A stretch of 63,666 bases of DNA, the filler included. It is 7 parts of 7 records of this genome, joined end to end, with 100 filler letters (N's around TTAATTAATTAA, not from the genome) between each part and the next. Parts side by side here need not be neighbours in the genome. Positions count along the whole stretch, not along the records: positions 7,136 to 20,229 come from SRR2962707_2874; 6 more parts are not named here. One strand, written 5' to 3'. The first letter of the stretch is position 1. Every line of letters starts with the position of its first letter. Below, in pieces: positions 1 to 63,666 of the stretch. Under the pieces are notes generated by a model. It saw only the letters and a program-made list of their open reading frames with translations. It was not told the DNA's origin and ran no database searches. Both the position numbers and the translations under genes were made by a program.

Positions 1-10
1 TGAAAACCAC

Positions 11-217
11 ATGCAGGTTAGTGTTCGCGATAACAACGTCGATCAAGCGCTGCGCGCCCTGAAGAAAAAACTTCAGCGCGAGGGTGTGTTTCGTGAAATG
101 AAGCTTAAGCAACATTTCGAGAAGCCTTCCGTCAAGAAAGCACGCGAGAAAGCCGAAGCGATCCGCCGTTCCCGGAAACTGGCGCGGAAAAAATTGCAAC
201 GCGAAGGCATGATGTAA
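11..217 (+). CDS. rpsU: 30S ribosomal protein S21
   Basis: [25 protein letters not shown]...HFEKPS is the alphaproteobacterial S21 signature. Confidence 0.97.
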
Positions 218-244
218 ATCATACCGAGTGTCGTATAAGAATAT

Positions 245-282
245 GAACCCCCGATACCCTTAGGTGCCGGGGGTTTTATTTT
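245..282 (+). terminator. Probable intrinsic terminator after rpsU
   Basis: AACCCCCG...CGGGGGTT hairpin followed by TTATTTT. Confidence 0.65.
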
Positions 283-294
283 GGCTGATGCAGC

Positions 295-1023
295 TTAGTC
301 AGCGGTGATCCATGCCTGTGCCGCTTCAAAATCGTTCTTGTCGAAATACCGCGCGTCTTTGCCGATCAGACGTTTGACGATCTGAACAACCATCGCTTCC
401 CACTTTGAATCGCCCACCACAGCGGCGCGATCCAGCTGGCCCGCATGGTCACGGACAAGGCCGAAATGCGCAGCCATTGCGCTGAGCCCCTGCCAACCGT
501 CAAAGCGTCTGATATCGAGCAGCAACCGAAAGCGGTCGTTCTTGCGGATAAAGGCGTTCATGTCTTCGATCTCGGAGGCGTATACATCCGCATCGATTTT
601 ACCCAACAATTCGACATGCAGCGCACCGGCACCCAAATCTGTTTGATGAATGGCACCCAGCGATTCGAACAACCACAGGCGGGCATCGTCCTCGTGCCAT
701 TTTCCGAACACCGACACAGGGCACGGCATCAAAATCGAAAACGCACGAACCAGCCGTGTCATCGCCTTGTTTGCGGTGACGATCGCAACCCTTTCAAAGC
801 CGCTCCAGTTACCGATGCCCATTTTCGCATCATCCCAAAGCGCGCCCATGGTAAAGTCGGTCATGTCGGCGTCTATCACCACCAACATCCGCAGCTTTTC
901 GCCTTTGGCCAACGCGGCATCCAGCGCAGGCATCAATACTTCGCTATAGTCTTTATCAGTAATCGGTGCCTTCATATGCACCTCTAGCAGGTTCTCCTGC
1001 GTTCCAGATTGGACCTCAATCAT
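295..1023 (-). CDS. Tandem SpoIIAA-like (STAS/SEC14) domain protein
   Basis: Two similar halves (LRMLVVID...ALWDDAK...ERVAIV and FRLLLDI...DRAAVVGD...AQAWI). Start moved to ATG at 1023, which has a GGAGA RBS; the longer ORF overlaps the Lrp gene. Confidence 0.8.
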   Translation of the reverse strand: MIEVQSGTQENLLEVHMKAPITDKDYSEVLMPALDAALAKGEKLRMLVVIDADMTDFTMGALWDDAKMGIGNWSGFERVAIVTANKAMTRLVRAFSILMPCPVSVFGKWHEDDARLWLFESLGAIHQTDLGAGALHVELLGKIDADVYASEIEDMNAFIRKNDRFRLLLDIRRFDGWQGLSAMAAHFGLVRDHAGQLDRAAVVGDSKWEAMVVQIVKRLIGKDARYFDKNDFEAAQAWITAD

Positions 1024-1102
1024 TGTCTTTTCTCCCTTAGAGTACCCCACCTTGCTAAGGGACTTGTGAAGGCGCACGTTGATCTGGATCAACGCCTCAC
1101 AT

Positions 1103-1561
1103 TCACACAGGCAAAGCGGTGGTATTGCAGACCGTGCGCAAGGCAAAGCTGGATTGCATTTGCCCGACGCCGGGCAAGCGGGCCAGAAACTGACGGTGGA
1201 TGCGCGCGAAATCTTCGGTGTTTTCAGCGACAACCTTAAGCAGGTAATCAGCCGATCCCGCCATCAGATGACATTCAAGCACAGCAGGTATCCGCGCCAC
1301 GGCCTTTTCAAACGCATCCAACACCTCGTCCGCCTGCCCTTGCAAGGTGATTTCAACAAACACAGTGGTGGGCACGCCCATCTTCCGCGCATTCAGCAAG
1401 GCGACGTAGCCCTGAATGTAGCCTTCGTTCTCAAGCTGCTGCACGCGTCTGTGGCAGGCCGAGGGGGACAGATGCACCTGTTCGGAAAGGTCTGAATTCG
1501 ACATCCGCCCCTTGCGTTGCAGGGCGGTCAGAATGCGGCGATCAATATCATCCAAGCTCAT
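1103..1561 (-). CDS. Lrp/AsnC family regulator, probably controlling ald
   Basis: LDDIDRRILTALQ...LSPSACHRRV HTH and ECHLMAGSADYLLKV RAM domain; divergent from ald. Confidence 0.93.
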   Translation of the reverse strand: MSLDDIDRRILTALQRKGRMSNSDLSEQVHLSPSACHRRVQQLENEGYIQGYVALLNARKMGVPTTVFVEITLQGQADEVLDAFEKAVARIPAVLECHLMAGSADYLLKVVAENTEDFARIHRQFLARLPGVGQMQSSFALRTVCNTTALPV

Positions 1562-1703
1562 CTATGCAATACTCTCTTACTAATTAGTCAATTCATCGCA
1601 GATTATTCTAATTGTGGGCCACAAGGCGACCCATAATCAGTGTCTAATTTCATTTTAACGGGCGTATTTTGGCGAACAGACTCACCCCAACAGGATACAC
1701 CCC

Positions 1704-2822
1704 ATGAAAATCGGTTGCCCAAAAGAGATCAAGCCACAGGAATTTCGCGTCGGCATGACGCCGAATGCCGCATTCGAGGCCGTGAATAACGGTCACGAGG
1801 TTATCATCGAAACTGGCGCAGGCGTTGGCGCAGGTTTTGAAGATACCGATTACATCGAGGCAGGTGCCAAAATCATCGCCACTGCCGCCGAGATTTTCGC
1901 GGCCGCAGACATGATCGTCAAAGTCAAAGAACCCCAAGCGGTCGAACGTAAGATGCTGCGCGAAGGGCAAATCCTGTTCACCTATCTGCACCTTGCCCCC
2001 GACGCAGAACAAACCAAAGACCTGTTGGCCTCTGGTGCGACCTGCATTGCCTATGAAACCGTAACCGACCGCAGCGGCGGCCTGCCTTTGCTTGCCCCCA
2101 TGTCCGAAGTTGCGGGCCGTCTGGCCCCCCAAGTTGGCGCGTGGACCTTGCAAAAGGCAAACGGCGGACGCGGCGTGTTGATGGGCGGCGTTCCCGGCGT
2201 TGGCCCTGCGCGGGTTGTTGTGATCGGCGGCGGCGTTGTGGGTACACATGCAGCGCGGATTGCGGCAGGTATGGGTGCGGATGTCACCGTGCTTGACCGG
2301 TCCCTGCCCCGCTTGCGCTATCTTGACGATGTTTATGGCGGCACGTTCAAGACGTCTTATGCGTCTGCGGGCAATACCATTGAACTGGCCCGCGCCGCCG
2401 ACATGATTATCGGTGCCGTGCTGATCCCCGGTGCAGCCGCGCCCAAATTGATCAGCCGCGCCCAGTTGTCCGAGCTAAAGCCCGGCGCCGTGTTGGTTGA
2501 CGTGGCCATTGACCAAGGGGGTTGCTTTGAAACCTCCAAGGCCACCACACACCAAGACCCGATTTATGAGGTCGACGGCATCATGCATTACTGCGTTGCC
2601 AACATGCCGGGTGCGGTTGCACGCACATCCACGATCGCACTTGGCAATGCGACGATGCCGTTCATGCTGGCACTGGCCAACAAGGGCTGGAAGAAAGCCT
2701 GCGCAGACGATGCGCACCTTAAGGCCGGGCTGAACGTTCACGCGGGTCAATTGACCTATGCGGCCGTCGCCGAAGCGCTTGGCCTTGAAAGCATCACCGC
2801 CGACCAAGCCATTGCCCGCTGA
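1704..2822 (+). CDS. ald: Alanine dehydrogenase
   Basis: MKIGCPKEIK...EFRVG, FTYLHLA, PMSEVAGR, GGGVVG, DVAIDQGGC, YCVANMPGAV. Confidence 0.97.
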   Translation: MKIGCPKEIKPQEFRVGMTPNAAFEAVNNGHEVIIETGAGVGAGFEDTDYIEAGAKIIATAAEIFAAADMIVKVKEPQAVERKMLREGQILFTYLHLAPDAEQTKDLLASGATCIAYETVTDRSGGLPLLAPMSEVAGRLAPQVGAWTLQKANGGRGVLMGGVPGVGPARVVVIGGGVVGTHAARIAAGMGADVTVLDRSLPRLRYLDDVYGGTFKTSYASAGNTIELARAADMIIGAVLIPGAAAPKLISRAQLSELKPGAVLVDVAIDQGGCFETSKATTHQDPIYEVDGIMHYCVANMPGAVARTSTIALGNATMPFMLALANKGWKKACADDAHLKAGLNVHAGQLTYAAVAEALGLESITADQAIAR

Positions 2823-2840
2823 TCAACGACGATGAATGCA

Positions 2841-2870
2841 AAAGGCCCGCAGGTGACTGCGGGCCTTTCT
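2841..2870. terminator. Bidirectional terminator between convergent ald and mscL
   Basis: 12-bp inverted repeat AAAGGCCCGCAG / CTGCGGGCCTTT. Confidence 0.8.
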
Positions 2871-2892
2871 CGTTCCGACAAACGGAAACGAA

Positions 2893-3324
2893 TTACTTCT
2901 TGGCGAGCGAGTCGCGGATTTGCAAAAGAACGTCCAGCTCGGATGGGCCGGTTTCGACTTCTGGTGCGACTTCTTGTGGGCCTTCGGCTGCGGCTTTCAT
3001 CTTGTTGACAGCCTTAACCAGCATGAACACAACAAATGCGATGATCAGGAAGTTGATGCAGGCAGTGATGAACGCGCCGTAAGCAAAGATCGCAGCGCCA
3101 GTTTCGCGTGCGGCGTCAAGGCCGATACCCGCTGGTACATCGCCGGACAGAACAGCGTAAAGGCTGGTAAAGTCAGCGCCGCCCAAAACCAGGCCGATGA
3201 TCGGGTTGATCAGATCGCTGACCAGCGAGCTAACGATCGCAGTGAACGCAGCACCGATGATGATACCGACGGCCAGATCCATAACATTGCCCTTGGCAAT
3301 GAAGTCCTTGAATTCTTGAAGCAT
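2893..3324 (-). CDS. mscL: Large-conductance mechanosensitive channel
   Basis: [43 protein letters not shown]; start set at MLQEF. Confidence 0.96.
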
Positions 3325-3485
3325 AGTATGTCCCTCATGTTTTATTATCCGCACGCTTTTACGTATGTTAACGGCGCGTGCAGCCCGTTAGCACAGGTTG
3401 CACCAATTACGAGCATTTATTTTAAGAAAACACGTAAAATAGACGAAATAATGTAAATACCGGCAAATTCACGCCAGTTAAGGGC

Positions 3486-3935
3486 CTAAACGGGTAGTTT
3501 CCCGGTCAAAACGTACCGCAAGATCTGAACGACTTGCGCTGGCTCTTGGGCGACGGCCAAAGCTGCGGCATCGACCTCTTTCAAGGCATGGGCGTGATCG
3601 GGGCCATGCAGGATCACCAGCGATTTACCTAATGCCGCGGCATACCCCGCGTCAAAAGCTGCGTTCCATTGCTTGTACTGGTCCCCGAACCGCACAACGA
3701 CCACATCGGCCATTTCAATGCCCTTGCGCGTCCGGATCGCGTTTAGCTGCGCACCTTTGCGATCATGCCAAAATTTATCCGCTTCGGCCCCCATGATGGC
3801 AACGCCGCAATCGTCGCTGGCCGCATGATCCGTAACCGGGCTGTCAAAGCTGACATCCAGATCGGCAGCACCATTGATGATCTGCTCGCGCCAGTCGGTG
3901 TGAATTTCACCGGACAAATACACATTCAATGTCAT
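3486..3935 (-). CDS. YtoQ family protein
   Basis: VYLSGEIHTDWRE...RFGDQYKQWNAAFDAGYAAALGK...HALKEVDAAA. Confidence 0.88.
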   Translation of the reverse strand: MTLNVYLSGEIHTDWREQIINGAADLDVSFDSPVTDHAASDDCGVAIMGAEADKFWHDRKGAQLNAIRTRKGIEMADVVVVRFGDQYKQWNAAFDAGYAAALGKSLVILHGPDHAHALKEVDAAALAVAQEPAQVVQILRYVLTGKLPV

Positions 3936-3950
3936 GTCGAATTACTCCCC

Positions 3951-6350
3951 TTAACCGCGCAGAACGCCGCCTGTGGCTTTGGTTACTTTCTCGACCACCT
4001 TGGCCCCGACAGCTTCGATATCGGCATCTTTCAAGGTTTGCTCAACCGGTTGCATCCGCACAGTCAACGCGAGCGATTTTTTGCCCTCGCCCAAAGCACC
4101 GCCGATGAATTCATCGAATACACGCACGTCATCAATCAGCGCCTTATCCGCGCCCATCGCGGCGTTCACCAATGTCATCGCATCGATATCGGCATCCACC
4201 ACAAAGGCGAAATCGCGCTCAACGGCTTGCAATGCGCTGGTTTTCAGCGCCGGTCGCGTCGCGCCAACTTTGCGTGGCAACGGCACCTCGGCTGGCCAGA
4301 TGGTAAAGCCCATTGCCGGGCCTTTCACATCCAATGCGGCCAGCACGCGGGGGTGAATTTCACCAAACACACCCAGCACCTTTTTTGGCCCAAGGCAGAT
4401 TTGTCCGTGACGCCCCGGATGCCACCATTCGGCGCCGTTGCGGTTGATCTGCACCTTGGCAGGCGCGCCGATGGCGGACAGTACCGCTTCGATATCGGCC
4501 TTCACGTCGAACAGATCGACGGGCCGGGATGCGCCATGCACATCCTTTGGACCTGTGCGCCCGATCAACACGCCGCTGACCTGCAAGTGCTGTTCACCGG
4601 GTTCGCCGCCGGTGAACACCGGACCTACCTCGAACAGGGCCATGTCAGGGAAACCGCGTGCCTGATTGCGCGCAACGGCTTGCAACAACGCGGGCAGCAA
4701 GGCCGGGCGCATGTGGCTCATGTCATTGCTGATCGGGTTCTCAAGACGGGTCTCGTCGGTTCCCCCACCAAACAGCGCGGCAGAGGGCTGATCGATAAAG
4801 CTGTATGACACGCATTCGTTATACCCCAACGCAGCACAGGCACGGCGCGCGGCGGCCTCGCGGCGCTGCGCCGGTGACAGGATCGGTTTGGGAATACCTG
4901 TCGTCAGACGCGGCAAGGGGCGTCCTTCGAGTTTGGTGAGCGATGCAATGCGTGCGACTTCTTCGACCAAATCAGCCTCGCCCTGCACATCGGGGCGCCA
5001 GCTGGGGACATGGGCCATGTTCCCCTCAAGACGGAAGCCAAGCGACGTCAATGTCTTGCGTTGGTCTGCCTCGGAAATGGTCATGCCCACAAGCGACTGC
5101 ACCCGCGCGGCATCCAACTTATACGCCCGCGAGAAATCAGGCACCTTGCCAGCAACCACAACTTCGGACGCTTCGCCGCCTGCATTATCAAGGATCATCC
5201 GCGTGGCATGTTCGATCGCGTAAGGCGTCCATTCAGGGTCGATACCGCGTTCAAAACGATACCGTGCATCCGAATTGATCTTGAGCGCGCGGCCCGTATA
5301 GGCGGTGCGCACCGGATCGAAATAAGCCGCTTCGACAAAGACATTCACAGTATCCATGGAACAGCCGGTCTCGGCTCCGCCCATAACGCCCGCGATGCTT
5401 TCGACCTTTTCAGCGTCAGAAATCAGCGTCATGCCTTCGGTAAATGTGTATTCCTTGTCATCCAGACCCAACAAAGTCTCGCCGCCCTTGGCACGATGAA
5501 CGCGCAGCGTGTTACCCGCGATTTTATCGGCGTCAAAGACGTGCAAAGGCCGGTTGCGGTCATAGGTGAAAAAGTTGGTCACATCGACAAGGAACGAAAT
5601 CGGGCGCAACCCGATGGCGCGCAACGCGTCTTGCAGCCACACAGGCGACGGGCCGTTCTTAACGCCACGGATCACGCGACCGTAAAAGACGGGGCATTGG
5701 TCCAACGTATCTTCGTCGATGGACACTGTGACCGGGCAGGGAAATGTCCCCTCGACAGCGGGGATGTCACGTTTTTTCAGCGTACCCAAACCACGGGCCG
5801 CCAGATCACGTGCAATGCCGCGCACGCCCAATGCATCGGGGCGGTTCGGGGTAATGGCGATCTCGATCACCGGATCGACCTTGGCGGGGTCATTTTCGGC
5901 AAGCCAGTCGATGAAACGATCCCCGACATTGCCCGATGGAAGTTCGATAATGCCGTCATGCTCTTCGGACAGTTCCAGCTCGCGCTCGGACGCCATCATG
6001 CCAAAGCTTTCGATGCCACGGATTTTGCCAACACCAATCGTTGTATCAATACCCGGCACATAGACGCCCGGCTTGGCCACAACCACGGTGATGCCTTCGC
6101 GGGCGTTGGGGGCACCGCAAATGATCTGCTGAACACCCTCGTCGGTTTCAACCTGACACACACGCAGACGGTCTGCATCGGGATGCTTTTCCGCAGACTT
6201 CACATAGCCCAAGGTAAAATCCGCCAGTTTGGCACCGCGATCTTCGACGCCTTCAACCTCGAGGCCCAGATCGGTCAGCGCATAGGTGATTTCATCAACC
6301 GACGCCGTGGTGTCGAGATGATCCTTTAGCCAAGAGAGTGTGAATTTCAT
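3951..6350 (-). CDS. pheT: Phenylalanine-tRNA ligase beta subunit
   Basis: MKFTLSWLK, KHPDADRL, CGAPN, ITPNRPD, RFERG, DLVEEVAR, C-terminal FDX-ACB domain. Confidence 0.98.
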   Translation of the reverse strand: MKFTLSWLKDHLDTTASVDEITYALTDLGLEVEGVEDRGAKLADFTLGYVKSAEKHPDADRLRVCQVETDEGVQQIICGAPNAREGITVVVAKPGVYVPGIDTTIGVGKIRGIESFGMMASERELELSEEHDGIIELPSGNVGDRFIDWLAENDPAKVDPVIEIAITPNRPDALGVRGIARDLAARGLGTLKKRDIPAVEGTFPCPVTVSIDEDTLDQCPVFYGRVIRGVKNGPSPVWLQDALRAIGLRPISFLVDVTNFFTYDRNRPLHVFDADKIAGNTLRVHRAKGGETLLGLDDKEYTFTEGMTLISDAEKVESIAGVMGGAETGCSMDTVNVFVEAAYFDPVRTAYTGRALKINSDARYRFERGIDPEWTPYAIEHATRMILDNAGGEASEVVVAGKVPDFSRAYKLDAARVQSLVGMTISEADQRKTLTSLGFRLEGNMAHVPSWRPDVQGEADLVEEVARIASLTKLEGRPLPRLTTGIPKPILSPAQRREAAARRACAALGYNECVSYSFIDQPSAALFGGGTDETRLENPISNDMSHMRPALLPALLQAVARNQARGFPDMALFEVGPVFTGGEPGEQHLQVSGVLIGRTGPKDVHGASRPVDLFDVKADIEAVLSAIGAPAKVQINRNGAEWWHPGRHGQICLGPKKVLGVFGEIHPRVLAALDVKGPAMGFTIWPAEVPLPRKVGATRPALKTSALQAVERDFAFVVDADIDAMTLVNAAMGADKALIDDVRVFDEFIGGALGEGKKSLALTVRMQPVEQTLKDADIEAVGAKVVEKVTKATGGVLRG

Positions 6351-6424
6351 CGGGTCAATCCTCGTGCAAATGCTTGGGCTAGGGCGTACCGCTTAATCTG
6401 CGCGGGTTCAATGCGGTTAGCGCG

Positions 6425-7035
6425 TCATTCACGCGCCATCAGGTCATCCAACTGCGTGCCCAGCCAGTGTTCAGGAATAAAATGCCCGCCTGAATGCACA
6501 TCCAGCGTTACCTTGCGGCCCTGGCTGCACGTGTCCCAGACGATGTTCGTCGCTTCGGTATTGGCGCGGATCAGCCAATGTCGGGTAATCTTGCCCTGAC
6601 CGCAGCGAAAGGTTTTACGCCACAGCGCGACAGCGTTGGTTGCATCATGGCCGGGGCCACGCGGCAGGCTCATCCAGATGTCTTTCAGACCATGTACATG
6701 GCGCACTTGACCGGGCGGGTTCGGGCACGGGGTCGCCTGCGGGATCGTGCCCGACATGGTCATCAGCCCCGCAATCCGGTCGCCCCGCACACAGGCATAA
6801 CGCCACGCCATCGCCGCCCCGAATGAAAATCCCGAGATGTAAATCTGGTCTGGGTCTACCGGATAGCGCGCCGCCACATCGGCCAGCACGGCATCGGCAA
6901 AGTCGATGTCGGCAGGGTCGTCCTGCCAGAACCGCCACGCTCGGTTTTGCGCAGATGGGGCGATGAGCATGACCCCACGCGGTCTGGTTTCAATACCGAT
7001 GCGCGGGTGGTTCACCACCGTCTTGCCGCGCCGCA
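6425..7035 (-). CDS. Alpha/beta hydrolase of the PHB depolymerase/LpqC type, 5'-truncated
   Basis: GFSFGA nucleophile elbow, HVHGLKD, GGH; runs to the contig edge. Confidence 0.75.
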
Positions 7036-7135
7036 NNNNNNNNNNNNNNNNNNNNNNNNNNNNNNNNNNNNNNNNNNNNTTAATTAATTAANNNNNNNNN
7101 NNNNNNNNNNNNNNNNNNNNNNNNNNNNNNNNNNN
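7036..7135. other. Artificial contig linker
   Basis: N44-TTAATTAATTAA-N44, giving stops in all six frames. Confidence 0.99.
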
Positions 7136-7200
7136 CTCACTCACTCACTCACTCGCTCATCACTCGTTCACTCGTTGACTCGCTCGCTGACTCAACTCAA
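7136..7200. repeat. (CTCA)n-like low-complexity microsatellite at the eukaryotic contig start
   Basis: ctcactcactcactcactcgctcatcactcgttcactc. Confidence 0.8.
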
Positions 7201-8978
7201 ACTCAAACTCCTCTGCTTCCAGTGTACAGGCTTGTTCGTGGTGTTGTGCTTGTTCCTAGTGTGTTCCTGTTCGTGGTGTCGTTCTTGTTATTGCTCTCTT
7301 TCCTCTCATCTGCTACTTGTCAGCCCGACCGCCGATCCGCTGCACAGAAGCAGAAGTTCTCTCGTCCTCCCCCGGGGTTCATGTTCCATACAAACTGCAG
7401 CACGAAGGCGCGAACAACCATGATGACGCGGCTATTGTTGTCATGTCAAATCCTCCCCGCGTTTCAAGACATCAAGTGACTTCAATTCTACGTGTGTGCG
7501 GACTTGAAGCCCTTGTACGAGTTTGTCCGCCGTGCATGTGGCCAGTCTGCGAATTAGATCGAAATGTCAACAACAACAAACTGGCGAAAAGCTAAAACAA
7601 ATGCTTTGAGCACTTCGTCAGAGACCGTTTTTAATATATTATTTTATAAATTCGATTGGTCGGGCGTGGTAGCACGCGAAACGAAGACGAAGCACGCCCA
7701 CAACAGCACGCACACACCAGGCTCGCAAACACAAAGCAACGTCGCATAGTCGGCGAGTGCCATAAGATTGCCCTGGTGGATGACGACGTGCAGTTTGATG
7801 CAGAGGCTGCGGAGCTTTGTAGATAGCACATCTTCAATGATTTCTCGAAGGTGGCGTTGGGTGGAACAGAGAACAGCAGTTAGTTCAACCCATGCATTGC
7901 ACGCACATAACCATGCACTATGATGCTTTGCGGTGGTGCACTGCACCGTCTGCACCACTTGCAACGAACTGTCGAGTTGACCCGCGCTCGGCAGAGTTCT
8001 CCGCCTCAATCGTGAAATCGCTGAGTCGCTGCTTCCGGCACGTATGGTTGCTTGACTGCCTGTTGTACGCAAAACTTTTTGTCTGGGGCGATGGTGCATC
8101 AAACTGTGTGTATTGATGCGTACATTATACATTCCACACTACATGAAGGCTTAAATTTCGCTCGTTCGCTGAACGGTTGCTGCAAGATGTCGGGCCATTC
8201 CTTTGTGTGCCTGCTGTTCACTGTGCTGCACTGCTTTTTCGGTTTAGTTTTGACCCTGCCCTATATCTGCTATCTCTTTTCTGTGGGCACGTTTCGCCAC
8301 CAACTTTAAACAGCGCGCTTCTTGAAACAATGGGTGGACAAACACTCTGCTTGTACATGAGTTGCCTTTTTACCAATTTCTACTGCTGGCTAGGAGAACC
8401 GCAACCAGTACGATTCACTGATTGATGGCGAGCCTGCGTGCTGCGCGAAGCACGCGGCCCCTTCTCTGTACTAGTTCACCGGCCACTTTTCTGGGCTAGA
8501 TCACCACTGCGCTCCAGCCCTTGCGCACTGCCGCGCCGCGCCGCTGTTGATCACTCGCCTGCCTCGCCTCCGCGCCCGCTTCCGCTTCGCCTCCCGTGCA
8601 AGCCCTCTCCATGCCCACTCCACACGCCCCCTCCCTAATCTATTCACCTGCCGTCCTGCATCGAATCCCGCGCCCTTGTTGTTCAGCACACCTTCTCATT
8701 AGCTATAAGCACTTCTAACCATCCTCACACGGCGACGACACGGCGCCGATGCCGCTGTGTACACGCGGTCGACGGCGCGCTCGCTGCTGGCAATAGAGTG
8801 CTTTGCATCTTGGGGCCACATGCACATTTCTACACTCGTGGCCTGGACACGGTACCAGCCCAATAATAAGTAACGTGTTAGGCGTGACTCTTTCACTGTT
8901 GGCCTCCTTTGCGTGGTTGCCATTCCGGGCGCATTCTCATTTGTCGGTGCGCACTGGGGGGGTCTCTTGCGTGCTCAT

Positions 8979-9392
8979 TCAGTTGTCTGCAAACCGCACG
9001 AACGGCTGGTTCGAGCGCAGGTGTTGCTGCAGGTCGATCGTCACGACCTTCACGGACCCGGTCCTTGCGCGCAGCATAGCATCAGTTGCGCGCACGACTA
9101 CTACCTCGTACCTCCCAATGATACCGGGTTCCTGCGCCCGGGCAATCTTCTCGCACTGAAGCAGTTCGTTGACGGAAATTTGAAACGCAATGCGGTTTGG
9201 GGTGAGCTTCTTCACCTCGATGAAGCGCCGCAGCACGTTCTCAGCTTGGTGGATTTCCACAAAGATGTCGTACGGCAGCCCTTGCTCTGCTTCTGCGTTG
9301 CACCATTTCACCGTACTGTTCTTTGGCAGGCAAGCCTTCAGATGTTCGCTCACCAGGTACTCTGCTTGCAGTGCTGCTTGGCGAACAGACAG
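8979..9392 (-). other. DUF3883/NOV-C domain (PD-(D/E)xK-like), last exon of the NOV-like gene
   Basis: AEYLV...W.N...EQGLPYDI...RFIEVK...FQISVNEL. Confidence 0.75.
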
Positions 9393-12300
9393 CTGGACAC
9401 AACGCACGACCAATACAACAGTACAGTTTGTTCAGCTGTGTGTGTATGCGAGTTTGGCAAAAGCAGCGTAAGCTCAGCAGCACACACAAACCTTCTGCGA
9501 GAATGCACCGACACTGACATCTTCTGGGAAAAGTGCTGCTGGGCGGGACACCAGAGCTCTGTTATCCTCTTCGACTAAGACCGTGGACTTGTGCGTCTGC
9601 ATTTGCACGCGGGTCAACCGGGGTTGCCCAGGATCTGCGCCGGCGTCGGTGAAAATGGCGCGCTCTGGGATCAACCCGCTGCTGTCGCGCTCCCCAGCTG
9701 ACGGTTCGGGCATGTCAGATTTCTGCCCGCTGTCGCCTCCCGCGTTATGCGTCGTCCCACCCGCCCCTTCTCCGTTCACTTGTTCCTGGCCTTCGTCGCC
9801 GCGTGTGCGGTTGGTCGCGTGCTCGATTCCAAAGCTGATGATTCGCGGTGCGGCCAACGGGTTCGCCGGTCCGCTTCCACCGCCCGTTTTGGCAAGCCAG
9901 GAAATGTCTGGCTGCAACTCACGTGATAGGTCTTTGTTCTCTGCAAGCTCGCGCTCCAAAAGCTGGCGACGCTCGTTCTGCAGTTTTCTTTTGGCCCGCA
10001 CATTCTTAAAAAACTCCCCGTCGTCCTCGACATCGTCGGTGCGAATCGTCAGCGTGGGGCCGCCCAGGCGAGCACTGCGCATTAAATCGGCTGCAGGGAG
10101 CGGTGCATCTGTCACAAGCTCCTCGGCGCGCCCTGGGATGCTCTCGGCCATTGTTAGTGCCTCACTTGCGCCACTGCGCTTGTGGAAGCGCGGCGGTAGG
10201 AACCAGAGGTGTCCGTCACTCCCGTGCAGCACTGCCCACGGATTCGAGTCTTCAAGCAACTTGCTCTGCAGCACACCCAGCAGTTTGTGCATGACTGCCG
10301 TATTCTTCACGCTGCTGGGGAGCACGGCGTTCAACATGGCCTCCAGCACCGGTGCCAACTGAAGCCTGTTGTCGGCGTTGCCAAGTTCGCCATCGCACAT
10401 GCCTTCCAACATGCTTCGGGCCACATAAACAACAGGACGGGCATCGACTAAAGTCGAGAATGCCAGAAGCATTGTTGGCGATGACTCCAGTGCTGCCTTC
10501 GCTCCCGCAGGGTGCACCTTGTAGACCTGCCGAATGCTGTCGCAGAGCTGCACTTTTAAACACCGTAATCGCGTGATTGTCGGAAAAATGCGACCCGACC
10601 CATGCTCGGAGTTCTCCCCACGGTCGTTGTTTGAAGGCTGGGAAGTTGTGTCGGCCTCTGTCCGAATGCTTTGCAGTACATCGTGCTCTACGCCCTTGCT
10701 CAGCCGGTGTTGCAGTGCTACTTTGAAGAGGTCCATGAGCTCTTCCAGCTGCGGCATACCTGCATCCTCTCGTTGGGTTGCGGAGTCGCCATCCTCTCGC
10801 GGGTCCTGCACGGGCTCGGTAACGTCTTCCCAGGATGGTTCTTCAGTGATGAAACGTACCTCGAGCAGGTCAAAATGCTTTGACAGGCATGGGTGCAAGA
10901 AAAGTACTTCTTGCACCAACGAGAACCGCTCACAAATGGCTCTGCCAACAACGTCTTCGGGGCCGGCAAAACCATACACCCACTGAGATTGCTGGGATGC
11001 CGTAGCCAACTTCACAAAGGTGCCACGGGTGGTGGGCAGGAAAAGGTCATGCACTTCGCTCTGCTGCATGGCCAGGGCAACGGTTTTGCCGCGGAACCTC
11101 GTTGTGGAATCGCCGCTGGATGCATGCTTGTCTGGCTGCCCCGCGGAAATGACTTGTCCCAGAGCAACATCCAAGAGTTTGCAATAGCACTTGAAGTTAT
11201 GCACTCCTTTTTCACGATCAGGAAGTGCGAAGTCCGCGTACTTGAAGTGTGGGTTGCTCTTCGGGCGCCCCGGGAGCTGCGCAAACATCTGCATGTCCAG
11301 GGCGACGGCGTCCAAGCACTGCTTCTGGGCACCAGCGGGCGGACTCTTCGGCACCCCGAGGAAATACACAAAGAAATTCAGAACTGGGTCAAGGGGTGAG
11401 CGACCGTACACCCTCGACAACGTGAACCGAGGGATGGCCGCGGTAGCCATTGCGGCACTGCTCAGGCGGCAGTCCCCAAAGATGCGAAGCAGCCCTGACG
11501 GGTCGCTTAGCACGCAGTCATTAATGCGCTCGAACCGACCTTTGATCACCTGCTCAGGATATATCTCGCCTTCGCGGGCTGCGGGCACCCATACCCTTGG
11601 AGGCAGGCGGTGCGTCGTTGGGTCCTCCTTGCAAAAGAAGTTGTAGAGATGCCAAGCCTGTTTCGAATCGTGTGACATTGTTTCAGCAAATTCCGCAAAT
11701 CGCTTCATGACTGCCCGCATGTGGGATCCGGAGGTGTTAAACGACGTGAGTCGTGAGTTGCGCGCCCATTCACCCACAAGGTCCATGAGAATCTTGGTGT
11801 CGATGTTCTGTGTTACGTTCAGCAGCTGCGCCATGGTGTCATCGCACTTGATATCTGGGTGCGTGTATCTACATTGCATGCCGCGCACAGCCGGGTGGAC
11901 GTTGCTTGGTGAGTGGGGTTTCTTCACATGATTGCTCTTGGCATCATGAACGAAAGGTAATTTGCGTAAAACAAATTTGTGCATGGAAACGTACCGAACA
12001 AACGCAACTTGTCTGCCTGCGTGCGTCGAGACCGCGGTCAGCTTTTGCACTTCTTGAGAATGCTTGTCAAATAGGGACGCCGGCCGGCACAGCGGGAGCA
12101 GCGCGTGGTCACCCTCGCGCCCTTCTGCTGGTCCGCGCCGCAAGTCCTGGGCGGGAAGCCAGTACATGTGACGAAGCTGCTGCACCGCCAGAGATGGAAT
12201 GGCTTTTGACAATGACTGCGCGCGAGCGCCGCTGATCTTCATCAAAGCTTTACCAGATTGCGGCTGGATAGTACAGTTTGCGTGTTGAGCCAGGTTGCTT

Positions 12301-15300
12301 TGCTCAAATAGATGCTGCAAGGCGGGATACAACTGCTTTGAGATGAAGTCAAAGACGCTCCGCTCCACATACACCGCATCGTCAAACTCGCACAACTCTG
12401 GTATAAAGAAAGCCGGGCCCTGACGACGATTCTCCTGCAGCAACGGCTGCGTCCCACTGCCGTCCTCACCCTCCTCTTGCAATGCGCCCACGCCGTAGCA
12501 GGTCTGGTAGTACTCAAGCAGTGACTGCTCAGACCCGGTCTTCGTCTTCAGCATCTCCGTACGGGGTGATTTGTCAAACGCCACGTCGGCCACTAGCACC
12601 ACTGGACGTGTTGCGTCATGCAATGGCACAACAATCCGCCCGCGCAATTCCTGCTGCAGCACCATGTCCCAAGCAGGGTACCCTGTTTCGGCCAGTCGCT
12701 GGGTGGGAAGCCGGCGAACGCGCTGCATCCAGTCCCAGACGTTCTCTTTCGGCAGCGGCTTCCATGGCTTTGGTCCCATCGGGTCCGGTGACAACACCAA
12801 GTACTGTGCCGAGGATTTCCCGACTGTGACCACCCGTCGCCGTCTCCACGCACGCTGCAGAGCCGTCGCGGCTGGGGCGGTTTCGAGATGCGGGGCACAT
12901 GCCTGCCCCACGATGTTGATCAGCAGTTTAAAGAGCTCGTTGCCTCGGAACTCCCATTGCTTCCACAGCTTGTATCCCACGGGAGGAGAACTGCACAAGT
13001 CGGGCCAGTGGCACTCCTCCACGGCAGTCAGCAGCGCGTATGGTCCAGGTACCTGCGACGTTGAGCAGGCAGGGTAGTGCGATCATCGTTGCTTCCTTTG
13101 GTATCATTCACGTCAGGGTCACACGTACTATCAAACGCACCTGTGCCGACACCAAGGTTTCGTCAGCGCACTCTAACTCGAAGGTGTGAGCGACACCAAA
13201 CTTTTTCAGCAAGTTTGCCGCCTGATGGGTGCCCAAAAAGTCGCGGTGGACGGTCATCCACTCAAAGTTAAGGTTCGAGTCTGCAACAGTCAACCATGAA
13301 AGTGTTACCGATGCAGGCGATTGTCTCATTCGCAGGCACCACGGTGGCAAAAAATCGCGCACGTGAACGCACTCGAACTTTCTGACCACCACAACACATT
13401 GGCGTCGAAATGAAAGCCCCGAGGTGGTTGAGCCTTTTGCGTTTTTTTACGATTTGCTGCAACGAAAACACACGATGCAGACGGAAAACTCAACCACAAT
13501 GCACACGCATGCCCGTGCACTCACGTTGCGGCCTGCACCAACTGGGGTCACAGCGCAGCACCGCTTTTGGACAAACACGTCGCACGCACTAACCTGGACC
13601 GGGGAAATGCAGGACGAGCTCAGCTCCGTGGGAGAGCGGAAACAGCTTTCTGTCATGTGTCGTGACGACAGGACCGTCACCCACAGCAAAAGCTTTGTCG
13701 ATGCTACGCTTCACGCACTTGTCGGTACAGTAGTGCCGACTCACAAACTCAAAGCAGTCTGTCAAAAGGACATGCGCGTTTTTCTGTGGCACCTTTCCTT
13801 TGTCAGCCCGTATGCTCCGATACAATGGCAAAATCATACTCTCGACGACATGCCCAGCTGTCAAGTTCCGAATTTTGAGCTTTTTCGTCAATACGTCCAT
13901 GTATGCCTGCGCCAGTCAGACAACGACACTTCAAATCAGGCACACGTTTGCCATTCATGGCATGACTGGCATTGACTCAGCAACCAGACGCACAGCATTT
14001 TCGTCCCGGTGCAGATCTGGGACGCTGGCATCAACAAGTAAGAGCGACTTGGCAAAGCGGAAACCCCGCAAGCTGTGTGCCAGCCCGGCGCTGGAGGGAT
14101 GAGTAGGAGCCATCGAGGATGCTGATGTGCGGAACAAATTTGAGCTCGCTGGTTCAGCAAAGACAAGCTTGCCCTCGAATCCCGTTGCAGGCAGCCAGGC
14201 CAGCTTGCGCAGGCTTTCATACTTTTCTTTTGCCATCGCCAAAGTTGTGGTGCCGGCCCCGACCATGTCGCAATAAAGAAGCACCATCCTCACGTACCAC
14301 GCGCGCGGTTGGTTGCCCCGCCTCACCGCAACGCCAAGAACTGCCAGCACATGCGCGTCACCAATGCACTCAATGTCCAGCTCACTGAGCACCTGCGGTC
14401 GCACCTCCGACTCAAACGTCGGATCTAGCACGCGTTTCTTGCAGGCCTCCACGATGTCACCCGGACTCATGAGGGCAATGACACGATCGTAGAAATCCGG
14501 GGGAACGCGAAGCGTAGCAGCGGGAACCTCGAACTCAGCTGCACGTTGTTCACCGTCAGGTGGTGGCCACGATGCGGTCAGCACACCACATACAGCCTCT
14601 GTCTGGAGAGAGTGCAGCACTTCGCGCGCAATAGGCTTGAGCATGTCGATCACGTCGGGCACCATCGGGACCATGGAGACAAACTGCGCCATCGAAACGC
14701 CACATTTCCCCGTGCTAATAACACGATGCGCTTGGCAGAACAACCGTGGGACGCGAGAAAGTAGCCACACGTTCCAATCGTCTCTGTCCATGATATCTTC
14801 GCGAGTGGCGTTGGTCACCCAGTCCGCTTGCAGAACAAACCGAAGGCCGCACTTCTTCACGGGCAAAAACGCAAACAAAAACTGCTGCTGGGAGCTGGCG
14901 CCGCCTCGATGCGCATTGTGACCAGCATTCGATTCAAGGCATGGAAAAGCGAGCACCAGCGATGTATTGTTGACGTGGTGGCCAATTCGCATAAGCGTCG
15001 GCGATAATTTTTGCTCCACGACCAGCCAATGCTTGTCACGCACGGTAGTACTAACAGAACCGCCAGGGCCATCGGGCAGCGGCTTGGACACGTGCGCAGT
15101 GGTGCGCATCTTGTACCACACAACATCGTTGTCTGCCGACAGTTCCACAGGCGTGCATTGTTGTGACTTCGTCAAACGCTTCACCTCACCGGTGACTTGG
15201 TTGTCCAAAATCACTGTTTGTAACGTGCGCAAGAAAAGCATTGAGTCGTCGATGCCCATGAGCTGTTGATACATTTGCCGATAGCGTTTCTTCACGTCTA

Positions 15301-18300
15301 ATTTCAGCGGAAGGACGATGGAGGTTCCAAAGTCGGTGGCGCAGAATTCCGGTGGCAGCCTGGCAACCTGGTCGTTATACTCCCCGCGCTCTTGCGGGTG
15401 CAACCACGTGGGAATTATCATCCCAAGCGGAGTCATTGAGACGTCGAATGCAATGTGATACCCATTGCTATGAACTTGCGCACGGTTACTGATGCAGAAA
15501 ACCGATTTGAATCCGATTCCTTTCTGCCCGACCTGCCCCACAGACACATTCATCAGGCGAGAACTAACAATTATTAACAGAGAATGAACAGCATTATGAC
15601 TGGTGGCATTTAACTCGCACAGTGGAAAGCGCACCTTTCCCTCTAAGCCAAGTTTTTCACTATCAGAAATGGAGCACACGTTGACAATGTCTTCATCCGA
15701 AAACCCGCGTTCATTGCAATGGGCAACAAGCACGTCAGGCGTCATTTGAAAGTACAGAGTTGGCTCTGTCCCCGCGGCCTTCAGGGCAGCGCAGTCGTAT
15801 GCACAGTCGTTGCTGTTTTGGATCATTTCAAACACGAAGTGAGCTGACTCGGCGTAGAGTTCGGTGGACACTTTTGGGAGTAAACCCTGCAAAATGCGGT
15901 CTTTGTGAGCTCCATCCTGGGTCGTCGGACGGATCGGGCCGTCGTAGTCCACATCGTACTTGCGGCGGATCTCCGCAACAAGCCGTTGCTGACGTGAAGT
16001 GTCTGTGGAAGCAACCTCGTCTACCACTGCGGCGTTCCCAGCATGCGACCCACTCGCATCTAGCTCCCCAATGTCTGCGTCTTGTATCAGTGCGGTGCCC
16101 AGGTGCCTTTCACTGGTCTCAGCAGGGTGTGATGCGTCGCCCTGCAACAACCCATCGCTGTCAAGGGAGAGGGACAACTCATTGGCCGTACTGAACCCAC
16201 CGTTGACGGGGCCCCATGAGGCAGTGAGCTTCAAGACAAGCGCTGAAGCTTCTCGGTGCGTGTCCTCCCAGCTCGCGCTTGTGCGCAGCGCTCGGGTCAC
16301 GTCGACATCGGCCCACAAATCGCGCTTCAGAACATGGCCCAGGGTCCTCAACATGCATAGCGGGTGCACCTTCGTCGACAGGTTCGGTAGAGCCAGGCAC
16401 CCCGCAAAGGACGCAGGGACGTGAAGCGCGGCTCGTAGCAACACTCGCTCCGCACTCACGGAGTCCGGACCTGTGCAAAAGTCGTCGTCGAAGACGGACG
16501 TCCCTGATGCTAACTGGTGCTGCTCCGCAATGACCAAACATTGCTTATTGAGTACATCTATGAGCGCACGAGCGTTCACAAGACGCAGGACAGGTGGGAG
16601 TGCGGCCAAAACATCGACAATGAGCGCTGCGGCGCATTCCAGTTCCGCGTGGACCCCAAACTTGGCCATATTGCCTCGGTGCTCACGAAAATTGTACATT
16701 GTGTAAGGGCCAGTGTAACGTGTGACCAGTGCTCGCCCACAGGCGAGTATTGCATCTTTGCGCGACTGCGCGAAGGCCGCGATACCTCGGTAAAGCGTGT
16801 TCGCCAGACTCACAGAGCCTTTGCCTGCGAGAGAGGGCGGCTCTAACGCCTGGTGCTGTATCGCTGCAAGCTCGATGAGCCCGGCGGAAGTCCGGCCGTT
16901 GCCAGCCTGAAGTGCATTGCAAAGCTTTCCGCACAGTTCCTTGTCAGTCTTTATGGTACCCGTGACGCATTTCTGGTGACCATGGCACACGTCCAGAATG
17001 CTGTCGCCTTGGCGGAGCCCTGGTTCAGCGATGAAGCCAGAACTGGTGAGATCTGCGGGTGTGCTGACTTCGGCAAGCTCATGAAGCGCCTGACAGTCTT
17101 GTGCAATGCGCCCGTGGGGACGATCACCACACTCCTGCGCAAGCAACCGCACAATTGACTCGCAGCGGGAATTCGAATTTGCCCGTGCGTCTCCATCCTC
17201 CTGTTCGCAGGCCATGTAGGCGGTTAACCAGGGCTTGTCAATAGCTCCCATTCCAAATTGCATCCAGAGCACTGGAAGCAGTTGGTCGACATCAACAGTG
17301 TCGCAGGCGCTTCGACCGCGAAGCAATTGACGCTTGCACGCCTGGATGGTACACTCTGCATGCAAGCATAGATGTGACATAGCACAGCAGGAATGATGAG
17401 CAAAGATTGTGCGCGATATCTGCTGGGCTCGATACAAGTCAGCCTCGTGCTCAGCATCACAAACTCACCGAGCTCAGTTGCGTCAATGTGAACACCCTGT
17501 TCCGCCATCACTTGACACAGTTGGTGCATGTGTGCGGCTCGCTTGGTCTTACCACAGCAGTCGGCCTTCGCGCTGTTCGCAATTAGAGGAATGGTCAACT
17601 GCGCAGCATGCATCGCTTTTGACAATTCCGCCGCCCCGCCTGAAGCCTCGCCTGCCGCCTGGCGCAAAAACTGCAAAAAGGATATGCCGCCCCACTGTTC
17701 GAAATGGACCACGCCAGCAAAGTCCGTGCACGCCGCTTCGAGCGAGATAAGCAAATCCAGTGGACTGTCGGAAAGCAAACGCCAGACTGAGTACTGTATC
17801 ACCAGTGGCAAGAGAAACCTTGCGCAACCAAGCTCGGCTCGGTGCGACGTAAACGCGCCGACGGATTGACGCATACACGGACCTTTCAGCTGTGTCTGCG
17901 AGCAGCTCGCATTCTCCAATAACTTTGTAGCACATGTCCTCTTGCGTAATGGTGCCGCTGGGAGTTGCTGGGGCCGGGCTAGTTGCCTCCAGAGACTGAT
18001 GTGCTGAGCTTTCGCCGCGGGCAGCTGTGTTCCTGATCAATGCGTTGAGCTCGTCCGCACAGTGCTCGGCCACGAATCGGTAGAACGGCAGTCGCTCAAC
18101 AGTGAGATCTTCAAAAAAGTCGACATCACTGTTCTGCGCCGCCTGGACTTCGACGTTGCGCAGGAGTTCAACTACGTCGACCCAGCGCGTTACTTGACCC
18201 CCAGCCTCCGCAACGGCAGCCGACAACAGCTTTTTGCAAGCTGATGAGAGTTCATTTGCAGTTGGTGCCGGTTGCTTCAGCTGCTTTACAAACACCTCAC

Positions 18301-20019
18301 GGTTCGTACCTCGGAGAAGCTCCATGGTCAATGCAGCCATCACTTTCACATTCTGCACTCGTTTGGCAGTGGGCAGCTTCGGGCCGGCAAAGGCGTCAGC
18401 AACTAGTAGCGAACATTGCATGCAAACTCAAGATCAGGACCTGAAAAGCTGTAAGTGTAAACTCAAAGAATCTTGGCGGAGGGTGCTTATGGTCATACCT
18501 GCTTGGGAGCTGACGCTGGCTTTTGCGGCGTCGATGATGGCTGCAGCAGCAGTCTTTTGGACGCTCAAAGATGGTTTGTTTGCCTCAAGTAGAACTTTCG
18601 CGAGTTTGCGGCGCTGCTGTTGGACGATGCGCTCCATCTCCTTTGTGACGCAGGATCCAACGTCATCTTCCAACGCTTTCAAGCCGCGCTGGCTTTTCGT
18701 CCGCGATGCCACGACGCCGTGGTACCAGCCGAGGAAGTTGACCACAACAGGAACTTTCTCCGCGGCCACGAAGCCCCGCTCCGTCGCGAGGTAGGCCCAG
18801 AACTTCTCATTCACTCGTTCACGCAGGCGCTGAAGCTCGGCAGGTCGGTTTGGGGGCGCACGCCTGAATAGGGCAGTCTTTTTCTTCCAGTGTTCGCTGT
18901 AGAATGTCACCATGAGCTTTTTGATGTCCAAAGAAGTGATGCGCGGGTACCCGCGGTCCTTGTACGGAGATAGCACTGCTGTGCCGGCAGAAGCTGAGAC
19001 AACGGCGGGCCCTTCAGGTGGCGCAACACTTGCTTTTGCTCCACCGGTTGCTGGCTGTCCTTTGGGGACAGCGACAGCCGCCGCAACCGGCGGGGGCTTG
19101 GCCACCCGGTCTCGAGGTTTCAGTACCTTGGGGGCAGGGCCCGCACGGCTTCTCAGCGAAGGGGTGCCTTTGGACCAGCTGCCTTTCGTAGCAACAGCGC
19201 TGGAACTCGGAGCTGGGGCACCAAGCGCGGGAAATCCAGCAAGGGCTGGAAAGTCGGCATCAACAGTATCCCGCGCAGCACCGCCTCCTCCTCCTGCTGC
19301 TTCTCCTGTGCCAGTACTCGAAGCAGCACTCGTTGGTTGCGGCCCTGCGCCTTGGCCCTCGGCCTTCTGTGCGTGGAAGAATTGAACGACGGCTGGGAAC
19401 ATCCTGTGCTTCAGCAGCACGGAGTGCAAGAAGGAACCCAAATTCAGTTCGCCAAACGAGTCCACACCGCAGATGCAACAGACGCGGTCGTGGAGGTCTT
19501 GCGGCGTGATGATATCCGCCGTCTGCATGATAACCGCGACCATGTTGTCGAGCCTCTGTACGTCTTGCTGCAAGGCGGTGTACCTGAAGAGAAAGAACGG
19601 TGCAACAAGCAGGCAATTCAATCCAGGCGCAACACCAGCAAAAGGCAAGCAGCCCACATCGTCAACGGCAGGAGTCGGAGGAGCCAACCGGCACACACGC
19701 ACTCTGGGAAGTCGTGCACTCCCACCACCTCGACGGCCCGCTTGTTCTTGCTGGTGGTGGTGTGGTCGATTTGAATCCGTGCAACAAGCTGGCGCTCATT
19801 CTCACAGCCGAAGTGGTCCAACACCGCCAGCAACACGTTCTCGACGGTCACACTGTCGTTCCCTTTGCGATGCAGCTGGAGGCGGGCGTTCCGCAGGGCC
19901 GATGCCACCTTGCCCGGTGCGATGTCGCGCCCAAAGTTGGCGCTCGGCTGCAAGAACGCCTTCTTCTTGCCGCCGCGGGATCCTTTGCCCCTACTACCAG
20001 AATGCCGAGACGACGGCAT
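8979..20019 (-). CDS. Multi-exon NO VEIN (NOV)/sacsin-like protein of over 3000 aa: NOV N-terminal block, GHKL ATPase, PAZ-like insert, C-terminal DUF3883/NOV-C domain
   Basis: Chain of minus-strand ORFs joined by GT-AG introns, e.g. 19584-19702, 15533-15634, 11869-11994, 9393-9491; other junctions not fully resolved. Motifs: IITPQDL...GVDSFGELNLGSFL; ELYAESAHFVFEMIQNSND...NERGFS...GQKGIGFKSVF; FLFAFLPV...FVLQADW...RE...WNVWL; WCNAEAEQGLPYDI...FIEVK...FQISVNE. Confidence 0.82.
12380..12655 (-). other. PAZ-like domain within the NOV-like protein
   Basis: RGRIVVPLH...VADVAFDKSP...SLLEYYQTCYG...QPLL...FFIPELC matches the ordered Dicer/Piwi PAZ motifs. Confidence 0.72.
15400..15875 (-). other. 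GHKL (Hsp90/sacsin-like) ATPase core of the NOV-like protein
   Basis: Bergerat-fold motifs EMIQNSND, NERGF and GQKGIGFKSVF, split by a 102-nt in-frame intron. Confidence 0.88.
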
Positions 20020-20202
20020 CGTTGAGGCGCTTCAGAACGGCGGCGACAAGATGATGAGAACGACTTGTGTGTTGCTTCCTCGCGTAGTCAAGCCCGGAAA
20101 TAGACAAAATTTCGGGCCGCACAAACGACAAACGAAAAACCACACCAACAAATCTCACCACCACGACCCGCCACCTCCAGACAGTCCCCCCCCTCTCTCA
20201 GC

Positions 20203-20229
20203 CCACCACCACCACCACCACCACCACCA
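20203..20229. repeat. (CCA)n microsatellite at the contig end
   Basis: About 9 CCA units directly before the linker. Confidence 0.9.
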
Positions 20230-20329
20230 NNNNNNNNNNNNNNNNNNNNNNNNNNNNNNNNNNNNNNNNNNNNTTAATTAATTAANNNNNNNNNNNNNNN
20301 NNNNNNNNNNNNNNNNNNNNNNNNNNNNN
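20230..20329. other. Artificial contig linker
   Basis: N44-TTAATTAATTAA-N44. Confidence 0.99.
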
Positions 20330-20915
20330 CGCCATGCAGCTTTTTGCCGGTCGGTTGGGTGTTGTTGCCGCTGCAAGCTATGGCATTGCCATGACGATGC
20401 TGGCCCTGATGTTTATGGTCGCTCTCGGTTTGGCATCGGCAACATCGGTTCGGGTCGGGATTGCCTATGGTCGTCGTGATCGACCCGACATGGCTTTGGC
20501 CGGGTGGATCGGGCTTTTGACAACCATGGCAGTGATGCTGTGTTTAAGCATTCCGATTTATCTGTTTCCAAGTGCGGTATCGCATCTGTTCACCCAAGAT
20601 CTGAGCGTGATTGCCACCACGGTTTCAGTCCTTGTTCTGATGCCGATCATTTTCCCGACTGATGGCGGGCAGAATGCTGCAATCAGTGCGCTTCGTGGTG
20701 CCGGGGATAAATGGGCGCCAACGGTTCTGCATCTGGTGTCTTATATCTTTGTGATGATCCCGGCGGGCTATTACCTGACATTCGTTATGGAAATGGGCGT
20801 GCCCGGATTGTTCTGGGGCATCGTGATTGCAAGCCTTGTCGCAGTATGTGGCCTTGCGATCCGGTTTAAAATTGTCTCGGGCCGGGAAATTCCGGCATAT
20901 GTCAAGCACACCTGA
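20330..20915 (+). CDS. MATE family efflux transporter, C-terminal part
   Basis: FMVALGLASATSVRVG, DGGQ...ALRGAGD, GVPGLFWG; multiple transmembrane segments. Confidence 0.88.
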
Positions 20916-20937
20916 ACCAAGCCCGCGCTTGAAATCA

Positions 20938-20975
20938 AAAAGGTTCGCCGGATTAATCTGGCGGACCTTTTATAT
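20938..20975. terminator. Probable bidirectional terminator
   Basis: AAAAGGTTCGCCGGA...TCTGGCGGACCTTTT hairpin between convergent genes. Confidence 0.7.
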
Positions 20976-20996
20976 TTTCGATTTTGACCCGCTGAA

Positions 20997-22262
20997 TCAG
21001 GAGCGCGTGGCATCAAACTGACGACGCGGCATCAGCAAATCACAGAATGGCAGAACCAATGTGTCAAAAGCAGATGCCGCACGGGCGGCATCAATACGGA
21101 TGATGTGCTGTTCGATATCGCGCTGGGTTGCCAAATCCCCAAGCGGGGCAAGTTCCGGCAGTGCATCAACCAATGTTGCGTAAAATTCAATCTGATCATC
21201 GCGGGCCGTACCAGATGCCAGATTGCCCAAATGATTATAAAGCGCCATGGCAAGGAACCAACGACAATACGGCATCAGGCCCTGAAGAATTTCGCCGCGT
21301 TGTTGCGGCTGTAAATATTGCTGAAGGTCGCTATCAAGCCAGACGGCATTTTGCACACCAGCCACAAAAGCATTGCGCAAAGCAGGCTGTTCATCGGTAA
21401 AGAACACCGTTGTCAGCCAGGCAGAAAGATCATCAAGCGATTTGCGCCTGGTATCAGGGGTGCTGTCGGGTGCGAAATCAAGGGCCGGCATTGCCGGTTT
21501 GCCCGACATCGCAAGGCTTGCCACCGCCGGATCGATCAGCGCATTGGAAAGCCACGCCTGATGCCAAATGCGCATTGGTCGGAAATAAGGTTCTTTTTCG
21601 GAACCGCCTGCTTCGATCCAGCTTTCGATCAAATGTGCACGGCCCAGTGACATGCCAAGACGCATGGCATCTTCAAATCCCATCCCCCCCATAAGGAACG
21701 GATCGCCCAGCATGTCTTCGAGCAAGGGAAGCGATGCTGCAATATGATCGGCGCGAAGCCCCGCCCCCAACGGTTGATAGAACGATGCACCATCGCCATG
21801 ATCAAAGATCGCACGGGCATGTTTTGCAAACGCCCCCCAGAAAACAAGCTTTACCGGCTCTGCCCGTTTGCGCCAAAGCGGTCGGGTCATGTGCCAGTTT
21901 TCTGTTTCAAACTCGGCCAAAGCCATCGCATTAACCAGACGGGCAAGCGGCTTTGCCACCGCACGTTCAAGATCATCGACCGATCCCAGATGCCCAACCG
22001 ACAGGCGCCAGCCCGGTTGTTCATGCGGATGGTGATCAAGCCATAACATGGCAAATCCCGATGCACCGGCACGTTGTGCGGATGGGGCAACCAGATCAAA
22101 GAACAAAGACAAAGGAGCTGGCATTTCCGGAACCGTATGGTCGGCCAAGGCATCCCCAACCAGCCAGGTTTTGACCATCACGTCATCGGCGTCTGGCCGA
22201 TCCTTCAAACGTGGCGGCAGGAACCCCGAATACTGGCCGGAAGCATTGGAAATGTCGGTCAT
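20997..22262 (-). CDS. Hypothetical protein, 421 aa
   Basis: Long ORF with a GAGG-like RBS that fits between its neighbours; no motif recognised. Confidence 0.7.
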   Translation of the reverse strand: MTDISNASGQYSGFLPPRLKDRPDADDVMVKTWLVGDALADHTVPEMPAPLSLFFDLVAPSAQRAGASGFAMLWLDHHPHEQPGWRLSVGHLGSVDDLERAVAKPLARLVNAMALAEFETENWHMTRPLWRKRAEPVKLVFWGAFAKHARAIFDHGDGASFYQPLGAGLRADHIAASLPLLEDMLGDPFLMGGMGFEDAMRLGMSLGRAHLIESWIEAGGSEKEPYFRPMRIWHQAWLSNALIDPAVASLAMSGKPAMPALDFAPDSTPDTRRKSLDDLSAWLTTVFFTDEQPALRNAFVAGVQNAVWLDSDLQQYLQPQQRGEILQGLMPYCRWFLAMALYNHLGNLASGTARDDQIEFYATLVDALPELAPLGDLATQRDIEQHIIRIDAARAASAFDTLVLPFCDLLMPRRQFDATRS

Positions 22263-22403
22263 GGCAGCCTCGTCTAAGCAAGTGGCGCACGTCAGGGTGC
22301 AGGATCTGCGACCTGCTGATAAACAAGGTTGCCGGTCAGGTCAATCACACCGGAAGAGAGCAAATCCATGATGCCCGCCAAGTACGGCATCTAAAGGCCC
22401 CGT

Positions 22404-23363
22404 TTATACCCGGGTCAGTCCGGCATGACCGATGCTGGCTTCGCGGTAAACCGATGGCGGCATGGAAATCAACCGTCTGAAATCGCGGGAGAAATGGGCA
22501 TTGTCGGTAAAGCCACACCAAAAGCCGATTTCACCAACCGACAATCCGGTACCGTATAACAAGCGGCATGCTTCCCGTACACGGACAAGGCGCAGCAAAT
22601 CGGAAAAACGGGTATTGGCCTGTTGCAGACGGCGCTGCAATGTCCGGCCCGATGTCTCAAGCGCATTGGCGACTTCGTCAATGGTCCAGCTGCGCCCGAC
22701 ATCCTGTTCAAGGATCGTGCAAAGCTGCTGAACAATCGGTCGTTGCGCCCCGATCGGCGGGGCTGATCCGGGCATATTGGCCAAGAACGGATAGGACGAG
22801 GAAACCGGTTCAAAGCTGGTCCAGTTTATCCGAAAACGCAAACCACGCCCGGAAAAGGCCAGTTTGTTATTGATGCGATCTTTGCGCACGACCCGAACCG
22901 ATGGACCGTGGCTTGGCAAAATCGTGCCATCAATGTTTTCCGCACCAACGGCTTCGAGCAAGCCAATCAGGAACCCCTGCAACAACAGATTTTCCACACG
23001 TGCAGGCGGCTGTCCACGCACAACACCACGATGGATGGTCATGGATTTTCCGGTCACCGTAAATTCACTGCGCGCACGGGCGTGGGAATAGCCTTCTAAC
23101 CGGCGCCAACGATCTGCGATCATTTCCGGCGTAGCCGAATGACGCAACATGGTCAGGATCGGTTCCTGTTCCTTGGCAGCAAGATGGCGTCCAAGGCGCA
23201 CCAGAACGGCCGGGCCGTTGACCTTTTCAAGGGCAAGCATGATGCTACGTAACTTGGCAGAGGTCACAACTGTCCCTGCCGGCACAAGGTCATAGCCCCG
23301 CGGCAGCCAAGCCAGTTGCCGGATCAGGGCAACATGCAATCCAAAAGAGACAAATTCCTGCAT
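22404..23363 (-). CDS. AraC family transcriptional regulator
   Basis: VANALETSGRTLQRRL...LSVGEIGFWCGFTDNAHFSRDFRR...PSVYR; start set at MQEFV. Confidence 0.9.
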   Translation of the reverse strand: MQEFVSFGLHVALIRQLAWLPRGYDLVPAGTVVTSAKLRSIMLALEKVNGPAVLVRLGRHLAAKEQEPILTMLRHSATPEMIADRWRRLEGYSHARARSEFTVTGKSMTIHRGVVRGQPPARVENLLLQGFLIGLLEAVGAENIDGTILPSHGPSVRVVRKDRINNKLAFSGRGLRFRINWTSFEPVSSSYPFLANMPGSAPPIGAQRPIVQQLCTILEQDVGRSWTIDEVANALETSGRTLQRRLQQANTRFSDLLRLVRVREACRLLYGTGLSVGEIGFWCGFTDNAHFSRDFRRLISMPPSVYREASIGHAGLTRV

Positions 23364-23578
23364 CAATACCCGCCAAAAATCAAACCTTGGCGCGATCATA
23401 CAAATTATTAACCAGACTGTCAGCGGGCGATTCAAAATGTCACGAAGCTGTTACAATGAACCGATATCGGGCGGTGAAACCGCAATCAAAATAACGGGCG
23501 AAGATACAGGCCATTGCCCGAATTGCATCACCATGTCAGTCTGACATCCCGGCTCAACACCCAACGCGGATAATCAAA

Positions 23579-24055
23579 GTGATCAAGGTTCTTTTTGTCT
23601 GTACCGGCAATATTTGTCGGTCCCCCACCGCTGATGGCGTGTTTCGTAAAATTGTTGATGCTGCTGGTCTTTCTGATCAGATCAGCGTCGATAGTTGCGG
23701 TTTATCGGCCTATCACGTTGGCGAACTTGCGGATCCGCGATCCCGCGAAATGGCTCAAAGCCGCGGGTATGATTTAGACGATATTCGATCTCGTAAAATC
23801 AAACCCGGCGACTATGTCCAGTTTGATTACATCCTTGCCATGGATGACGGGCATTTGCGCGATATGCGCCGTCAGGCCCCGGCCGCAAATCAAAACAAGA
23901 TCGAACTGTTTCTGGATTATCACCCCGAGATGGCAGGGCAAAGCGTGCCTGATCCCTATTACGGCGGCGAACACGGTTTTTCCCACGTGTTTGATATGAT
24001 TGAACAGACGTCCAACAAATTGCTTGATCACATTCGCCAAAAGCACGGCATCTAA
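23579..24055 (+). CDS. Low-molecular-weight protein tyrosine phosphatase
   Basis: VCTGNICRS P-loop, FDYILAMD, VPDPYYG. Confidence 0.95.
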   Translation: MIKVLFVCTGNICRSPTADGVFRKIVDAAGLSDQISVDSCGLSAYHVGELADPRSREMAQSRGYDLDDIRSRKIKPGDYVQFDYILAMDDGHLRDMRRQAPAANQNKIELFLDYHPEMAGQSVPDPYYGGEHGFSHVFDMIEQTSNKLLDHIRQKHGI

Positions 24056-24077
24056 CCCACGATCCGGGATACGCGGC

Positions 24078-24944
24078 ATGAACACCATATCCCTGAACAA
24101 TTTGGTCAAAGAACTGACCGGTTCGGATATCTCGGCCAAATCCCCGCTTGGGGGTGGTTCTGCCGCCAGTGTTTTCAAGATTGTTCTTGATAACGGTCGG
24201 GCGCTTGTCGTTAAGCACAGTACGGACGGCGATACGACAGGCGGTCTTGAAATCGAAGCCCATATGTTGCGCCATTTTGCACAACAATCCCCCATCGCCT
24301 GCCCCGAAGTTCTGTATGCCGATTCCAACTGCCTGATTATGGATTTTATTGCCAACGACAATCGCATGGGCAAAACCGTTCAGCTTGATCTGGCAGAACA
24401 ACTTGCCGCCCAGCACAACGTCACGGCTGATGCCTATGGGCTAAATTTTGATACGTTAATCGGCGGGTTACACCAACCAAATCATCAAACAACCAGTTGG
24501 CTGACTTTCTTTGCGGAGCACAGATTGCGCCATATGGCCCATGCGGGCCTTCGTGATGGAAAACTTTCACCATCCATGGCCAGACGGATAGATAATCTGA
24601 TCGACCGCCTTGGTGATTTGATTGGCGATACGCCAAACGCATCCTTGTTGCACGGGGATTTATGGGGTGGAAACATCCTGTGTCAAAACGGCAAACTCGC
24701 TGCACTCATTGATCCGGCACTTTATTACGGAGATCACGAGATCGAACTGGCCTTTGGAACGCTGTTTGGCGATCTGACGCCGGAATTTTTCAGTCGATAT
24801 CGAGAAATCATACCGATTGCGCCGGGATTCTTTGAAGAACGCCGAGATTTGTATAATCTATACCCGTTATTGGTCCATGTTCGCCTGTTTGGCGGGTCCT
24901 ATATCGGTTCTGTTGACCAAATCCTTTCGCGGTTTGGTCATTAA
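24078..24944 (+). CDS. Fructosamine/ketosamine-3-kinase family protein
   Basis: FFAEHRL, LLHGDLWGGN, IDPALYYGDHEIELA, YNLYPLLVHVRLFG. Confidence 0.93.
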   Translation: MNTISLNNLVKELTGSDISAKSPLGGGSAASVFKIVLDNGRALVVKHSTDGDTTGGLEIEAHMLRHFAQQSPIACPEVLYADSNCLIMDFIANDNRMGKTVQLDLAEQLAAQHNVTADAYGLNFDTLIGGLHQPNHQTTSWLTFFAEHRLRHMAHAGLRDGKLSPSMARRIDNLIDRLGDLIGDTPNASLLHGDLWGGNILCQNGKLAALIDPALYYGDHEIELAFGTLFGDLTPEFFSRYREIIPIAPGFFEERRDLYNLYPLLVHVRLFGGSYIGSVDQILSRFGH

Positions 24945-24999
24945 GCCCACCCAAACAGGCCAACACAAAGCCGCCTTTAAAAATCAGGGGACAAGAGAT

Positions 25000-25449
25000 T
25001 TGAAATTTATCGTTGGAGCAGCTGTCGCACTTGCCATGTCTGTGAGCATTTCCGCCATCGCGCATGAAGGTGCAACCGGTGTGGTTAAGGAGCGCATGGA
25101 CAGCATGAAAGCCATTGGTCAACAGGTCAAGATCATGGTGCCGATGCTTAAGGGAACTTTGCCCTATGACGCGGCAAAGGTCGCGGAATCCGCAGGCATC
25201 ATTGAAAGCCATGCGGGCGAACACTTCACCAAGTTTTTCCCTGAAGGCAGCGACGGGCACCCGTCAGAAGCCCTGCCTGCGATCTGGGATGACTGGTCAA
25301 AATTCAATGATATTGCATCGGACCTTCAATCACGTGCCAATGCCTTGAAAACGGTTGCGGCAAATGGCGGATCCGAGGGAGATTTCAAAGGTGCGCTTGG
25401 CAACATGCTGCAAACCTGTAAATCCTGCCACAGCAATTTCCGCGAATAG
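25000..25449 (+). CDS. Cytochrome c' (class II c-type cytochrome)
   Basis: Signal peptide, VVKERMDSMK, ALPAIW, C-terminal CKSCH heme motif; TTG start inferred. Confidence 0.9.
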   Translation: MKFIVGAAVALAMSVSISAIAHEGATGVVKERMDSMKAIGQQVKIMVPMLKGTLPYDAAKVAESAGIIESHAGEHFTKFFPEGSDGHPSEALPAIWDDWSKFNDIASDLQSRANALKTVAANGGSEGDFKGALGNMLQTCKSCHSNFRE

Positions 25450-25480
25450 ACGAGCCCCCCATTCCGGGATTTGGTCAAGC

Positions 25481-25510
25481 AAAAGGCCGCAGCTTCATGC
25501 TGCGGCCTTG
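25481..25510. terminator. Terminator between cytochrome c' and folE
   Basis: AAGGCCGCAGC / GCTGCGGCCTT inverted repeat with an A-tract. Confidence 0.75.
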
Positions 25511-25537
25511 ATCATTTCAGTCTGCTGTTCGTTCGGC

Positions 25538-26063
25538 TTAGCGACCGATCATGGCAAAGAATTCGCGCCGTGTAATCGGATCATCGCGGAAGGCGCCGAG
25601 CATACGGCTGGTCACCATCGAAACACCGGTTTGATGCACACCACGGGTGCTCATGCATTGATGATTGGCATCAATGACCACCGCAACACCAAGCGGATCA
25701 AGTTCTTCCTGAATGGTGTTGGCGACCTGTGAGGTCATTTTTTCCTGAATTTGCAGGCGCTTGGAATAGACTTCGACCACGCGGGCAAGTTTGGAAATGC
25801 CCACAACACGTTTACGCGGCAAATAGGCAACATGGGCGACACCAATGATCGGGACCATATGATGTTCGCAATAAGATTCAACGCGAATATCGCGCAGAAC
25901 CACCATTTCATCATACCCGTCGGTTTCTTCGAACGTACGGCGCAGAATTTCTGCCGGATCTTGCTGATAACCTGCAAAGAATTCGCCATACGAGCGCGCC
26001 ACACGATCAGGCGTTCCACGTAAACCTTCGCGGTCGGGATCATCACCTGCCCAACGAAGAAGG
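25538..26063 (-). CDS. folE: GTP cyclohydrolase I, 5'-truncated
   Basis: [31 protein letters not shown]. Confidence 0.96.
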
Positions 26064-26163
26064 NNNNNNNNNNNNNNNNNNNNNNNNNNNNNNNNNNNNN
26101 NNNNNNNTTAATTAATTAANNNNNNNNNNNNNNNNNNNNNNNNNNNNNNNNNNNNNNNNNNNN
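26064..26163. other. Artificial contig linker
   Basis: N44-TTAATTAATTAA-N44. Confidence 0.99.
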
Positions 26164-27786
26164 CAAGCGAGACAAGAAGCCAGATGATTTTTCATCGAAT
26201 GCGCCAGCCATCGCCTGCGTTCTCTCATCCAAACGAGACAGGAATTCAGAAGATTGGCTTTCCGCCGACGTGTTCACAGTGTTCAGCTTTGCCGTAAAAT
26301 CAGCAGCGCGGGCCTGAAGTTCCTCAGAAAGGGACGTGGTGACCGCAGAGGCTTTAGACATAAATTCTTCGCTGAAGGTTTTTGTCGTTTCAGCCATTGT
26401 GTTTGCCATATCGCGGGTGCGCTCAAGCAATGTCTCGCTGAGTTTACGCGAACGGGCATCAAGCGCTGAATCCAAACGCTCGGTGCCATCATTGACGGCG
26501 TCAACACGGTTTTGGAATTCAGACAGCAAGGATGAACCGCGCTCATTGAGCACTGTTTCCATGCTCGCCATGCGCGTATCAAATTCAGACGTAAGTTTGG
26601 CTGTCGCCGTCCCAAGAACCGACACAATAGAGTCAGAACGTGATTCAAGCGCTATCGCGAGTTGATCGCTTGCAGAGTCAGTTTCTGATTGCAATTTGGA
26701 AATGCGGTTATCGAGCATGTTGGCAAACTCGTCGCCCGATGCCTTCAAATTACCGGACACTTCTTGAATGCGCTCAGCAATCGTCTGGTTGATCTCTCCG
26801 CCGCTCTCATTGATGCGGTTGACCAATTGGTTGCCGGAGTCCGAAAGAGACATGGTCAGTTGGTTCGATGCGCTGATAACATTCTCGCGAATTTGATCCG
26901 CAGCACCTGTGATTTCATAGCGCAACTCTTCATGCGCGCCGGAAATTGAGGCGCGTAAACGTTCGGCATGGGTCACGATGCCTTCGCGCTCATTGCCAAG
27001 GTCTGATAGAAGTGAGCGAACACGCACTTCATTGTCAGAATAAGCACGCTCAAGTTCGTTGACTTCGCCCTGCATCAAAACTTCAAGTTCTGTCGCGCGG
27101 GCAATTGTGCGCTCAATGCCTTCGCCCATCGATGCAACTTCGCGGCGGATGGCTTGCCCAACGGTTGCAATCTGATCGGTTGCCATATTTTCTGGCGCGA
27201 CCAAGCGGAATGCAATTTCGCTCATTGAGTTTGCTGTCATGCGCATTTCTTGTGCACGGCGCAGCATGGTCGAGAACGCGAAAAACATAAATATTGGGAC
27301 AATCGTACCCACCAAGATGGCAAGCGCCCCTGGAATAGCCTGCAATTGCGCAAAGCTGCGCACTTGCCAAACATCGGGCGCATAAAGCGTATGGGCAAGG
27401 AACAAGCCACCGACGAGCCAAAGGGCGCTAACAATAAAGGTGACGACATGCGGCGAATTAGATGGGCGCGCATTAAGGCGTGAAAGCATTTGGGCATATT
27501 CGCGCTGTGAATTATCATCATTAGCCGCGCGGAATGGATTTGCGGCCGCAGCAGGCGCAGCCTTTTTTTCTGCTGGAGCAGGGGCTTTGTTTTCTACCGG
27601 CGCCGCAGCTTTAGGTGCTTCTGGCTCTTTCAAGGTTTTCGCAGCGCTTGCAACCTGTTCTTCAAAGTCGTCGAGAGACAACTCTGTATCCAAGTCCATA
27701 TCATCACTGAAATCTGAATCCAGAGCGTCTTGCAGCGCCTTTTCCATATCCAGTTCAAAATCTGGTGCGTTTTTCTTAACAGCCAT
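26164..27786 (-). CDS. Large membrane-anchored apolipoprotein-like helical protein (GPR/RgsE-like polar growth protein), 3'-truncated
   Basis: Acidic N-terminus, AANDD, two TM helices, then GQAIRREVASMGEGIERTIARATELE...LERAYSDNEVR and helical repeats; divergent from Hpt-fdx. Confidence 0.65.
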
Positions 27787-28099
27787 GTCGCCTCACCTAA
27801 ACCTTATCGGTTTGTATGCTTATTTTAATTTTTGCCGATATCGCCATGAGCCTAAAAAAAGGCACAATTGGGGTATCAGCACATCCGCGCCATCGTACCG
27901 GTATGCGTCGTCTAAATAAACAACGGATTCGCGAAATGGTTAAAAGTTTAAATATAAAGTTAACGCGCACCGGATTTGGAACGGTTTTTCATCTTAGCAT
28001 CATTTAATCCGCAATCTTGTCTGCGTTAACTTTGCGCACAGACATTTGCGTAAGAATACTGGGCTAAGGATCGTTTTAAACGGGCGCAAGAGAGTGATT

Positions 28100-28483
28100 A
28101 TGGGACAAGCAGTTAAAATCAATGGCCATCCGGTCTTTTCATCGCCGGTAAGTGCCGGTGACCTCGTTCGACAACACCGCCCAATTGATTTGGTGCATTT
28201 GGCTCAACAAACCGGTGGAAATCGTGCCCTTGAAGAAGAAGTGCTGCAGATGTTCCTGCGCCAGTCCGCTTCTTTGGCTCGGCAATTCCCTAGAATGGCT
28301 GATGCAGAAGCAGTTAAACAGGCAGCTCACTCTATTAAGGGCGCAGCGCGCTCTGTTGGTGCGCTCGAAGTTGCCAATTGCGCTGACAAATTAGAAGAAT
28401 ATCCGTCTGAAAAAAAGAATGTTGCGGCTCTCATCGCTGAAATCGATGTAACTTGTGATTATATCGCTTCACTGCTGCGCTGA
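28100..28483 (+). CDS. Hpt domain protein
   Basis: PIDLVHLAQQTGGNRALEEEVLQMF...AHSIKGAARSVGA. Confidence 0.88.
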   Translation: MGQAVKINGHPVFSSPVSAGDLVRQHRPIDLVHLAQQTGGNRALEEEVLQMFLRQSASLARQFPRMADAEAVKQAAHSIKGAARSVGALEVANCADKLEEYPSEKKNVAALIAEIDVTCDYIASLLR

Positions 28484-28565
28484 CTTGACAATTTTTGGTC
28501 AATGTCTAATCCGAAGACTTGGATATTTAAGCGCAGAATTGCGCGTTGTATAATTTGGAGTGACT

Positions 28566-28886
28566 ATGCCCAAGCTTACCATCGTAGCCTTTGATGGCAC
28601 ACGTTTTGACCTAGATGTGGCCGATGGCTCAACAGTCATGGAAAATGCGGTTAAAAATTCAGTGCCCGGCATTGAGGCAGAGTGTGGCGGCGCATGTGCA
28701 TGCGCCACTTGCCATGTTTATGTTGACGAGGCTTGGACTGAAAAAGTTGGTTCTCCTGATGTTATGGAAGAAGACATGTTGGATTTCGCCTATGAGCAAA
28801 AGCCAACATCACGCCTTTCTTGCCAAGTGACGATGTCAGGCGAACTCGATGGCCTTGTTGTTCACGTTCCAGAACGTCAAGCCTAA
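28566..28886 (+). CDS. 2Fe-2S ferredoxin (adrenodoxin type)
   Basis: [27 protein letters not shown]. Confidence 0.95.
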
Positions 28887-28903
28887 CTTATCAGGAGGCG
28901 CTC

Positions 28904-29767
28904 ATGGTTGCGCCGATAAATTCACCTTTTCTGCCACGGATTTGGCGTCTTGCTCATGGCAGGACGCTTGAGCTTGGCCCTAAAGGTCTATTGATGGGTG
29001 TGTTGAATATCACCCCCGATAGTTTTTCTGATGGTGGCAATTACAATACACCTGAAAAAGCTGCTGCGCAGGCGCTAACCCTTTGCGAGGAGGGTGCGAC
29101 CATCATCGATTTGGGCGCGGAAAGCACGAAGCCGAACGCCGATGCTGTCAGTGCAGACGAAGAACAGCAACGCCTCATGCCTGCAATCGCTAGCGTTCTA
29201 GCGGCAGATGAAAACATTATCATTTCTGTTGATACCTACCGTGCTTCAACCGCTGAATTGGCGCTTAAGGCCGGTGCACATATCGTCAATGATGTTTGGG
29301 GATTGCAGCGCGAGCCCGATATCGCGCGCATTGCCGCTGATCATGGCGCTGGCCTTGTGATTATGCACACAAATCGCGGCCGCGAAGCGCTTGATGATGT
29401 GATTGAAGACCAGAAGATGATTTTCGGCAAATCGTTGGAGATTGCTGCAAAGGCCGGCGTTAACGAAGATCAGATTATGCTTGATCCAGGTTTTGGCTTT
29501 GGAAAGGAAACTGTTGAGATCAATATGGCGCTCATGGCGCGTTTTGATGAGCTGCTTTCGCTTGGCTATCCGTGGTTGATCGGCACCAGCCGCAAACGCT
29601 TTTTAGGCGGTATTACGGGCCGCGAAGCGGCTGACCGCGACGTTGCGACGGCAAGCACAACGACACTTTTGCGCAAAAGCGGCGCTGCCGTTTTCCGTGT
29701 TCATAATGTCGCTGTGAATGCGGATGCATTATTGGTCTGCGATGCTATGATACAGGCTCAAGCATAA
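28904..29767 (+). CDS. folP: Dihydropteroate synthase
   Basis: MGVLNITPDSFSDGG, GAESTKP, DPGFGFGK, GTSRKRF, RVHNV; AGGAGG RBS before ATG at 28904. Confidence 0.96.
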   Translation: MVAPINSPFLPRIWRLAHGRTLELGPKGLLMGVLNITPDSFSDGGNYNTPEKAAAQALTLCEEGATIIDLGAESTKPNADAVSADEEQQRLMPAIASVLAADENIIISVDTYRASTAELALKAGAHIVNDVWGLQREPDIARIAADHGAGLVIMHTNRGREALDDVIEDQKMIFGKSLEIAAKAGVNEDQIMLDPGFGFGKETVEINMALMARFDELLSLGYPWLIGTSRKRFLGGITGREAADRDVATASTTTLLRKSGAAVFRVHNVAVNADALLVCDAMIQAQA

Positions 29768-29790
29768 ACGCTAATTCGAGGGTGAGGCGA

Positions 29791-30153
29791 ATGATCTACG
29801 AAATTCGAATGAAAAATTGCGCATTTTTTGCGCGACATGGCGTTTATGATCAGGAAGAGTTTCTCGGCCAGCGGTTTTATGTAGATGCCGTGCTGACTGT
29901 GGAAGCAGGCACAGCGCTCGACAATGATGATCTTGAAGGCACTGTTGATTATGGCCGTGCATTCCAAGAAATTGAAAAAATTATCACGGGCGAGCGGCGC
30001 TATTTAATCGAAGCGCTTGCCTTGGAAATTGGACGCGCGCTTTGCGATGAATTTCCGCAGATCGTTGAGGCCGATATCACAGTGCGCAAACCAAATGCGC
30101 CTGTGCCGGGTGTGTTAGACTATGTTGAGGTTCGTGTTGTCCATAAAGCCTGA
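29791..30153 (+). CDS. folB: Dihydroneopterin aldolase
   Basis: FARHGVYDQE...GQRFYVD, TVDYG, LIEALA, VRKPNAP. Confidence 0.95.
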   Translation: MIYEIRMKNCAFFARHGVYDQEEFLGQRFYVDAVLTVEAGTALDNDDLEGTVDYGRAFQEIEKIITGERRYLIEALALEIGRALCDEFPQIVEADITVRKPNAPVPGVLDYVEVRVVHKA

Positions 30154-30157
30154 CAAT

Positions 30158-30661
30158 ATGAAGTCTGCGCTCATTGGGCTTGGCGGAAATGTCGGTGATG
30201 TGGTGCAAGCCATGCAGCGGGCCATTATCGAGATTAATAAACATCCGCATTGCGCCGTTATTGCTGTTTCAAAAGTCTACCGCACGCCGCCTTGGGGCAT
30301 TGAAGACCAAGATTGGTTCTATAATGCGTGCGCTGAGATCGAAACTTCTCTGCCAGCTGAAGAATTTCTGGATCTGCTGCTCTCTATAGAATTAAGCGAG
30401 GGCAGGGTGCGCGACCAACGCTGGGGTCCCCGGACCCTTGATCTTGATATTATCGCGATTGATGACATGCAGATTGATACGGATCGGCTGCATGTGCCGC
30501 ATCGTTTGATGGGCGAGCGGGCATTTGTGATTGTGCCACTGCTTGATATTGCGCCAGAACGCATGATTGCCGGAAATAGTGTACGCGGTTACGCATCTTT
30601 GCTTGATGTCAGCGGCATAGAAGTCGCAGACGAAGAATTATCTTTGCCGATTAGCGCGTAG
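30158..30661 (+). CDS. folK: 6-hydroxymethyl-7,8-dihydropterin pyrophosphokinase
   Basis: IGLGGNVG, YRTPPWG, RWGPRTLDLDI, VPH...RAFVIVPL. Confidence 0.95.
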   Translation: MKSALIGLGGNVGDVVQAMQRAIIEINKHPHCAVIAVSKVYRTPPWGIEDQDWFYNACAEIETSLPAEEFLDLLLSIELSEGRVRDQRWGPRTLDLDIIAIDDMQIDTDRLHVPHRLMGERAFVIVPLLDIAPERMIAGNSVRGYASLLDVSGIEVADEELSLPISA

Positions 30662-31184
30662 CGCCTGTTGATTTACCGTCGATGCGGTCAAGGCTCATGC
30701 CAATGACGGGCACAAGTTCTTTGCCAACGCGCACAGAGATTGTCACATTCAATTTATCATTGCTTGCAAGACGTGCGAGCATGGCACCATCTAAATCTTT
30801 GCGTTTCAAAGTCAGAACAATTCGGTCGTTCGTCACGTTGCCCGCTGTGATGTCGAGGCCTTCGCCGGCCGCACCATCAAGGAACTTGCCTTTATAGGTC
30901 TTAGAATCATGAACAACTGAGGCTTGCATTTTTTGTGAGAATACACCGACGCGGCATGATCCCATGAGTGCCATGCCAAGATCGGTCTCAGGTGTTGAAC
31001 CTTCTAGCTGGCAGGTAAAGCTGGTGTCTTTGTATTTGCCCGCAACGATTTCACCGGGGCCGCGCCACGTGCCTTGGATTTTTTTCAAAAACTTAGCATC
31101 GCGTGTGCTGTCCGCATGAGCTGGTAGCGATGTCGATGCAATGGCGGCAAACGCGACACATGACGCAAATAAACGAACAAACAT
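30651..31184 (-). CDS. Secreted hypothetical protein
   Basis: Signal peptide ending AHA; GTWRGPGEIVAGKY and a Cys pair; resembles a conserved Rhizobiales beta-rich protein. Confidence 0.7.
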   Translation of the reverse strand: MFVRLFASCVAFAAIASTSLPAHADSTRDAKFLKKIQGTWRGPGEIVAGKYKDTSFTCQLEGSTPETDLGMALMGSCRVGVFSQKMQASVVHDSKTYKGKFLDGAAGEGLDITAGNVTNDRIVLTLKRKDLDGAMLARLASNDKLNVTISVRVGKELVPVIGMSLDRIDGKSTGATR

Positions 31185-31293
31185 AAGTGATCTTCCCAAC
31201 CGTAAACGGATTCATAACTACCCAATCATGAACGAGATTGGTTAATGCATTCTTGTAATGGAAATAAATTGCGGCAGGAAGACGTATAATCGG

Positions 31294-32364
31294 CTATTTT
31301 TCTTTGGGTTGGCGCAAAAGGTTTGACGCGATTTGCGAAAGTTTTGGTGCAGGTAGGGCATGAAACGGCGCTGGCCGGCAGATATTTATCGCTGAAAGCC
31401 CTACGCGTGCAGTCATAATGCCATTGATGACACCTTCGCCAAGACGGGCTGATAATTTGGCTGCCAAGCCATGGCCGAGCATTTGTTGCATGAGTCCATC
31501 GCCAATTGCGATGGAGCCTGTCACCGCTAAATGGGCAATCACTTTGCGAATAAGTGAAAACGTGCTCAAAAATCCGCTGCGTCCGCCATAATGCTGCGAA
31601 AGCACACGAATAAGGCGCACATTCTCAAAAAGCACATAGCCGATATCAACAATCGCGCGCGGTGATAGGGCGGTCACAACTGACACACGTTTTGCTGCAC
31701 CCATCACGATTTGCTTTGCTTCACGGTCAAGTCCCGTCAAAAGTTCTCGTTCGGTGAGCGCATAGCGGTCGGTTGCATCAAGAATATCGTCGCGGTTTAA
31801 TTCGAGCACTTTGCGGCCATGAGCCGTTTTCGGGTTGTGCTCAAAATGTGATTCAAGTTCGCTTGTTACCACTTTGATTTCCTTAGCATTGTTAAGCTCT
31901 AGCGCTTGCGCGATGCGCAGCCTTAACTTGCTAATTGAGCGCAATTTCCAAATGCTAAAAACTTCGCGCAAAACAAAAACGAGCACAGCAAATGCAAAAA
32001 TAGCGGTTGCAATGAGCGCGGCGCGACCCAGCCAGATATTCTGCGCCATCAAGTCGCTGACCAGCGCTTCGAGCCAGAGGCCGAGCGATGCCGTGATTAG
32101 AAAACCAAGCGCTGCTGTTGCAAAATTATAAAGCACTGAGCGGCGCGGCGGTGCTGGCTCAACCGGCGATGGGTCGATTGCATCCAGCTCACTTTGCTCT
32201 TGATCGGCAAAAAAAGTCTCATCAACATCGTTATATTTAAGGTCAACCGTTGGGGCGACGGCGCGTGGTTCACGCGTTTTCGTTGCTGGCTTAGCATTTT
32301 TTGCCGGTGCTTTTGTCTCTTCTGCATTGACTGAAAATGCGCGCGGGGTGCGGGGTTCACTCAT
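31294..32364 (-). CDS. ycjF: YcjF family membrane protein
   Basis: AKRVSVVTALSPRA, AKLSARLGEGVINGIMTARVG, CRP; overlaps the ycjX stop. Confidence 0.9.
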   Translation of the reverse strand: MSEPRTPRAFSVNAEETKAPAKNAKPATKTREPRAVAPTVDLKYNDVDETFFADQEQSELDAIDPSPVEPAPPRRSVLYNFATAALGFLITASLGLWLEALVSDLMAQNIWLGRAALIATAIFAFAVLVFVLREVFSIWKLRSISKLRLRIAQALELNNAKEIKVVTSELESHFEHNPKTAHGRKVLELNRDDILDATDRYALTERELLTGLDREAKQIVMGAAKRVSVVTALSPRAIVDIGYVLFENVRLIRVLSQHYGGRSGFLSTFSLIRKVIAHLAVTGSIAIGDGLMQQMLGHGLAAKLSARLGEGVINGIMTARVGLSAINICRPAPFHALPAPKLSQIASNLLRQPKEK

Positions 32365-33809
32365 TGTAATTTATCCCCGATCAAAAATTGCAGTGCTTTA
32401 TCTAAACGAATATGGGGCAGCGAAAGCGTTACGCCTTCTGCCGTTTTTTCAAGTTTTGGCGGTTTAAAGCGGATGAAGCGTTGGGCGCTGGCTTCATTAC
32501 TTTTGAACAAATCTTCTGGGTTACTAGGCAAATCACCTGGAAAAATCGCCGTTTCGCGAATGCCATCAAAAACATCCTTGCCAATTTTTTCGCCTTTTAT
32601 CGGCGTTCCCACAACAACCGGCAATTCGTCTTTGCCGTCCATGATTGTTGCTTCTTTGGTGGCGCGCACAGCCGCCATGGCGACTGCAGAAATCGATGCG
32701 CCGGCAAATTCCGCTGAATGTGTTGCTTGGGTGACGAGACGATCAACAATCGCTTCAAGCCTATCGTGGCTTTCATGATGCAGATGATCTGCCTTTGTAG
32801 CCGCAATCAAAATACGGTCGATGCGGCGTTGCCATAAAGACGTGAGCAGATTTCCGGCGCCCGGCCTAAAACAGCCCATAATCTCAACCAAAGCGCGCTC
32901 TAAATCTGCAACGGCTTCTGAGCCCGCGTTAATCGCCTGCATGGCGTCGATCAGTACAATCTGGCGATCAAGACGCGTAATGTGCTCGCGGAAGAACGGT
33001 TTAACGATGACGTTTTTATAGGATTCATAGCGCCGCTCCATCATTGCCTGAATGGAGTTGGGCGCTGCGCGGTCAGCCAAATTGCTAAGCGGCGCAAATG
33101 TGAGGGCAGGCGAACCCTCCAAGTCACCGGGCATAAGGAAACGGCCAGGGGGAAGCGTTGAAAGCGCCAAACTGTCATCACGGCAGGCGGCGAGATAGAT
33201 CTTAAACTCATTAGATAGCGCGCGCACGGCCATTTCGTCGGCGGGCGCGGATGGATCAAGTGCATCTGCCATGGCTAAGAACTTCGCCGCCACATCGCTG
33301 CGCGTTCCGCTTTTAGCCCGCTCAATGGATTCGCGGGAAAAGGTCGCAAAGTCTTTTCCAAGCAACGGTAAATCCAGCAGCCACTCGCCGGGGTAGTCTA
33401 TAATATCGAGATGCAGCTTTCCGCTTGAAAAAAGCCGGTTCCAGCCAGAAGCGCTTTCATATTCAATGGTCAAGCGCAATTGTGATATTGCGCGTGTTGA
33501 TTGAGGCCAAATGCGGTTTTCGATCAAGTCTCGCACATGATCTTCATAGGCAAAGCGGGGCACATCATCATCGGGCTGCGGCTCTAAATAGGCATTTGAG
33601 ACTCGGTTTGAATGAACCGGTTCAAACATCGGCAATCGCCCGCCATGAATGAGATTATGAATGAGCGCGGTGATGAAGACTGATTTTCCGGCGCGCGAAA
33701 GGCCTGTGACGCCAAGGCGGACATTGGGATTGAAAAGCCCCGTGGCGCGGTCGGCGATTGTGTCAAAGGCGATAAGCGCTTCGTCGCCAATAGTCGTCAG
33801 TAGGGCCAA
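32361..33809 (-). CDS. ycjX: YcjX family P-loop NTPase
   Basis: RLGVTGLSRAGKSVFIT, DYPGEWLLDL, DRQIVLID, ATKADH, PHIRLD. Confidence 0.93.
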   Translation of the reverse strand: MALLTTIGDEALIAFDTIADRATGLFNPNVRLGVTGLSRAGKSVFITALIHNLIHGGRLPMFEPVHSNRVSNAYLEPQPDDDVPRFAYEDHVRDLIENRIWPQSTRAISQLRLTIEYESASGWNRLFSSGKLHLDIIDYPGEWLLDLPLLGKDFATFSRESIERAKSGTRSDVAAKFLAMADALDPSAPADEMAVRALSNEFKIYLAACRDDSLALSTLPPGRFLMPGDLEGSPALTFAPLSNLADRAAPNSIQAMMERRYESYKNVIVKPFFREHITRLDRQIVLIDAMQAINAGSEAVADLERALVEIMGCFRPGAGNLLTSLWQRRIDRILIAATKADHLHHESHDRLEAIVDRLVTQATHSAEFAGASISAVAMAAVRATKEATIMDGKDELPVVVGTPIKGEKIGKDVFDGIRETAIFPGDLPSNPEDLFKSNEASAQRFIRFKPPKLEKTAEGVTLSLPHIRLDKALQFLIGDKLQ

Positions 33810-33838
33810 AATTCATTCCTAATTGCTGATATCGCCTT

Positions 33839-33868
33839 ATATAGGCACGCAAAAGCAATGTTTCAAAG
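33839..33868 (-). promoter_or_regulatory. Putative RpoH (sigma32) promoter of ycjXF
   Basis: Minus strand CTTTGAAA-N15-CCTATAT about 30 nt upstream of ycjX; ycjXF are known heat-shock regulon members. Confidence 0.55.
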
Positions 33869-33881
33869 CTCGGTTGATGAT

Positions 33882-34388
33882 CTAGAGATCACGGGGCCGC
33901 AAATAGTCGACAAGCTCGTATTTGGCTGTCTGCAGTTCGCTGACCGGACCATTAAAGCTGAGGATCGCCACAGCGCCGGTCGCAAAGCCCATGCCAATAT
34001 GGGCATAGGCATCGTCATTGCCGTTTTGTCCAAGTCCGATTGCCAAATCTTCGAGCATAGGATTATGCCCGATGAGCATAATGTCGCCGGTTAAGCCGGA
34101 TTCGGAAGCAACTTCTAAATAGCCGGGCGCATCAGATGAATAGAGGTTTTCTGTATAGGTGACCCGATTAGTCCAAATGCCATTGTAGTTCGCCGCGTCA
34201 AAGGTTTCGCGCGCGCGCACGGCTGATGAACAGATGATATGATCGGGAAGAAGGGCATTTGCATGGAGCGCAATGCCCATTTTTTTGGCTTCTTCTATGC
34301 CATCATCAGATAATTTTCTGTCGAAATCACGCATTCCAGGCTCTGCCCAAGCTGCTTTAGCATGGCGAAACAAAAATAGTCTGCTCAC
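33882..34388 (-). CDS. sixA: SixA-like histidine phosphatase
   Basis: FRHAKA, DFDRKLS, SSAVRARET, IGHNP; GTG start after a GGAG RBS. Confidence 0.85.
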   Translation of the reverse strand: MSRLFLFRHAKAAWAEPGMRDFDRKLSDDGIEEAKKMGIALHANALLPDHIICSSAVRARETFDAANYNGIWTNRVTYTENLYSSDAPGYLEVASESGLTGDIMLIGHNPMLEDLAIGLGQNGNDDAYAHIGMGFATGAVAILSFNGPVSELQTAKYELVDYLRPRDL

Positions 34389-34576
34389 TTTGGGCTCCTT
34401 AAACACTTGTCTGGAATAGTTAGCGCTTTGTTGCGACAACTTCAATGCTTATGCCAATCGCAAGTGTCTGTTTTCGATACAGCTTGTTGATTTAAGTTAT
34501 TAATCAATATTTCGTCTTGCTGCAGGCGGCCCGCGCGATTATACACCGCTCATCAGATGTTTTGTGGAGTTATCTA

Positions 34577-34996
34577 ATGTCGGGCGCAACACGAATTTCA
34601 GATTATTCTCCGAGTGAAAATGAACCGTTCATGAACGATCAAATGCGCGATTATTTTCGCAAAAAGTTGATCGCTTGGCGAAATGATTTGCTTAAAGTTT
34701 CGCGCGAGACGATTGATAATTTACAGCGTGAAAGCTCAAATCATCCTGATATTGCTGATCGGGCGTCTTCAGAGTCTGATCGCTCAATTGAGCTGCGCGC
34801 GCGTGATCGCCAGCGCAAATTAATCAACAAAATCGACGAAGCGCTTAAGCGTGTTGATGATGGTACTTATGGTTATTGCGAAGATACCGGTGAGCCAATC
34901 GGTATAAAGCGTTTAGAAGCCCGTCCAATCGCTACCCTATCGCTTGAAGCGCAAGAGCGTCACGAGCGCCGCGAAAAAGTCTACCGTGACGATTAA
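34577..34996 (+). CDS. dksA: RNA polymerase-binding protein DksA (alphaproteobacterial one-Cys type)
   Basis: PDIADRAS, RDRQRKLINKI, YGYCEDTGEPIG...RLEARP. Confidence 0.95.
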   Translation: MSGATRISDYSPSENEPFMNDQMRDYFRKKLIAWRNDLLKVSRETIDNLQRESSNHPDIADRASSESDRSIELRARDRQRKLINKIDEALKRVDDGTYGYCEDTGEPIGIKRLEARPIATLSLEAQERHERREKVYRDD

Positions 34997-35075
34997 TTCG
35001 GGCCTTCTGCTTTCTTAGTAATTATTAATGATGTCTTTGCAGCTTGCGTTCAAATGAACGTAAGCTGTTTTTGTT

Positions 35076-35891
35076 TCAGGGCTTTTTATCGCCAGATAAT
35101 TGATTGAGCAGTTCTTCCATCTCATCATCTATTTTGCGCGAGGGCGCTGCTTGTGCTTGCTTTGGTGCATGTTCAACGCTTGGTGCGCTTTGCGGTTTGA
35201 GCTGATCTGGCGTGATTTCAAAATCCATATCCATGTCCAAATCATCATCGAGAGACGGAGTTGGGGCTTTTGTTGTTTCAACGGCGGGGCGGGGCGCTCT
35301 AGCCGCAGGTGTTACCGGCGTTGCCGGTGTCATTGGCGGCGTTGGCCGCGACTGAATTGGCCTTTGCTCAATTTGTTGCGCGCTCGGCTCTATTGGTTCT
35401 GGTCTGCGTACCGGTTCTGCTGGGCGCTGCGCTACTGAAGCGGGGAGAGGTTTCGGGGTAGGCCGAGGCTCTGGTGCAGTTTGGACATGCGGTGTTGGTA
35501 CTGCTGGTTCGCGCGGTGGCTCAGGCACCTTCGTTGGCAATGATGGCGGGGTCTTTGTGCTTTTTACATCTTGCTCATTAGAAACCATCTCACTGCGATG
35601 CTTTATATTGCTCTCGATGAGAATGTCATTCATGCCACCAATGAGGATTAGATGTTCAACTTCATCACGGCGCACTAAAACCAACCGGCGGCGATTATCG
35701 ACCGGTGTTGCGTCAATAATTGCGAGCCGGTGTTTGCGGTGGGAAGCATTTGCAATGAACGGCGTCTGGCGAATGCGGTTCCACACAATGCGTAAAATCC
35801 ACAAAGCGATAACAATCGCTATTGCGATCAAGCCGTAGTAAATGATCGTCGCAGCTGGATCGCCAATTAGCTCTAAAAGTTGCTCATACAT
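35076..35891 (-). CDS. FliO-like membrane protein with a Pro-rich tail
   Basis: TM helix, RLAIIDATPVDNRRRLVLVRRDEVEHLILIGG, C-terminal DDEMEELL. Confidence 0.75.
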   Translation of the reverse strand: MYEQLLELIGDPAATIIYYGLIAIAIVIALWILRIVWNRIRQTPFIANASHRKHRLAIIDATPVDNRRRLVLVRRDEVEHLILIGGMNDILIESNIKHRSEMVSNEQDVKSTKTPPSLPTKVPEPPREPAVPTPHVQTAPEPRPTPKPLPASVAQRPAEPVRRPEPIEPSAQQIEQRPIQSRPTPPMTPATPVTPAARAPRPAVETTKAPTPSLDDDLDMDMDFEITPDQLKPQSAPSVEHAPKQAQAAPSRKIDDEMEELLNQLSGDKKP

Positions 35892-36070
35892 TGCCGCGGC
35901 CTCTTACACTTGTAACATCATGATATAATAATATGAATTGGTAGCAACATGTAATGAGTTATACAATTTTTTAGCCTAGAGGGGTTCCACCACTCACAGC
36001 TTTATGATTCAACCATTATTACAATTGGTTGCGGTTGGACTGCATCAACAATGGGCTTAGGACAAGAGTT

Positions 36071-38653
36071 ATGGCTGAACAAAATCAACCCATGAGCAAA
36101 ATTGAGCCTTTGGTGTATCGCAAGAGCCGGCCCACAGCGGTTGGTAAGCTCATCATATTTGGGTTTGTCGCGCTGGTAATCGCTGTATTTTTGTTTCTAT
36201 TCCGCGATTTGGTTGATGATGGCTTTCTTCTAGCGCTGCTTGGCATTTTGGCCATGATTGGCGTATTTTTCCTGTTCTCGATGGTTATTGGCTTTGTAGA
36301 GTTTGGCATTGCGCGCAAGCGCGATGATATTGGCGGCGCGTTTCTCAATAGTCTGTCCGATGGTATCTGCATTACGGATGATCAAAATAACATTGTTTAC
36401 GCCAATAAAGCCTATGGTGATCTGACCGGCGCTACTCAAATTATTGATTTGCAACCGCTGGAAAACGTGCTGTCCCATCATGAAGATGCTGCCAATGCGC
36501 TTTATCGTCTGGCTAATAATGCCCGCCAAATGAAGGATTGTGACGAGGAATTTAGGCTGCCTGCTGCGCTTAATAAGCCAGATGCGGATCGTCCATTTTG
36601 GTATCGCGGTTCTGTGCATGCGATGCGCGGGCCTGCAGGCGACACGATGAAGGTGTGGCGTCTATCGGATATTTCAAGCGAGCGGGACGCGCAGGAGCAA
36701 TATTTCCTTGAGCTGCAAAAAGCGATTGACCACCTTGATCGCGCGCCGGTTGGCTTCTTTTCATCAGATTCAGATAACCGCATTCAATATATCAATGCGA
36801 CATTGGCTGAATGGCTCGGAATTGATCTGACCTCGTTTAACGCGGGTAATTTGAGCATTGATGATCTGGTTATAAATGATGGTGCGCGTGTGCTCAATCA
36901 TGTTCGCGCAGAGCCGGGTAATGTGCGCACCGTGACTGTCGATCTTGATATGGCGAAGGGAACGGGCGAAAATCTGCCGGTTCAGCTTATTCACCGTGTG
37001 CAAACCCATTCAGACGGCGCTACCGGCCAGTCTCGGACAATCGTTATCAACCGCACGGACGGCGATGATGCGAGCCAAGATTTGCGCAGTGCAGAAGTTC
37101 GCTTTACGCGGTTCTTCAATTCAACTCCGATGGCGATTGCAGCTGTGGGCCGCGATGGGCGTATTTTGCGTACCAATGCTTCATTTAAAAGCCTTTTCGG
37201 CTCGCAGGTTCAGTCTGATGAATTGCACCGCAAGGTTAAGTTTGAAACGCTTATCCATGAGCGTGACCGCGCGCGTTTTGAAAAGACATTTGAGGCAGCA
37301 CGGCAAAATCAGGCCAATATTGAACCATTTGATACGGTTGTTACCGGCGCCAATGAAGTTGATGAAAAGCACATTCGAGTTTATGTGAATGCGGTTGCCA
37401 GCGTTGCCGGTCTTGAAAATGATGAGGGCGCTGAAGAGGCGGCTATCATTTACACGATGGATGTGACCGAACAAAAAGCGCTTGAAGGACAAATGGCGCA
37501 AAGCCAGAAAATGCAGGCTGTTGGCCAGCTTGCTGGCGGTATTGCGCATGACTTTAACAATGTGCTGACCGCTATCATCATGGCGTCTGATCTGCTGCTT
37601 ACAAATCATCGCCCGTCTGACCCGTCATTCCCTGATATTATGAATATCAAGCAAAATGCGAACCGCGCTGCATCCTTGGTGCGCCAGTTATTGGCCTTCT
37701 CGCGCCGTCAAACACTGCGTCCGGAAATCTTGAATCTCACAGATGTTTTGGCTGATTTACGGATGCTGCTTGCGCGATTGATTGGCAATAATATCAATCT
37801 GACGATTGAGCATGGCCGCGATGTTTGGCCGGTTAAAGTGGACCTTGGCCAGTTCGAGCAGGTTATTGTCAATCTGACCGTTAATGCCCGCGATGCGATG
37901 CCTAATGGCGGCGATCTGACAATCCGTTCGCGCAATATTACAACGGCTGAAACGAGCGAACTTAATTATCGCGGATTAGAAGCCAATGATTATGTGATGA
38001 TCGATGTTACCGATAATGGCACGGGCATCGAAGCCGAAGTCTTGCAGAAAATCTTTGAACCTTTCTTCACCACCAAGGAAGTCGGCAAGGGCACCGGACT
38101 TGGCCTGTCGATGGTCTATGGTATCATCAAACAGACCGGCGGGTATATCTTTGCTGATTCAAAACTGGGTGATGGTACGACGTTCCATATTCTGTTGCCG
38201 CGTCATGAAATCAATGAAGAAGAAATGGCGGCACAGCGCAAGATTGAAGCGCCAAGCGAGAAGAAGCAGGATCTTTCTGGCTCTGCAACCGTGCTGCTCG
38301 TCGAAGACGAAGATGCGGTGCGTATGGGCGGCGTTCGTGCGCTGACATCGCGTGGCTATACGGTTCTTGAAGCCTCAAGCGGTGTTGAAGCCATGGAAAT
38401 CATGGATGAAGTCAATGGTGCGGTGGATATCGTTGTCTCTGACGTTGTGATGCCGGAGATGGACGGGCCGTCATTGCTGCGCGAAATTCGCAAAGAATAT
38501 CCCGATATTAAGTTCATTTTCGTGTCGGGTTACGCTGAAGAAGCGTTCGCGAAGAACTTGCCAGAAGGCGCTCAGTTTGGCTTCCTGCCCAAACCGTTCT
38601 CGCTAAAACAGTTAGCGACAACGGTTAAAGAGACCTTGGAGGGGAAGATCTAG
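36071..38653 (+). CDS. cckA: Cell-cycle hybrid histidine kinase CckA
   Basis: Two TMs, PAS domains, [35 protein letters not shown], receiver domain [11 protein letters not shown]. Confidence 0.92.
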
Positions 38654-38678
38654 ATCAGGAAACGTCTTGGGGAGAAGT

Positions 38679-38864
38679 TTAGTCGCGGGTGCGGACACGG
38701 ATCGGAATTGGCACCAATTTCTGCGTGCTATGGGCCATCATGTTCATTTCCCATGCGCGGCGCGCTAGGGCACTTGCTTCACTGACCATGCCTGAGGCTT
38801 TGAGCAGTTTAGCTTGTTTGATCAACATGCGGGCAAGATCGAGAGCTTTGTTCGTACGAGACAT
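38679..38864 (-). CDS. Small hypothetical protein, 61 aa
   Basis: AAGGA RBS; ends in a PIPIRVR motif seen in alphaproteobacterial small proteins. Confidence 0.6.
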   Translation of the reverse strand: MSRTNKALDLARMLIKQAKLLKASGMVSEASALARRAWEMNMMAHSTQKLVPIPIRVRTRD

Positions 38865-39047
38865 TGGTCCGTTCCTTTCAAATTCTATAATCAGAATATG
38901 GGGAAGGGATATGGTTTTTTAAAGATGCGATTTGCGAACAGTGCGTCAATTTTCTGTGATCACTTTCGGCACCCCTCAAAAGAATAGATCGGCCATTGAT
39001 GTTAATGACCGATCTTAAGGGTAAAATTCTCGTGTTGGATAAGCTAA

Positions 39048-39275
39048 TTAGGCTTTTTTCAGGAACTCGGTGCGCAGCACCAGGCCTTTAATTTTTTCCA
39101 CCCGGCATTCCACTTCTTCGGGGTTTCCGGTCAGGTGAATACCTTTGACCAGCGTGCCGCGCTTGATAGTGGAAGAAGTGCCTTTGACCTTCAGGTCTTT
39201 GATGACGGTTACATTGTCGCCATCGTTTAAAACCGCGCCATTAGAGTCGCGTGTCAAATCTTCATCGTCTGCCAT
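39048..39275 (-). CDS. PhnA/YjdM C-terminal domain protein
   Basis: DSNGAVLNDGDNVTVIKDLKVKG...LRTEFLKKA. Confidence 0.88.
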   Translation of the reverse strand: MADDEDLTRDSNGAVLNDGDNVTVIKDLKVKGTSSTIKRGTLVKGIHLTGNPEEVECRVEKIKGLVLRTEFLKKA

Positions 39276-39377
39276 ATTTGTCCCTTTCATTTTTGGTTGT
39301 CTTGAACCAAGCGAGGGCTAAATACCAGACCACAGCGCTTGAAATTCGATGAATTTAAGCGCTGCGGGAAACTTTAA

Positions 39378-39533
39378 TTAGAAGTTGCGGAATTTTCCGC
39401 GGTCGATTTCGCGCTGGCGAAGTTCCAGATCAACCAATGAAACTGAGCCGCTTAGATATTCGTTCTCAACTTTTTGGCGGATAGGACCGGCAAATGCGTT
39501 TGTGATGCGTGCGATTGTGTTTTTAAAAGCCAT
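39378..39533 (-). CDS. 51-aa DUF3563-like small protein, copy 2 (not in the ORF track)
   Basis: Manual translation MAFKNTIARITNAFAGPIRQKVENEYLSGSVSLVDLELRQREIDRGKFRNF*; paralogous to the neighbouring gene. Confidence 0.85.
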   Translation of the reverse strand: MAFKNTIARITNAFAGPIRQKVENEYLSGSVSLVDLELRQREIDRGKFRNF

Positions 39534-39598
39534 TTTATAAATCCAGTTCGGTTCTTACTTGTTGGCCGAGATAAACGCCCGTTTGGACGTTTCGATGA

Positions 39599-39754
39599 TT
39601 AGAATGTGCGGAATTTGCCGCGGTCGATTTCGCGTAGGCGACGATCTAGGTCAGCCATTGAAATCGAGTTGTTCAAATAGTCGCGCTCAACTGTGTGGCG
39701 CGCTGGTGTCGCGAATGCGTTAGCAAGGCGAGAGAAAGCTGATTTGAAAGCCAT
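39599..39754 (-). CDS. 51-aa DUF3563-like small protein, copy 1 (not in the ORF track)
   Basis: Manual translation MAFKSAFSRLANAFATPARHTVERDYLNNSISMADLDRRLREIDRGKFRTF*. Confidence 0.85.
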   Translation of the reverse strand: MAFKSAFSRLANAFATPARHTVERDYLNNSISMADLDRRLREIDRGKFRTF

Positions 39755-39834
39755 TTGCTTATATCCACTTTTAAGGTCGTTTCGTTGAACTCAATATGGG
39801 GCATGTTGGCCAAAAGTTGCAGTGTTATATGAGA

Positions 39835-39867
39835 AAGCGAGCCATGCGCTCAACGCATGGCTCGCTT
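39835..39867. promoter_or_regulatory. Perfect 14-bp inverted repeat (terminator of the cupredoxin gene and/or an operator)
   Basis: AAGCGAGCCATGCG-ctcaa-CGCATGGCTCGCTT. Confidence 0.6.
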
Positions 39868-39897
39868 CATAATGCTTTAATAGGTTCTAGCTCGGCC

Positions 39898-40221
39898 TTA
39901 TTTTGCGTTGATAACGCCTTTCATAGAGCCGTGGAAATTGCACTTATAATTGATATCACCGGCATCCGAGATGGTGACTGTGGCAGCTTCGCCCTTGTTC
40001 AGGCGGCCTGTGTCAAAGCTACCATTGAGCGCTGTTGCGGTGTGCGGCGCGCTGTCTTCGTTGGTAAAAGTCACGGTATCGCCTGCGGCAACTTCGATAT
40101 TGGCCGGTTCAAATTTGAAATTTGAAATCGTCACGGCGTGGTCGGCAGCCAATGCTGACGCGATTGGCATCGCGGCGATGAATACGAGTGTTGCGAACGC
40201 TGTTTTGATTTTTGATGTCAT
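39898..40221 (-). CDS. Small blue-copper cupredoxin (amicyanin/plastocyanin-like)
   Basis: Signal peptide, FEPANIEVAAGDTVTFTN...PHT, YKCNFHGSMKG copper ligands. Confidence 0.9.
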   Translation of the reverse strand: MTSKIKTAFATLVFIAAMPIASALAADHAVTISNFKFEPANIEVAAGDTVTFTNEDSAPHTATALNGSFDTGRLNKGEAATVTISDAGDINYKCNFHGSMKGVINAK

Positions 40222-40332
40222 GGGTGGTCTCTTCCTCTTACTGATTGTGTCGTGAATAGAAGTTTTAAACGTGTCATTATTGTGATGGGATTTTTATTGG
40301 TCTGCAAGAGGGGGGGGGGCCCCAACGCCGCT

Positions 40333-40437
40333 GTCATCCTAAGCCTTGCGGCTAGGATCCATTCCCCTTTCTCGACTGAAAATGACGGACACTCAATCAT
40401 GTGGGTGCTTCGCGTGCCTCAAGCGCCAGCGCATGAC
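40333..40437. repeat. Degenerate alphaproteobacterial REP/RPE-like palindromic element
   Basis: GTCATCC...GGATCCA...TGG...CAAGC...CATGAC layout with terminal GTCAT/ATGAC, at the contig end. Confidence 0.45.
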
Positions 40438-40445
40438 ATTCGTTT

Positions 40446-40545
40446 NNNNNNNNNNNNNNNNNNNNNNNNNNNNNNNNNNNNNNNNNNNNTTAATTAATTA
40501 ANNNNNNNNNNNNNNNNNNNNNNNNNNNNNNNNNNNNNNNNNNNN
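40446..40545. other. Artificial contig linker
   Basis: N44-TTAATTAATTAA-N44. Confidence 0.99.
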
Positions 40546-40632
40546 TCCGTCCGTCCACGTGCGTGCGTGCGTGCGTACGTGTGTGTTTGTGTGCGTGCGT
40601 GCGACGTTTCCTCCTTCTCCTTCGTTCCGAGC

Positions 40633-43600
40633 ATGTTGAAGGCTGGCGCCTACGCGGCGTTCATCACCTCTCTGGCGTCTCTCGCTCCTTCAGCGACTCT
40701 CGCTACAAACCCGTGGGACAAGTACAACTTTTCTCCCACTTCCCGAACGGTTTCTCCCGTTGGCGTCCTCACACAGAGCGGTGCGATCTTGCGCAGCTTG
40801 CCAGAAAAAAACAGCCACAACAACAACAACAACAAAGATCATGGTGGTGATAATGATGATGATAGTGCGTTGCCATTTCCTCTGACTTTGAGTGGAGCAG
40901 GGGCGTTTGTGGTGTTGGACTTCGGAAAGAACGTGGCGGGTTTCACGTCCGTGACCTTTGGCAACGTGTCCGCCGGGGCAGTTGTTGGGCTCGCGTACTC
41001 TGAGTCCTCGGACTACGCGTTCTGCCCCCCACAGGGCCAGCAGCCGAATGCCACCAACACCGACTGCAAGCTGAACGGAGGGCAGGAGCTCGCGGGCGAC
41101 CACAGCAATGGAGGTGGTGGACCCGACGGTGTGCTGCTGACGGACCCGCTATCGCCTGGCGCGCAGTATTCACCTCCGCCGAATAAAATGCGTGGCGGGT
41201 TTCGCTATCTCAACCTCTTCCTCCACGAGGTGGGCAGCTAGCACAGTCGGTTGCCTCATGTTTGTTTCGCACGTGGGAGACAGGCTTCTCTTCTGATGGC
41301 GCGAAGGTGACCTTTGTGCAGCGCTCAAGTCTTGTTGTGGCGTGCTTTTTTTGAATTGATGCCCCATCAGGTCGACGGACCAGTCACGATTGAAGATGTC
41401 AAAGTCAACTTTTCGGCCGCGCCGCAAGCTGGAGCAGACCCATCACAGTATGCGAATCATTTTTACTCGAGTGATGATCTCGTGAATCAAATCTGGTATG
41501 GTTGCGCGTACACTGTGCAGCTCTGCTCGATTGATCCCAACCAGGTGCGATGCACGACCCAAATACTCGCTTGTCGTTTTGTTGTTGAATCTTTTGTCAG
41601 AGCTTGGGTGTGAGCAACAAAATGACACTCGCAAATACCTTCGCACTCACAAGTTGCATCCCTATTGGCTGGTGTTGACCATATTGCTGCACCCTGTTCA
41701 ATGGTGTCTTCACGCAACGTTGAAATCATCCTCGAATTACCGGGTCCGTTCCTTGCATTACACCTGCGAAGGGCCGCCAGTGGGGACCGCCCACAAGTGG
41801 ATGGAACAATGGTGCCCTGATTGGTGTTGGGAAGTCTATCCTCGTGGACGGGGCAAAGCGCGACCGAACCATCTGGCCTGGCGACATGGGGGTTTCCAGC
41901 GACTCGTCATTCGCTACCACTGGGGATGTGGATTCCAGCCGGCAGTCACTGAACACGCTGTACGGTTACCAAGACCCAAGCTCTGGAATGCTGCCGTGAG
42001 TGTTTTTGCGTTCGTCAGGAACTGCCAAGCACTGCGTGCAACAGTATGACCTGCATTGCTTTTGCCTTTTGGCAGATATGTTGGACCAGAAGTTTTTTGC
42101 CAGCAGCCCGAAGGTCCTCTCGACCAATGTCCTGGTGGCCACGGTGCGTGGGGAAGTGACACGTACCATCTGTGGACGTTGGTTGGCACAGCCAACGTAT
42201 ACAGATACAGTTCCCCCGCCGACGCACATGCGTGGATGCAATCCGGCATTTGGGTTCGTTCGGAATGCACGCATGTGGTTCCCATTCGTAGCTTCGTCCC
42301 ACCAACTTACCAGCTTCGCTGCTCCACGACTCAAGTATTACCTGGATGCTGCATGTGAGCGATTCACAGAACAAGGCGATCTTACTGTTGGTTTTTCATG
42401 CGTGGTTTCATAGACTGGCTACCAAGCAGGTGTCAACTGCTCATTGAATAAAGTTGGATCGTCGGGCTTGATGTCCGTCACGGCTACAGCTGATTGGCAA
42501 CGTCAAGATCAAGGGGGCGAAAATATTGCTGCAAATGCATTGTTGGCATATATTTTGGGAAATGCCGCAGCGCTTGCCACAGGTCAGTGCCAGTTGTGGG
42601 GAGTGATGTTGTTGGTGGGCTGACGGTGTTGCTTGCGCGCCCTCATTATATCATAGTCGATGAAACTTTGTCAATCTGTGGCTGGCGAAATAGATCTTGG
42701 TGACTCTGCCCTTTCGACGTTTTACAGTGAGGCCCAAACCAATCTCACTGCTGCGATCAACTCTCAGCTTTGGGATGAAACGGCTGGCGCTTACATCGAC
42801 AATCCAACGAACACAGCCCTTCATCCGCAGGACGGCAACTCCTTGGCAGTTTGGCTCAATGTGACGTCGCCACCTGAGCGCAAGACAAGAATTTTGGCAA
42901 ATCTGAAGAACAACTGGGTAAGAATAGCCGCGAAGACTCGCAGAAGTTCCATTTGTCATACACAGTTTTGGCAGCTTAAAAGTGTGCTGTTGTGCTAGGT
43001 TTCGTTGGGTGCAACGTCTCCAGAGTGGAAGTACGGCGGCAAGGCCGCTATTGGGACTTTTCCTGGATCCATGGAAGTGTTGGCACATTTGTCAGCTGGA
43101 GCTACGGATGACGGTCTTGATCTGATTAAGCGGCAGTGGGGATACATGCTCCAAACTAATCGCAGCACTCAGTCCACGTTCTGGGAAGGCTTCCAGGTAC
43201 CCTTCGCACAATTAACTTTGCCTGACTTTCTTGTTTGTGCGCAGCGACACTTTTTTGATTTGCATTCGTGTATCGCTCTGCTTTTCGGCAGGCGGATGGG
43301 GAATTTGCATTTCAAGGTATCTACATGTCGCATGCTCACGGATGGTCCACAGGACCTGGCACTGCCCTCACCTTCTACGTGTTGGGACTTCGGCCACTTG
43401 GAGCCACGGGCAAAGGGTTTGCGCAAGGTGGTAGCAACGTTCGCAACAAAATGTACCCTGAGTTTGTGGTGGCTCCGCAACCGAGCAAGGAATTGAAGTG
43501 GTGCAACGGGTCGCTTGCACTTCATGGACGCGAATATGCGGCGACAGCAAAAGACGCCACGGACGGAACCGTGCATGTTGCCTGGGAAGTTTTGAATGAC

Positions 43601-43870
43601 CATCAATTTCAGCTCATTGTGGACACAACTAGAGCAGTTCCTGGAGCAATTGGACATGTCGGCCTTCCTATCGCGCTGTTGTTTGGTGATGATGTGCGTT
43701 TGGAGGACGTGCGGGTGGCTTTTACAGACCAACTAGCTCACTCAAGTTATTCCGATATGCAATTGCCGAAAGGGTTGGTGGCGAGTGAGACCCACTGGCG
43801 TGATGGAAGAGCTTGGTACGAACTCAGTCACAGTGCGCGGATCCAAATGGAGGTGGAGCTTCATCACTGA
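40633..43870 (+). CDS. Multi-exon secreted alpha-L-rhamnosidase (GH78)
   Basis: Signal peptide; LDFGKNVAG, RGGFRYL, SSDDLVNQIWYGCAYT, DGAKRDRTIWPGD (~41847-41885), PQDGNS, TFWEG, SHAHGWSTGP; introns e.g. 41230-41370 and 41545-41771. Confidence 0.88.
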
Positions 43871-44020
43871 GGCCTTGCAAGAACTTGCATTCATTTGTGG
43901 CACGGTCGCTGACGGTGGTAGCTGACTTCAGCCAAAAAATATCAGTGGCATGAAGCAGTATCAGCATGTCCATTAATTTACATTTGTTAACACAGAACAA
44001 AGAGATGAAAAAACGCGGTT

Positions 44021-46122
44021 CTACAACTCTCGTTCGGGTCCAGAAAGAATATTTATGCTTCGGAAAGGGTCGAGACGAGGTAGTCCACCCGCATTGTCGC
44101 CGGCCAATCGCCACGCCAGTCTCCTACAATGGAAAAAAAAGGTCAACAGGAGCACTCACATTGATACTTTCTTTTCACTGATGCCTAGTCTCAAGAGAGT
44201 AGTGCAAATACACCGACAAAATATTCTGTTGTGAACCACGCATGCGCATGTGCTCACCGTGTGCCAGGAAGTGCTTGGCCACGACGATGAAGGGCTGAAG
44301 TGTCAACAAGCAAGAGTGTGCGCTCGGCGCCTTCAAGCGGAAGCACAGGCTCCAGGGCCTATTAGGGCACAAGGAAAACACGGTAGTTACTTTTGCGTAC
44401 GCCATCGTCGGTACAAAACATCGCGACAAGTGAATGTCGCACTCAGGCACCTTGAAGCCCAGGGCCGTTGGGTCACCGAAAAGTCGAAGTGCTGGCTCTT
44501 TCAGGGCCTGTTCTGCTGGTGGCACGGTTAGGGAATGCATCCACCGCAGCTTTGCAAGAGAATTCCTATGAGAGCCACGCGAAACATACAAAGGCCCATC
44601 TGCAATGGTCATATTGGACGGGTATACCTGTGAAAAAATAACATTCGCCGCCACCAAACGGTTCAAGCACAAGATGTAACAGAGACGAAACAGTGGCGCT
44701 CATTTGTCATGAGGCACACCAAGTAACGCGCACTCTCAGAGGCAAGGTCGGTGTTGCCCTGAGATCACTGACCCATGCTTTAAAAATGGGACCCACAGCG
44801 TTGTCTATGTGCGTTTCATACTGCGGGTCTCCCGGTGCATGGACGGTAAAACGTGGGGACCACTCCACCTTCGTTGGGATTCCGAGGGAATGCTCTCCAC
44901 TAACCATGCGTAACAACCCGAGAACATCCTCATCAGAAAGTTGGTCAAGTTTTTTGACCAAAATGCCGTCACGTCGCCATTGTTCGAAATCTGGGTGCAA
45001 GTGTGACCCCAGCGCAGCTTGTCTCGCGTCATACATTCGCTCGGCCAATACGTGACGAAGAAGAGTGAGGCCTTGGTGGTTTAGCTCGTGCGGAACAAAC
45101 CGGGCAGAGGACATGACCTGACCGCCATTGCAATGTGCAGTAAAATGACCGTACGACACAAGACAGCAACGCATGAAGAGCTTTCCAAAAATAATGTTGT
45201 TTGTTGGTACCTGGCGCAAGTCACACGACCCCAACCGAAGAATTGCTGCTTCCAGTGCATGGGAATCGTGCCCCGTAACACTTTCCAGCATGATACGATC
45301 TTCGTCAGAGATGAACTGTCGGAAATGACTGTCCAACTCGGCGGCTCGAGAACTGGCTTCTAAGGGATCATCCTCACAACCACCAGCAAACCCTTCTCGA
45401 GCTTGTACGATGTCATATCCACCGCCAACAAGAACGGTAGTTGAGCCACCTGTGCCTTCTGGAATCACACAATGACCAACGTCGCGACCGTTGAGGATCA
45501 AAGTGCCGAGTCGGGGCCGTTCAGTCTCTGACATTGGCGAGCGGCAGATTCCAAACATTATTTGCAATTCTTTCTCGTCTCTTGAATTCCTGGGTTGGGA
45601 CAATGCAGACATTGCGAATTGCATTGCCATCTCAGTCATCGGTGGCATTACATCTGACGTGACCGTTCGCCACCACACGTCACAAGAAGGATCAGTTGTG
45701 GCAATCTCGACATGTCCAGTTGAGTTTTCTTGGCCTTCGAACGTGCACATCCCTGACACAGGATCAAGTACTCCAATCGGAATCACCATATTCGGAGGCA
45801 TAAGATCGTCAAAACTGTTGGCGCGAGATCCAGTGGCATGATATCCGTGGTTTATTGGACTCAGGCGGCAGAGTGGTGCTCCTCCAGCTTCAAGTGCTTC
45901 GAACGCCTGGAAAATGTCGCTAGGTGACGTGGCATCACGTGTGGCACTATTGTCATGTTGCGACTCTCTTTGCCACGTCCTCCACACAATGCAATGAGCC
46001 GAGTCGCGCGGGACAAAGTGCGCGTTGCTCGTCAAAATATCCGCCACCAAGACCACCGTGCCGAGAATCAAAAGCGACAAGGAGTTCACCGCAGCCAGCC
46101 GTTGGCTTCCTTGTGCGATCAT
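44021..46122 (-). CDS. Multi-exon protein with a signal/anchor and a C-terminal PhyH-like 2OG-Fe(II) dioxygenase domain
   Basis: THIDN...FKAW, GPLYVSRGSH, DTSALHRRG give an HxD...H triad across exons; boundaries inferred. Confidence 0.62.
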
Positions 46123-46470
46123 CCTGCCAACGGAAAAATTACTCAACTACCAGCAAGCAATAATCGATTTTATTTTGCAGGGTTTCGGTTTTTTTTTTCT
46201 TCTTTTGTTATTTTTGGCAGGTGGCTGCTTGGACAGATGAACGAACGCGGTGAATGACGAATCGATTGGTTGAATGACGCACTACTGAGCGTGTGTTGTG
46301 GCAGAAGTACAGCATGCAGTCGAGAAGAGTGACGAGTGAGTCAAGAGAGAGACGTCTTCTGTGTGAGAATTTGTCGAGGGGAAGCCTCTTCTTTTGCGAG
46401 TCTGTGTACGTGTGAGTGCGGTGTTGCCTGAGATCTCGCTGCTCGCTTTTTTTTTTTTTTTTTTTTTTTT

Positions 46471-46570
46471 NNNNNNNNNNNNNNNNNNNNNNNNNNNNNN
46501 NNNNNNNNNNNNNNTTAATTAATTAANNNNNNNNNNNNNNNNNNNNNNNNNNNNNNNNNNNNNNNNNNNN
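46471..46570. other. Artificial contig linker
   Basis: N44-TTAATTAATTAA-N44, preceded by a poly-T run. Confidence 0.99.
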
Positions 46571-48325
46571 CCAGTAAATAGGGCTGCGCTCTAAATACCA
46601 TTGCCATTTATCCCATGGGTAAGAGCGGGCATGTACGAGGTTCATTTCATTGGAAATATCAGTCGTACCAAACTTTGAAAGTTGATTAGTTACGCCTACA
46701 AACATAACACTCGCTGCAAAGTGTTCAGTTAGTTTTGTTGCACCCCAGGCTGAGGCATAGCCGCCGTATGAACCACCGGTGATGCCAACACGTTTTGCAT
46801 CAACTAAGCCTATTTCAACAAGATGATCTTTAAAATCAACTAGATCATCAAACTCTTTACCAGCGTAATCGTTTTGGCCTAGTTTAGAGTAATCCACACC
46901 TTTACCGGTAGAGCCGCGATAGTTAGGGTAAAAGACTGCATAGCCGCGTGCGGCACCCATTTGCCCAGGACGAGAATAGTTAGTTACCCAGCCATCTTTA
47001 TCATGGCTTTCAGGACCGCCGTGCACAGACATAATTAATGGATAACGTGTGCCTTCGCTGTAATCAAGCGGGTAAACCAGTACCCCATCAATCTCTACAC
47101 CGTCACGGGCTTTAAGTGAAATAGTTTGTTGCTTCGCAAAACGTTTGTCATTCAACCATGAGTTTGAATCGGTTAAACGCTGTGCTTTAGAACCACGAAC
47201 AATGAAGACTTCATTTGGGTGCTTAGCTGTATTGCCGCGCAGTGCTATGGTTTTATCTGAATCTGAAATGCTCAGGTTTGAAGCAATAAATTCACCTTCT
47301 TTAATTAGCTTCTTGTATTTGTTTGAACCAGTTTTAATACTCGCTACAAAGCTTTGCGTACCGACATTGGCAATAAAGTTTAATGTATTACGTTTATTAG
47401 ACCATTCAAAATCAACAATATGACCCATAAAATCGGGTAACCAGTCGGTTACTTCACCGGTTTTAGTATCCGCTAGAAATAAGCGTCCAGTCGCAGGATC
47501 GTGCTTATCTTCTGCACCTAAAATTGCGATATAACGGCCATCATGAGATAACTCAGCGCCATCAAGTTTACCTTCGGTGGCAAATGACATGGTTACTTGG
47601 TTGCTGGCAATATCAAATAAATGCCATTGTGATTTAGTGTATTTATCGTCAATCAGTGCCGTAGGCTGAGTTTTAACTAATAATTTGTCGCCTTGTGCTG
47701 CCCAGTTAACGTCGCTGACGTAATTGGCAACATTTAGGGCTTGCGGAGTTAATGGCTTGTCAGCTTTGGCTAAATCAACAATAAACAGTTGTTTATTCTT
47801 TAAGCCTAGCTCGTATACTTCTGCCATAAAGCCGAGTTTTTTCAGTTCTTTTTCAGACTTATCAGCCGCTGGCATAGCTAAAATAGCAAGTTGCTTGTTA
47901 TTAGGGCTTAATTGATAGCTTGAAATAGATGTGTCTTTTAGCGATAGCACTTTTTGCGCTTGACCACCATCAACCGGAATTTGGTATAAAGCAGTAAACT
48001 TGTCGTCTTTTAGCTTAGCTAAAAAATAAATGGTTTTACTGTCGTTTGACCATTGAATACTCTTGATACTTACAGAGCCGGTAATGAAAGGCCGCTCAAC
48101 ACCTTCATCATCAACAACATAAAGCTCGCTGTAATTCGTGCCATTTTCATCTACGTATAATTCACGTGGTACAGAGCGGGTAAATGCCACAGTCTCGCCA
48201 TCAGGGCTGATACTGGTTTGTAGCACAGATTGAATTTTTGGAATATCTTCAACGGTTAACGATGTGGCAGCAACCGCCAATGAGCTTGAAAGCCCAATGG
48301 CCAGTGCTAAGCTAGTTTTTAGCAT
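46571..48325 (-). CDS. S9 family (prolyl oligopeptidase/acylaminoacyl) peptidase, secreted, 3'-truncated
   Basis: Beta-propeller, then VHGGPE, PNYRGSTG, and the GGSYGG nucleophile. Confidence 0.93.
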
Positions 48326-48430
48326 GATTTTTCCTTCGCTTGTTTTATTCACTTGTTTTAATTATCGAAGGATTATAACAGCACGTACCTTAAATGTTAA
48401 AATATGCGGCTAATACGCAAGCGTTAACGA

Positions 48431-51055
48431 TTAATGACTGTAACGTACGCCAAAATAGAAGCGTCGACCATTTTGGTAAATACCTGTTGGCGCATATTCA
48501 TTGCGCTCATACAGGTAAGTGATTTCATCGGTGAGATTGATTGCTTCAATTACAAAGTCAAGCTTGTCAGATAGTTTGAAGGTAATGCTGCCGTCAAGTT
48601 GTCCAAAGTCATCCATCATGGTCTCTCCTACACCGGTGGCAAAATGAGTACGATAGTTGTAGGCCAAACGCGAACTTAACCAGTCATTTTCATAGTAACT
48701 GGTTAAATTTATTGTGTGTTTTGAAGTGCCAGGTACATAGTTATCACGCCCTGAAATGCTATCAGTGCGATCGCCATCGACAAAGGTATAGTTAGTGATC
48801 AAACCAAAACCATATATAAGCTCTTGTTGATAGCCAATTTCTACCCCTCTGATAGTACCGCCGCTGCCATTGATTGGCCTGTCAATGGTCATATCAATGC
48901 CTTCGTGTCGCTCAATAGTGCGTTTAAATTCGACAAAGGATTCAACGTCTTTGTTAAACAATGCCACAGAGAGCAGCGCGGCATCATCAAAGTACCATTC
49001 AACGCTTAGATCAAATTGATTAGCGCGATAAGGGTCTAAGTCTGGGTTGCCACCTTGGCCTTGCGCTTGGGTGACATTGTAATTAGTTGATGGCATTAAA
49101 TGATTGTACTGCGGACGAGACATAACCCGCGCGGCACTGACTCGGGCAATTAAGTCCTCACTTAAATCAATGCTGATATTGGCACTTGGCAATATATCGA
49201 CATAGTTTTTGTTATGCTGCTGCCAGACAAAGCTTTGTTGTTGCTCAACCGGTGAGCCAATACGTTTATAAGCACCGGCGTCTTGCTCGGTATTAACAAC
49301 GCGTACCCCCAAGTTTGCTCGGTAATCATTGCCATCAAGCATTAATTTAACATAACCTGCAGTTGTGCGTTCTTGAATATCAAAACGGCTGGCTTTTTCT
49401 TCCTGTTGTACAAAGTCGATCGTTTTAAAATCTGTAGATAATGCGTTGATATCGACATAACTGTAATTTTTGAGAGTGTGTTGATCGCCAATTTCGGATA
49501 AAAATCCACTGGGGAAAGTTGCCGGGTAGTCGGCTAAGGTCCAATCAAGTTGTTGGGCTATGCCATCAAATGCGCCGTTAAATGAACGATAACGAATAAA
49601 ATCACGTTGATGATCGCGGTACTTTGCGCCAACTTTTATAGCGCTGATAATAGAATGATCAATTGCGCGTTCAAAATCACCTTGCAAATAGAACTCTTGA
49701 TCGTTTGAATCTTGGCTGTCGTTACGTGCTTCTGTAAGTTGCCAAGCCTGTCCATCAAGCGGGGATACATCATAGTTGGCGATTATATTTTTACGCTCAG
49801 TGGTATCAACCGTATAGGCGGTATTGGCTGAAAATTGTGAGGTGTGATCTTGCTTGGAACCGCCACCGCCTTTGGTCAAACCAATTTGGTATTGGTTTTG
49901 CCAAAGATGTGCTTGCTGACTAACAATTAAATGCACACTGCTGGTACTTATTTCGGATTCTCGCCAAATAGCTTCCATGGCAGTACTAAATGGTAAATTT
50001 TGTGCGTTTTGTTCTGGGACTGTTGAGTAGCGGGCAAAGGCGAGGGTGTTATCAATAATCTTCGCATCGCTGATATGACCGCCACGGGCAAACACACTAC
50101 TGGGCTGCCATAAAAAGTTTTGGTTACTGTTATCAGCGTTAAGTACTGAATACAAAGTATTCAGTTGAATATTCCAATCTAAATTAGGTTGGTATTCAAA
50201 ATTTGCGGTGGCACTGGTTAACACTCGCTGTTGCTGGAATATTGCTGAGCCACCACCACCTGGTGTCCAAACGTTTTTAATATCGCCAGTGTCGCTGTCT
50301 GTCGCTGATAAACTGCCATCGTTGTTTTGTTGAAAGTTTTGTTCATGCCAACCCCATGACTCAAGCCCATCACGACGTAATGAGCGTTGATTACGGGTAA
50401 AGGTAACTAATGCGCCAACGTCTTTGTCTAGGTTAGTCCAGTTATAAAATACGGCCAACTGTGGGTCAAATTCACCTGATAAATCATTGTATTGCACTTT
50501 TGCATTAGTAACAAACTGATTACTTTGCGTATGCAAAGGTCGTTGCGTTTTAATATTAACAGAGCCGCCTAATGAGCCTTCGTTGTGATCTGCTTGCGGG
50601 GTTTTATATACTTCTAAAGAAGATACTAGATCAGCGGGTAGCAATGTGTAATTAAAACCACGATTAGGTTGGGTTGAGATCCACCAATCCGCAGAGGCAA
50701 TTGCTTGCCCATTTAAAAAAGTGCGATTTTGTTCTGGCGTGGTGCCGCGCACACCCACACGTTCCCCTTCCCCTTGGGCACGCGAGAGTGAAATGCCGGT
50801 GATGCGTTGCAGTGCTTCTGCGACATTTTTATCAGGGAATTTACCGATATCTTGCGCGGTGATTGCTTCTATGATTGACTGGCTGTCGCGCTTATCACGT
50901 AGTGATTTGATAGCGCTGTCATGAAAGCCCCTAATTTGAATTGTTTCTAATTGGTTTTGGTCTGTATCCGCGGGTGTTTTAGCTCTTGAGTAAAGCGAAT
51001 TGAATGCGCTGGCAATGAGCATTATGTTAACAAGTTTTTTTATTTTTATTGTCAT
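48431..51055 (-). CDS. TonB-dependent receptor
   Basis: LETIQIRG TonB box, DIGKFPDKNVAEALQRITG, GNPDLDPYRA, NLTDE, GRRFYFGVRYSH. Confidence 0.95.
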   Translation of the reverse strand: MTIKIKKLVNIMLIASAFNSLYSRAKTPADTDQNQLETIQIRGFHDSAIKSLRDKRDSQSIIEAITAQDIGKFPDKNVAEALQRITGISLSRAQGEGERVGVRGTTPEQNRTFLNGQAIASADWWISTQPNRGFNYTLLPADLVSSLEVYKTPQADHNEGSLGGSVNIKTQRPLHTQSNQFVTNAKVQYNDLSGEFDPQLAVFYNWTNLDKDVGALVTFTRNQRSLRRDGLESWGWHEQNFQQNNDGSLSATDSDTGDIKNVWTPGGGGSAIFQQQRVLTSATANFEYQPNLDWNIQLNTLYSVLNADNSNQNFLWQPSSVFARGGHISDAKIIDNTLAFARYSTVPEQNAQNLPFSTAMEAIWRESEISTSSVHLIVSQQAHLWQNQYQIGLTKGGGGSKQDHTSQFSANTAYTVDTTERKNIIANYDVSPLDGQAWQLTEARNDSQDSNDQEFYLQGDFERAIDHSIISAIKVGAKYRDHQRDFIRYRSFNGAFDGIAQQLDWTLADYPATFPSGFLSEIGDQHTLKNYSYVDINALSTDFKTIDFVQQEEKASRFDIQERTTAGYVKLMLDGNDYRANLGVRVVNTEQDAGAYKRIGSPVEQQQSFVWQQHNKNYVDILPSANISIDLSEDLIARVSAARVMSRPQYNHLMPSTNYNVTQAQGQGGNPDLDPYRANQFDLSVEWYFDDAALLSVALFNKDVESFVEFKRTIERHEGIDMTIDRPINGSGGTIRGVEIGYQQELIYGFGLITNYTFVDGDRTDSISGRDNYVPGTSKHTINLTSYYENDWLSSRLAYNYRTHFATGVGETMMDDFGQLDGSITFKLSDKLDFVIEAINLTDEITYLYERNEYAPTGIYQNGRRFYFGVRYSH

Positions 51056-51211
51056 ACTCAACCCAACTAGAACAACATGAGAAAAACTAGCAGTGATAAC
51101 TACCTATAAAATAAGAACACACAAATGGAGTGTGCTACTATGTACCGTATTTGCTTATAGTACGCTTTCTTGACTAATTTAACCATAGATTAACGTGTGT
51201 AAAAACAAACG

Positions 51212-53365
51212 ATGCCAACAACCGAATTAAAACAGTTACTCCTCAACGATGTACTCGTTGACTTTGCTGCCTTAAAAGTAAAGGTAGCAGGGCGTTGGTT
51301 TGCTGTTGAAGCCAAGCAATTGGTGTTATTAAAGTTGTTACTCGAACACCAAGGCAACGCAGTATCACGCGATATAATTATGGATACACTGTGGCCCGAT
51401 GTAGTCGTGAGCGACAATTCAGTCAGTCAACTAGTGACGCAACTGCGTAAAAGCCTCCATGATGATAAAAACACTGCAACGTTTATTCGTACCGTACCGC
51501 GAGTCGGCTATCAGTTAATCGCAAAGGTAAGTGATGCACCGACCTTATTAGACAAAGTGACTCCGGCTACGCCACGTACATCAGCTTTATATATTGCACT
51601 GGGTTTAATGCTCGGGGCCATAACGACACTTGTTAGCCAGTATTTACTTGCACCTACAATTCCTAGTTTGAATTATGAATATCAATCACGGATCACCTCA
51701 GCACCAGGGGCTGAAGTCTTTTTACGTTATTCTCCCAATGGCCGGTATTTAGCATTTAGCCAATCCAACGATCAACAAAGCCAATTTGATTTAGCGGTGT
51801 ATGATCAGCAAAGTAAGACCGTGCACAGTATTAAAAACTCAGGTTATTCAGAAGAGGCACCAGTGTGGTCGCCAGACGGTAAATGGCTAGCTTATTTTAG
51901 GTATGATCCGCTCAGTTGCGACATTCGTGTTATTCCCGTCTCTAATGCCATTGAGACATGGCGCTTGAGCCCTGAATTTAAACTCACTCGCTGTCAGCAG
52001 CGTCATGGTCCAACCAAATTACACTGGGCTGACGACAACACTATTTACACCACACATTGGCAAGATGAACAACCCCGATTAGTAAAATATACGCTGGCGT
52101 TTTCACCTACACCGACTTTAATAGAACAGCAAATCGTGGGCGATTTTAAACCACTCACGTTTGATATTAATGAGCAGCAAAAAATGCTCATACTTGAAAA
52201 AGATCAAGGCTGGTTTAGCGTCAGTGAAGTCGATTTAACGCAATCACTAAAACGCACAGAGATAAAGCGCAGTCGTCACAGCCATGCGCCGTTATTATTT
52301 GACAGTGAACAGGATTATTATTGGCTCGGGGATGATGCACTGCGTCGTTATGACTACCAAGGTAATGAGCAGCTCGTACATCAGCCACTGGGGTTTGTCG
52401 CTGATTTAGTAATTAACCCGCAAACGGGGGATATTGCTCATGCTGAGGGTCAAGCACGGGTTAATTTGTACCAAATTGAATTAGATTTAGGTGAAGATGC
52501 CCCTAAAATTCGTAATACGATGCAACTATCGTCGTCTGCACGCATGGACATTTTACCCGCAGTATCGCCTGACGGACAACAAAGCGCATTTATTTCATTG
52601 CAGCGTAGAGGGATCACAGGCTTCACTCATATCGAAGTATGGCTTAAACATAAGCAGCGTAAAACCGCGAACTTAATTGCCACGTTACCGAGCGACATTA
52701 CGCCAAAATACCTGCTTTTTTCACCCAATGGCGACAATGTATTATTGGCGGATGAGCAACAAAATGTGTATTTGATCAATACCTTTTCACGTCGTTTAGT
52801 ACCAATCATATCTGGTTTCGAGCAGCTCAATGGCGTACATTGGTCAGCAGATAGTCACAGTATTTTCTATCAAGCTAGCAATCAGCAAAGTGACGATGAG
52901 CAGTTACAATGGCAAGATTGGCGCTACGATATTCAACTGACGAGCAATACGTTAGTTAAAGATAATGTAGCATTTGAGACGCTAGATGAAGAGCACCCAC
53001 TTTGGCAGCTTAATAGCTCGTATTTAGAGCATGATTTACACGTACGAACCTATTTATCGGCAGCGCTGGAGCAACAGTTTCCACTGGCGCAGTTATTACC
53101 TTCTCTTGAGCTGTTCAAACCCGCGGTATTTAAACAGGGTATTTATTATGTACTGCGCCAAGGTCATCAGTTATTGTTGTATTGTTATTTAACGGATCAA
53201 AAGCGTAATGTGTTCATAAAAGAGCTGGGGGTGTACGGCTATGATATTGATATTAATCTAAATATAAGTAGTTCAGTGGATGGTCGTCAGGTGGTGTTTA
53301 GTCAGGTGGATGGCATTGAAACTGATATTTTATTACACAAAGTGATTAAGGCAGGGTCGCCATAA
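51212..53365 (+). CDS. CadC/ToxR-like winged-helix transmembrane regulator with a periplasmic TolB/WD40-like propeller
   Basis: VSRDIIMDTLWPDVVVSDNSVSQLVTQLRKSL...IRTVPRVGYQL; one TM; YSPNG/WSPDG/VSPDG repeats. Confidence 0.88.
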   Translation: MPTTELKQLLLNDVLVDFAALKVKVAGRWFAVEAKQLVLLKLLLEHQGNAVSRDIIMDTLWPDVVVSDNSVSQLVTQLRKSLHDDKNTATFIRTVPRVGYQLIAKVSDAPTLLDKVTPATPRTSALYIALGLMLGAITTLVSQYLLAPTIPSLNYEYQSRITSAPGAEVFLRYSPNGRYLAFSQSNDQQSQFDLAVYDQQSKTVHSIKNSGYSEEAPVWSPDGKWLAYFRYDPLSCDIRVIPVSNAIETWRLSPEFKLTRCQQRHGPTKLHWADDNTIYTTHWQDEQPRLVKYTLAFSPTPTLIEQQIVGDFKPLTFDINEQQKMLILEKDQGWFSVSEVDLTQSLKRTEIKRSRHSHAPLLFDSEQDYYWLGDDALRRYDYQGNEQLVHQPLGFVADLVINPQTGDIAHAEGQARVNLYQIELDLGEDAPKIRNTMQLSSSARMDILPAVSPDGQQSAFISLQRRGITGFTHIEVWLKHKQRKTANLIATLPSDITPKYLLFSPNGDNVLLADEQQNVYLINTFSRRLVPIISGFEQLNGVHWSADSHSIFYQASNQQSDDEQLQWQDWRYDIQLTSNTLVKDNVAFETLDEEHPLWQLNSSYLEHDLHVRTYLSAALEQQFPLAQLLPSLELFKPAVFKQGIYYVLRQGHQLLLYCYLTDQKRNVFIKELGVYGYDIDINLNISSSVDGRQVVFSQVDGIETDILLHKVIKAGSP

Positions 53366-54755
53366 ATTGTTTAATATTGCTTTGATCCCAATTGCGAGTG
53401 CGGGCTTCTTGCAGAGCGTTGCTGGCTAATTTTTTTGCAGCTTGGGGTTTGTTATTAGCCGCTTGAATTTTCGCTTTAAGTAATAATAATTGTGGGTGTT
53501 CACTATCATCTGCTAATGCAGAGTCTAAAGCTTGTGTGATTTGTTGTGGTGGCTTTTTTAGCTCAAAAAGTAATAAGGCCAGTTCCCGTTTAGCATTAAA
53601 TAACCCTTGCGCAGCGGCCGCTTTTAGCCAAGTTAGGGCTTTATTGGGAGCATAATCGACATATTGACTGTTTAATAGCTCTCGTCCCAATCGATACTGC
53701 GCATTGGCAAAACCACTTTGAGCTGCAAGTAAAATCCAATTCAAGCCTTTTTCTCGATCAACCTTACCATATTCACCGCGTAACATATTAGCACCAATAC
53801 GATATTGCGAATTGGCGTAGCCGTTGACGGCTGAGCGAAGTAATAACTCACTATTGGCGTTGGTTTGTTGCCAATGGTATTTTAATAAGCGGGTTGCATT
53901 GTATTCATCTGAACTCAGCCAATTAGCAATATAATACTGCACTAAGGCGTTACCTTGCTCTGCTGCATCAATTAAGTCAGAAATTTTCTCATTGTACTCA
54001 CGTTGCTGACTTTTAAAGCTTTGCTCATATTGTTTCCCTTTATAGGTGGTGAAGTGATACAGCAAAGAACGATTATAGTAAGGCAAGGTTTGGCTATCCC
54101 CTTGATATTGCCAGCGTTTCACTGCATTGATTATAGCTTGATCAAAGGTTTTTTCTGGGTATGAATCTATGAGGGAAATATCGGTTACAGCGCCGCTTTT
54201 ATCAATATCAAACTCAAGCCAAACCCATCCTTCAATGCCATTTTGATAGGCATGTTCAGGGTATTTAGGCTCAACAGTATAGCTTCGCTGTGGACTTGAA
54301 TGTGGGGCAGGGCTGGCGGTTAACTCTGGGCGTAATTGTTGATCATACCATTGAAAACTCAGCTGCTTTAATAGTGCATCATAGGCATCATCAAGGGGCT
54401 GCTTATTATCACTTTGGCTGGCGATGAGCATTGCCGTATCACGGGCATCGAGCAATCCAAAATCAGCGGCTAAACTGAACCAAGCATAGGCTTGTGCTTT
54501 GTTTTTCTCAACGCCTTGGCCATGTAAATACATAACAGCAATGTTATAAATTGCATCTGCATTACCTAAATACGCGAGTTGTTGAAATTCCTGTTGTGCT
54601 TTGTCGAAGTTGCCTTGGTGGTAGTCAAGGGTTGCACTGAGTAAATCTGCTTTAGTTAAAGGCGCAAACAGCAGGCATAGCAATACTAATAAGAATTTGT
54701 AGCGACAAAATCTTGTTGTATGCTTACTGTGATCAATAACTGTGTGTGCTGACAC
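53346..54755 (-). CDS. Sel1-repeat protein with a central TonB C-terminal domain
   Basis: Sel1 repeats (AIYNIAVMYLHGQGV, AQYRLG) flank PKYP...GIEGWVWLEFDIDKSGAV...FDQAIINAVKRWQY; start uncertain. Confidence 0.85.
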   Translation of the reverse strand: MSAHTVIDHSKHTTRFCRYKFLLVLLCLLFAPLTKADLLSATLDYHQGNFDKAQQEFQQLAYLGNADAIYNIAVMYLHGQGVEKNKAQAYAWFSLAADFGLLDARDTAMLIASQSDNKQPLDDAYDALLKQLSFQWYDQQLRPELTASPAPHSSPQRSYTVEPKYPEHAYQNGIEGWVWLEFDIDKSGAVTDISLIDSYPEKTFDQAIINAVKRWQYQGDSQTLPYYNRSLLYHFTTYKGKQYEQSFKSQQREYNEKISDLIDAAEQGNALVQYYIANWLSSDEYNATRLLKYHWQQTNANSELLLRSAVNGYANSQYRIGANMLRGEYGKVDREKGLNWILLAAQSGFANAQYRLGRELLNSQYVDYAPNKALTWLKAAAAQGLFNAKRELALLLFELKKPPQQITQALDSALADDSEHPQLLLLKAKIQAANNKPQAAKKLASNALQEARTRNWDQSNIKQFMATLP

Positions 54756-54884
54756 GTATTATGCTTCGCCAATGTTGTTCGACTATATTATTCGAGTAAC
54801 GTTTTTACCTATTGATTGTACTTGTTTTGTTTATTATTACTAGCGCCTTAACGCGACTTATTTATAGTACTAATATCACAAATG

Positions 54885-54918
54885 AAAAAAAGCAGGCAGT
54901 CAAATGACTGCCTGCTTT
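54885..54918 (-). terminator. Intrinsic terminator of the upstream TonB-dependent receptor
   Basis: AAAGCAGGCAGTCA / TGACTGCCTGCTTT with a T7 tract on the minus strand. Confidence 0.85.
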
Positions 54919-54996
54919 AAACCCCTGGGCATAGGGGCTGCCATCCTTGGCGAGAGTCGAATACCTGTGTTAGCTTGGAGTTCGACAAATGGGTAA

Positions 54997-57555
54997 TTAA
55001 AAGTTAAAGCGCACTCCGGCAACAAAGCGACGACCATCGGCATATACACCCGTTAAGGCTTGTTGCACACCTTCTTCTTGGTAACTAAAAGTGTGTTCGT
55101 CTGTAAGGTTTATTGCCTCTAAAACAAGTGCTAAATTATCGTTTACGTTGTAGGTAAAGTTTGCATCTACTTGACCATAATCATCAACATAACCATGACC
55201 TTGGCCTGAGTTGTAACCTGTACGGAAGTTGTAGGAGATACGTGTGCTAAATGCATCTGTTTCATAGTAAGTGCTTAAATTGACAGTGTGTTCCGAGTTA
55301 CCAGGAATAATCGTATCATTACCATCGGCATCCTTTGCTTCACCATCTACAAAGGTGTAGTTAGCATTAAAACCAAAACCTTCAAGTATCTCTTGCTGAT
55401 AACCTAGCTCTAAACCTTGGATACGACCAGAACGGCCATTTGTAGGGCGGTTTACTAAGATTTCTACACCTTCGTGAATTTCTAGGTTAGGTGTTACATC
55501 TAAGAAAGATTGAATATCTTTATAAAATACAACCGCTGAGAATAAACCTGCATCACTGAAATACCATTCAACCCCAGTATCAAACTGCGTTGCACGGTAT
55601 GGGTCAATATCCGGGTTACCGCCACTGCCTGTTTGTGTTTCAAGGTTATAAGAGGTTGAAGGTGTCATCGATGCATAATCTGGACGTGACATTACACGGG
55701 CTGCACTGAAACGCAGTAGTACATCGTCATCTAAATCAATTGCTAGATTGATACTAGGTAAAATATCAAAATAGTCGCGGTCATCATTGGTCCATACTTC
55801 AGAGCCACTTTCACCGACATAAGCTGCCGTTGATTGCTGAGTTTGTACTAAACGAACCCCTAAATTACCGCGCATACCTTCTACATCGATATCAGCTTTG
55901 ATATAACCGGCGGTGATTTTTTCTTCAACTTCAAAAGTACTGGCCTTGAGTACACGGTAGTTCCAATCAAGGGTATCGCCTTCGCGGCGTACTTTATCTG
56001 AATCGGTGATTGCGTAATCACGTAACGTACCGTCTGAGCCTAGCCCTGATAAGTAATCAGATGGCATTGATAGTGAATAGTCAGCTAAATTCCAGCCTAA
56101 ATCTGTGCGGTTATCTGTGGTGTTTTTGGTGTTAAAACGTGAATGATCACGATACTTTAAACCGAATTTCACTTTGCTAAAGACAGCGATGTCAACTGGG
56201 CGCGTAAAATCAACTTGTAGGTAAGTTTCGTCATCTTTGGCATCATTACTGTCGTAACGTAAAAAGCCTAAATCCCAATTTTTACCATCTGCTGGATCTG
56301 CGCCATAAGTAGTACGTACATCTTCAACAGCAGATGTATCAAAGCTATGTACATAATTGCCTTCCCAGCCAACGCTGCGATCAGCTTGCGAACCACCACT
56401 GCCTTCGGTATAACCAACATGCACACTGGTCAGCCATAACTCACCTTGATAATCGGCTTTTAAATCGTACGATTTGGTTTTGATTTCAGAATTTCGTACC
56501 TTGGTTTCATCTAGAATGTTATTCGCAGTTGGTGATAACCCTAAAGTCCCGCCCACTAGCATAGTACCAACTTGATCGTTCTCTATTAACGTGACGTCAG
56601 TATATTGTGAGCCACCATAACCTGGCAGCCATAGGAAGTTTTGATTTTCATTATTCGCTTCAAGAGTAGAATCAAGGGCGTTGAAGGTTAAATCGAGTTG
56701 CTCGGTAGGGCGGTACTGTACGGCTAAATTGATACCGGTACGAATACGTTCTTGTAAGAACATCGCTGAGCCACCACCGCCTGGACTGTATACATCTTTA
56801 TATTCAGTGCCGTCTTCTAAGGTGATATCACGTTTAGCCCAGCTCCATGACTCTATCCCATCGCGGCGTAGGTTACGCTGTTGGCGAACCAATGAAATAA
56901 GCGCACCGAAGGTTTCATCTTCAGTTTTAAAGTTATACATAGCAGAGAGTTGCGGGTCGGTTTCACCCGAAATTTCACTGTGCTGGGCAAGCACTGAGCC
57001 CGCAAATTTATTTGCTTCTAAATCAAGCGGTTTACGCGTTCTTACGATAACCGTACCACCAATAGAGCCTTCATCAATATCTGCTTCCGGTGACTTGTAT
57101 ACCTCTAACCCGGATACAATTTCAGATGGCAACATTGTATAGTTAAAACCACGGCTTGCCGCAGAGTTCGTCCACCAGTCGGCAGAGCCGACAGCTTGAC
57201 CATTTAATAGTGTACGGTTTTGGCTCTCAGCGGTTCCACGGATACTTACGCGTTCACCTTCACCAAAGTTACGGCTAATTGATACACCGGTGATACGTTG
57301 TAATGATTCTGCGACGTTTTGATCGGGGAATTTACCGATATCCTCAGCAGTTACTGCATCCACAATCGCATTTGAATAGCGCTTAGTGTTCAGTGATTTA
57401 ACAACGCTGCCACGAATACCGCGAACTTGAATCACTTCAACTTCGTCTGTGCTTTTCAGCTCAGCACTGTGCGCTACCATAGGTAAGCTCAATGCCGATG
57501 TAACTAGTGATGCGCTCACTGCTAAATACAGTTTATTTATTTTTACTTTTAACAT
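54997..57555 (-). CDS. TonB-dependent receptor, paralog of 48431-51055
   Basis: VEVIQVRG, DIGKFPDQNVAESLQRITG, SADWW, RRDGIESW, PGGGGSA, terminal F; start set at MLKVK. Confidence 0.95.
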   Translation of the reverse strand: MLKVKINKLYLAVSASLVTSALSLPMVAHSAELKSTDEVEVIQVRGIRGSVVKSLNTKRYSNAIVDAVTAEDIGKFPDQNVAESLQRITGVSISRNFGEGERVSIRGTAESQNRTLLNGQAVGSADWWTNSAASRGFNYTMLPSEIVSGLEVYKSPEADIDEGSIGGTVIVRTRKPLDLEANKFAGSVLAQHSEISGETDPQLSAMYNFKTEDETFGALISLVRQQRNLRRDGIESWSWAKRDITLEDGTEYKDVYSPGGGGSAMFLQERIRTGINLAVQYRPTEQLDLTFNALDSTLEANNENQNFLWLPGYGGSQYTDVTLIENDQVGTMLVGGTLGLSPTANNILDETKVRNSEIKTKSYDLKADYQGELWLTSVHVGYTEGSGGSQADRSVGWEGNYVHSFDTSAVEDVRTTYGADPADGKNWDLGFLRYDSNDAKDDETYLQVDFTRPVDIAVFSKVKFGLKYRDHSRFNTKNTTDNRTDLGWNLADYSLSMPSDYLSGLGSDGTLRDYAITDSDKVRREGDTLDWNYRVLKASTFEVEEKITAGYIKADIDVEGMRGNLGVRLVQTQQSTAAYVGESGSEVWTNDDRDYFDILPSINLAIDLDDDVLLRFSAARVMSRPDYASMTPSTSYNLETQTGSGGNPDIDPYRATQFDTGVEWYFSDAGLFSAVVFYKDIQSFLDVTPNLEIHEGVEILVNRPTNGRSGRIQGLELGYQQEILEGFGFNANYTFVDGEAKDADGNDTIIPGNSEHTVNLSTYYETDAFSTRISYNFRTGYNSGQGHGYVDDYGQVDANFTYNVNDNLALVLEAINLTDEHTFSYQEEGVQQALTGVYADGRRFVAGVRFNF

Positions 57556-57957
57556 CCTCGATTCCCCTTGAATCAAAACTTTATTTTGTTGTGTCAAATG
57601 AGTCCTACCATTCGTACATATAGTCATTTTTAATCGTCGTACTTGGTAAGACCGTTGTCTAAAAACAAACATTGGCGACTAAGTGATTAACTTATTATGG
57701 CCACTTCGCATGCAAAAATAACCGCAGCTGTTTTGTTTGTGGCTCTATTAAACGCCTTTTAAAAAATAGAGTCTTGAATCTGAGTGAATAGTTATGAAAG
57801 TGATTAATTTGAAAGAAAATAATTATTTTTCTATTTAAAATTGTTTAATATCAACTGTTTTATTTTTGTCAGTTCTTGTTTTTTGTTTAATAAGTTAAGT
57901 TTACTTAATGAGTTTTACGTTTTTAATTGTTGTAATTCACAACTAGTGGATTAAAAA

Positions 57958-58013
57958 GTGAAAGGTAAAAAGGTAAAAAGGTAAAAAGGTAAAAGGTGAA
58001 AGGTGAAAGGTGA
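57958..58013. repeat. 7-8 bp tandem repeat (GTRAAA(A)G)n
   Basis: gtgaaag gtaaaaag gtaaaaag gtaaaaag gtaaaag gtgaaag gtgaaag gtga. Confidence 0.85.
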
Positions 58014-58114
58014 CTGGGAAATAATCAATGGCGAATACAGACCTCCCGATGGGAAAAGTAACTTCGCTAGGCTCTTTTCAATTAAGAGCCTAGAAAATTA
58101 GGTGTTTTATTGTG

Positions 58115-58310
58115 TTACAAACTCTTTTTCGGTGGTAGGGCGACATTGGCAAAGATTAAGCCTGCCACTAGCGACATAAATATCAGGAATGTTTGTTGAC
58201 CAATGTGCTCAGCGTAAACAAAATCTTGGCCTTCTATTAAGGAATTTAAACCAATATAGGTTTTACTTCCCGGTACTAAAACAATCAAGCCTTGCATGGC
58301 AACAATTGAG
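58115..58310 (-). CDS. Threonine/serine exporter (ThrE-like), C-terminal fragment
   Basis: QGLIVLVPGSKTY...MSLVAGLIFANVALPP. Confidence 0.7.
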
Positions 58311-58410
58311 NNNNNNNNNNNNNNNNNNNNNNNNNNNNNNNNNNNNNNNNNNNNTTAATTAATTAANNNNNNNNNNNNNNNNNNNNNNNNNNNNNNNNNN
58401 NNNNNNNNNN
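58311..58410. other. Artificial contig linker
   Basis: N44-TTAATTAATTAA-N44. Confidence 0.99.
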
Positions 58411-61400
58411 CCAAACTTGACAGAGCGGAATCCCTCCATATTTTCAGCTGACGTTCCACAAAGCGTCCACGAGTCGTTCGGCCCAAAGCGGTACTCAATG
58501 CAGTTGGAAACACTGGTGTCCTCGGCCATAATTAGATCCTGGACAGTCAGAATGGAGTACTGGTCTTCAGCCAAACCGGGCGAGGCGGATGCGATCGCAG
58601 TCTCGCCGTTAGGAATCACCAAGACCAACTCCTCGAGCTCCTCCTCGTCCTCGTTCATGCACACTACCGCCACAGTAAACTGTCCTGGTTCTTCGTCAGC
58701 AGCGGAGAGGTACAACGCTGAACGTTCGTCCGAAATGTGGAAGATTTTTTGAGGAATGAAGTTGACATCCTCGACCTCAAAAGTTGTTGCCATGATAGCC
58801 TTGCCTAATCCAGAATCGTTTGGCAAGGGAGTTGCCGTGGGCTCAGATGCCTTCACCGCACCGCCGCCACTACCAGAAGCAGGGGCGTCTAAGAACAGCT
58901 GGATTCGCGGAAGGTCGTACACGACAGCGCTATCTGCTGCGCTCGCGAAATCTCCTTCCAGCACTATGTAGTTGTGGGGCCAGACGAATTCCTCTTTGGC
59001 CTCTGCAGAGTTAGCGTGTTCAGCAACGCTAGCTCGCAGAGCCGCTTCAAGCAGCGCGCGTTCACTCTCAGGGTTGGCGTGTTCCTCAGCAAATTTGCCA
59101 GCAGCAGTGTTGAATTGCTCAGTGTCCTCGTTGTAAAGTTTGCCAGCAGAAGAATTCAGAGAATCGCCAGGCGACTGGTTGGCAAGCAGCTCAAGCACCT
59201 GCACCAGCATGAAGCGAATGTTCTTCTTTGGGGACCAATCGGCACCGTAAAGGAGGTTCGGGCAAGGAGAACCTGCAGTTGTGACGTTGCAGTGAAAAAT
59301 CTTCGTCTTGAAGGTCAAAACGGGTGGGCCCAACGGGTACTCCTTCGGGATGGCGATTGAGACGCGGAAGAGGCCCTTTTCGTAGGGCGAGCCTGCAGGG
59401 CCTTGGATCAACAGCTGCGGATTGAAGATATCGGCGTCGTTGACGAACAGCTCCACACCGTCAATGGGGCTTGCCAACAAGTCCTTAATCTCATTGCGCA
59501 CACGCTTGATGGTCTTCACACTATGACCGGTGGGTTGCTTGCCAGACGTCTTGGCATCCTTGAACGCCTGGAATAACGTTGGCTCTTTGGCGCCGGCTCC
59601 AGATGCTTGCCACAGGCACTGCCCTGCCGAGTAAAACTCCTTGGCGACCACATCAGGAAATAAGCCTTTAATGTGCGTGGCCAGGCCCGAGCCAGTCATT
59701 GAGCCTCCATTCTGCACCTTGATGGTGTCCCACACGCTGAACCCCTCGGCGGGGGCAACTTTGTGCAGAACGGTCACGCCGGTGGCAGGGTCTTCGATAA
59801 CATTGCGCTCCTTGAACACCACAACATCGGGCAAGTCTTCCTGGACAAAGTTGCACGTGGACAAGTCCATCGTGAGGCCCTTGTGTAGCTTGGTTTCCAC
59901 AGACAACAGGTGCTTGGCGATTTCGATCATCTGAGCTCCACAGATCGACGCAGTCGCCGTCGCGATGGCAGCGAGGATGTTGCCGGCAGTCACGCGCACG
60001 TAATCTGACGTTGATTCGTCAATGTAGTAGTTGTGGGAGCGTTCGTTGCAGGCCGCGGTAATCCAGTCAATGTGATGGTTGTCGTCCTCGTCCTTCTCAA
60101 ACTCCATTTCCTGGATGGTCTCGCCTGTCGAGGGGATGGCATCGAGCTTTTCCAACAGAGACTCGATGCTCTCATCGGCCTCCTTTTCGGCAGTCTCTGG
60201 TGTCCATTCGGTCTCAGGAATATCCTTGGCAATGGTGGCCACTTCATCGGCACTCGGGCGTTGGAGGCCCAAGATATCGGACATGATACAAGCTGTGTGA
60301 AACACGAAATCTGTGTACCGCTTGGACGCATGGTCATGTGCAGTGCGCGGGAAGCGTTTGCGGCCCCGCCAGAATGGGCCCAGGTCCACCCCCGTCTCCT
60401 TTTCAATGTTTGGCGGCCCCCCTGGTTGGCCAAGGTCTCGCGGGAAGTCGTGCGTCAACTTCCGAATTGCAGTATTGAAGAAGCGATCATATGCTTCAGC
60501 ACCTACGCGCACCACGGCGGCCACTTGCTCGGATCGGTCTTCCAACTTCGCGATCTTCGAGTACTCAGTCCACGCCAGCGTATTGCGCAGCATGTCCTTC
60601 TTTTCTTCCTCACTTGCGCTGGAAATATTGCGCAGGAAAGCGGCGGAGTCTTTTTGCAGCTTGTTGTAGTATCCTGCGCCAACCTCAAACAAGTCTCGGA
60701 ACATATTCTTTGCCCAGCCAACACAGTGGGACGCCAAAAAAGGAAAGTTGGTCAAAGTGCACATGGCAATCGGCCCTGTGTTGGTGTCGGTGTCGTGGTA
60801 GTGGTCGGACTTTCCAGGAAGGTGCACCGAAAGACTGGCTTGAGTGGAGAGAGTACCCGACTCAAAAAGCGGGGTGGAGTGCAACAGGCATTTGGAGTCC
60901 GTGTAGGTTCGCGCCTTAACGTTGTCCAGGGCGTTGAGTACGAAGTCCAGCCCATCCCAGAATTCATCAGTGAACTCGGTTTCGGTGTTCGGCTCAACGC
61001 GGGTTTCGTGTACACGCAGACCACGGCGAAGATCGGGGTTCATCACGCATGCCACGTCGCCTGCGGATGCTGATTTCAACTTCTTCACATGATGACGGCG
61101 GAACAAGAACTGGCGACTCAAGTTCGACAGCTCAATAACATCATCGTCAGTGATGTGCACTTCTCCGGATGATCCCTCGGGGCCACACCCAGCCCCCATC
61201 AGCGCAAGATTCTTCAGGTACTCGCAGCCCAGGGCGCCGCAGCCAACCTGGAAAACTTTGAGGTTGAACACCTTGTCCTGGAAACTGCTGCCGAAGAGTG
61301 CGATCTGGTGGTCATAGCGAGACGGCGAAGCTGCGTCGAGGGTCATGTCCTCGGCGACTGACGTTGGAACAATTTCCAAAGCTTCGTAGTGCAGCCACTG

Positions 61401-62618
61401 ACGCAGGGGCGTGTACTTGCCGGTGTGCTTCATTGCTTCCTGGGCGACGATACCGCCAAGGAACGCGCAGAGCCCATTGAATCGGGTACGTGCGAACAAG
61501 GCCACCTTTGTTACCATGTCGCTCGCCACCTCATTTCCCTCGCCAAATTCTTTTGGCGCAAACTCGCCAACGCAACGCTCAGCGTCCTTCGCACTGTGCA
61601 AAGCAGGGAGTTCGCCATTGTTGGCGTCCTGGAATGCCAGAAGAGTCCGGCGCGTTGCATGGAGGTTCTCGAACCCCATCCCGAACATGTAGTTCTTGGC
61701 AAAGTCAATATGGTTCTCACAGAATACTGGCGCCTTGAGCGACTCACTCAGCGGAAGGTAGTCGAAGAATTCGGGGACTTTGACAGTCTTGACAATGCCA
61801 CCCGCAGAGTACGGCGTCAGCCCCTTCACAAACGTACCGAAAGATTCTGCGTCGCCCTGCTCTTCCCACGGGGCATCAGGGGACTTGCGGGTGAAGCTCT
61901 TTTGAACGATCAAGCGGCGCTTGTTCTTCGGGTCCACGTTGACCTGCACCATTGCGCCGTTGATTCCATCAAGACCTTCGACATTGGATATGGAGATGTG
62001 GTCGCCATTGTCCAAGAGTTTGCGCTCATCGGAATCCAAAACGATTTCGACAAGACCTGCATCTGAGACATACAGCGACTCGATCGGGAAGTTGCGATCG
62101 GGCGCCCCGGTTTTGTCAAAAACCTCGTGCTGTTTACCAAAGTCGGTAAATACAGTGCCGAAGAGACCAGTTGCAGTGGCGTAGATGAAAGTCACACCAT
62201 TCGCATGGCACCAGTCGCTGTGAGCAATGAGCTCGGATGGAGCGCGGTCGTCAGTGAAGACAACCACGTTGAACTTGCCCAGAACTTCAGGGGTGACAGC
62301 ACCAGTCAGGACTGCGAAGTTGACGTTTGGGTTGATGGACTGCAACTCTGTTGAGCAAGCTTCGGCTCGCGATTTCTTGCCAATGTCCTCGGCTGTCAAG
62401 TAAAAGTTCACGCCAAGATCAGCGTGAGAAACGATGGTGTCGTCGTGCACGGCAACAGACCCAGGGCCTGTCAACAGAAGGTTCTTGGCGGTCTCAATGC
62501 CGAGGCCATCAAGGCCAAAGATTGCCATTTTCAACTGTTTCAGTTTGCCAACCATCTTGGCACCATATGCAGCCTGCATACGGCTCAGGTCTTCTTTGAT
62601 TGGCTGTTTCTCCGCCAT
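58411..62618 (-). CDS. UBA1-like ubiquitin-activating enzyme E1 with an inserted E2 (UBC) domain and an extra C-terminal domain; 3'-truncated, no intron evident
   Basis: GLGIETAKNLLL, GGIVAQEAMK...KYTPLRQW, SRYDHQIALFG, VGCGALGCE, SNLSRQFLFR, ALDNVKAR, catalytic AMCTLTNFP, FEKDEDDNHHID, AIATATA; then UBC GPAGSPYEKGLF...YPLGPP...KIFHCNV...PC...WSP. Confidence 0.92.
59075..59520 (-). other. UBC/E2 domain inside the E1 ORF
   Basis: KRVRNEIKDL helix 1, HCN motif, Cys codon at 59262-59264, WSP, LNSSAGKLY. Confidence 0.9.
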
Positions 62619-63014
62619 GATTTCAACGAAGTGTGTTACTGTTCTGAAGCGCGAGCCCAAAAAAAAAAAAAAAAAAAAAGTTTGGTGTACGTGCGGAAAA
62701 GAAAAGAAGAAAAATCGATGCTCCTCTCACTGCACCAAACCAAACAGAAAAGAAAAGGAACAAAAAAGCAACGAAGCTTTCAAAGCGCTGCTCGCATCCG
62801 CGCACGCCACGCGTTTCACTCACGCCCAAGCTGACGGGCACGTTTCCAGCGCCATCCCAACACCCAGTTCAAAATGACCGCTTCGCCACGAACGAAACGT
62901 GCAGTTGTTTACTCAGGAGCAGCAGCAGCAGCAGCATTAACACCAGCAGTTGGACCCGCAAGAGACGGAGGGAGGGCGCAGTTTGGAAGACTGTGCGAGA
63001 GTCTGGACAGACGC

Positions 63015-63130
63015 ACGAAGTGAGCGAGCAACGGAGTGCGTGAGCAAGTGAGTGTGTGAGTGCGCACAGTGAGGAGTGCGTGCGCAAGTGAGTGAGTGAG
63101 AGTCTGTGTGAGCGCGTAGCGCGTGAGCGA
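63015..63130. repeat. GTGA/GAGT-rich low-complexity tract upstream of the E1 gene
   Basis: gtgagcaagtgagtgtgtgagtg...gtgagtgagtgagagt. Confidence 0.65.
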
Positions 63131-63632
63131 GCGGCCAGATTCTGTGAACACGTCAAACACTGTGAGCTCTCCCAACAACTTATTAAAAAGTTCTGAGTTC
63201 TATTGTTGCTGTATATACGTGTGCTTCAGAGGTATTATTATTGCACTTGAGCGCTTTTAAAACCATGAATCCACCTTTCGAGCTGGGAGGTCGCTCGCTG
63301 CCAACACCGAATTCGAAGACCTCCTTAACAAGAAGAACATAACAGATTGAGTCACTGAAGATACCATATGAACGGTGAATAACTAATGAAAACGATGATG
63401 AACCCACTCACAACATACATCACTCTCACTCGCTCACTCCCACACACTTCCAGTAGAGTAGTGAGTTGATGTAGCCAAGTGTATGTGGATCGGAGGGAGC
63501 CGAAGGAAGGAGTGGGGGAGATTGACCACTGTTCGAATGCCGGTGTCTTGGTTTCACCACTCCATGGTCTTGATGAGTCCATTGATCTGGACTACTCAGT
63601 GGATGTCAGTGAGCAGTTCATCAATACCCAGC

Positions 63633-63666
63633 CATAACATACATACATACATACATAACATACATA
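63633..63666. repeat. (ACAT)n microsatellite
   Basis: cataacatacatacatacatacataacatacata at the window end. Confidence 0.85.

What the first reader, a model, noticed from the sequence alone, without database searches (positions are those of the whole stretch)
8979..20019. NO VEIN/sacsin-like GHKL ATPase-nuclease carrying a PAZ domain: candidate RNA-sensing or RNA-guided effector in a protist
Seen: one spliced minus-strand gene encodes a NOV-type N-terminal block, a GHKL ATPase (EMIQNSND, NERGF, GQKGIGFKSVF) and a C-terminal DUF3883-like domain (PYDI...FIEVK). Between them, inside a 1182-aa open exon region, lies a segment with the ordered PAZ motifs (12380-12655: GRIVVPLH, DVAFDKSP, LLEYYQTCYG, QPLL, FFIPELC). 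Known: PAZ binds RNA 3' ends in Argonaute/Piwi and Dicer; DUF3883 is predicted to have a PD-(D/E)xK nuclease fold; prokaryotic sacsin-like ATPase-nuclease fusions are linked to defence. I see no PIWI or RNase III motif, and I do not know this architecture from described proteins. Inference: an ATP-gated nuclease that recognises small-RNA or dsRNA ends, possibly an antiviral or silencing module outside the canonical Ago/Dicer set.
Basis: partly seen in the sequence, partly recalled or inferred. Interest (0 to 1): 0.86.

Follow-up and report, generated by a model that had tools for sequence, protein, structure and literature searches.

The report
Tiamat-like nuclease with inserted PAZ domain
A large spliced gene of an unidentified microbial eukaryote encodes a NO VEIN/Tiamat-type ATPase-nuclease with a PAZ domain, the RNA-end-binding module of Argonaute and Dicer, inserted in its middle; this combination was not found in print and hints that this immune-protein family reads nucleic-acid ends.

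Summary
A minus-strand gene (ATG 20019, stop 8979; my model has 11 exons and 3240 aa) has NO VEIN N-terminal blocks, a sacsin/Tiamat-type GHL ATPase with intact motifs, and a C-terminal NOV_C PD-(D/E)xK nuclease with its E, D and ExK residues. The segment at 12366-12674 passes Pfam's PAZ gathering score (32.1 bits, E 1.3e-7). So does the only relative found among 1.84 billion cluster representatives (34.1 bits). The best solved-structure matches are Piwi PAZ domains (E 1.2e-4). A profile of 45 NOV proteins aligns on both sides of the segment and leaves about 200 extra residues, so the PAZ is a lineage-specific insertion in the central repeat region. None of the 120 listed NOV homologues carries PAZ. 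Two October 2026 preprints identify NOV as the eukaryotic homologue of the antiphage ATPase-DNase Tiamat and catalogue LOTUS and other fusions, but their main texts never mention PAZ. There is no MID, PIWI or RNase III domain, so "RNA-guided" is unlikely. Anchoring of a nucleic-acid 3' end that feeds an ATP-gated nuclease is the best inference. Fold prediction failed (pLDDT 36-40), and splicing is supported by one junction only. Verdict: a real, rare new variant of a known family.

The parts
8979..20019 (-). Whole gene: ATG 20019-20017 to stop 8981-8979. Model of 11 exons and 3240 aa: 20019-19703, 19583-18499, 18402-17883, 17764-17465, 17309-15635, 15532-13994, 13906-13594, 13280-13141, 13052-11995, 11868-9488, 9373-8979.
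   Evidence: Codon-usage/GT-AG dynamic-programming model plus two in-frame introns. The joined frame is open, with a single terminal stop. All 10 introns are GT..AG. Only intron 11869-11994 has direct support from a run's contig.
17653..19944 (-). NOV-type N-terminal conserved blocks (model residues 26-168 and 365-678).
   Evidence: A profile of the N-terminal parts of 35 NOV homologues matches the model with full E 1.4e-18, in collinear order: hmm 94-215, 251-547 and 1014-1034.
13186..15880 (-). Sacsin/Tiamat-type GHL ATPase plus transducer and the first central repeats (model 1218-1948). Catalytic E1235 and N1239 lie in FEMIQN. An in-frame intron lies at 15533-15634.
   Evidence: PADLOC TmtA E 1.9e-50 on the unspliced frame. 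A profile of 45 NOV C-terminal halves matches hmm 19-693 with i-E 4.1e-110. The motifs align with the consensus HFvLELvQNADD, NNErGF and IGqKGIGFKSVF.
12210..13185 (-). Lineage-specific stretch of 297 residues (model 1948-2245) that lies where canonical NOV proteins have 94 profile positions. It contains the PAZ.
   Evidence: The NOV profile matches up to hmm 693 at residue 1948 and resumes at hmm 787 at residue 2245. The flanking motifs resemble the consensus W-x-S-EEL-x-x-LL and SFLKLLRDLKW (the local match is weak).
12366..12674 (-). PAZ domain (model 2090-2192).
   Evidence: Pfam PF02170 E 1.3e-7, 32.1 bits, above the cut-off of 28.8, profile positions 15-108 of 123. phmmer against PDB: Piwi-like 1 PAZ 2xfm_A E 1.2e-4 over chain residues 25-125. 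Language-model features: all ten best named clusters carry PAZ. Relative P0005: PF02170 E 3.1e-8, 34.1 bits.
11869..11994 (-). In-frame 126-nt intron (GTACGT..TGTAG) inside the long open frame.
   Evidence: One contig of run X1 joins 11868 to 11995, and the skipped ends CT..AC on the + strand read GT..AG on the - strand. Removing it makes the match to the NOV consensus continuous; the profile match becomes hmm 787-996.
11301..12209 (-). Canonical NOV central module directly after the insert (model 2245-2505). It starts in the same exon as the PAZ.
   Evidence: NOV profile hmm 787-996, i-E 8.7e-12.
9147..9373 (-). NOV_C / PD-(D/E)xK nuclease domain with E3114, D3145, E3162 and K3164.
   Evidence: Pfam PF13020 E 1.1e-9. 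PADLOC TmtA C-terminal profile positions 1412-1503 of 1538, E 2.7e-9. In the alignment, 11 of 13 NOV homologues share the GE, PYD and EVK columns with this protein; the other two lack the domain in the cut used.

Best explanation
The gene encodes a full-length member of the NO VEIN/Tiamat family from a microbial eukaryote. It has N-terminal NOV blocks, a Bergerat-fold (GHL) ATPase, a long central repeat region and a C-terminal PD-(D/E)xK nuclease. About 200 extra residues forming a PAZ domain have been inserted into one repeat module of the central region. SHOWN: the domain order, intact ATPase and nuclease motifs, a PAZ profile match above the curated threshold in two independent sequences, the insertion point, and the rarity of the combination. 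INFERRED: as in Tiamat and other GHL proteins, the protein probably works as a dimeric ATP-driven clamp whose central region holds the substrate. The PAZ would give that region a pocket for a free 3' end of RNA, or of single-stranded DNA. Binding of such an end (viral or transposon RNA, a small RNA, or a 3' overhang) would recruit or license the ATPase-gated nuclease. This would be a defence or genome-surveillance role, analogous to the LOTUS domains that aquatic animals have added to the same protein. It is an end sensor, not an RNA-guided slicer, because MID and PIWI domains are absent.
For: Family: PADLOC TmtA E 1.9e-50 (ATPase frame) and 2.7e-9 (nuclease frame). 171 NOV-type proteins scored E <= 1e-3 and 120 were listed, named 'protein NO VEIN' in fish and plants. 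NOV profiles: full E 5.5e-131 (C-terminal half) and 1.4e-18 (N-terminal half). Catalytic motifs are conserved. PAZ: Pfam 32.1 bits and 34.1 bits against a cut-off of 28.8, for this gene and for P0005 at 41% identity. Of the 8 PDB sequences at E <= 10, the top 5 are Piwi-like 1 (E 1.2e-4 to 3.9e-3), 2 are Piwi-like 2 and 1 is unrelated. All 10 best named Atlas clusters carry PAZ. The H, Y-x4-Y and hydrophobic-P-E-L-C positions line up with Miwi PAZ. These positions bind the 3' end in hAgo1 (H269, Y309, Y314 and Y336-neighbouring positions, from passages of PMC5896489); my mapping to hAgo1 is by recall. One gene: the PAZ and the next canonical NOV module share exon 13052-11995. In the independent contig L001 one frame (213-1913) runs through the upstream NOV module, the PAZ and the downstream module. 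Insertion: 297 residues lie where NOV profiles have 94 positions, and 0 of 120 listed NOV homologues carry PF02170. Precedent for RNA modules on this family: 26 of 120 carry OST-HTH/LOTUS and 1 of 120 an RRM, and 316 of 918 eukaryotic Tiamats carry LOTUS (preprint 10.64898/2026.09.30.754977, passage). [quoted passage not shown]
Against: There is no fold-level confirmation: two AlphaFold2 runs on two-sequence alignments gave mean pLDDT 39.5 and 35.9. Adding the second sequence weakened the PDB match rather than strengthening it (E 0.0024 against 1.2e-4). The Atlas 'recognition' value of 1768 is below the level that most known families reach. Not all pocket residues are kept. The position aligned to the second beta-hairpin tyrosine of Miwi is V here. 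The residue before the last Tyr is C here and R in P0005. P0005 has F for the first Tyr. Only two sequences carry the arrangement, and L001 is a 1.9-kb fragment whose ATPase and nuclease are unseen. The bacterial prototype did not cut ssRNA, so any RNA link would be sensing, not cleavage. The RNA nature of run X1 is a guess. 602 residues between the profile matches (model 2505-3107) could not be assigned.
Confidence: 0.6

Rival explanations
1. The insert is a true PAZ by descent but no longer binds nucleic-acid ends. It serves as a structural spacer or a protein-docking module in the central repeat region, and the protein works like any other NOV.
For: Some pocket positions are substituted: V at the Miwi beta-hairpin Tyr position, C before the last Tyr, and F for the first Tyr in P0005. 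The two copies are only 41-45% identical. The Tiamat preprint favours protein recognition by the TPR-like central folds (section 17).
Against: The residues conserved between the two copies include the His, the second and last Tyr of the Y-x4-Y motif, QPLLQ and the P-x-L-C strand that line the pocket in Piwi PAZ. Both copies still pass a profile trained on RNA-binding PAZ domains.
Confidence: 0.2
2. The protein is a Dicer-like or Argonaute-like component of RNA silencing proper. The PAZ measures or holds small RNAs and the PD-(D/E)xK domain cleaves RNA. This would be an RNA-guided or RNA-processing effector.
For: PAZ is otherwise almost confined to Argonaute/Piwi and Dicer (established knowledge). 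Some PD-(D/E)xK nucleases cut RNA (statement in section 17 of the Tiamat preprint). A prokaryotic precedent joins a GHKL ATPase, a nuclease and an Argonaute core (10.64898/2026.05.29.728809, passages).
Against: No MID, PIWI, RNase III, helicase or dsRBD hit at E <= 1 in any of the 9 minus-strand frames scanned. B. cereus Tiamat cut ssDNA and did not detectably cut ssRNA. The precedent uses a different GHKL family (PF13749) and a complete Ago core.
Confidence: 0.1
3. Gene-model or assembly artefact: the PAZ segment is not part of the mature NOV protein because it is intronic, belongs to a separate or nested gene, or results from a chimeric contig.
For: The model rests on sequence signals. Only 1 of 10 introns has read support. 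In-frame introns do hide inside the long open frames. The record is a mixed chain of bacterial and eukaryotic contigs.
Against: The PAZ lies in a 3.6-kb open frame between NOV modules, with the canonical order N-terminal blocks, ATPase, repeats and NOV_C all on one strand. An independent contig from another organism has the same module-PAZ-module order in one frame. Contigs of run X1 that are 100% identical cover 12469-12661 and 12801-13027 without a joint, whereas the same run shows the 11869-11994 joint. Protein-level conservation of 41-45% across the segment argues for coding sequence.
Confidence: 0.06
4. Chance resemblance: the segment is not homologous to PAZ at all.
For: The scores are modest (32-34 bits). 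No confident fold was obtained. phmmer E-values against PDB are only 1e-4.
Against: Two sequences at 41% identity each exceed Pfam's curated gathering score, covering profile positions 15-108 and 14-112 of 123. The top 7 of 8 PDB hits are Piwi PAZ domains aligned end to end. An independent language-model search returns PAZ clusters only.
Confidence: 0.04

Closest known systems
NO VEIN (NOV, A. thaliana AT4G13750) and its animal, oomycete and protist homologues; the eukaryotic branch of Tiamat (preprints 10.64898/2026.09.30.755639 and 10.64898/2026.09.30.754977)
   Same: Same order of N-terminal conserved blocks, sacsin-type GHL ATPase, central repeats and a NOV_C PD-(D/E)xK nuclease. The catalytic E/N (ATPase) and E, D, ExK (nuclease) residues are conserved.
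   Different: It carries a PAZ domain within about 200 extra residues in the central region; 0 of 120 listed homologues do. The span from ATPase to C-terminus is about 2020 aa, against 1550-1750 in most homologues. It is very divergent, at 24-32% identity in the ATPase region.
Tiamat (TmtA), the single-gene bacterial antiphage system (PADLOC PDLC03964-03972)
   Same: The ATPase head and nuclease tail match TmtA profiles (E 1.9e-50 and 2.7e-9). It presumably shares the ATPase-plus-DNase chemistry shown for the B. cereus protein.
   Different: This gene is eukaryotic and spliced, with a ~1200-aa N-terminal extension typical of NOV, and it has the PAZ insert. No activity has been tested.
LOTUS/OST-HTH-bearing NOV homologues of fishes and aquatic invertebrates
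   Same: The same family has acquired an RNA-associated module (26 of 120; 316 of 918 in the preprint passage).
   Different: LOTUS domains sit at the N-terminus, outside the Tiamat core. Here the added module is a PAZ and sits inside the central region, between the ATPase and the nuclease.
PAZ domains of Piwi-clade Argonautes (Miwi 2XFM; Hiwi1 3O7V, 3O3I, 3O6E)
   Same: These are the best sequence matches. The alignment spans the whole domain, including the E-Y-Y-x3-Y helix and the (I/L)-P-E-L-C strand.
   Different: No N, L1, MID or PIWI domains surround it. The loop before the P-E-L-C strand is shorter than in Miwi (11 against 20 residues between QP(L/V)L and IPELC, read from the alignment). 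Some pocket residues differ.
SLFN-pAgo with GHKL ATPase (Runella zeae RzAgo; preprint 10.64898/2026.05.29.728809)
   Same: One polypeptide combines a GHKL-superfamily ATPase switch, a nuclease effector and Argonaute-derived nucleic-acid-binding parts, in a defence role (passages).
   Different: It is prokaryotic and uses a different GHKL family (PF13749), a Schlafen nuclease and a complete Ago core with MID and PIWI. It is not homologous in architecture.
Sacsin (human SACS)
   Same: It has the same type of ATPase repeat; Pfam SACS PF25794 is the family model on NOV homologues, and this gene gave a weak hit.
   Different: Sacsin has three repeats with HEPN and J domains, and neither NOV_C nor PAZ (preprint passage).

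Membership tests
NO VEIN / Tiamat (TmtA) | N-terminal Bergerat-fold (GHL, sacsin-type) ATPase with catalytic Glu and Mg-binding Asn | tested here: met
   PADLOC TmtA E 1.9e-50. NOV profile hmm 19-693 i-E 4.1e-110. FEMIQNSND aligns to LELvQNADD, and NERGF and GQKGIGFKSVF are conserved.
NO VEIN / Tiamat (TmtA) | C-terminal NOV_C (DUF3883) PD-(D/E)xK nuclease with E, D, ExK | tested here: met
   Pfam PF13020 E 1.1e-9, 38.7 bits against a cut-off of 22.1. TmtA C-terminal profile positions matched, E 2.7e-9. E3114, D3145, E3162 and K3164 align with the conserved columns.
NO VEIN / Tiamat (TmtA) | Central DUF3684/TPR-like, 'Fold B' and metalloprotease-like folds between ATPase and nuclease | tested here: inconclusive
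   The NOV profile aligns through hmm 693 and 787-996, but model residues 2505-3107 match nothing. No structure was available to identify the folds.
NO VEIN (eukaryotic full-length type) | Conserved eukaryote-specific N-terminal region upstream of the ATPase | tested here: met
   A profile of 35 NOV N-terminal regions gives full E 1.4e-18, with three collinear matches. The separate frames also match in order.
NO VEIN / Tiamat (TmtA) | ATP hydrolysis and DNA cleavage; antiviral phenotype | not testable with these tools
   Shown only for B. cereus Tiamat, and by knock-down for N. benthamiana NOV.
PAZ domain (PF02170) | Profile match above the curated gathering score over most of the domain | tested here: met
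   32.1 bits (this gene, profile 15-108 of 123) and 34.1 bits (P0005, profile 14-112 of 123) against a cut-off of 28.8.
PAZ domain (PF02170) | PAZ fold (beta-barrel plus alpha-beta appendage forming a cleft) | tested here: inconclusive
   AlphaFold2 on two-sequence alignments gave mean pLDDT 39.5 and 35.9, so no fold search was run on these models.
PAZ domain (PF02170) | Conserved 3'-end-binding pocket residues (His/Tyr cluster) | tested here: inconclusive
   The His, the Y-x4-Y motif and the hydrophobic-Pro strand are kept. One hairpin Tyr is V and one basic residue is C. The residue roles come from passages of PMC5896489, and my mapping to hAgo1 is recalled.
PAZ domain (PF02170) | Binding of RNA 3' ends | not testable with these tools
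   Needs the purified domain.
Argonaute/Piwi | MID and PIWI domains with the PAZ in an N-L1-PAZ-L2-MID-PIWI order | tested here: not met
   No Piwi, ArgoN, ArgoL1/L2 or ArgoMid hit at E <= 1 in the 9 minus-strand frames of the gene that were scanned.
Dicer | RNase III domains, helicase, platform-PAZ | tested here: not met
   No RNase III, Dicer platform or helicase hit at E <= 1 in the same frames.

The most novel reading that the evidence does not exclude
In this lineage the NOV/Tiamat clamp is licensed by RNA. The inserted PAZ captures the 3' end of a viral, transposon or small RNA inside the substrate-binding core. That switches on the ATPase and a DNA-cutting nuclease. This would be an Argonaute-independent, RNA-end-triggered DNase immune effector of eukaryotes. 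It would also be the first direct clue that the unexplained central region of all NOV/Tiamat/sacsin-type proteins is a nucleic-acid-handling chamber rather than a protein-binding one.
Probability: 0.15. Interest if true: 0.85.

Novelty: new variant of a known kind. Interest (0 to 1): 0.6.

Why it matters
NOV/Tiamat has only just been recognised as a deeply conserved immune-type ATPase-DNase found from bacteria to plants and fishes. What its large central region senses is unknown. PAZ is one of the most function-specific domains known (3'-end capture) and is almost never found outside Argonaute and Dicer. A natural PAZ insertion in the putative substrate-binding core, together with the LOTUS fusions of aquatic animals, points to nucleic-acid ends or RNA as the ligand. 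It also gives a small, expressible domain with which to test that idea. It extends the repertoire of PAZ-containing architectures in eukaryotic defence and silencing.

Tried and rejected
1. Fold test. AlphaFold2 on the PAZ segment with the only available relative gave mean pLDDT 39.5 (191 aa) and 35.9 (136 aa). The models are unusable, so no fold search was run.

2. Deeper alignment. The search for homologous proteins with the two-sequence PAZ alignment, lengths 102-335 aa, E <= 10, scored none of 2868 candidates. The exhaustive representative search had already given only 2 hits. The metagenome scan gave only L001, the contig of P0005.

3. ESM Atlas. It holds no model for either sequence. The whole-protein query P0005 gave no usable hit.

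4. Expression. No RNA holder is listed. One run (X1; kind guessed as RNA, may be DNA) holds 13% of the sampled words. Its short contigs are 100% identical and one shows a GT..AG joint. I use this only as weak support for that one intron. Parts without cover say nothing.

5. A record in X1 touches 19752 and 15617 with 36 foreign letters between, at depth 31.5. I treat it as an unrelated contig with short chance matches.

6. Own genome. None is held. The nearest genome, G001, matches only the 41%-GC contig 46571-58310 (99% identity). It does not match the PAZ region or contig 26164-40445.

7. 'The PAZ is the generic beta-sheet motif or Fold B of NOV' was considered and rejected. The canonical proteins have only 94 profile positions at this place, and none of the 120 listed carries PF02170.

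8. Earlier scan notes. There are none for this place or sequence. The word search returned only bacterial Tiamat genes without PAZ.

9. PMC3431858 was searched for pocket residues and gave nothing useful.

10. Alternative 3' splice for the last intron. AAG|GTTTGT joined to ..GCAGAG|TAC would drop the conserved Glu of the nuclease. I kept the model that retains it, but this is not proven.

Full report
**What is there**

The window is not one molecule. Six identical linkers (N44-TTAATTAATTAA-N44) divide it into seven contigs. The finding lies on the second contig, 7136-20229 (13,094 bp), and fills nearly all of it.

The other contigs are a mixture:
- 46571-58310 is 99% identical over its whole length to a 4.7-Mb prokaryotic genome.
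- Contigs 1 and 4 carry bacterial-type genes: PheRS beta chain, alanine dehydrogenase, a hybrid histidine kinase and YcjX.
- Contig 7 carries a eukaryotic ubiquitin E1.

Neighbouring 'genes' in the window are therefore not genomic context for this gene.

**The gene**

On the minus strand there are long open frames at 9474-13082 (1202 aa stop to stop), 13955-17464 (1169 aa) and 18434-19795 (453 aa), with shorter ones between them. I used a codon-usage/GT-AG dynamic-programming model and then added two in-frame introns. The result is 11 exons and 3240 residues from ATG 20019 to stop 8979, open throughout, with all ten introns GT..AG.

Two introns hide inside open frames.
- Intron 15533-15634 (102 nt, AAG|GTGCGC..GGGCAG|GTC). 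Removing it turns two profile matches into one continuous match to the NOV ATPase.
- Intron 11869-11994 (126 nt). It appears as a joint in a contig of the one public run that holds part of the gene. The skipped ends read GT..AG on the minus strand. Removing it makes the match to the NOV consensus continuous.

That run's contigs are 100% identical to the window. They also cover 12469-12661 (inside the PAZ) and 12801-13027 without a joint. The run's RNA status is only a guess, so I count this as weak support. The remaining eight introns are predictions.

**Family**

The ATPase frame matches PADLOC's TmtA (Tiamat) models at E 1.9e-50, and the last exon matches their C-terminal end at E 2.7e-9. 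Pfam gives NOV_C at E 1.1e-9.

A database search with the ATPase region found 171 long proteins at E <= 1e-3. The best 120 were listed. Many are named 'protein NO VEIN', from fishes, plants, oomycetes, cnidarians, molluscs and protist transcriptomes, at 24-32% identity.

Profiles I built from these gave the following results:
- 45 C-terminal halves match the model at full E 5.5e-131.
- 35 N-terminal halves match at full E 1.4e-18, in collinear order.

So this is a full NOV-type protein, not just a Tiamat-like core.

The ATPase motifs (FEMIQNSND, NERGF, GQKGIGFKSVF) align with the family consensus. The nuclease residues E3114, D3145, E3162 and K3164 align with the conserved columns.

A quick tree of the ATPase region (121 sequences, 675 columns) puts the protein on a very long branch. 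It sits beside oomycete NOVs (support 0.87) and inside a protist-rich clade (support 0.95). This is a hint at a non-animal, non-plant microbial eukaryote and no more than that.

**The PAZ**

- Residues 137-239 of the long frame (window 12366-12674; model 2090-2192) hit Pfam PAZ at E 1.3e-7, 32.1 bits, above the curated cut-off of 28.8, covering profile positions 15-108 of 123.
- A single-sequence phmmer search of the PDB returned 8 sequences at E <= 10. The top five are Piwi-like 1 PAZ domains or full-length Piwi (E 1.2e-4 to 3.9e-3), aligned across the whole domain. Two are Piwi-like 2. One is unrelated.
- A protein-language-model search returned PAZ-bearing clusters for all ten best named hits (scores 0.94-0.89). 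The query's 'recognition' value is low, however.
- An exhaustive HMMER scan of 1.84 billion cluster representatives, using the PAZ with 400 residues of context, found two proteins. One is the window's own frame. The other is P0005, at 41% identity. Each is a singleton cluster.
- P0005 independently passes Pfam PAZ (E 3.1e-8, 34.1 bits).
- P0005's 1914-bp contig (L001) was also the only hit of the metagenome scan. One frame there runs through the upstream NOV module, the PAZ and the downstream module. The contig ends in adapter-like sequence. I cannot tell whether it is cDNA or genomic.

Results that weaken the case:
- The two-sequence profile matches Piwi PAZ less well than the single sequence (E 0.0024).
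- Both AlphaFold2 attempts failed (pLDDT 39.5 and 35.9), so the fold is untested.
- Some pocket positions differ from Piwi and Ago.

**Where the PAZ sits**

The NOV profile aligns up to position 693 at model residue 1948 and resumes at position 787 at residue 2245. This gene therefore has 297 residues where canonical NOVs have 94 positions. The flanks resemble the canonical motifs of one repeat module (the match is weak). The PAZ and the following canonical module lie in the same exon.

None of the 120 listed homologues has PF02170. By comparison, 26 of 120 carry OST-HTH/LOTUS, 1 carries an RRM, and 2 carry a reverse-transcriptase domain, which probably reflects gene-model fusions.

The PAZ is therefore a lineage-specific insertion into the central repeat region. 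It is not a cryptic general feature such as the 'beta-sheet motif' or 'Fold B' described for the family.

**What is known**

Two preprints dated 1 October 2026 bear directly on this gene.
- 10.64898/2026.09.30.754977. I read the abstract, sections 17 and 19, and passages. It shows that B. cereus Tiamat is an ATPase that cleaves ssDNA, nicks dsDNA and does not detectably cut ssRNA. It resolves the central region into TPR-like, 'Fold B' and metalloprotease-like folds placed at the substrate-binding position of GHL proteins. It reports N-terminal LOTUS domains in 316 of 918 eukaryotic homologues.
- 10.64898/2026.09.30.755639. I read the abstract and passages. It shows that NOV shares Tiamat's architecture and that knock-down alters virus responses in N. 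benthamiana.

Neither main text contains 'PAZ' (0 occurrences each). Full-text searches for 'NO VEIN'+'PAZ domain' and 'DUF3883'+'PAZ' found no paper. The search required at least two of the terms 'PAZ domain', 'Tiamat', 'sacsin', 'NOV_C' and 'GHKL'. None of the 7 papers it found pairs 'PAZ domain' with 'Tiamat', 'sacsin' or 'NOV_C'.

The first preprint depicts only fusions seen in at least 3 eukaryotic proteins. Both preprints place their full domain tables in supplements, which I could not open. A rare PAZ fusion could be listed there.

A separate preprint (10.64898/2026.05.29.728809; passages) describes prokaryotic SLFN-pAgo proteins. These join a different GHKL ATPase, a Schlafen nuclease and a full Argonaute core. 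This is a functional analogy, not homology.

**How it most likely works**

Shown: an intact ATPase, an intact nuclease, a PAZ inside the central region, and no MID, PIWI or RNase III domain.

Inferred: a dimeric ATP-driven clamp, as proposed for Tiamat, in which the PAZ supplies a pocket for a free 3' end of RNA or ssDNA. End capture would recruit or license the nuclease, probably in defence against viruses or mobile elements.

A lone PAZ cannot hold a guide, so I rate 'RNA-guided' as unlikely. The rivals are a degenerate or structural PAZ, a silencing enzyme proper, a gene-model or assembly artefact, and chance similarity. They are scored in the Rival explanations section.

**Verdict**

This is a real and rare new domain architecture within a family that has just been recognised as a conserved immune ATPase-nuclease. 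Its value is as a natural pointer to what the family's central region binds. It rests on two sequences and on sequence-profile evidence only.

Noticed in passing
window 7036-7135, 20230-20329, 26064-26163, 40446-40545, 46471-46570, 58311-58410: Six identical linkers (N44-TTAATTAATTAA-N44) show that the window is a chain of seven separate contigs. Adjacency across them is not genomic context.
   Followed up: yes
window 46571-58310: This 41%-GC contig is 99% identical over its full length to contig C6 of a 4.7-Mb prokaryotic genome (G001). The assembly therefore mixes bacterial and eukaryotic DNA. Contig 26164-40445 and the PAZ region have no match there.
   Followed up: partly
window 58413-62660 (-): A single 1416-aa open frame combines ubiquitin-activating E1 domains (ThiF x2, SCCH, E1 four-helix bundle) with a C-terminal ubiquitin-conjugating E2 domain (UQ_con, E 8.9e-31). 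This is an E1-E2 fusion on a eukaryote-like contig. I did not check whether it is described or whether an intron or stop separates the two parts.
   Followed up: no
window 1704-2822 (+), 3951-6350 (-), 31294-33809 (-), 36029-38653 (+): These are bacterial-type genes: alanine dehydrogenase, PheRS beta chain, a DUF697 plus YcjX pair, and a PAS-histidine kinase-receiver hybrid. Contigs 1 and 4 are therefore probably bacterial.
   Followed up: no
L001 1-1914: The relative's contig starts with a CTG/CTC low-complexity run and ends in sequence that translates as SYTHLTLPT. I recall this as Nextera adapter read-through, so both ends of that public contig are probably artefactual.
   Followed up: no
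one search list (P0051, P0056, P0085): Two plant NOV gene models carry a reverse-transcriptase domain (PF00078), and one JGI protein carries an RRM (PF00076). The former probably reflect retroelement insertions or fused gene models. The RRM is another RNA-module fusion in the family.
   Followed up: no
window 7136-7200 and 20200-20229: The gene's contig begins with a CTCA/CTCG microsatellite and ends in a CCA repeat. The contig probably broke at simple repeats, so an upstream exon beyond 20229 cannot be excluded.
   Followed up: no

Follow-up and report, generated by a model that had tools for sequence, protein, structure and literature searches.

Canonical E1 enzymes (UBA1/Uba1, UBA6 and UBA7) are proteins of ~1000-1100 amino acids (aa), in which the ubiquitin-fold domain (UFD) is contiguous and closes the protein. 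In canonical E1-E2 complexes, this domain recruits free E2s. The closest described system that carries both activities on a single chain is bacterial Cap2. In its passages on this protein, a 2025 review of E1 enzymes describes a chain that unites an E1 with adenylating activity and an E2-like domain and performs self-contained conjugation; Cap2 is further described as ATG7-like and as conjugating a non-Ubl substrate (PMC12355090). Where the review deals with fusions, only prokaryotic E1-E2 fusions are named, and non-canonical E1 substrates in eukaryotes are treated as an open possibility (PMC12355090). The literature that we searched for E1-E2 fusions also yielded bacterial Cap2 only, with the reservation that supplementary architecture tables, such as those of PMC4327156, might list the combination.

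Here we describe a eukaryotic E1-E2 fusion family that is real and uncharacterised. An earlier note, made from the DNA sequence of one member alone, had proposed that the UFD of a UBA1-type E1 houses a catalytically intact E2, and had conceded that the proposal would lapse if the architecture was already characterised; no such characterisation was found in the literature searched. The complete reading, in which a marine protist gene encodes a three-part ubiquitylation enzyme on one chain and the E1 relays its modifier to its own E2, is probable in our judgement. One polypeptide would thereby combine two steps of protein tagging that are ordinarily separate, in a family present in public data under generic names only.

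The fusion gene and its contig

The window, i.e., the whole stretch of 63,666 nucleotides that was analysed, consists of seven concatenated contigs and is a patchwork from several organisms; an Rfam scan of the whole window gave no matches. An artificial spacer (58311..58410; N44 + TTAATTAATTAA + N44) lies between a bacterial contig and the eukaryotic one on which the fusion gene resides. The partial CDS (58411..62618, minus strand, as are all features described below) starts with the ATG at 62618 and covers residues 1-1402 of 1555, its 3' end being cut by the contig end. The earlier note had placed a single uninterrupted ORF at 58890-62618. The ORF is indeed uninterrupted, but it does not stop at 58890: the frame remains open down to 58411, at which point the contig gives way to the N44-TTAATTAATTAA-N44 spacer. 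Since the ORF runs off the contig at this point, the window carries only 1402 of the 1555 codons (translation P0001); an identical full-length protein (P0002) is 1555 aa long. All of the motif and codon coordinates in the note were reproduced exactly. What it had overlooked is the composition of the window from seven contigs, the ORF running off the contig end, and a conserved C-terminal domain (CTD) beyond the UFD. The contig is of eukaryotic type and the nearest relatives of the gene product are eukaryotic E1s; an E1-related search of a 4.7-Mb bacterial genome (G001) gave only a ThiF/MoeB-like match.

As the window mixes contigs from several organisms and the gene extends to the end of its contig, the fused ORF could be suspected to be an artefact, generated by misassembly of, or read-through between, adjacent E1 and E2 genes. 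Nevertheless, the stretch 58412-62647 recurs, identical and free of gaps, in a 4711-nt contig from a run of another study, and a metagenome contig encoding a 92%-identical relative is colinear, with indels confined to the linker and always in multiples of 3 nt. No assembly joints were found in the fusion gene in four runs. The 73%-identical ortholog is encoded by an uninterrupted ORF of 1551 aa on the contig L003, and the ORFs of distant relatives are uninterrupted as well. In addition, the UFD resumes after the UBC (E2) domain, which is not expected from two adjacent genes. Misassembly, which the earlier note had listed among the outcomes that would overturn its proposal, is refuted because independent contigs are identical or colinear without joints, and we regard the artefact as scarcely credible. 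Transcript support for the fusion is thin: a 'METAGENOMIC RNA-Seq' contig of the 92% relative spans the UFD-UBC junctions, an MMETSP transcript matches the final 235 residues of the 73% ortholog without a difference, and none of the runs listed as carrying the stretch is on record as RNA.

E1 core and nested E2 domain

The N-terminal half of the E1 (61317..62618; residues 1-434) comprises the inactive adenylation repeat, the FCCH domain (residues 195-280) and the four-helix bundle (residues 282-350), as delimited by Pfam and by the alignment with yeast Uba1, which starts from residue 12. The active adenylation domain follows at 59865..61316 (residues 435-918, the best Pfam ThiF stretch), with the ATP motif GCGALGC at 61224-61244 (GCGALGCE, residues 459-466), and the second catalytic cysteine half (SCCH) domain is inserted in it at 60012..60734 (residues 629-869; PF10585, 3.6e-34). 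The codon for the E1 catalytic Cys620 (IAMCTL) is at 60759..60761; in yeast Uba1, the aligned catalytic-Cys motif reads PLCTLRSFP. Among the relatives, the catalytic Cys motif is kept in all nine that cover the site, and the ATP motif in six of six. PF00899 (ThiF, 2.7e-64) matches in two stretches that correspond to two ThiF-like adenylation repeats, E1_4HB reaches 28.7 bits against a cutoff of 25 (1.3e-6), and E1_FCCH stays under its cutoff of 29.5 at 24.1 bits (3.9e-5). Judged as sequence matches, the values for ThiF, SCCH, E1_4HB and E1_FCCH, as well as that for UQ_con given below, are far beyond chance. The protein matches yeast Uba1 over residues 12-903 (2.4e-130), UBA6 (4e-105) and UBA7 (1.5e-89), and shares the module order of canonical E1s throughout the E1 part. 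Thus, the full set of UBA1-type modules claimed in the note is present, albeit with FCCH below the cutoff and the UFD recognised by a structure model. Among the Pfam models that the note had proposed for mapping the domains, PF00899, PF10585 and PF00179 match, whereas PF09358 (E1_UFD) gave no match to the fusion protein.

The nested UBC domain lies at 59076..59531 (about residues 1030-1181). PF00179 (UQ_con) matches residues 1039-1173 at 8.8e-31, with 106.8 bits against a cutoff of 27, and the nearest E2 by sequence is UBE2S (2e-27 over residues 1037-1193). The modelled insert also matches the UBE2S structure 1zdn_A (Z 22.1, rmsd 1.5, 151 residues aligned, 37% identity). The catalytic Cys1119 codon (SPCPNLL) is at 59262..59264, and His1109 and Asn1111 belong to an HCN motif at 59286-59294. 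The canonical E2 motif is HPN. As the middle proline is replaced by Cys, Val or Met (HCN in 13, HVN in two and HMN in one of 16 family members), the HxN of the fusions is a variant of HPN. The fusion E2 shares with UBE2S and other UBC E2s the UBC fold, the catalytic Cys, the His and Asn of HxN, and the YP..PP and WSP motifs. UBE2S and its like are, in contrast, free proteins with HPN, whereas the fusion E2 is nested, carries HCN and has an unusual P-C-P context at the active site (14 of the 16 members); it presumably lacks the C-terminal tail of UBE2S.

The lost proline and the P-C-P context would suit an insert that is not a working E2, for instance a regulatory or autoinhibitory plug on the docking surface of the UFD, or a UEV-like binding module, in which case the protein would be a specialised E1 only. 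We consider this quite improbable, as (i) His1109, Asn1111 and Cys1119 are invariant in all 11 aligned relatives, (ii) Cys and HxN (HxN...PC) are found in 16 of 16 family members, and (iii) the modelled fold appears to be very close to those of active E2s. Inactive UEV-type domains typically lack the catalytic Cys, unlike the nested UBC. The UBC is nested within the E1 chain in every relative for which upstream sequence is available, rather than being a free-standing E2 charged by a separate E1. A UBC predicted to be catalytically intact and nested in the UFD of a UBA1-type E1, as first put forward in the note, is accordingly borne out by the sequence matches to Pfam and PDB, the UFD fold match, and the two cysteines, which every relative covering these sites retains.

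Split UFD, C-terminal domain and proposed relay

In the fusion protein, the UFD is interrupted by an insert of ~190 residues and followed by ~310 further residues. Its N-terminal part (59541..59747; about residues 958-1026) is formed by the strand FSVWDTIKV (59715-59741), a helix, two strands and a second helix, as delimited by the model, the fold match and the alignment. The C-terminal part (58890..58970; residues 1217-1243) supplies the last two strands, YIVLEGDF and YDLPRIQLFL, assigned from the model and from the fold match across the insert. The UBC occupies the loop that joins the second helix to the penultimate strand. The AlphaFold model of residues 907-1250 has a pLDDT of 74.5 (block means 55-88), i.e., moderate confidence for the UFD. 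The two flanks jointly match the UFD of human UBA1 (9mc4_A, residues 948-1058; Z 11.1, rmsd 2.8, 100 residues aligned), and the match covers the model range 49-338, that is, it spans the UBC insert. The segment after the UBC was aligned by MAFFT with the extreme C-termini of nine non-fusion E1s, and W963 is invariant in 11 of 11 aligned sequences. E1_UFD itself weakly matches the N-terminal half in two distant relatives. The UFD assignment therefore rests on the structure model, the alignment with the C-termini of canonical E1s, and these weak matches; the first two of them sustain the view in the note that the flanking segments are UFD halves. When the family profile was compared with a canonical E1 profile by hhalign, the E1 and the first UFD half were aligned (template columns 7-1008 of 1073), and a second match for the short C-terminal half was not found with the same pair of profiles. 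A weak HMM test for the fourth UFD strand and second helix after the UBC gave a domain E of 0.0095 in P0061, 1.9 in P0016 and none in P0024, so that this position of the two elements, as read from the sequences of the three proteins, is suggestive only.

In the relay that we propose, the E1 part would adenylate ubiquitin or a close ubiquitin-like modifier, form a thioester on Cys620, and then hand the modifier over to its own E2 at Cys1119. A short linker of ~8 residues would tether this E2 at the very domain to which canonical E1s recruit free E2s. The transfer from Cys620 to Cys1119 may take place within one chain or between the chains of an oligomer, and the charged E2, perhaps guided by the CTD, would modify a dedicated target. 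The cis transthiolation, the dedicated pathway and the possible non-ubiquitin modifier put forward in the note are inferences, as are the modifier and the target in the relay proposed here. Alternatively, the nested E2 may be charged in trans, either by a canonical UBA1 or by another molecule of the fusion, with the fused E1 charging free E2s as well, and the fusion would then serve co-localisation or stoichiometry instead of an obligatory intramolecular relay. Both active sites look competent alone as far as their motifs indicate, the UFD is predicted to keep the canonical fold, and the return path from the UBC to the UFD, modelled as a linker of ~35 residues with a helix (59013..59072; residues 1183-1202, model helix 277-296 in local numbering), may allow freedom of movement. 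Nevertheless, the first helix of the E2 begins only ~8 residues after the UFD helix in the model, so that the nested E2 adjoins the E2-recruiting domain, and the nested arrangement is kept in all relatives. We thus hold charging in trans to be unlikely.

The fusion protein ends in a conserved, family-specific domain of ~310 aa. The segment 58411..58889 encodes a low-complexity linker together with ~140 residues from the start of this CTD, and here the CTD HMM matches residues 1248-1402 of P0001; the remainder, to residue 1555, falls beyond the contig end. The full CTD was modelled with a pLDDT of 80.3. It has no Pfam match, a fold comparison against 48,161 chains (VIA-align) gave a best Z of 5.8, which is within noise, and Foldseek returned no matches at E <= 0.001. 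The best ESM Atlas match (0.91) shares only 82 of 256 features, with Laminin_G_3 in 16% of its members, and is a weak lead only. The HMM matches 22 of 276 stored proteins, in which the UBC is always present where upstream sequence exists, except in P0012. This protein (377 aa, starting with M, on a 1342-bp contig) is a possible stand-alone copy. A search for free-standing copies turned up seven short proteins, none of which is clear evidence of a free-standing family: six derive from contigs no longer than 2 kb or from a transcript record, and the seventh, P0281, has 117 aa, covers 15% of the query and is encoded on a 706,853-bp contig. P0011, also considered as a stand-alone CTD, was rejected, being a fragment of P0277, which has the UBC.

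Because this third conserved domain follows the UFD, the term 'self-contained' used in the earlier note may even understate the enzyme. It is attractive to speculate that the protein is an autonomous E1-E2-'E3' machine, in which the E2 is charged intramolecularly at the UFD, the CTD acts as a built-in substrate-recognition or ligase-like module, and one polypeptide activates, carries and delivers the modifier to a dedicated target, making it an independently evolved eukaryotic counterpart of Cap2 on a UBA1-type scaffold. We offer this extended version tentatively, as a possibility. Conserved but matching no known fold, the CTD may represent a new type of module for substrate targeting or with a ligase-like role.

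Family distribution and comparison with known enzymes

The architecture, the two catalytic cysteines and the CTD are preserved in relatives at 92%, 73%, 65% and ~27-34% identity (the last range for the UFD-UBC-CTD part only). E1 and UQ_con domains occur together in six of the eight long matches examined, and P0160 is one more case; a metagenome scan with a narrower alignment gave three loci. As far as seen, the family is confined to poorly studied marine protists. The earlier note feared that similar fusions were already annotated in other protists, but the database names of the relatives are at most generic ('ubiquitin-protein ligase', 'hypothetical protein').

The nearest non-fusion E1s are ~41-43% identical to the fusion E1 core. 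In the phylogeny, the core joins a set of ~1180-aa E1s (SH-aLRT 99) and not the canonical UBA1 group. These non-canonical E1s, with named matches from Amorphochlora amoebiformis and Bigelowiella natans (~43% identity), likewise have no PF09358 match and carry a helical insertion of ~60 residues in the same part of the UFD; they differ in having neither UBC nor CTD and in ending at the last UFD strand. In a 62-row tree, the five full-length fusion proteins fail to group into a single clade by their E1 cores, and the AU test rejects uniting them (p 0.0075), with long branches involved. This result complicates a simple story of a single origin.

Both the low identity of the E1 core to the nearest non-fusion E1s and its grouping with E1s lacking PF09358, apart from canonical UBA1, would fit an enzyme that is reserved for a ubiquitin-like modifier distinct from ubiquitin itself. 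UBA6-USE1 is such a private E1-E2 pair, for FAT10. This appears rather unlikely to us, since the fusion protein is nearer to Uba1 than to UBA6 or UBA7 by sequence, and a candidate modifier gene was not found beside the fusion gene on L003. The reading that we favour remains ubiquitin, or a close ubiquitin-like modifier, relayed from the E1 to its own E2.

E1-to-E2 transthiolation is transient, and structural work on it has used E1-E2 complexes that are described as 'trapped' in the titles of structure entries. If a natural enzyme holds its E2 by a covalent tether within the E2-recruiting domain, it would offer a ready-made system to study this step. Compared with canonical E1s, with which the fold of the UFD is shared, the 1555-aa fusion has a split UFD and places a ~310-aa domain after it.

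Like the fusion protein, Cap2 of bacterial CBASS has an adenylating E1 and an E2-like domain on one chain, as far as the passages on Cap2 cited above describe it. Nevertheless, the matches of the PADLOC E1-E2 models to the fusion protein are confined to its nucleotide-binding ThiF core (residues 445-519, profile positions ~360-430 of ~600, best E 3e-7), none of them covers the UBC, and bacterial defence-operon or CD-NTase neighbours were not found at the ortholog locus L003. Since Cap2 is, in the same passages, ATG7-like with a non-Ubl substrate, since the PADLOC models match the ThiF core only, and since the fusion protein is UBA1-type with FCCH, SCCH and UFD, Cap2 and the protist fusions are independent. 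If the proposed relay is true, eukaryotes, and not only bacteria with Cap2, collapsed the cascade into one chain. Among eukaryotic proteins, the large UBE2O and BIRC6 also have a UBC among other domains (both are found among the fold matches to the insert, Z 12-14) and also combine two steps of the cascade. These proteins, however, combine an E2 with functions of an E3 or in substrate binding, and a separate E1 (UBA1 or UBA6, according to the titles of PDB entries) is still required, whereas the partner of the E2 in the fusion protein is the E1 itself.

An E1 gene with a nested E2 and its assembly context

A single open reading frame on the minus strand starts with an ATG at 62618 and is still open where the contig stops at 58411, and all motif and codon coordinates proposed in the earlier note were reproduced on this frame. 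They comprise GCGALGC (residues 459-465; 61224-61244), the codon of the E1 cysteine, Cys620 (60759-60761), FSVWDTIKV (residues 960-968; 59715-59741), the codon of the E2 cysteine, Cys1119 (59262-59264), and the stretch from YIVLEGDF to YDLPRIQLFL (residues 1217-1243; 58890-58970), all on the minus strand. Position 58890, given as the end of the gene in that note, holds as the end of the ubiquitin-fold domain (UFD) only, as the frame continues to 58411. An identical full-length protein, P0002, is encoded on a 1.35-Mb contig and has 1555 aa; thus, 153 residues are absent from the window.

The Pfam search of the fusion protein detected ThiF (2.7e-64, two stretches), UBA_E1_SCCH (3.6e-34), E1_4HB (1.3e-6) and the E2 domain UQ_con (8.8e-31, residues 1039-1173), together with E1_FCCH below the cutoff (3.9e-5). 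Yeast Uba1 was the top match among solved structures (2.4e-130, residues 12-903), followed by two other E1 structures, human UBA6 (4e-105) and UBA7 (1.5e-89), and the closest solved structure to the UBC part was UBE2S (2e-27). Cys620 falls on the catalytic-cysteine motif of Uba1 in an alignment with the yeast protein. The architecture that had been read from the sequence, an intact UBC inside the UFD of a UBA1-type E1, is confirmed by Pfam, the structure matches, a structural model and alignment. The original observation holds, and we extend it: the gene is cut off at its end, a third domain follows the UFD, and relatives form a family.

The window (1-63666) consists of seven contigs, separated by six copies of TTAATTAATTAA that have 44 N on either side; these N44-TTAATTAATTAA-N44 spacers lie at 7036-7135, 20230-20329, 26064-26163, 40446-40545, 46471-46570 and 58311-58410. 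The last contig (58411-63666), bearing the E1-E2 gene, has a GC content of ~50-55%. The adjoining contig (46571-58310) has ~41% and carries TonB-dependent receptors (48431-51061 and 54997-57672), and a short tandem array of GGTAAAAA/GGTGAAA-like units occupies 57958-58015 in the intergenic tail of this bacterial contig. Encoded on other contigs are a PheRS beta chain of bacterial type (3951-6350) and a hybrid histidine kinase (36029-38653), as well as a PAZ-domain ORF of 1182 aa (9474-13022), which may be eukaryotic. Because bacterial-type genes and the PAZ ORF are spread over its contigs, the window assembly mixes organisms. The genome G001 (4.7 Mb), which has 21% of the window's words in common, contains only a ThiF/MoeB-like match to the fusion protein.

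Misassembly, named in the earlier note as a possible source of the fusion, fails as an explanation. A run from a different study yielded a 4711-nt contig that is identical to the window over 58412-62647 with 0 gaps and extends ~440 nt beyond the window's contig end, and a 5282-nt marine-metagenome contig is colinear with the gene at ~92% identity, with indels confined to a low-complexity linker and all multiples of three. A 977-nt contig, from a library labelled 'METAGENOMIC RNA-Seq' (its kind being a guess), spans 58887-59863 without a gap, and no joints were seen in four runs. Furthermore, the locus of a 73%-identical ortholog (L003) has an ORF of 1551 aa that is uninterrupted and closed by a stop, and an MMETSP transcript-derived protein (P0279) is identical to its last 235 residues. 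The colinear independent contigs and the uninterrupted ORF effectively exclude misassembly or gene read-through. On the plus strand, a run of 21 A occupies 62660-62680, ~40 nt ahead of the ATG of the minus-strand gene (62618), and contigs of three sequencing runs (X1, X6 and X9) stop or diverge close to 62627-62647.

The split ubiquitin-fold domain and the two active sites

The Pfam model of the UFD, PF09358, gave no match to the fusion protein, and the split of this domain was therefore tested by model, fold comparison and alignment. An AlphaFold model of residues 907-1250, built from an 11-row alignment (mean pLDDT 74.5), presents the order strand-helix-strand-strand-helix, full UBC, linker helix and two strands. 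When this model was compared with 48,161 PDB representatives, the UBC insert matched UBE2S (1zdn_A; Z 22.1, rmsd 1.5, 151 residues, 37% identity), and the model range 49-338 matched residues 948-1058 of human UBA1 (9mc4_A), which correspond to the UFD (Z 11.1, rmsd 2.8, 100 aligned). As the piece before the insert comprises only ~70 residues, both UFD pieces contribute to the 100 aligned residues.

In a MAFFT alignment of eight fusion proteins and nine non-fusion E1s, starting at the FEKD motif and including the C-termini, the FTVWD strand was aligned upstream of the insert, and the extreme C-termini of all nine non-fusion E1s aligned with HNYIVLEGDF...LPRIQLFL downstream of it. Two distant relatives match PF09358 weakly, over only the first 32-44 profile positions and directly before the UBC. 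When profiles were compared with each other, the E1 and the first half of the UFD aligned, the short second half having no separate match. From the model and alignments, we conclude that the UBC is inserted into the UFD after its second helix and before its penultimate strand. Both also indicate a short link (~8 residues) that joins the UFD helix with the first E2 helix, and a longer, helical return link. In P0024, P0016 and P0061, the UFD element 'ALW...S..F' (the fourth strand and second helix) seemingly follows the UBC instead of preceding it, and a small HMM test of this order gave weak support; the insertion point may differ between subgroups.

His1109, Asn1111 and Cys1119 are invariant in all 11 aligned relatives. 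HxN...PC occurs in 16 of 16 family members (middle residue Cys in 13, Val in two and Met in one), 14 of which keep the E2 cysteine in a P-C-P context. The E1 cysteine motif and the ATP motif were found in every relative covering the respective region (9/9 and 6/6). As these motifs persist in relatives only 27-34% identical in the UFD-UBC-CTD part (CTD, C-terminal domain), selection has kept both active sites.

A third domain and the history of the family

Residues 907-1402, used as the query of an exhaustive HMMER search, yielded 11,595 proteins (E <= 0.001), most of which are ordinary E2s. Pfam was run on eight long matches out of the best 150: six (P0020, 1664 aa; P0024, 1702 aa; P0016; P0029; P0033; P0061) combine E1 domains with UQ_con, and the remaining two, in which a UBC accompanies VWA or U-box domains, are unrelated. 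When the E1 core served as query, PF00179 was present in 4 of the 120 matches listed, and P0160 (1617 aa) was added to the family. These seven proteins share a conserved domain of ~310 residues beyond the UFD, the CTD. Its HMM matches 22 of the 276 proteins searched, 20 of which bear the UBC signature; the exceptions are P0011, a fragment whose longer form (P0277) carries a UBC, and P0012. The latter, a protein of 377 aa from a 1342-bp contig, begins with Met and low-complexity sequence followed by the CTD alone, 52% identical to that of the window and without E1 or E2; it could be a paralog that stands alone or a fragment following an intron. The CTD has no Pfam match. Its model, which is confident (pLDDT 80.3, pTM 0.76), matched nothing among solved structures (best VIA Z 5.8) and gave 0 Foldseek matches with E <= 0.001, and the ESM Atlas provided a weak lead only.

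The E1-core tree (window 59865-61316) had 62 rows, i.e., five fusions plus the first 57 non-fusion rows out of 113 that were usable; P0061, P0180, P0199 and P0208 were left out, as their anchor motifs were not found. The full-length fusions split into two groups rather than one clade, and the AU test rejected holding the five together (p 0.0075). The tree contains four long branches, and the join of P0020 and P0024 was flagged by the program as possibly false. Either the UFD-UBC-CTD module had a history more complex than one fusion, or this topology and the displaced UFD element in P0024, P0016 and P0061 are effects of alignment and long branches. The shared UBC signature and CTD argue for common descent of the module. 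The nearest non-fusion E1s (P0161, P0162 and P0166) belong to a group of E1s of ~1180 aa, among them matches named Amorphochlora amoebiformis and Bigelowiella natans. This group is the sister of P0002, P0003 and P0160, and its members have a helical insertion of ~60 residues in the UFD region that holds the UBC in the fusions.

Putative mechanism and comparison with known enzymes

In canonical E1s, an E2 is recruited to the UFD via its first helix, and a swing of the UFD then brings this E2 closer to the E1 cysteine. In the fusion protein, a modifier would be charged onto Cys620 and then relayed to Cys1119 of its own nested E2, and the CTD might select the target or otherwise assist discharge. 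The interpretation offered earlier is partly supported: the E2 tethered within the UFD holds, and transfer in cis, a dedicated pathway and a non-ubiquitin modifier are putative. Structure-sequence matches place the protein nearer Uba1 than UBA6 or UBA7, and its E1 core groups with the ~1180-aa E1s without a PF09358 match, not with canonical UBA1s.

In the accessible part of a 2025 review of E1s (PMC12355090), prokaryotic Cap2 is the only E1-E2 fusion named; the accessible text of PMC4327156 mentions no E1-E2 fusion, and that of PMC11354881 no eukaryotic one. Among the titles and starts of abstracts listed by literature searches, none concerns a eukaryotic UBA1-UBC fusion; subscription journals are largely uncovered in these searches, so that the combination may figure in older surveys of domain architectures. 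In one of the listings, nearly all items deal with bacterial Cap2/CBASS or other phage defence, and a few with viral E1-E2 glycoproteins or unrelated subjects. Within this literature the architecture does not appear as already characterised, and the relatives carry no database name beyond 'ubiquitin-protein ligase' or 'hypothetical protein'.

What the PADLOC 'E1-E2' profiles recognise is confined to the nucleotide-binding core of ThiF (residues 445-519, best E 3e-7), and the fusion protein is accordingly no relative of bacterial Cap2. UBE2O and BIRC6, as titled in their PDB entries, combine E2 and E3 functions and need a separate E1. The fusion protein resembles a UBA1-type E1 and a UBE2S-like E2 joined together, but it differs from canonical E1s, whose UFD is contiguous and terminal, and from E2s, which are free-standing.
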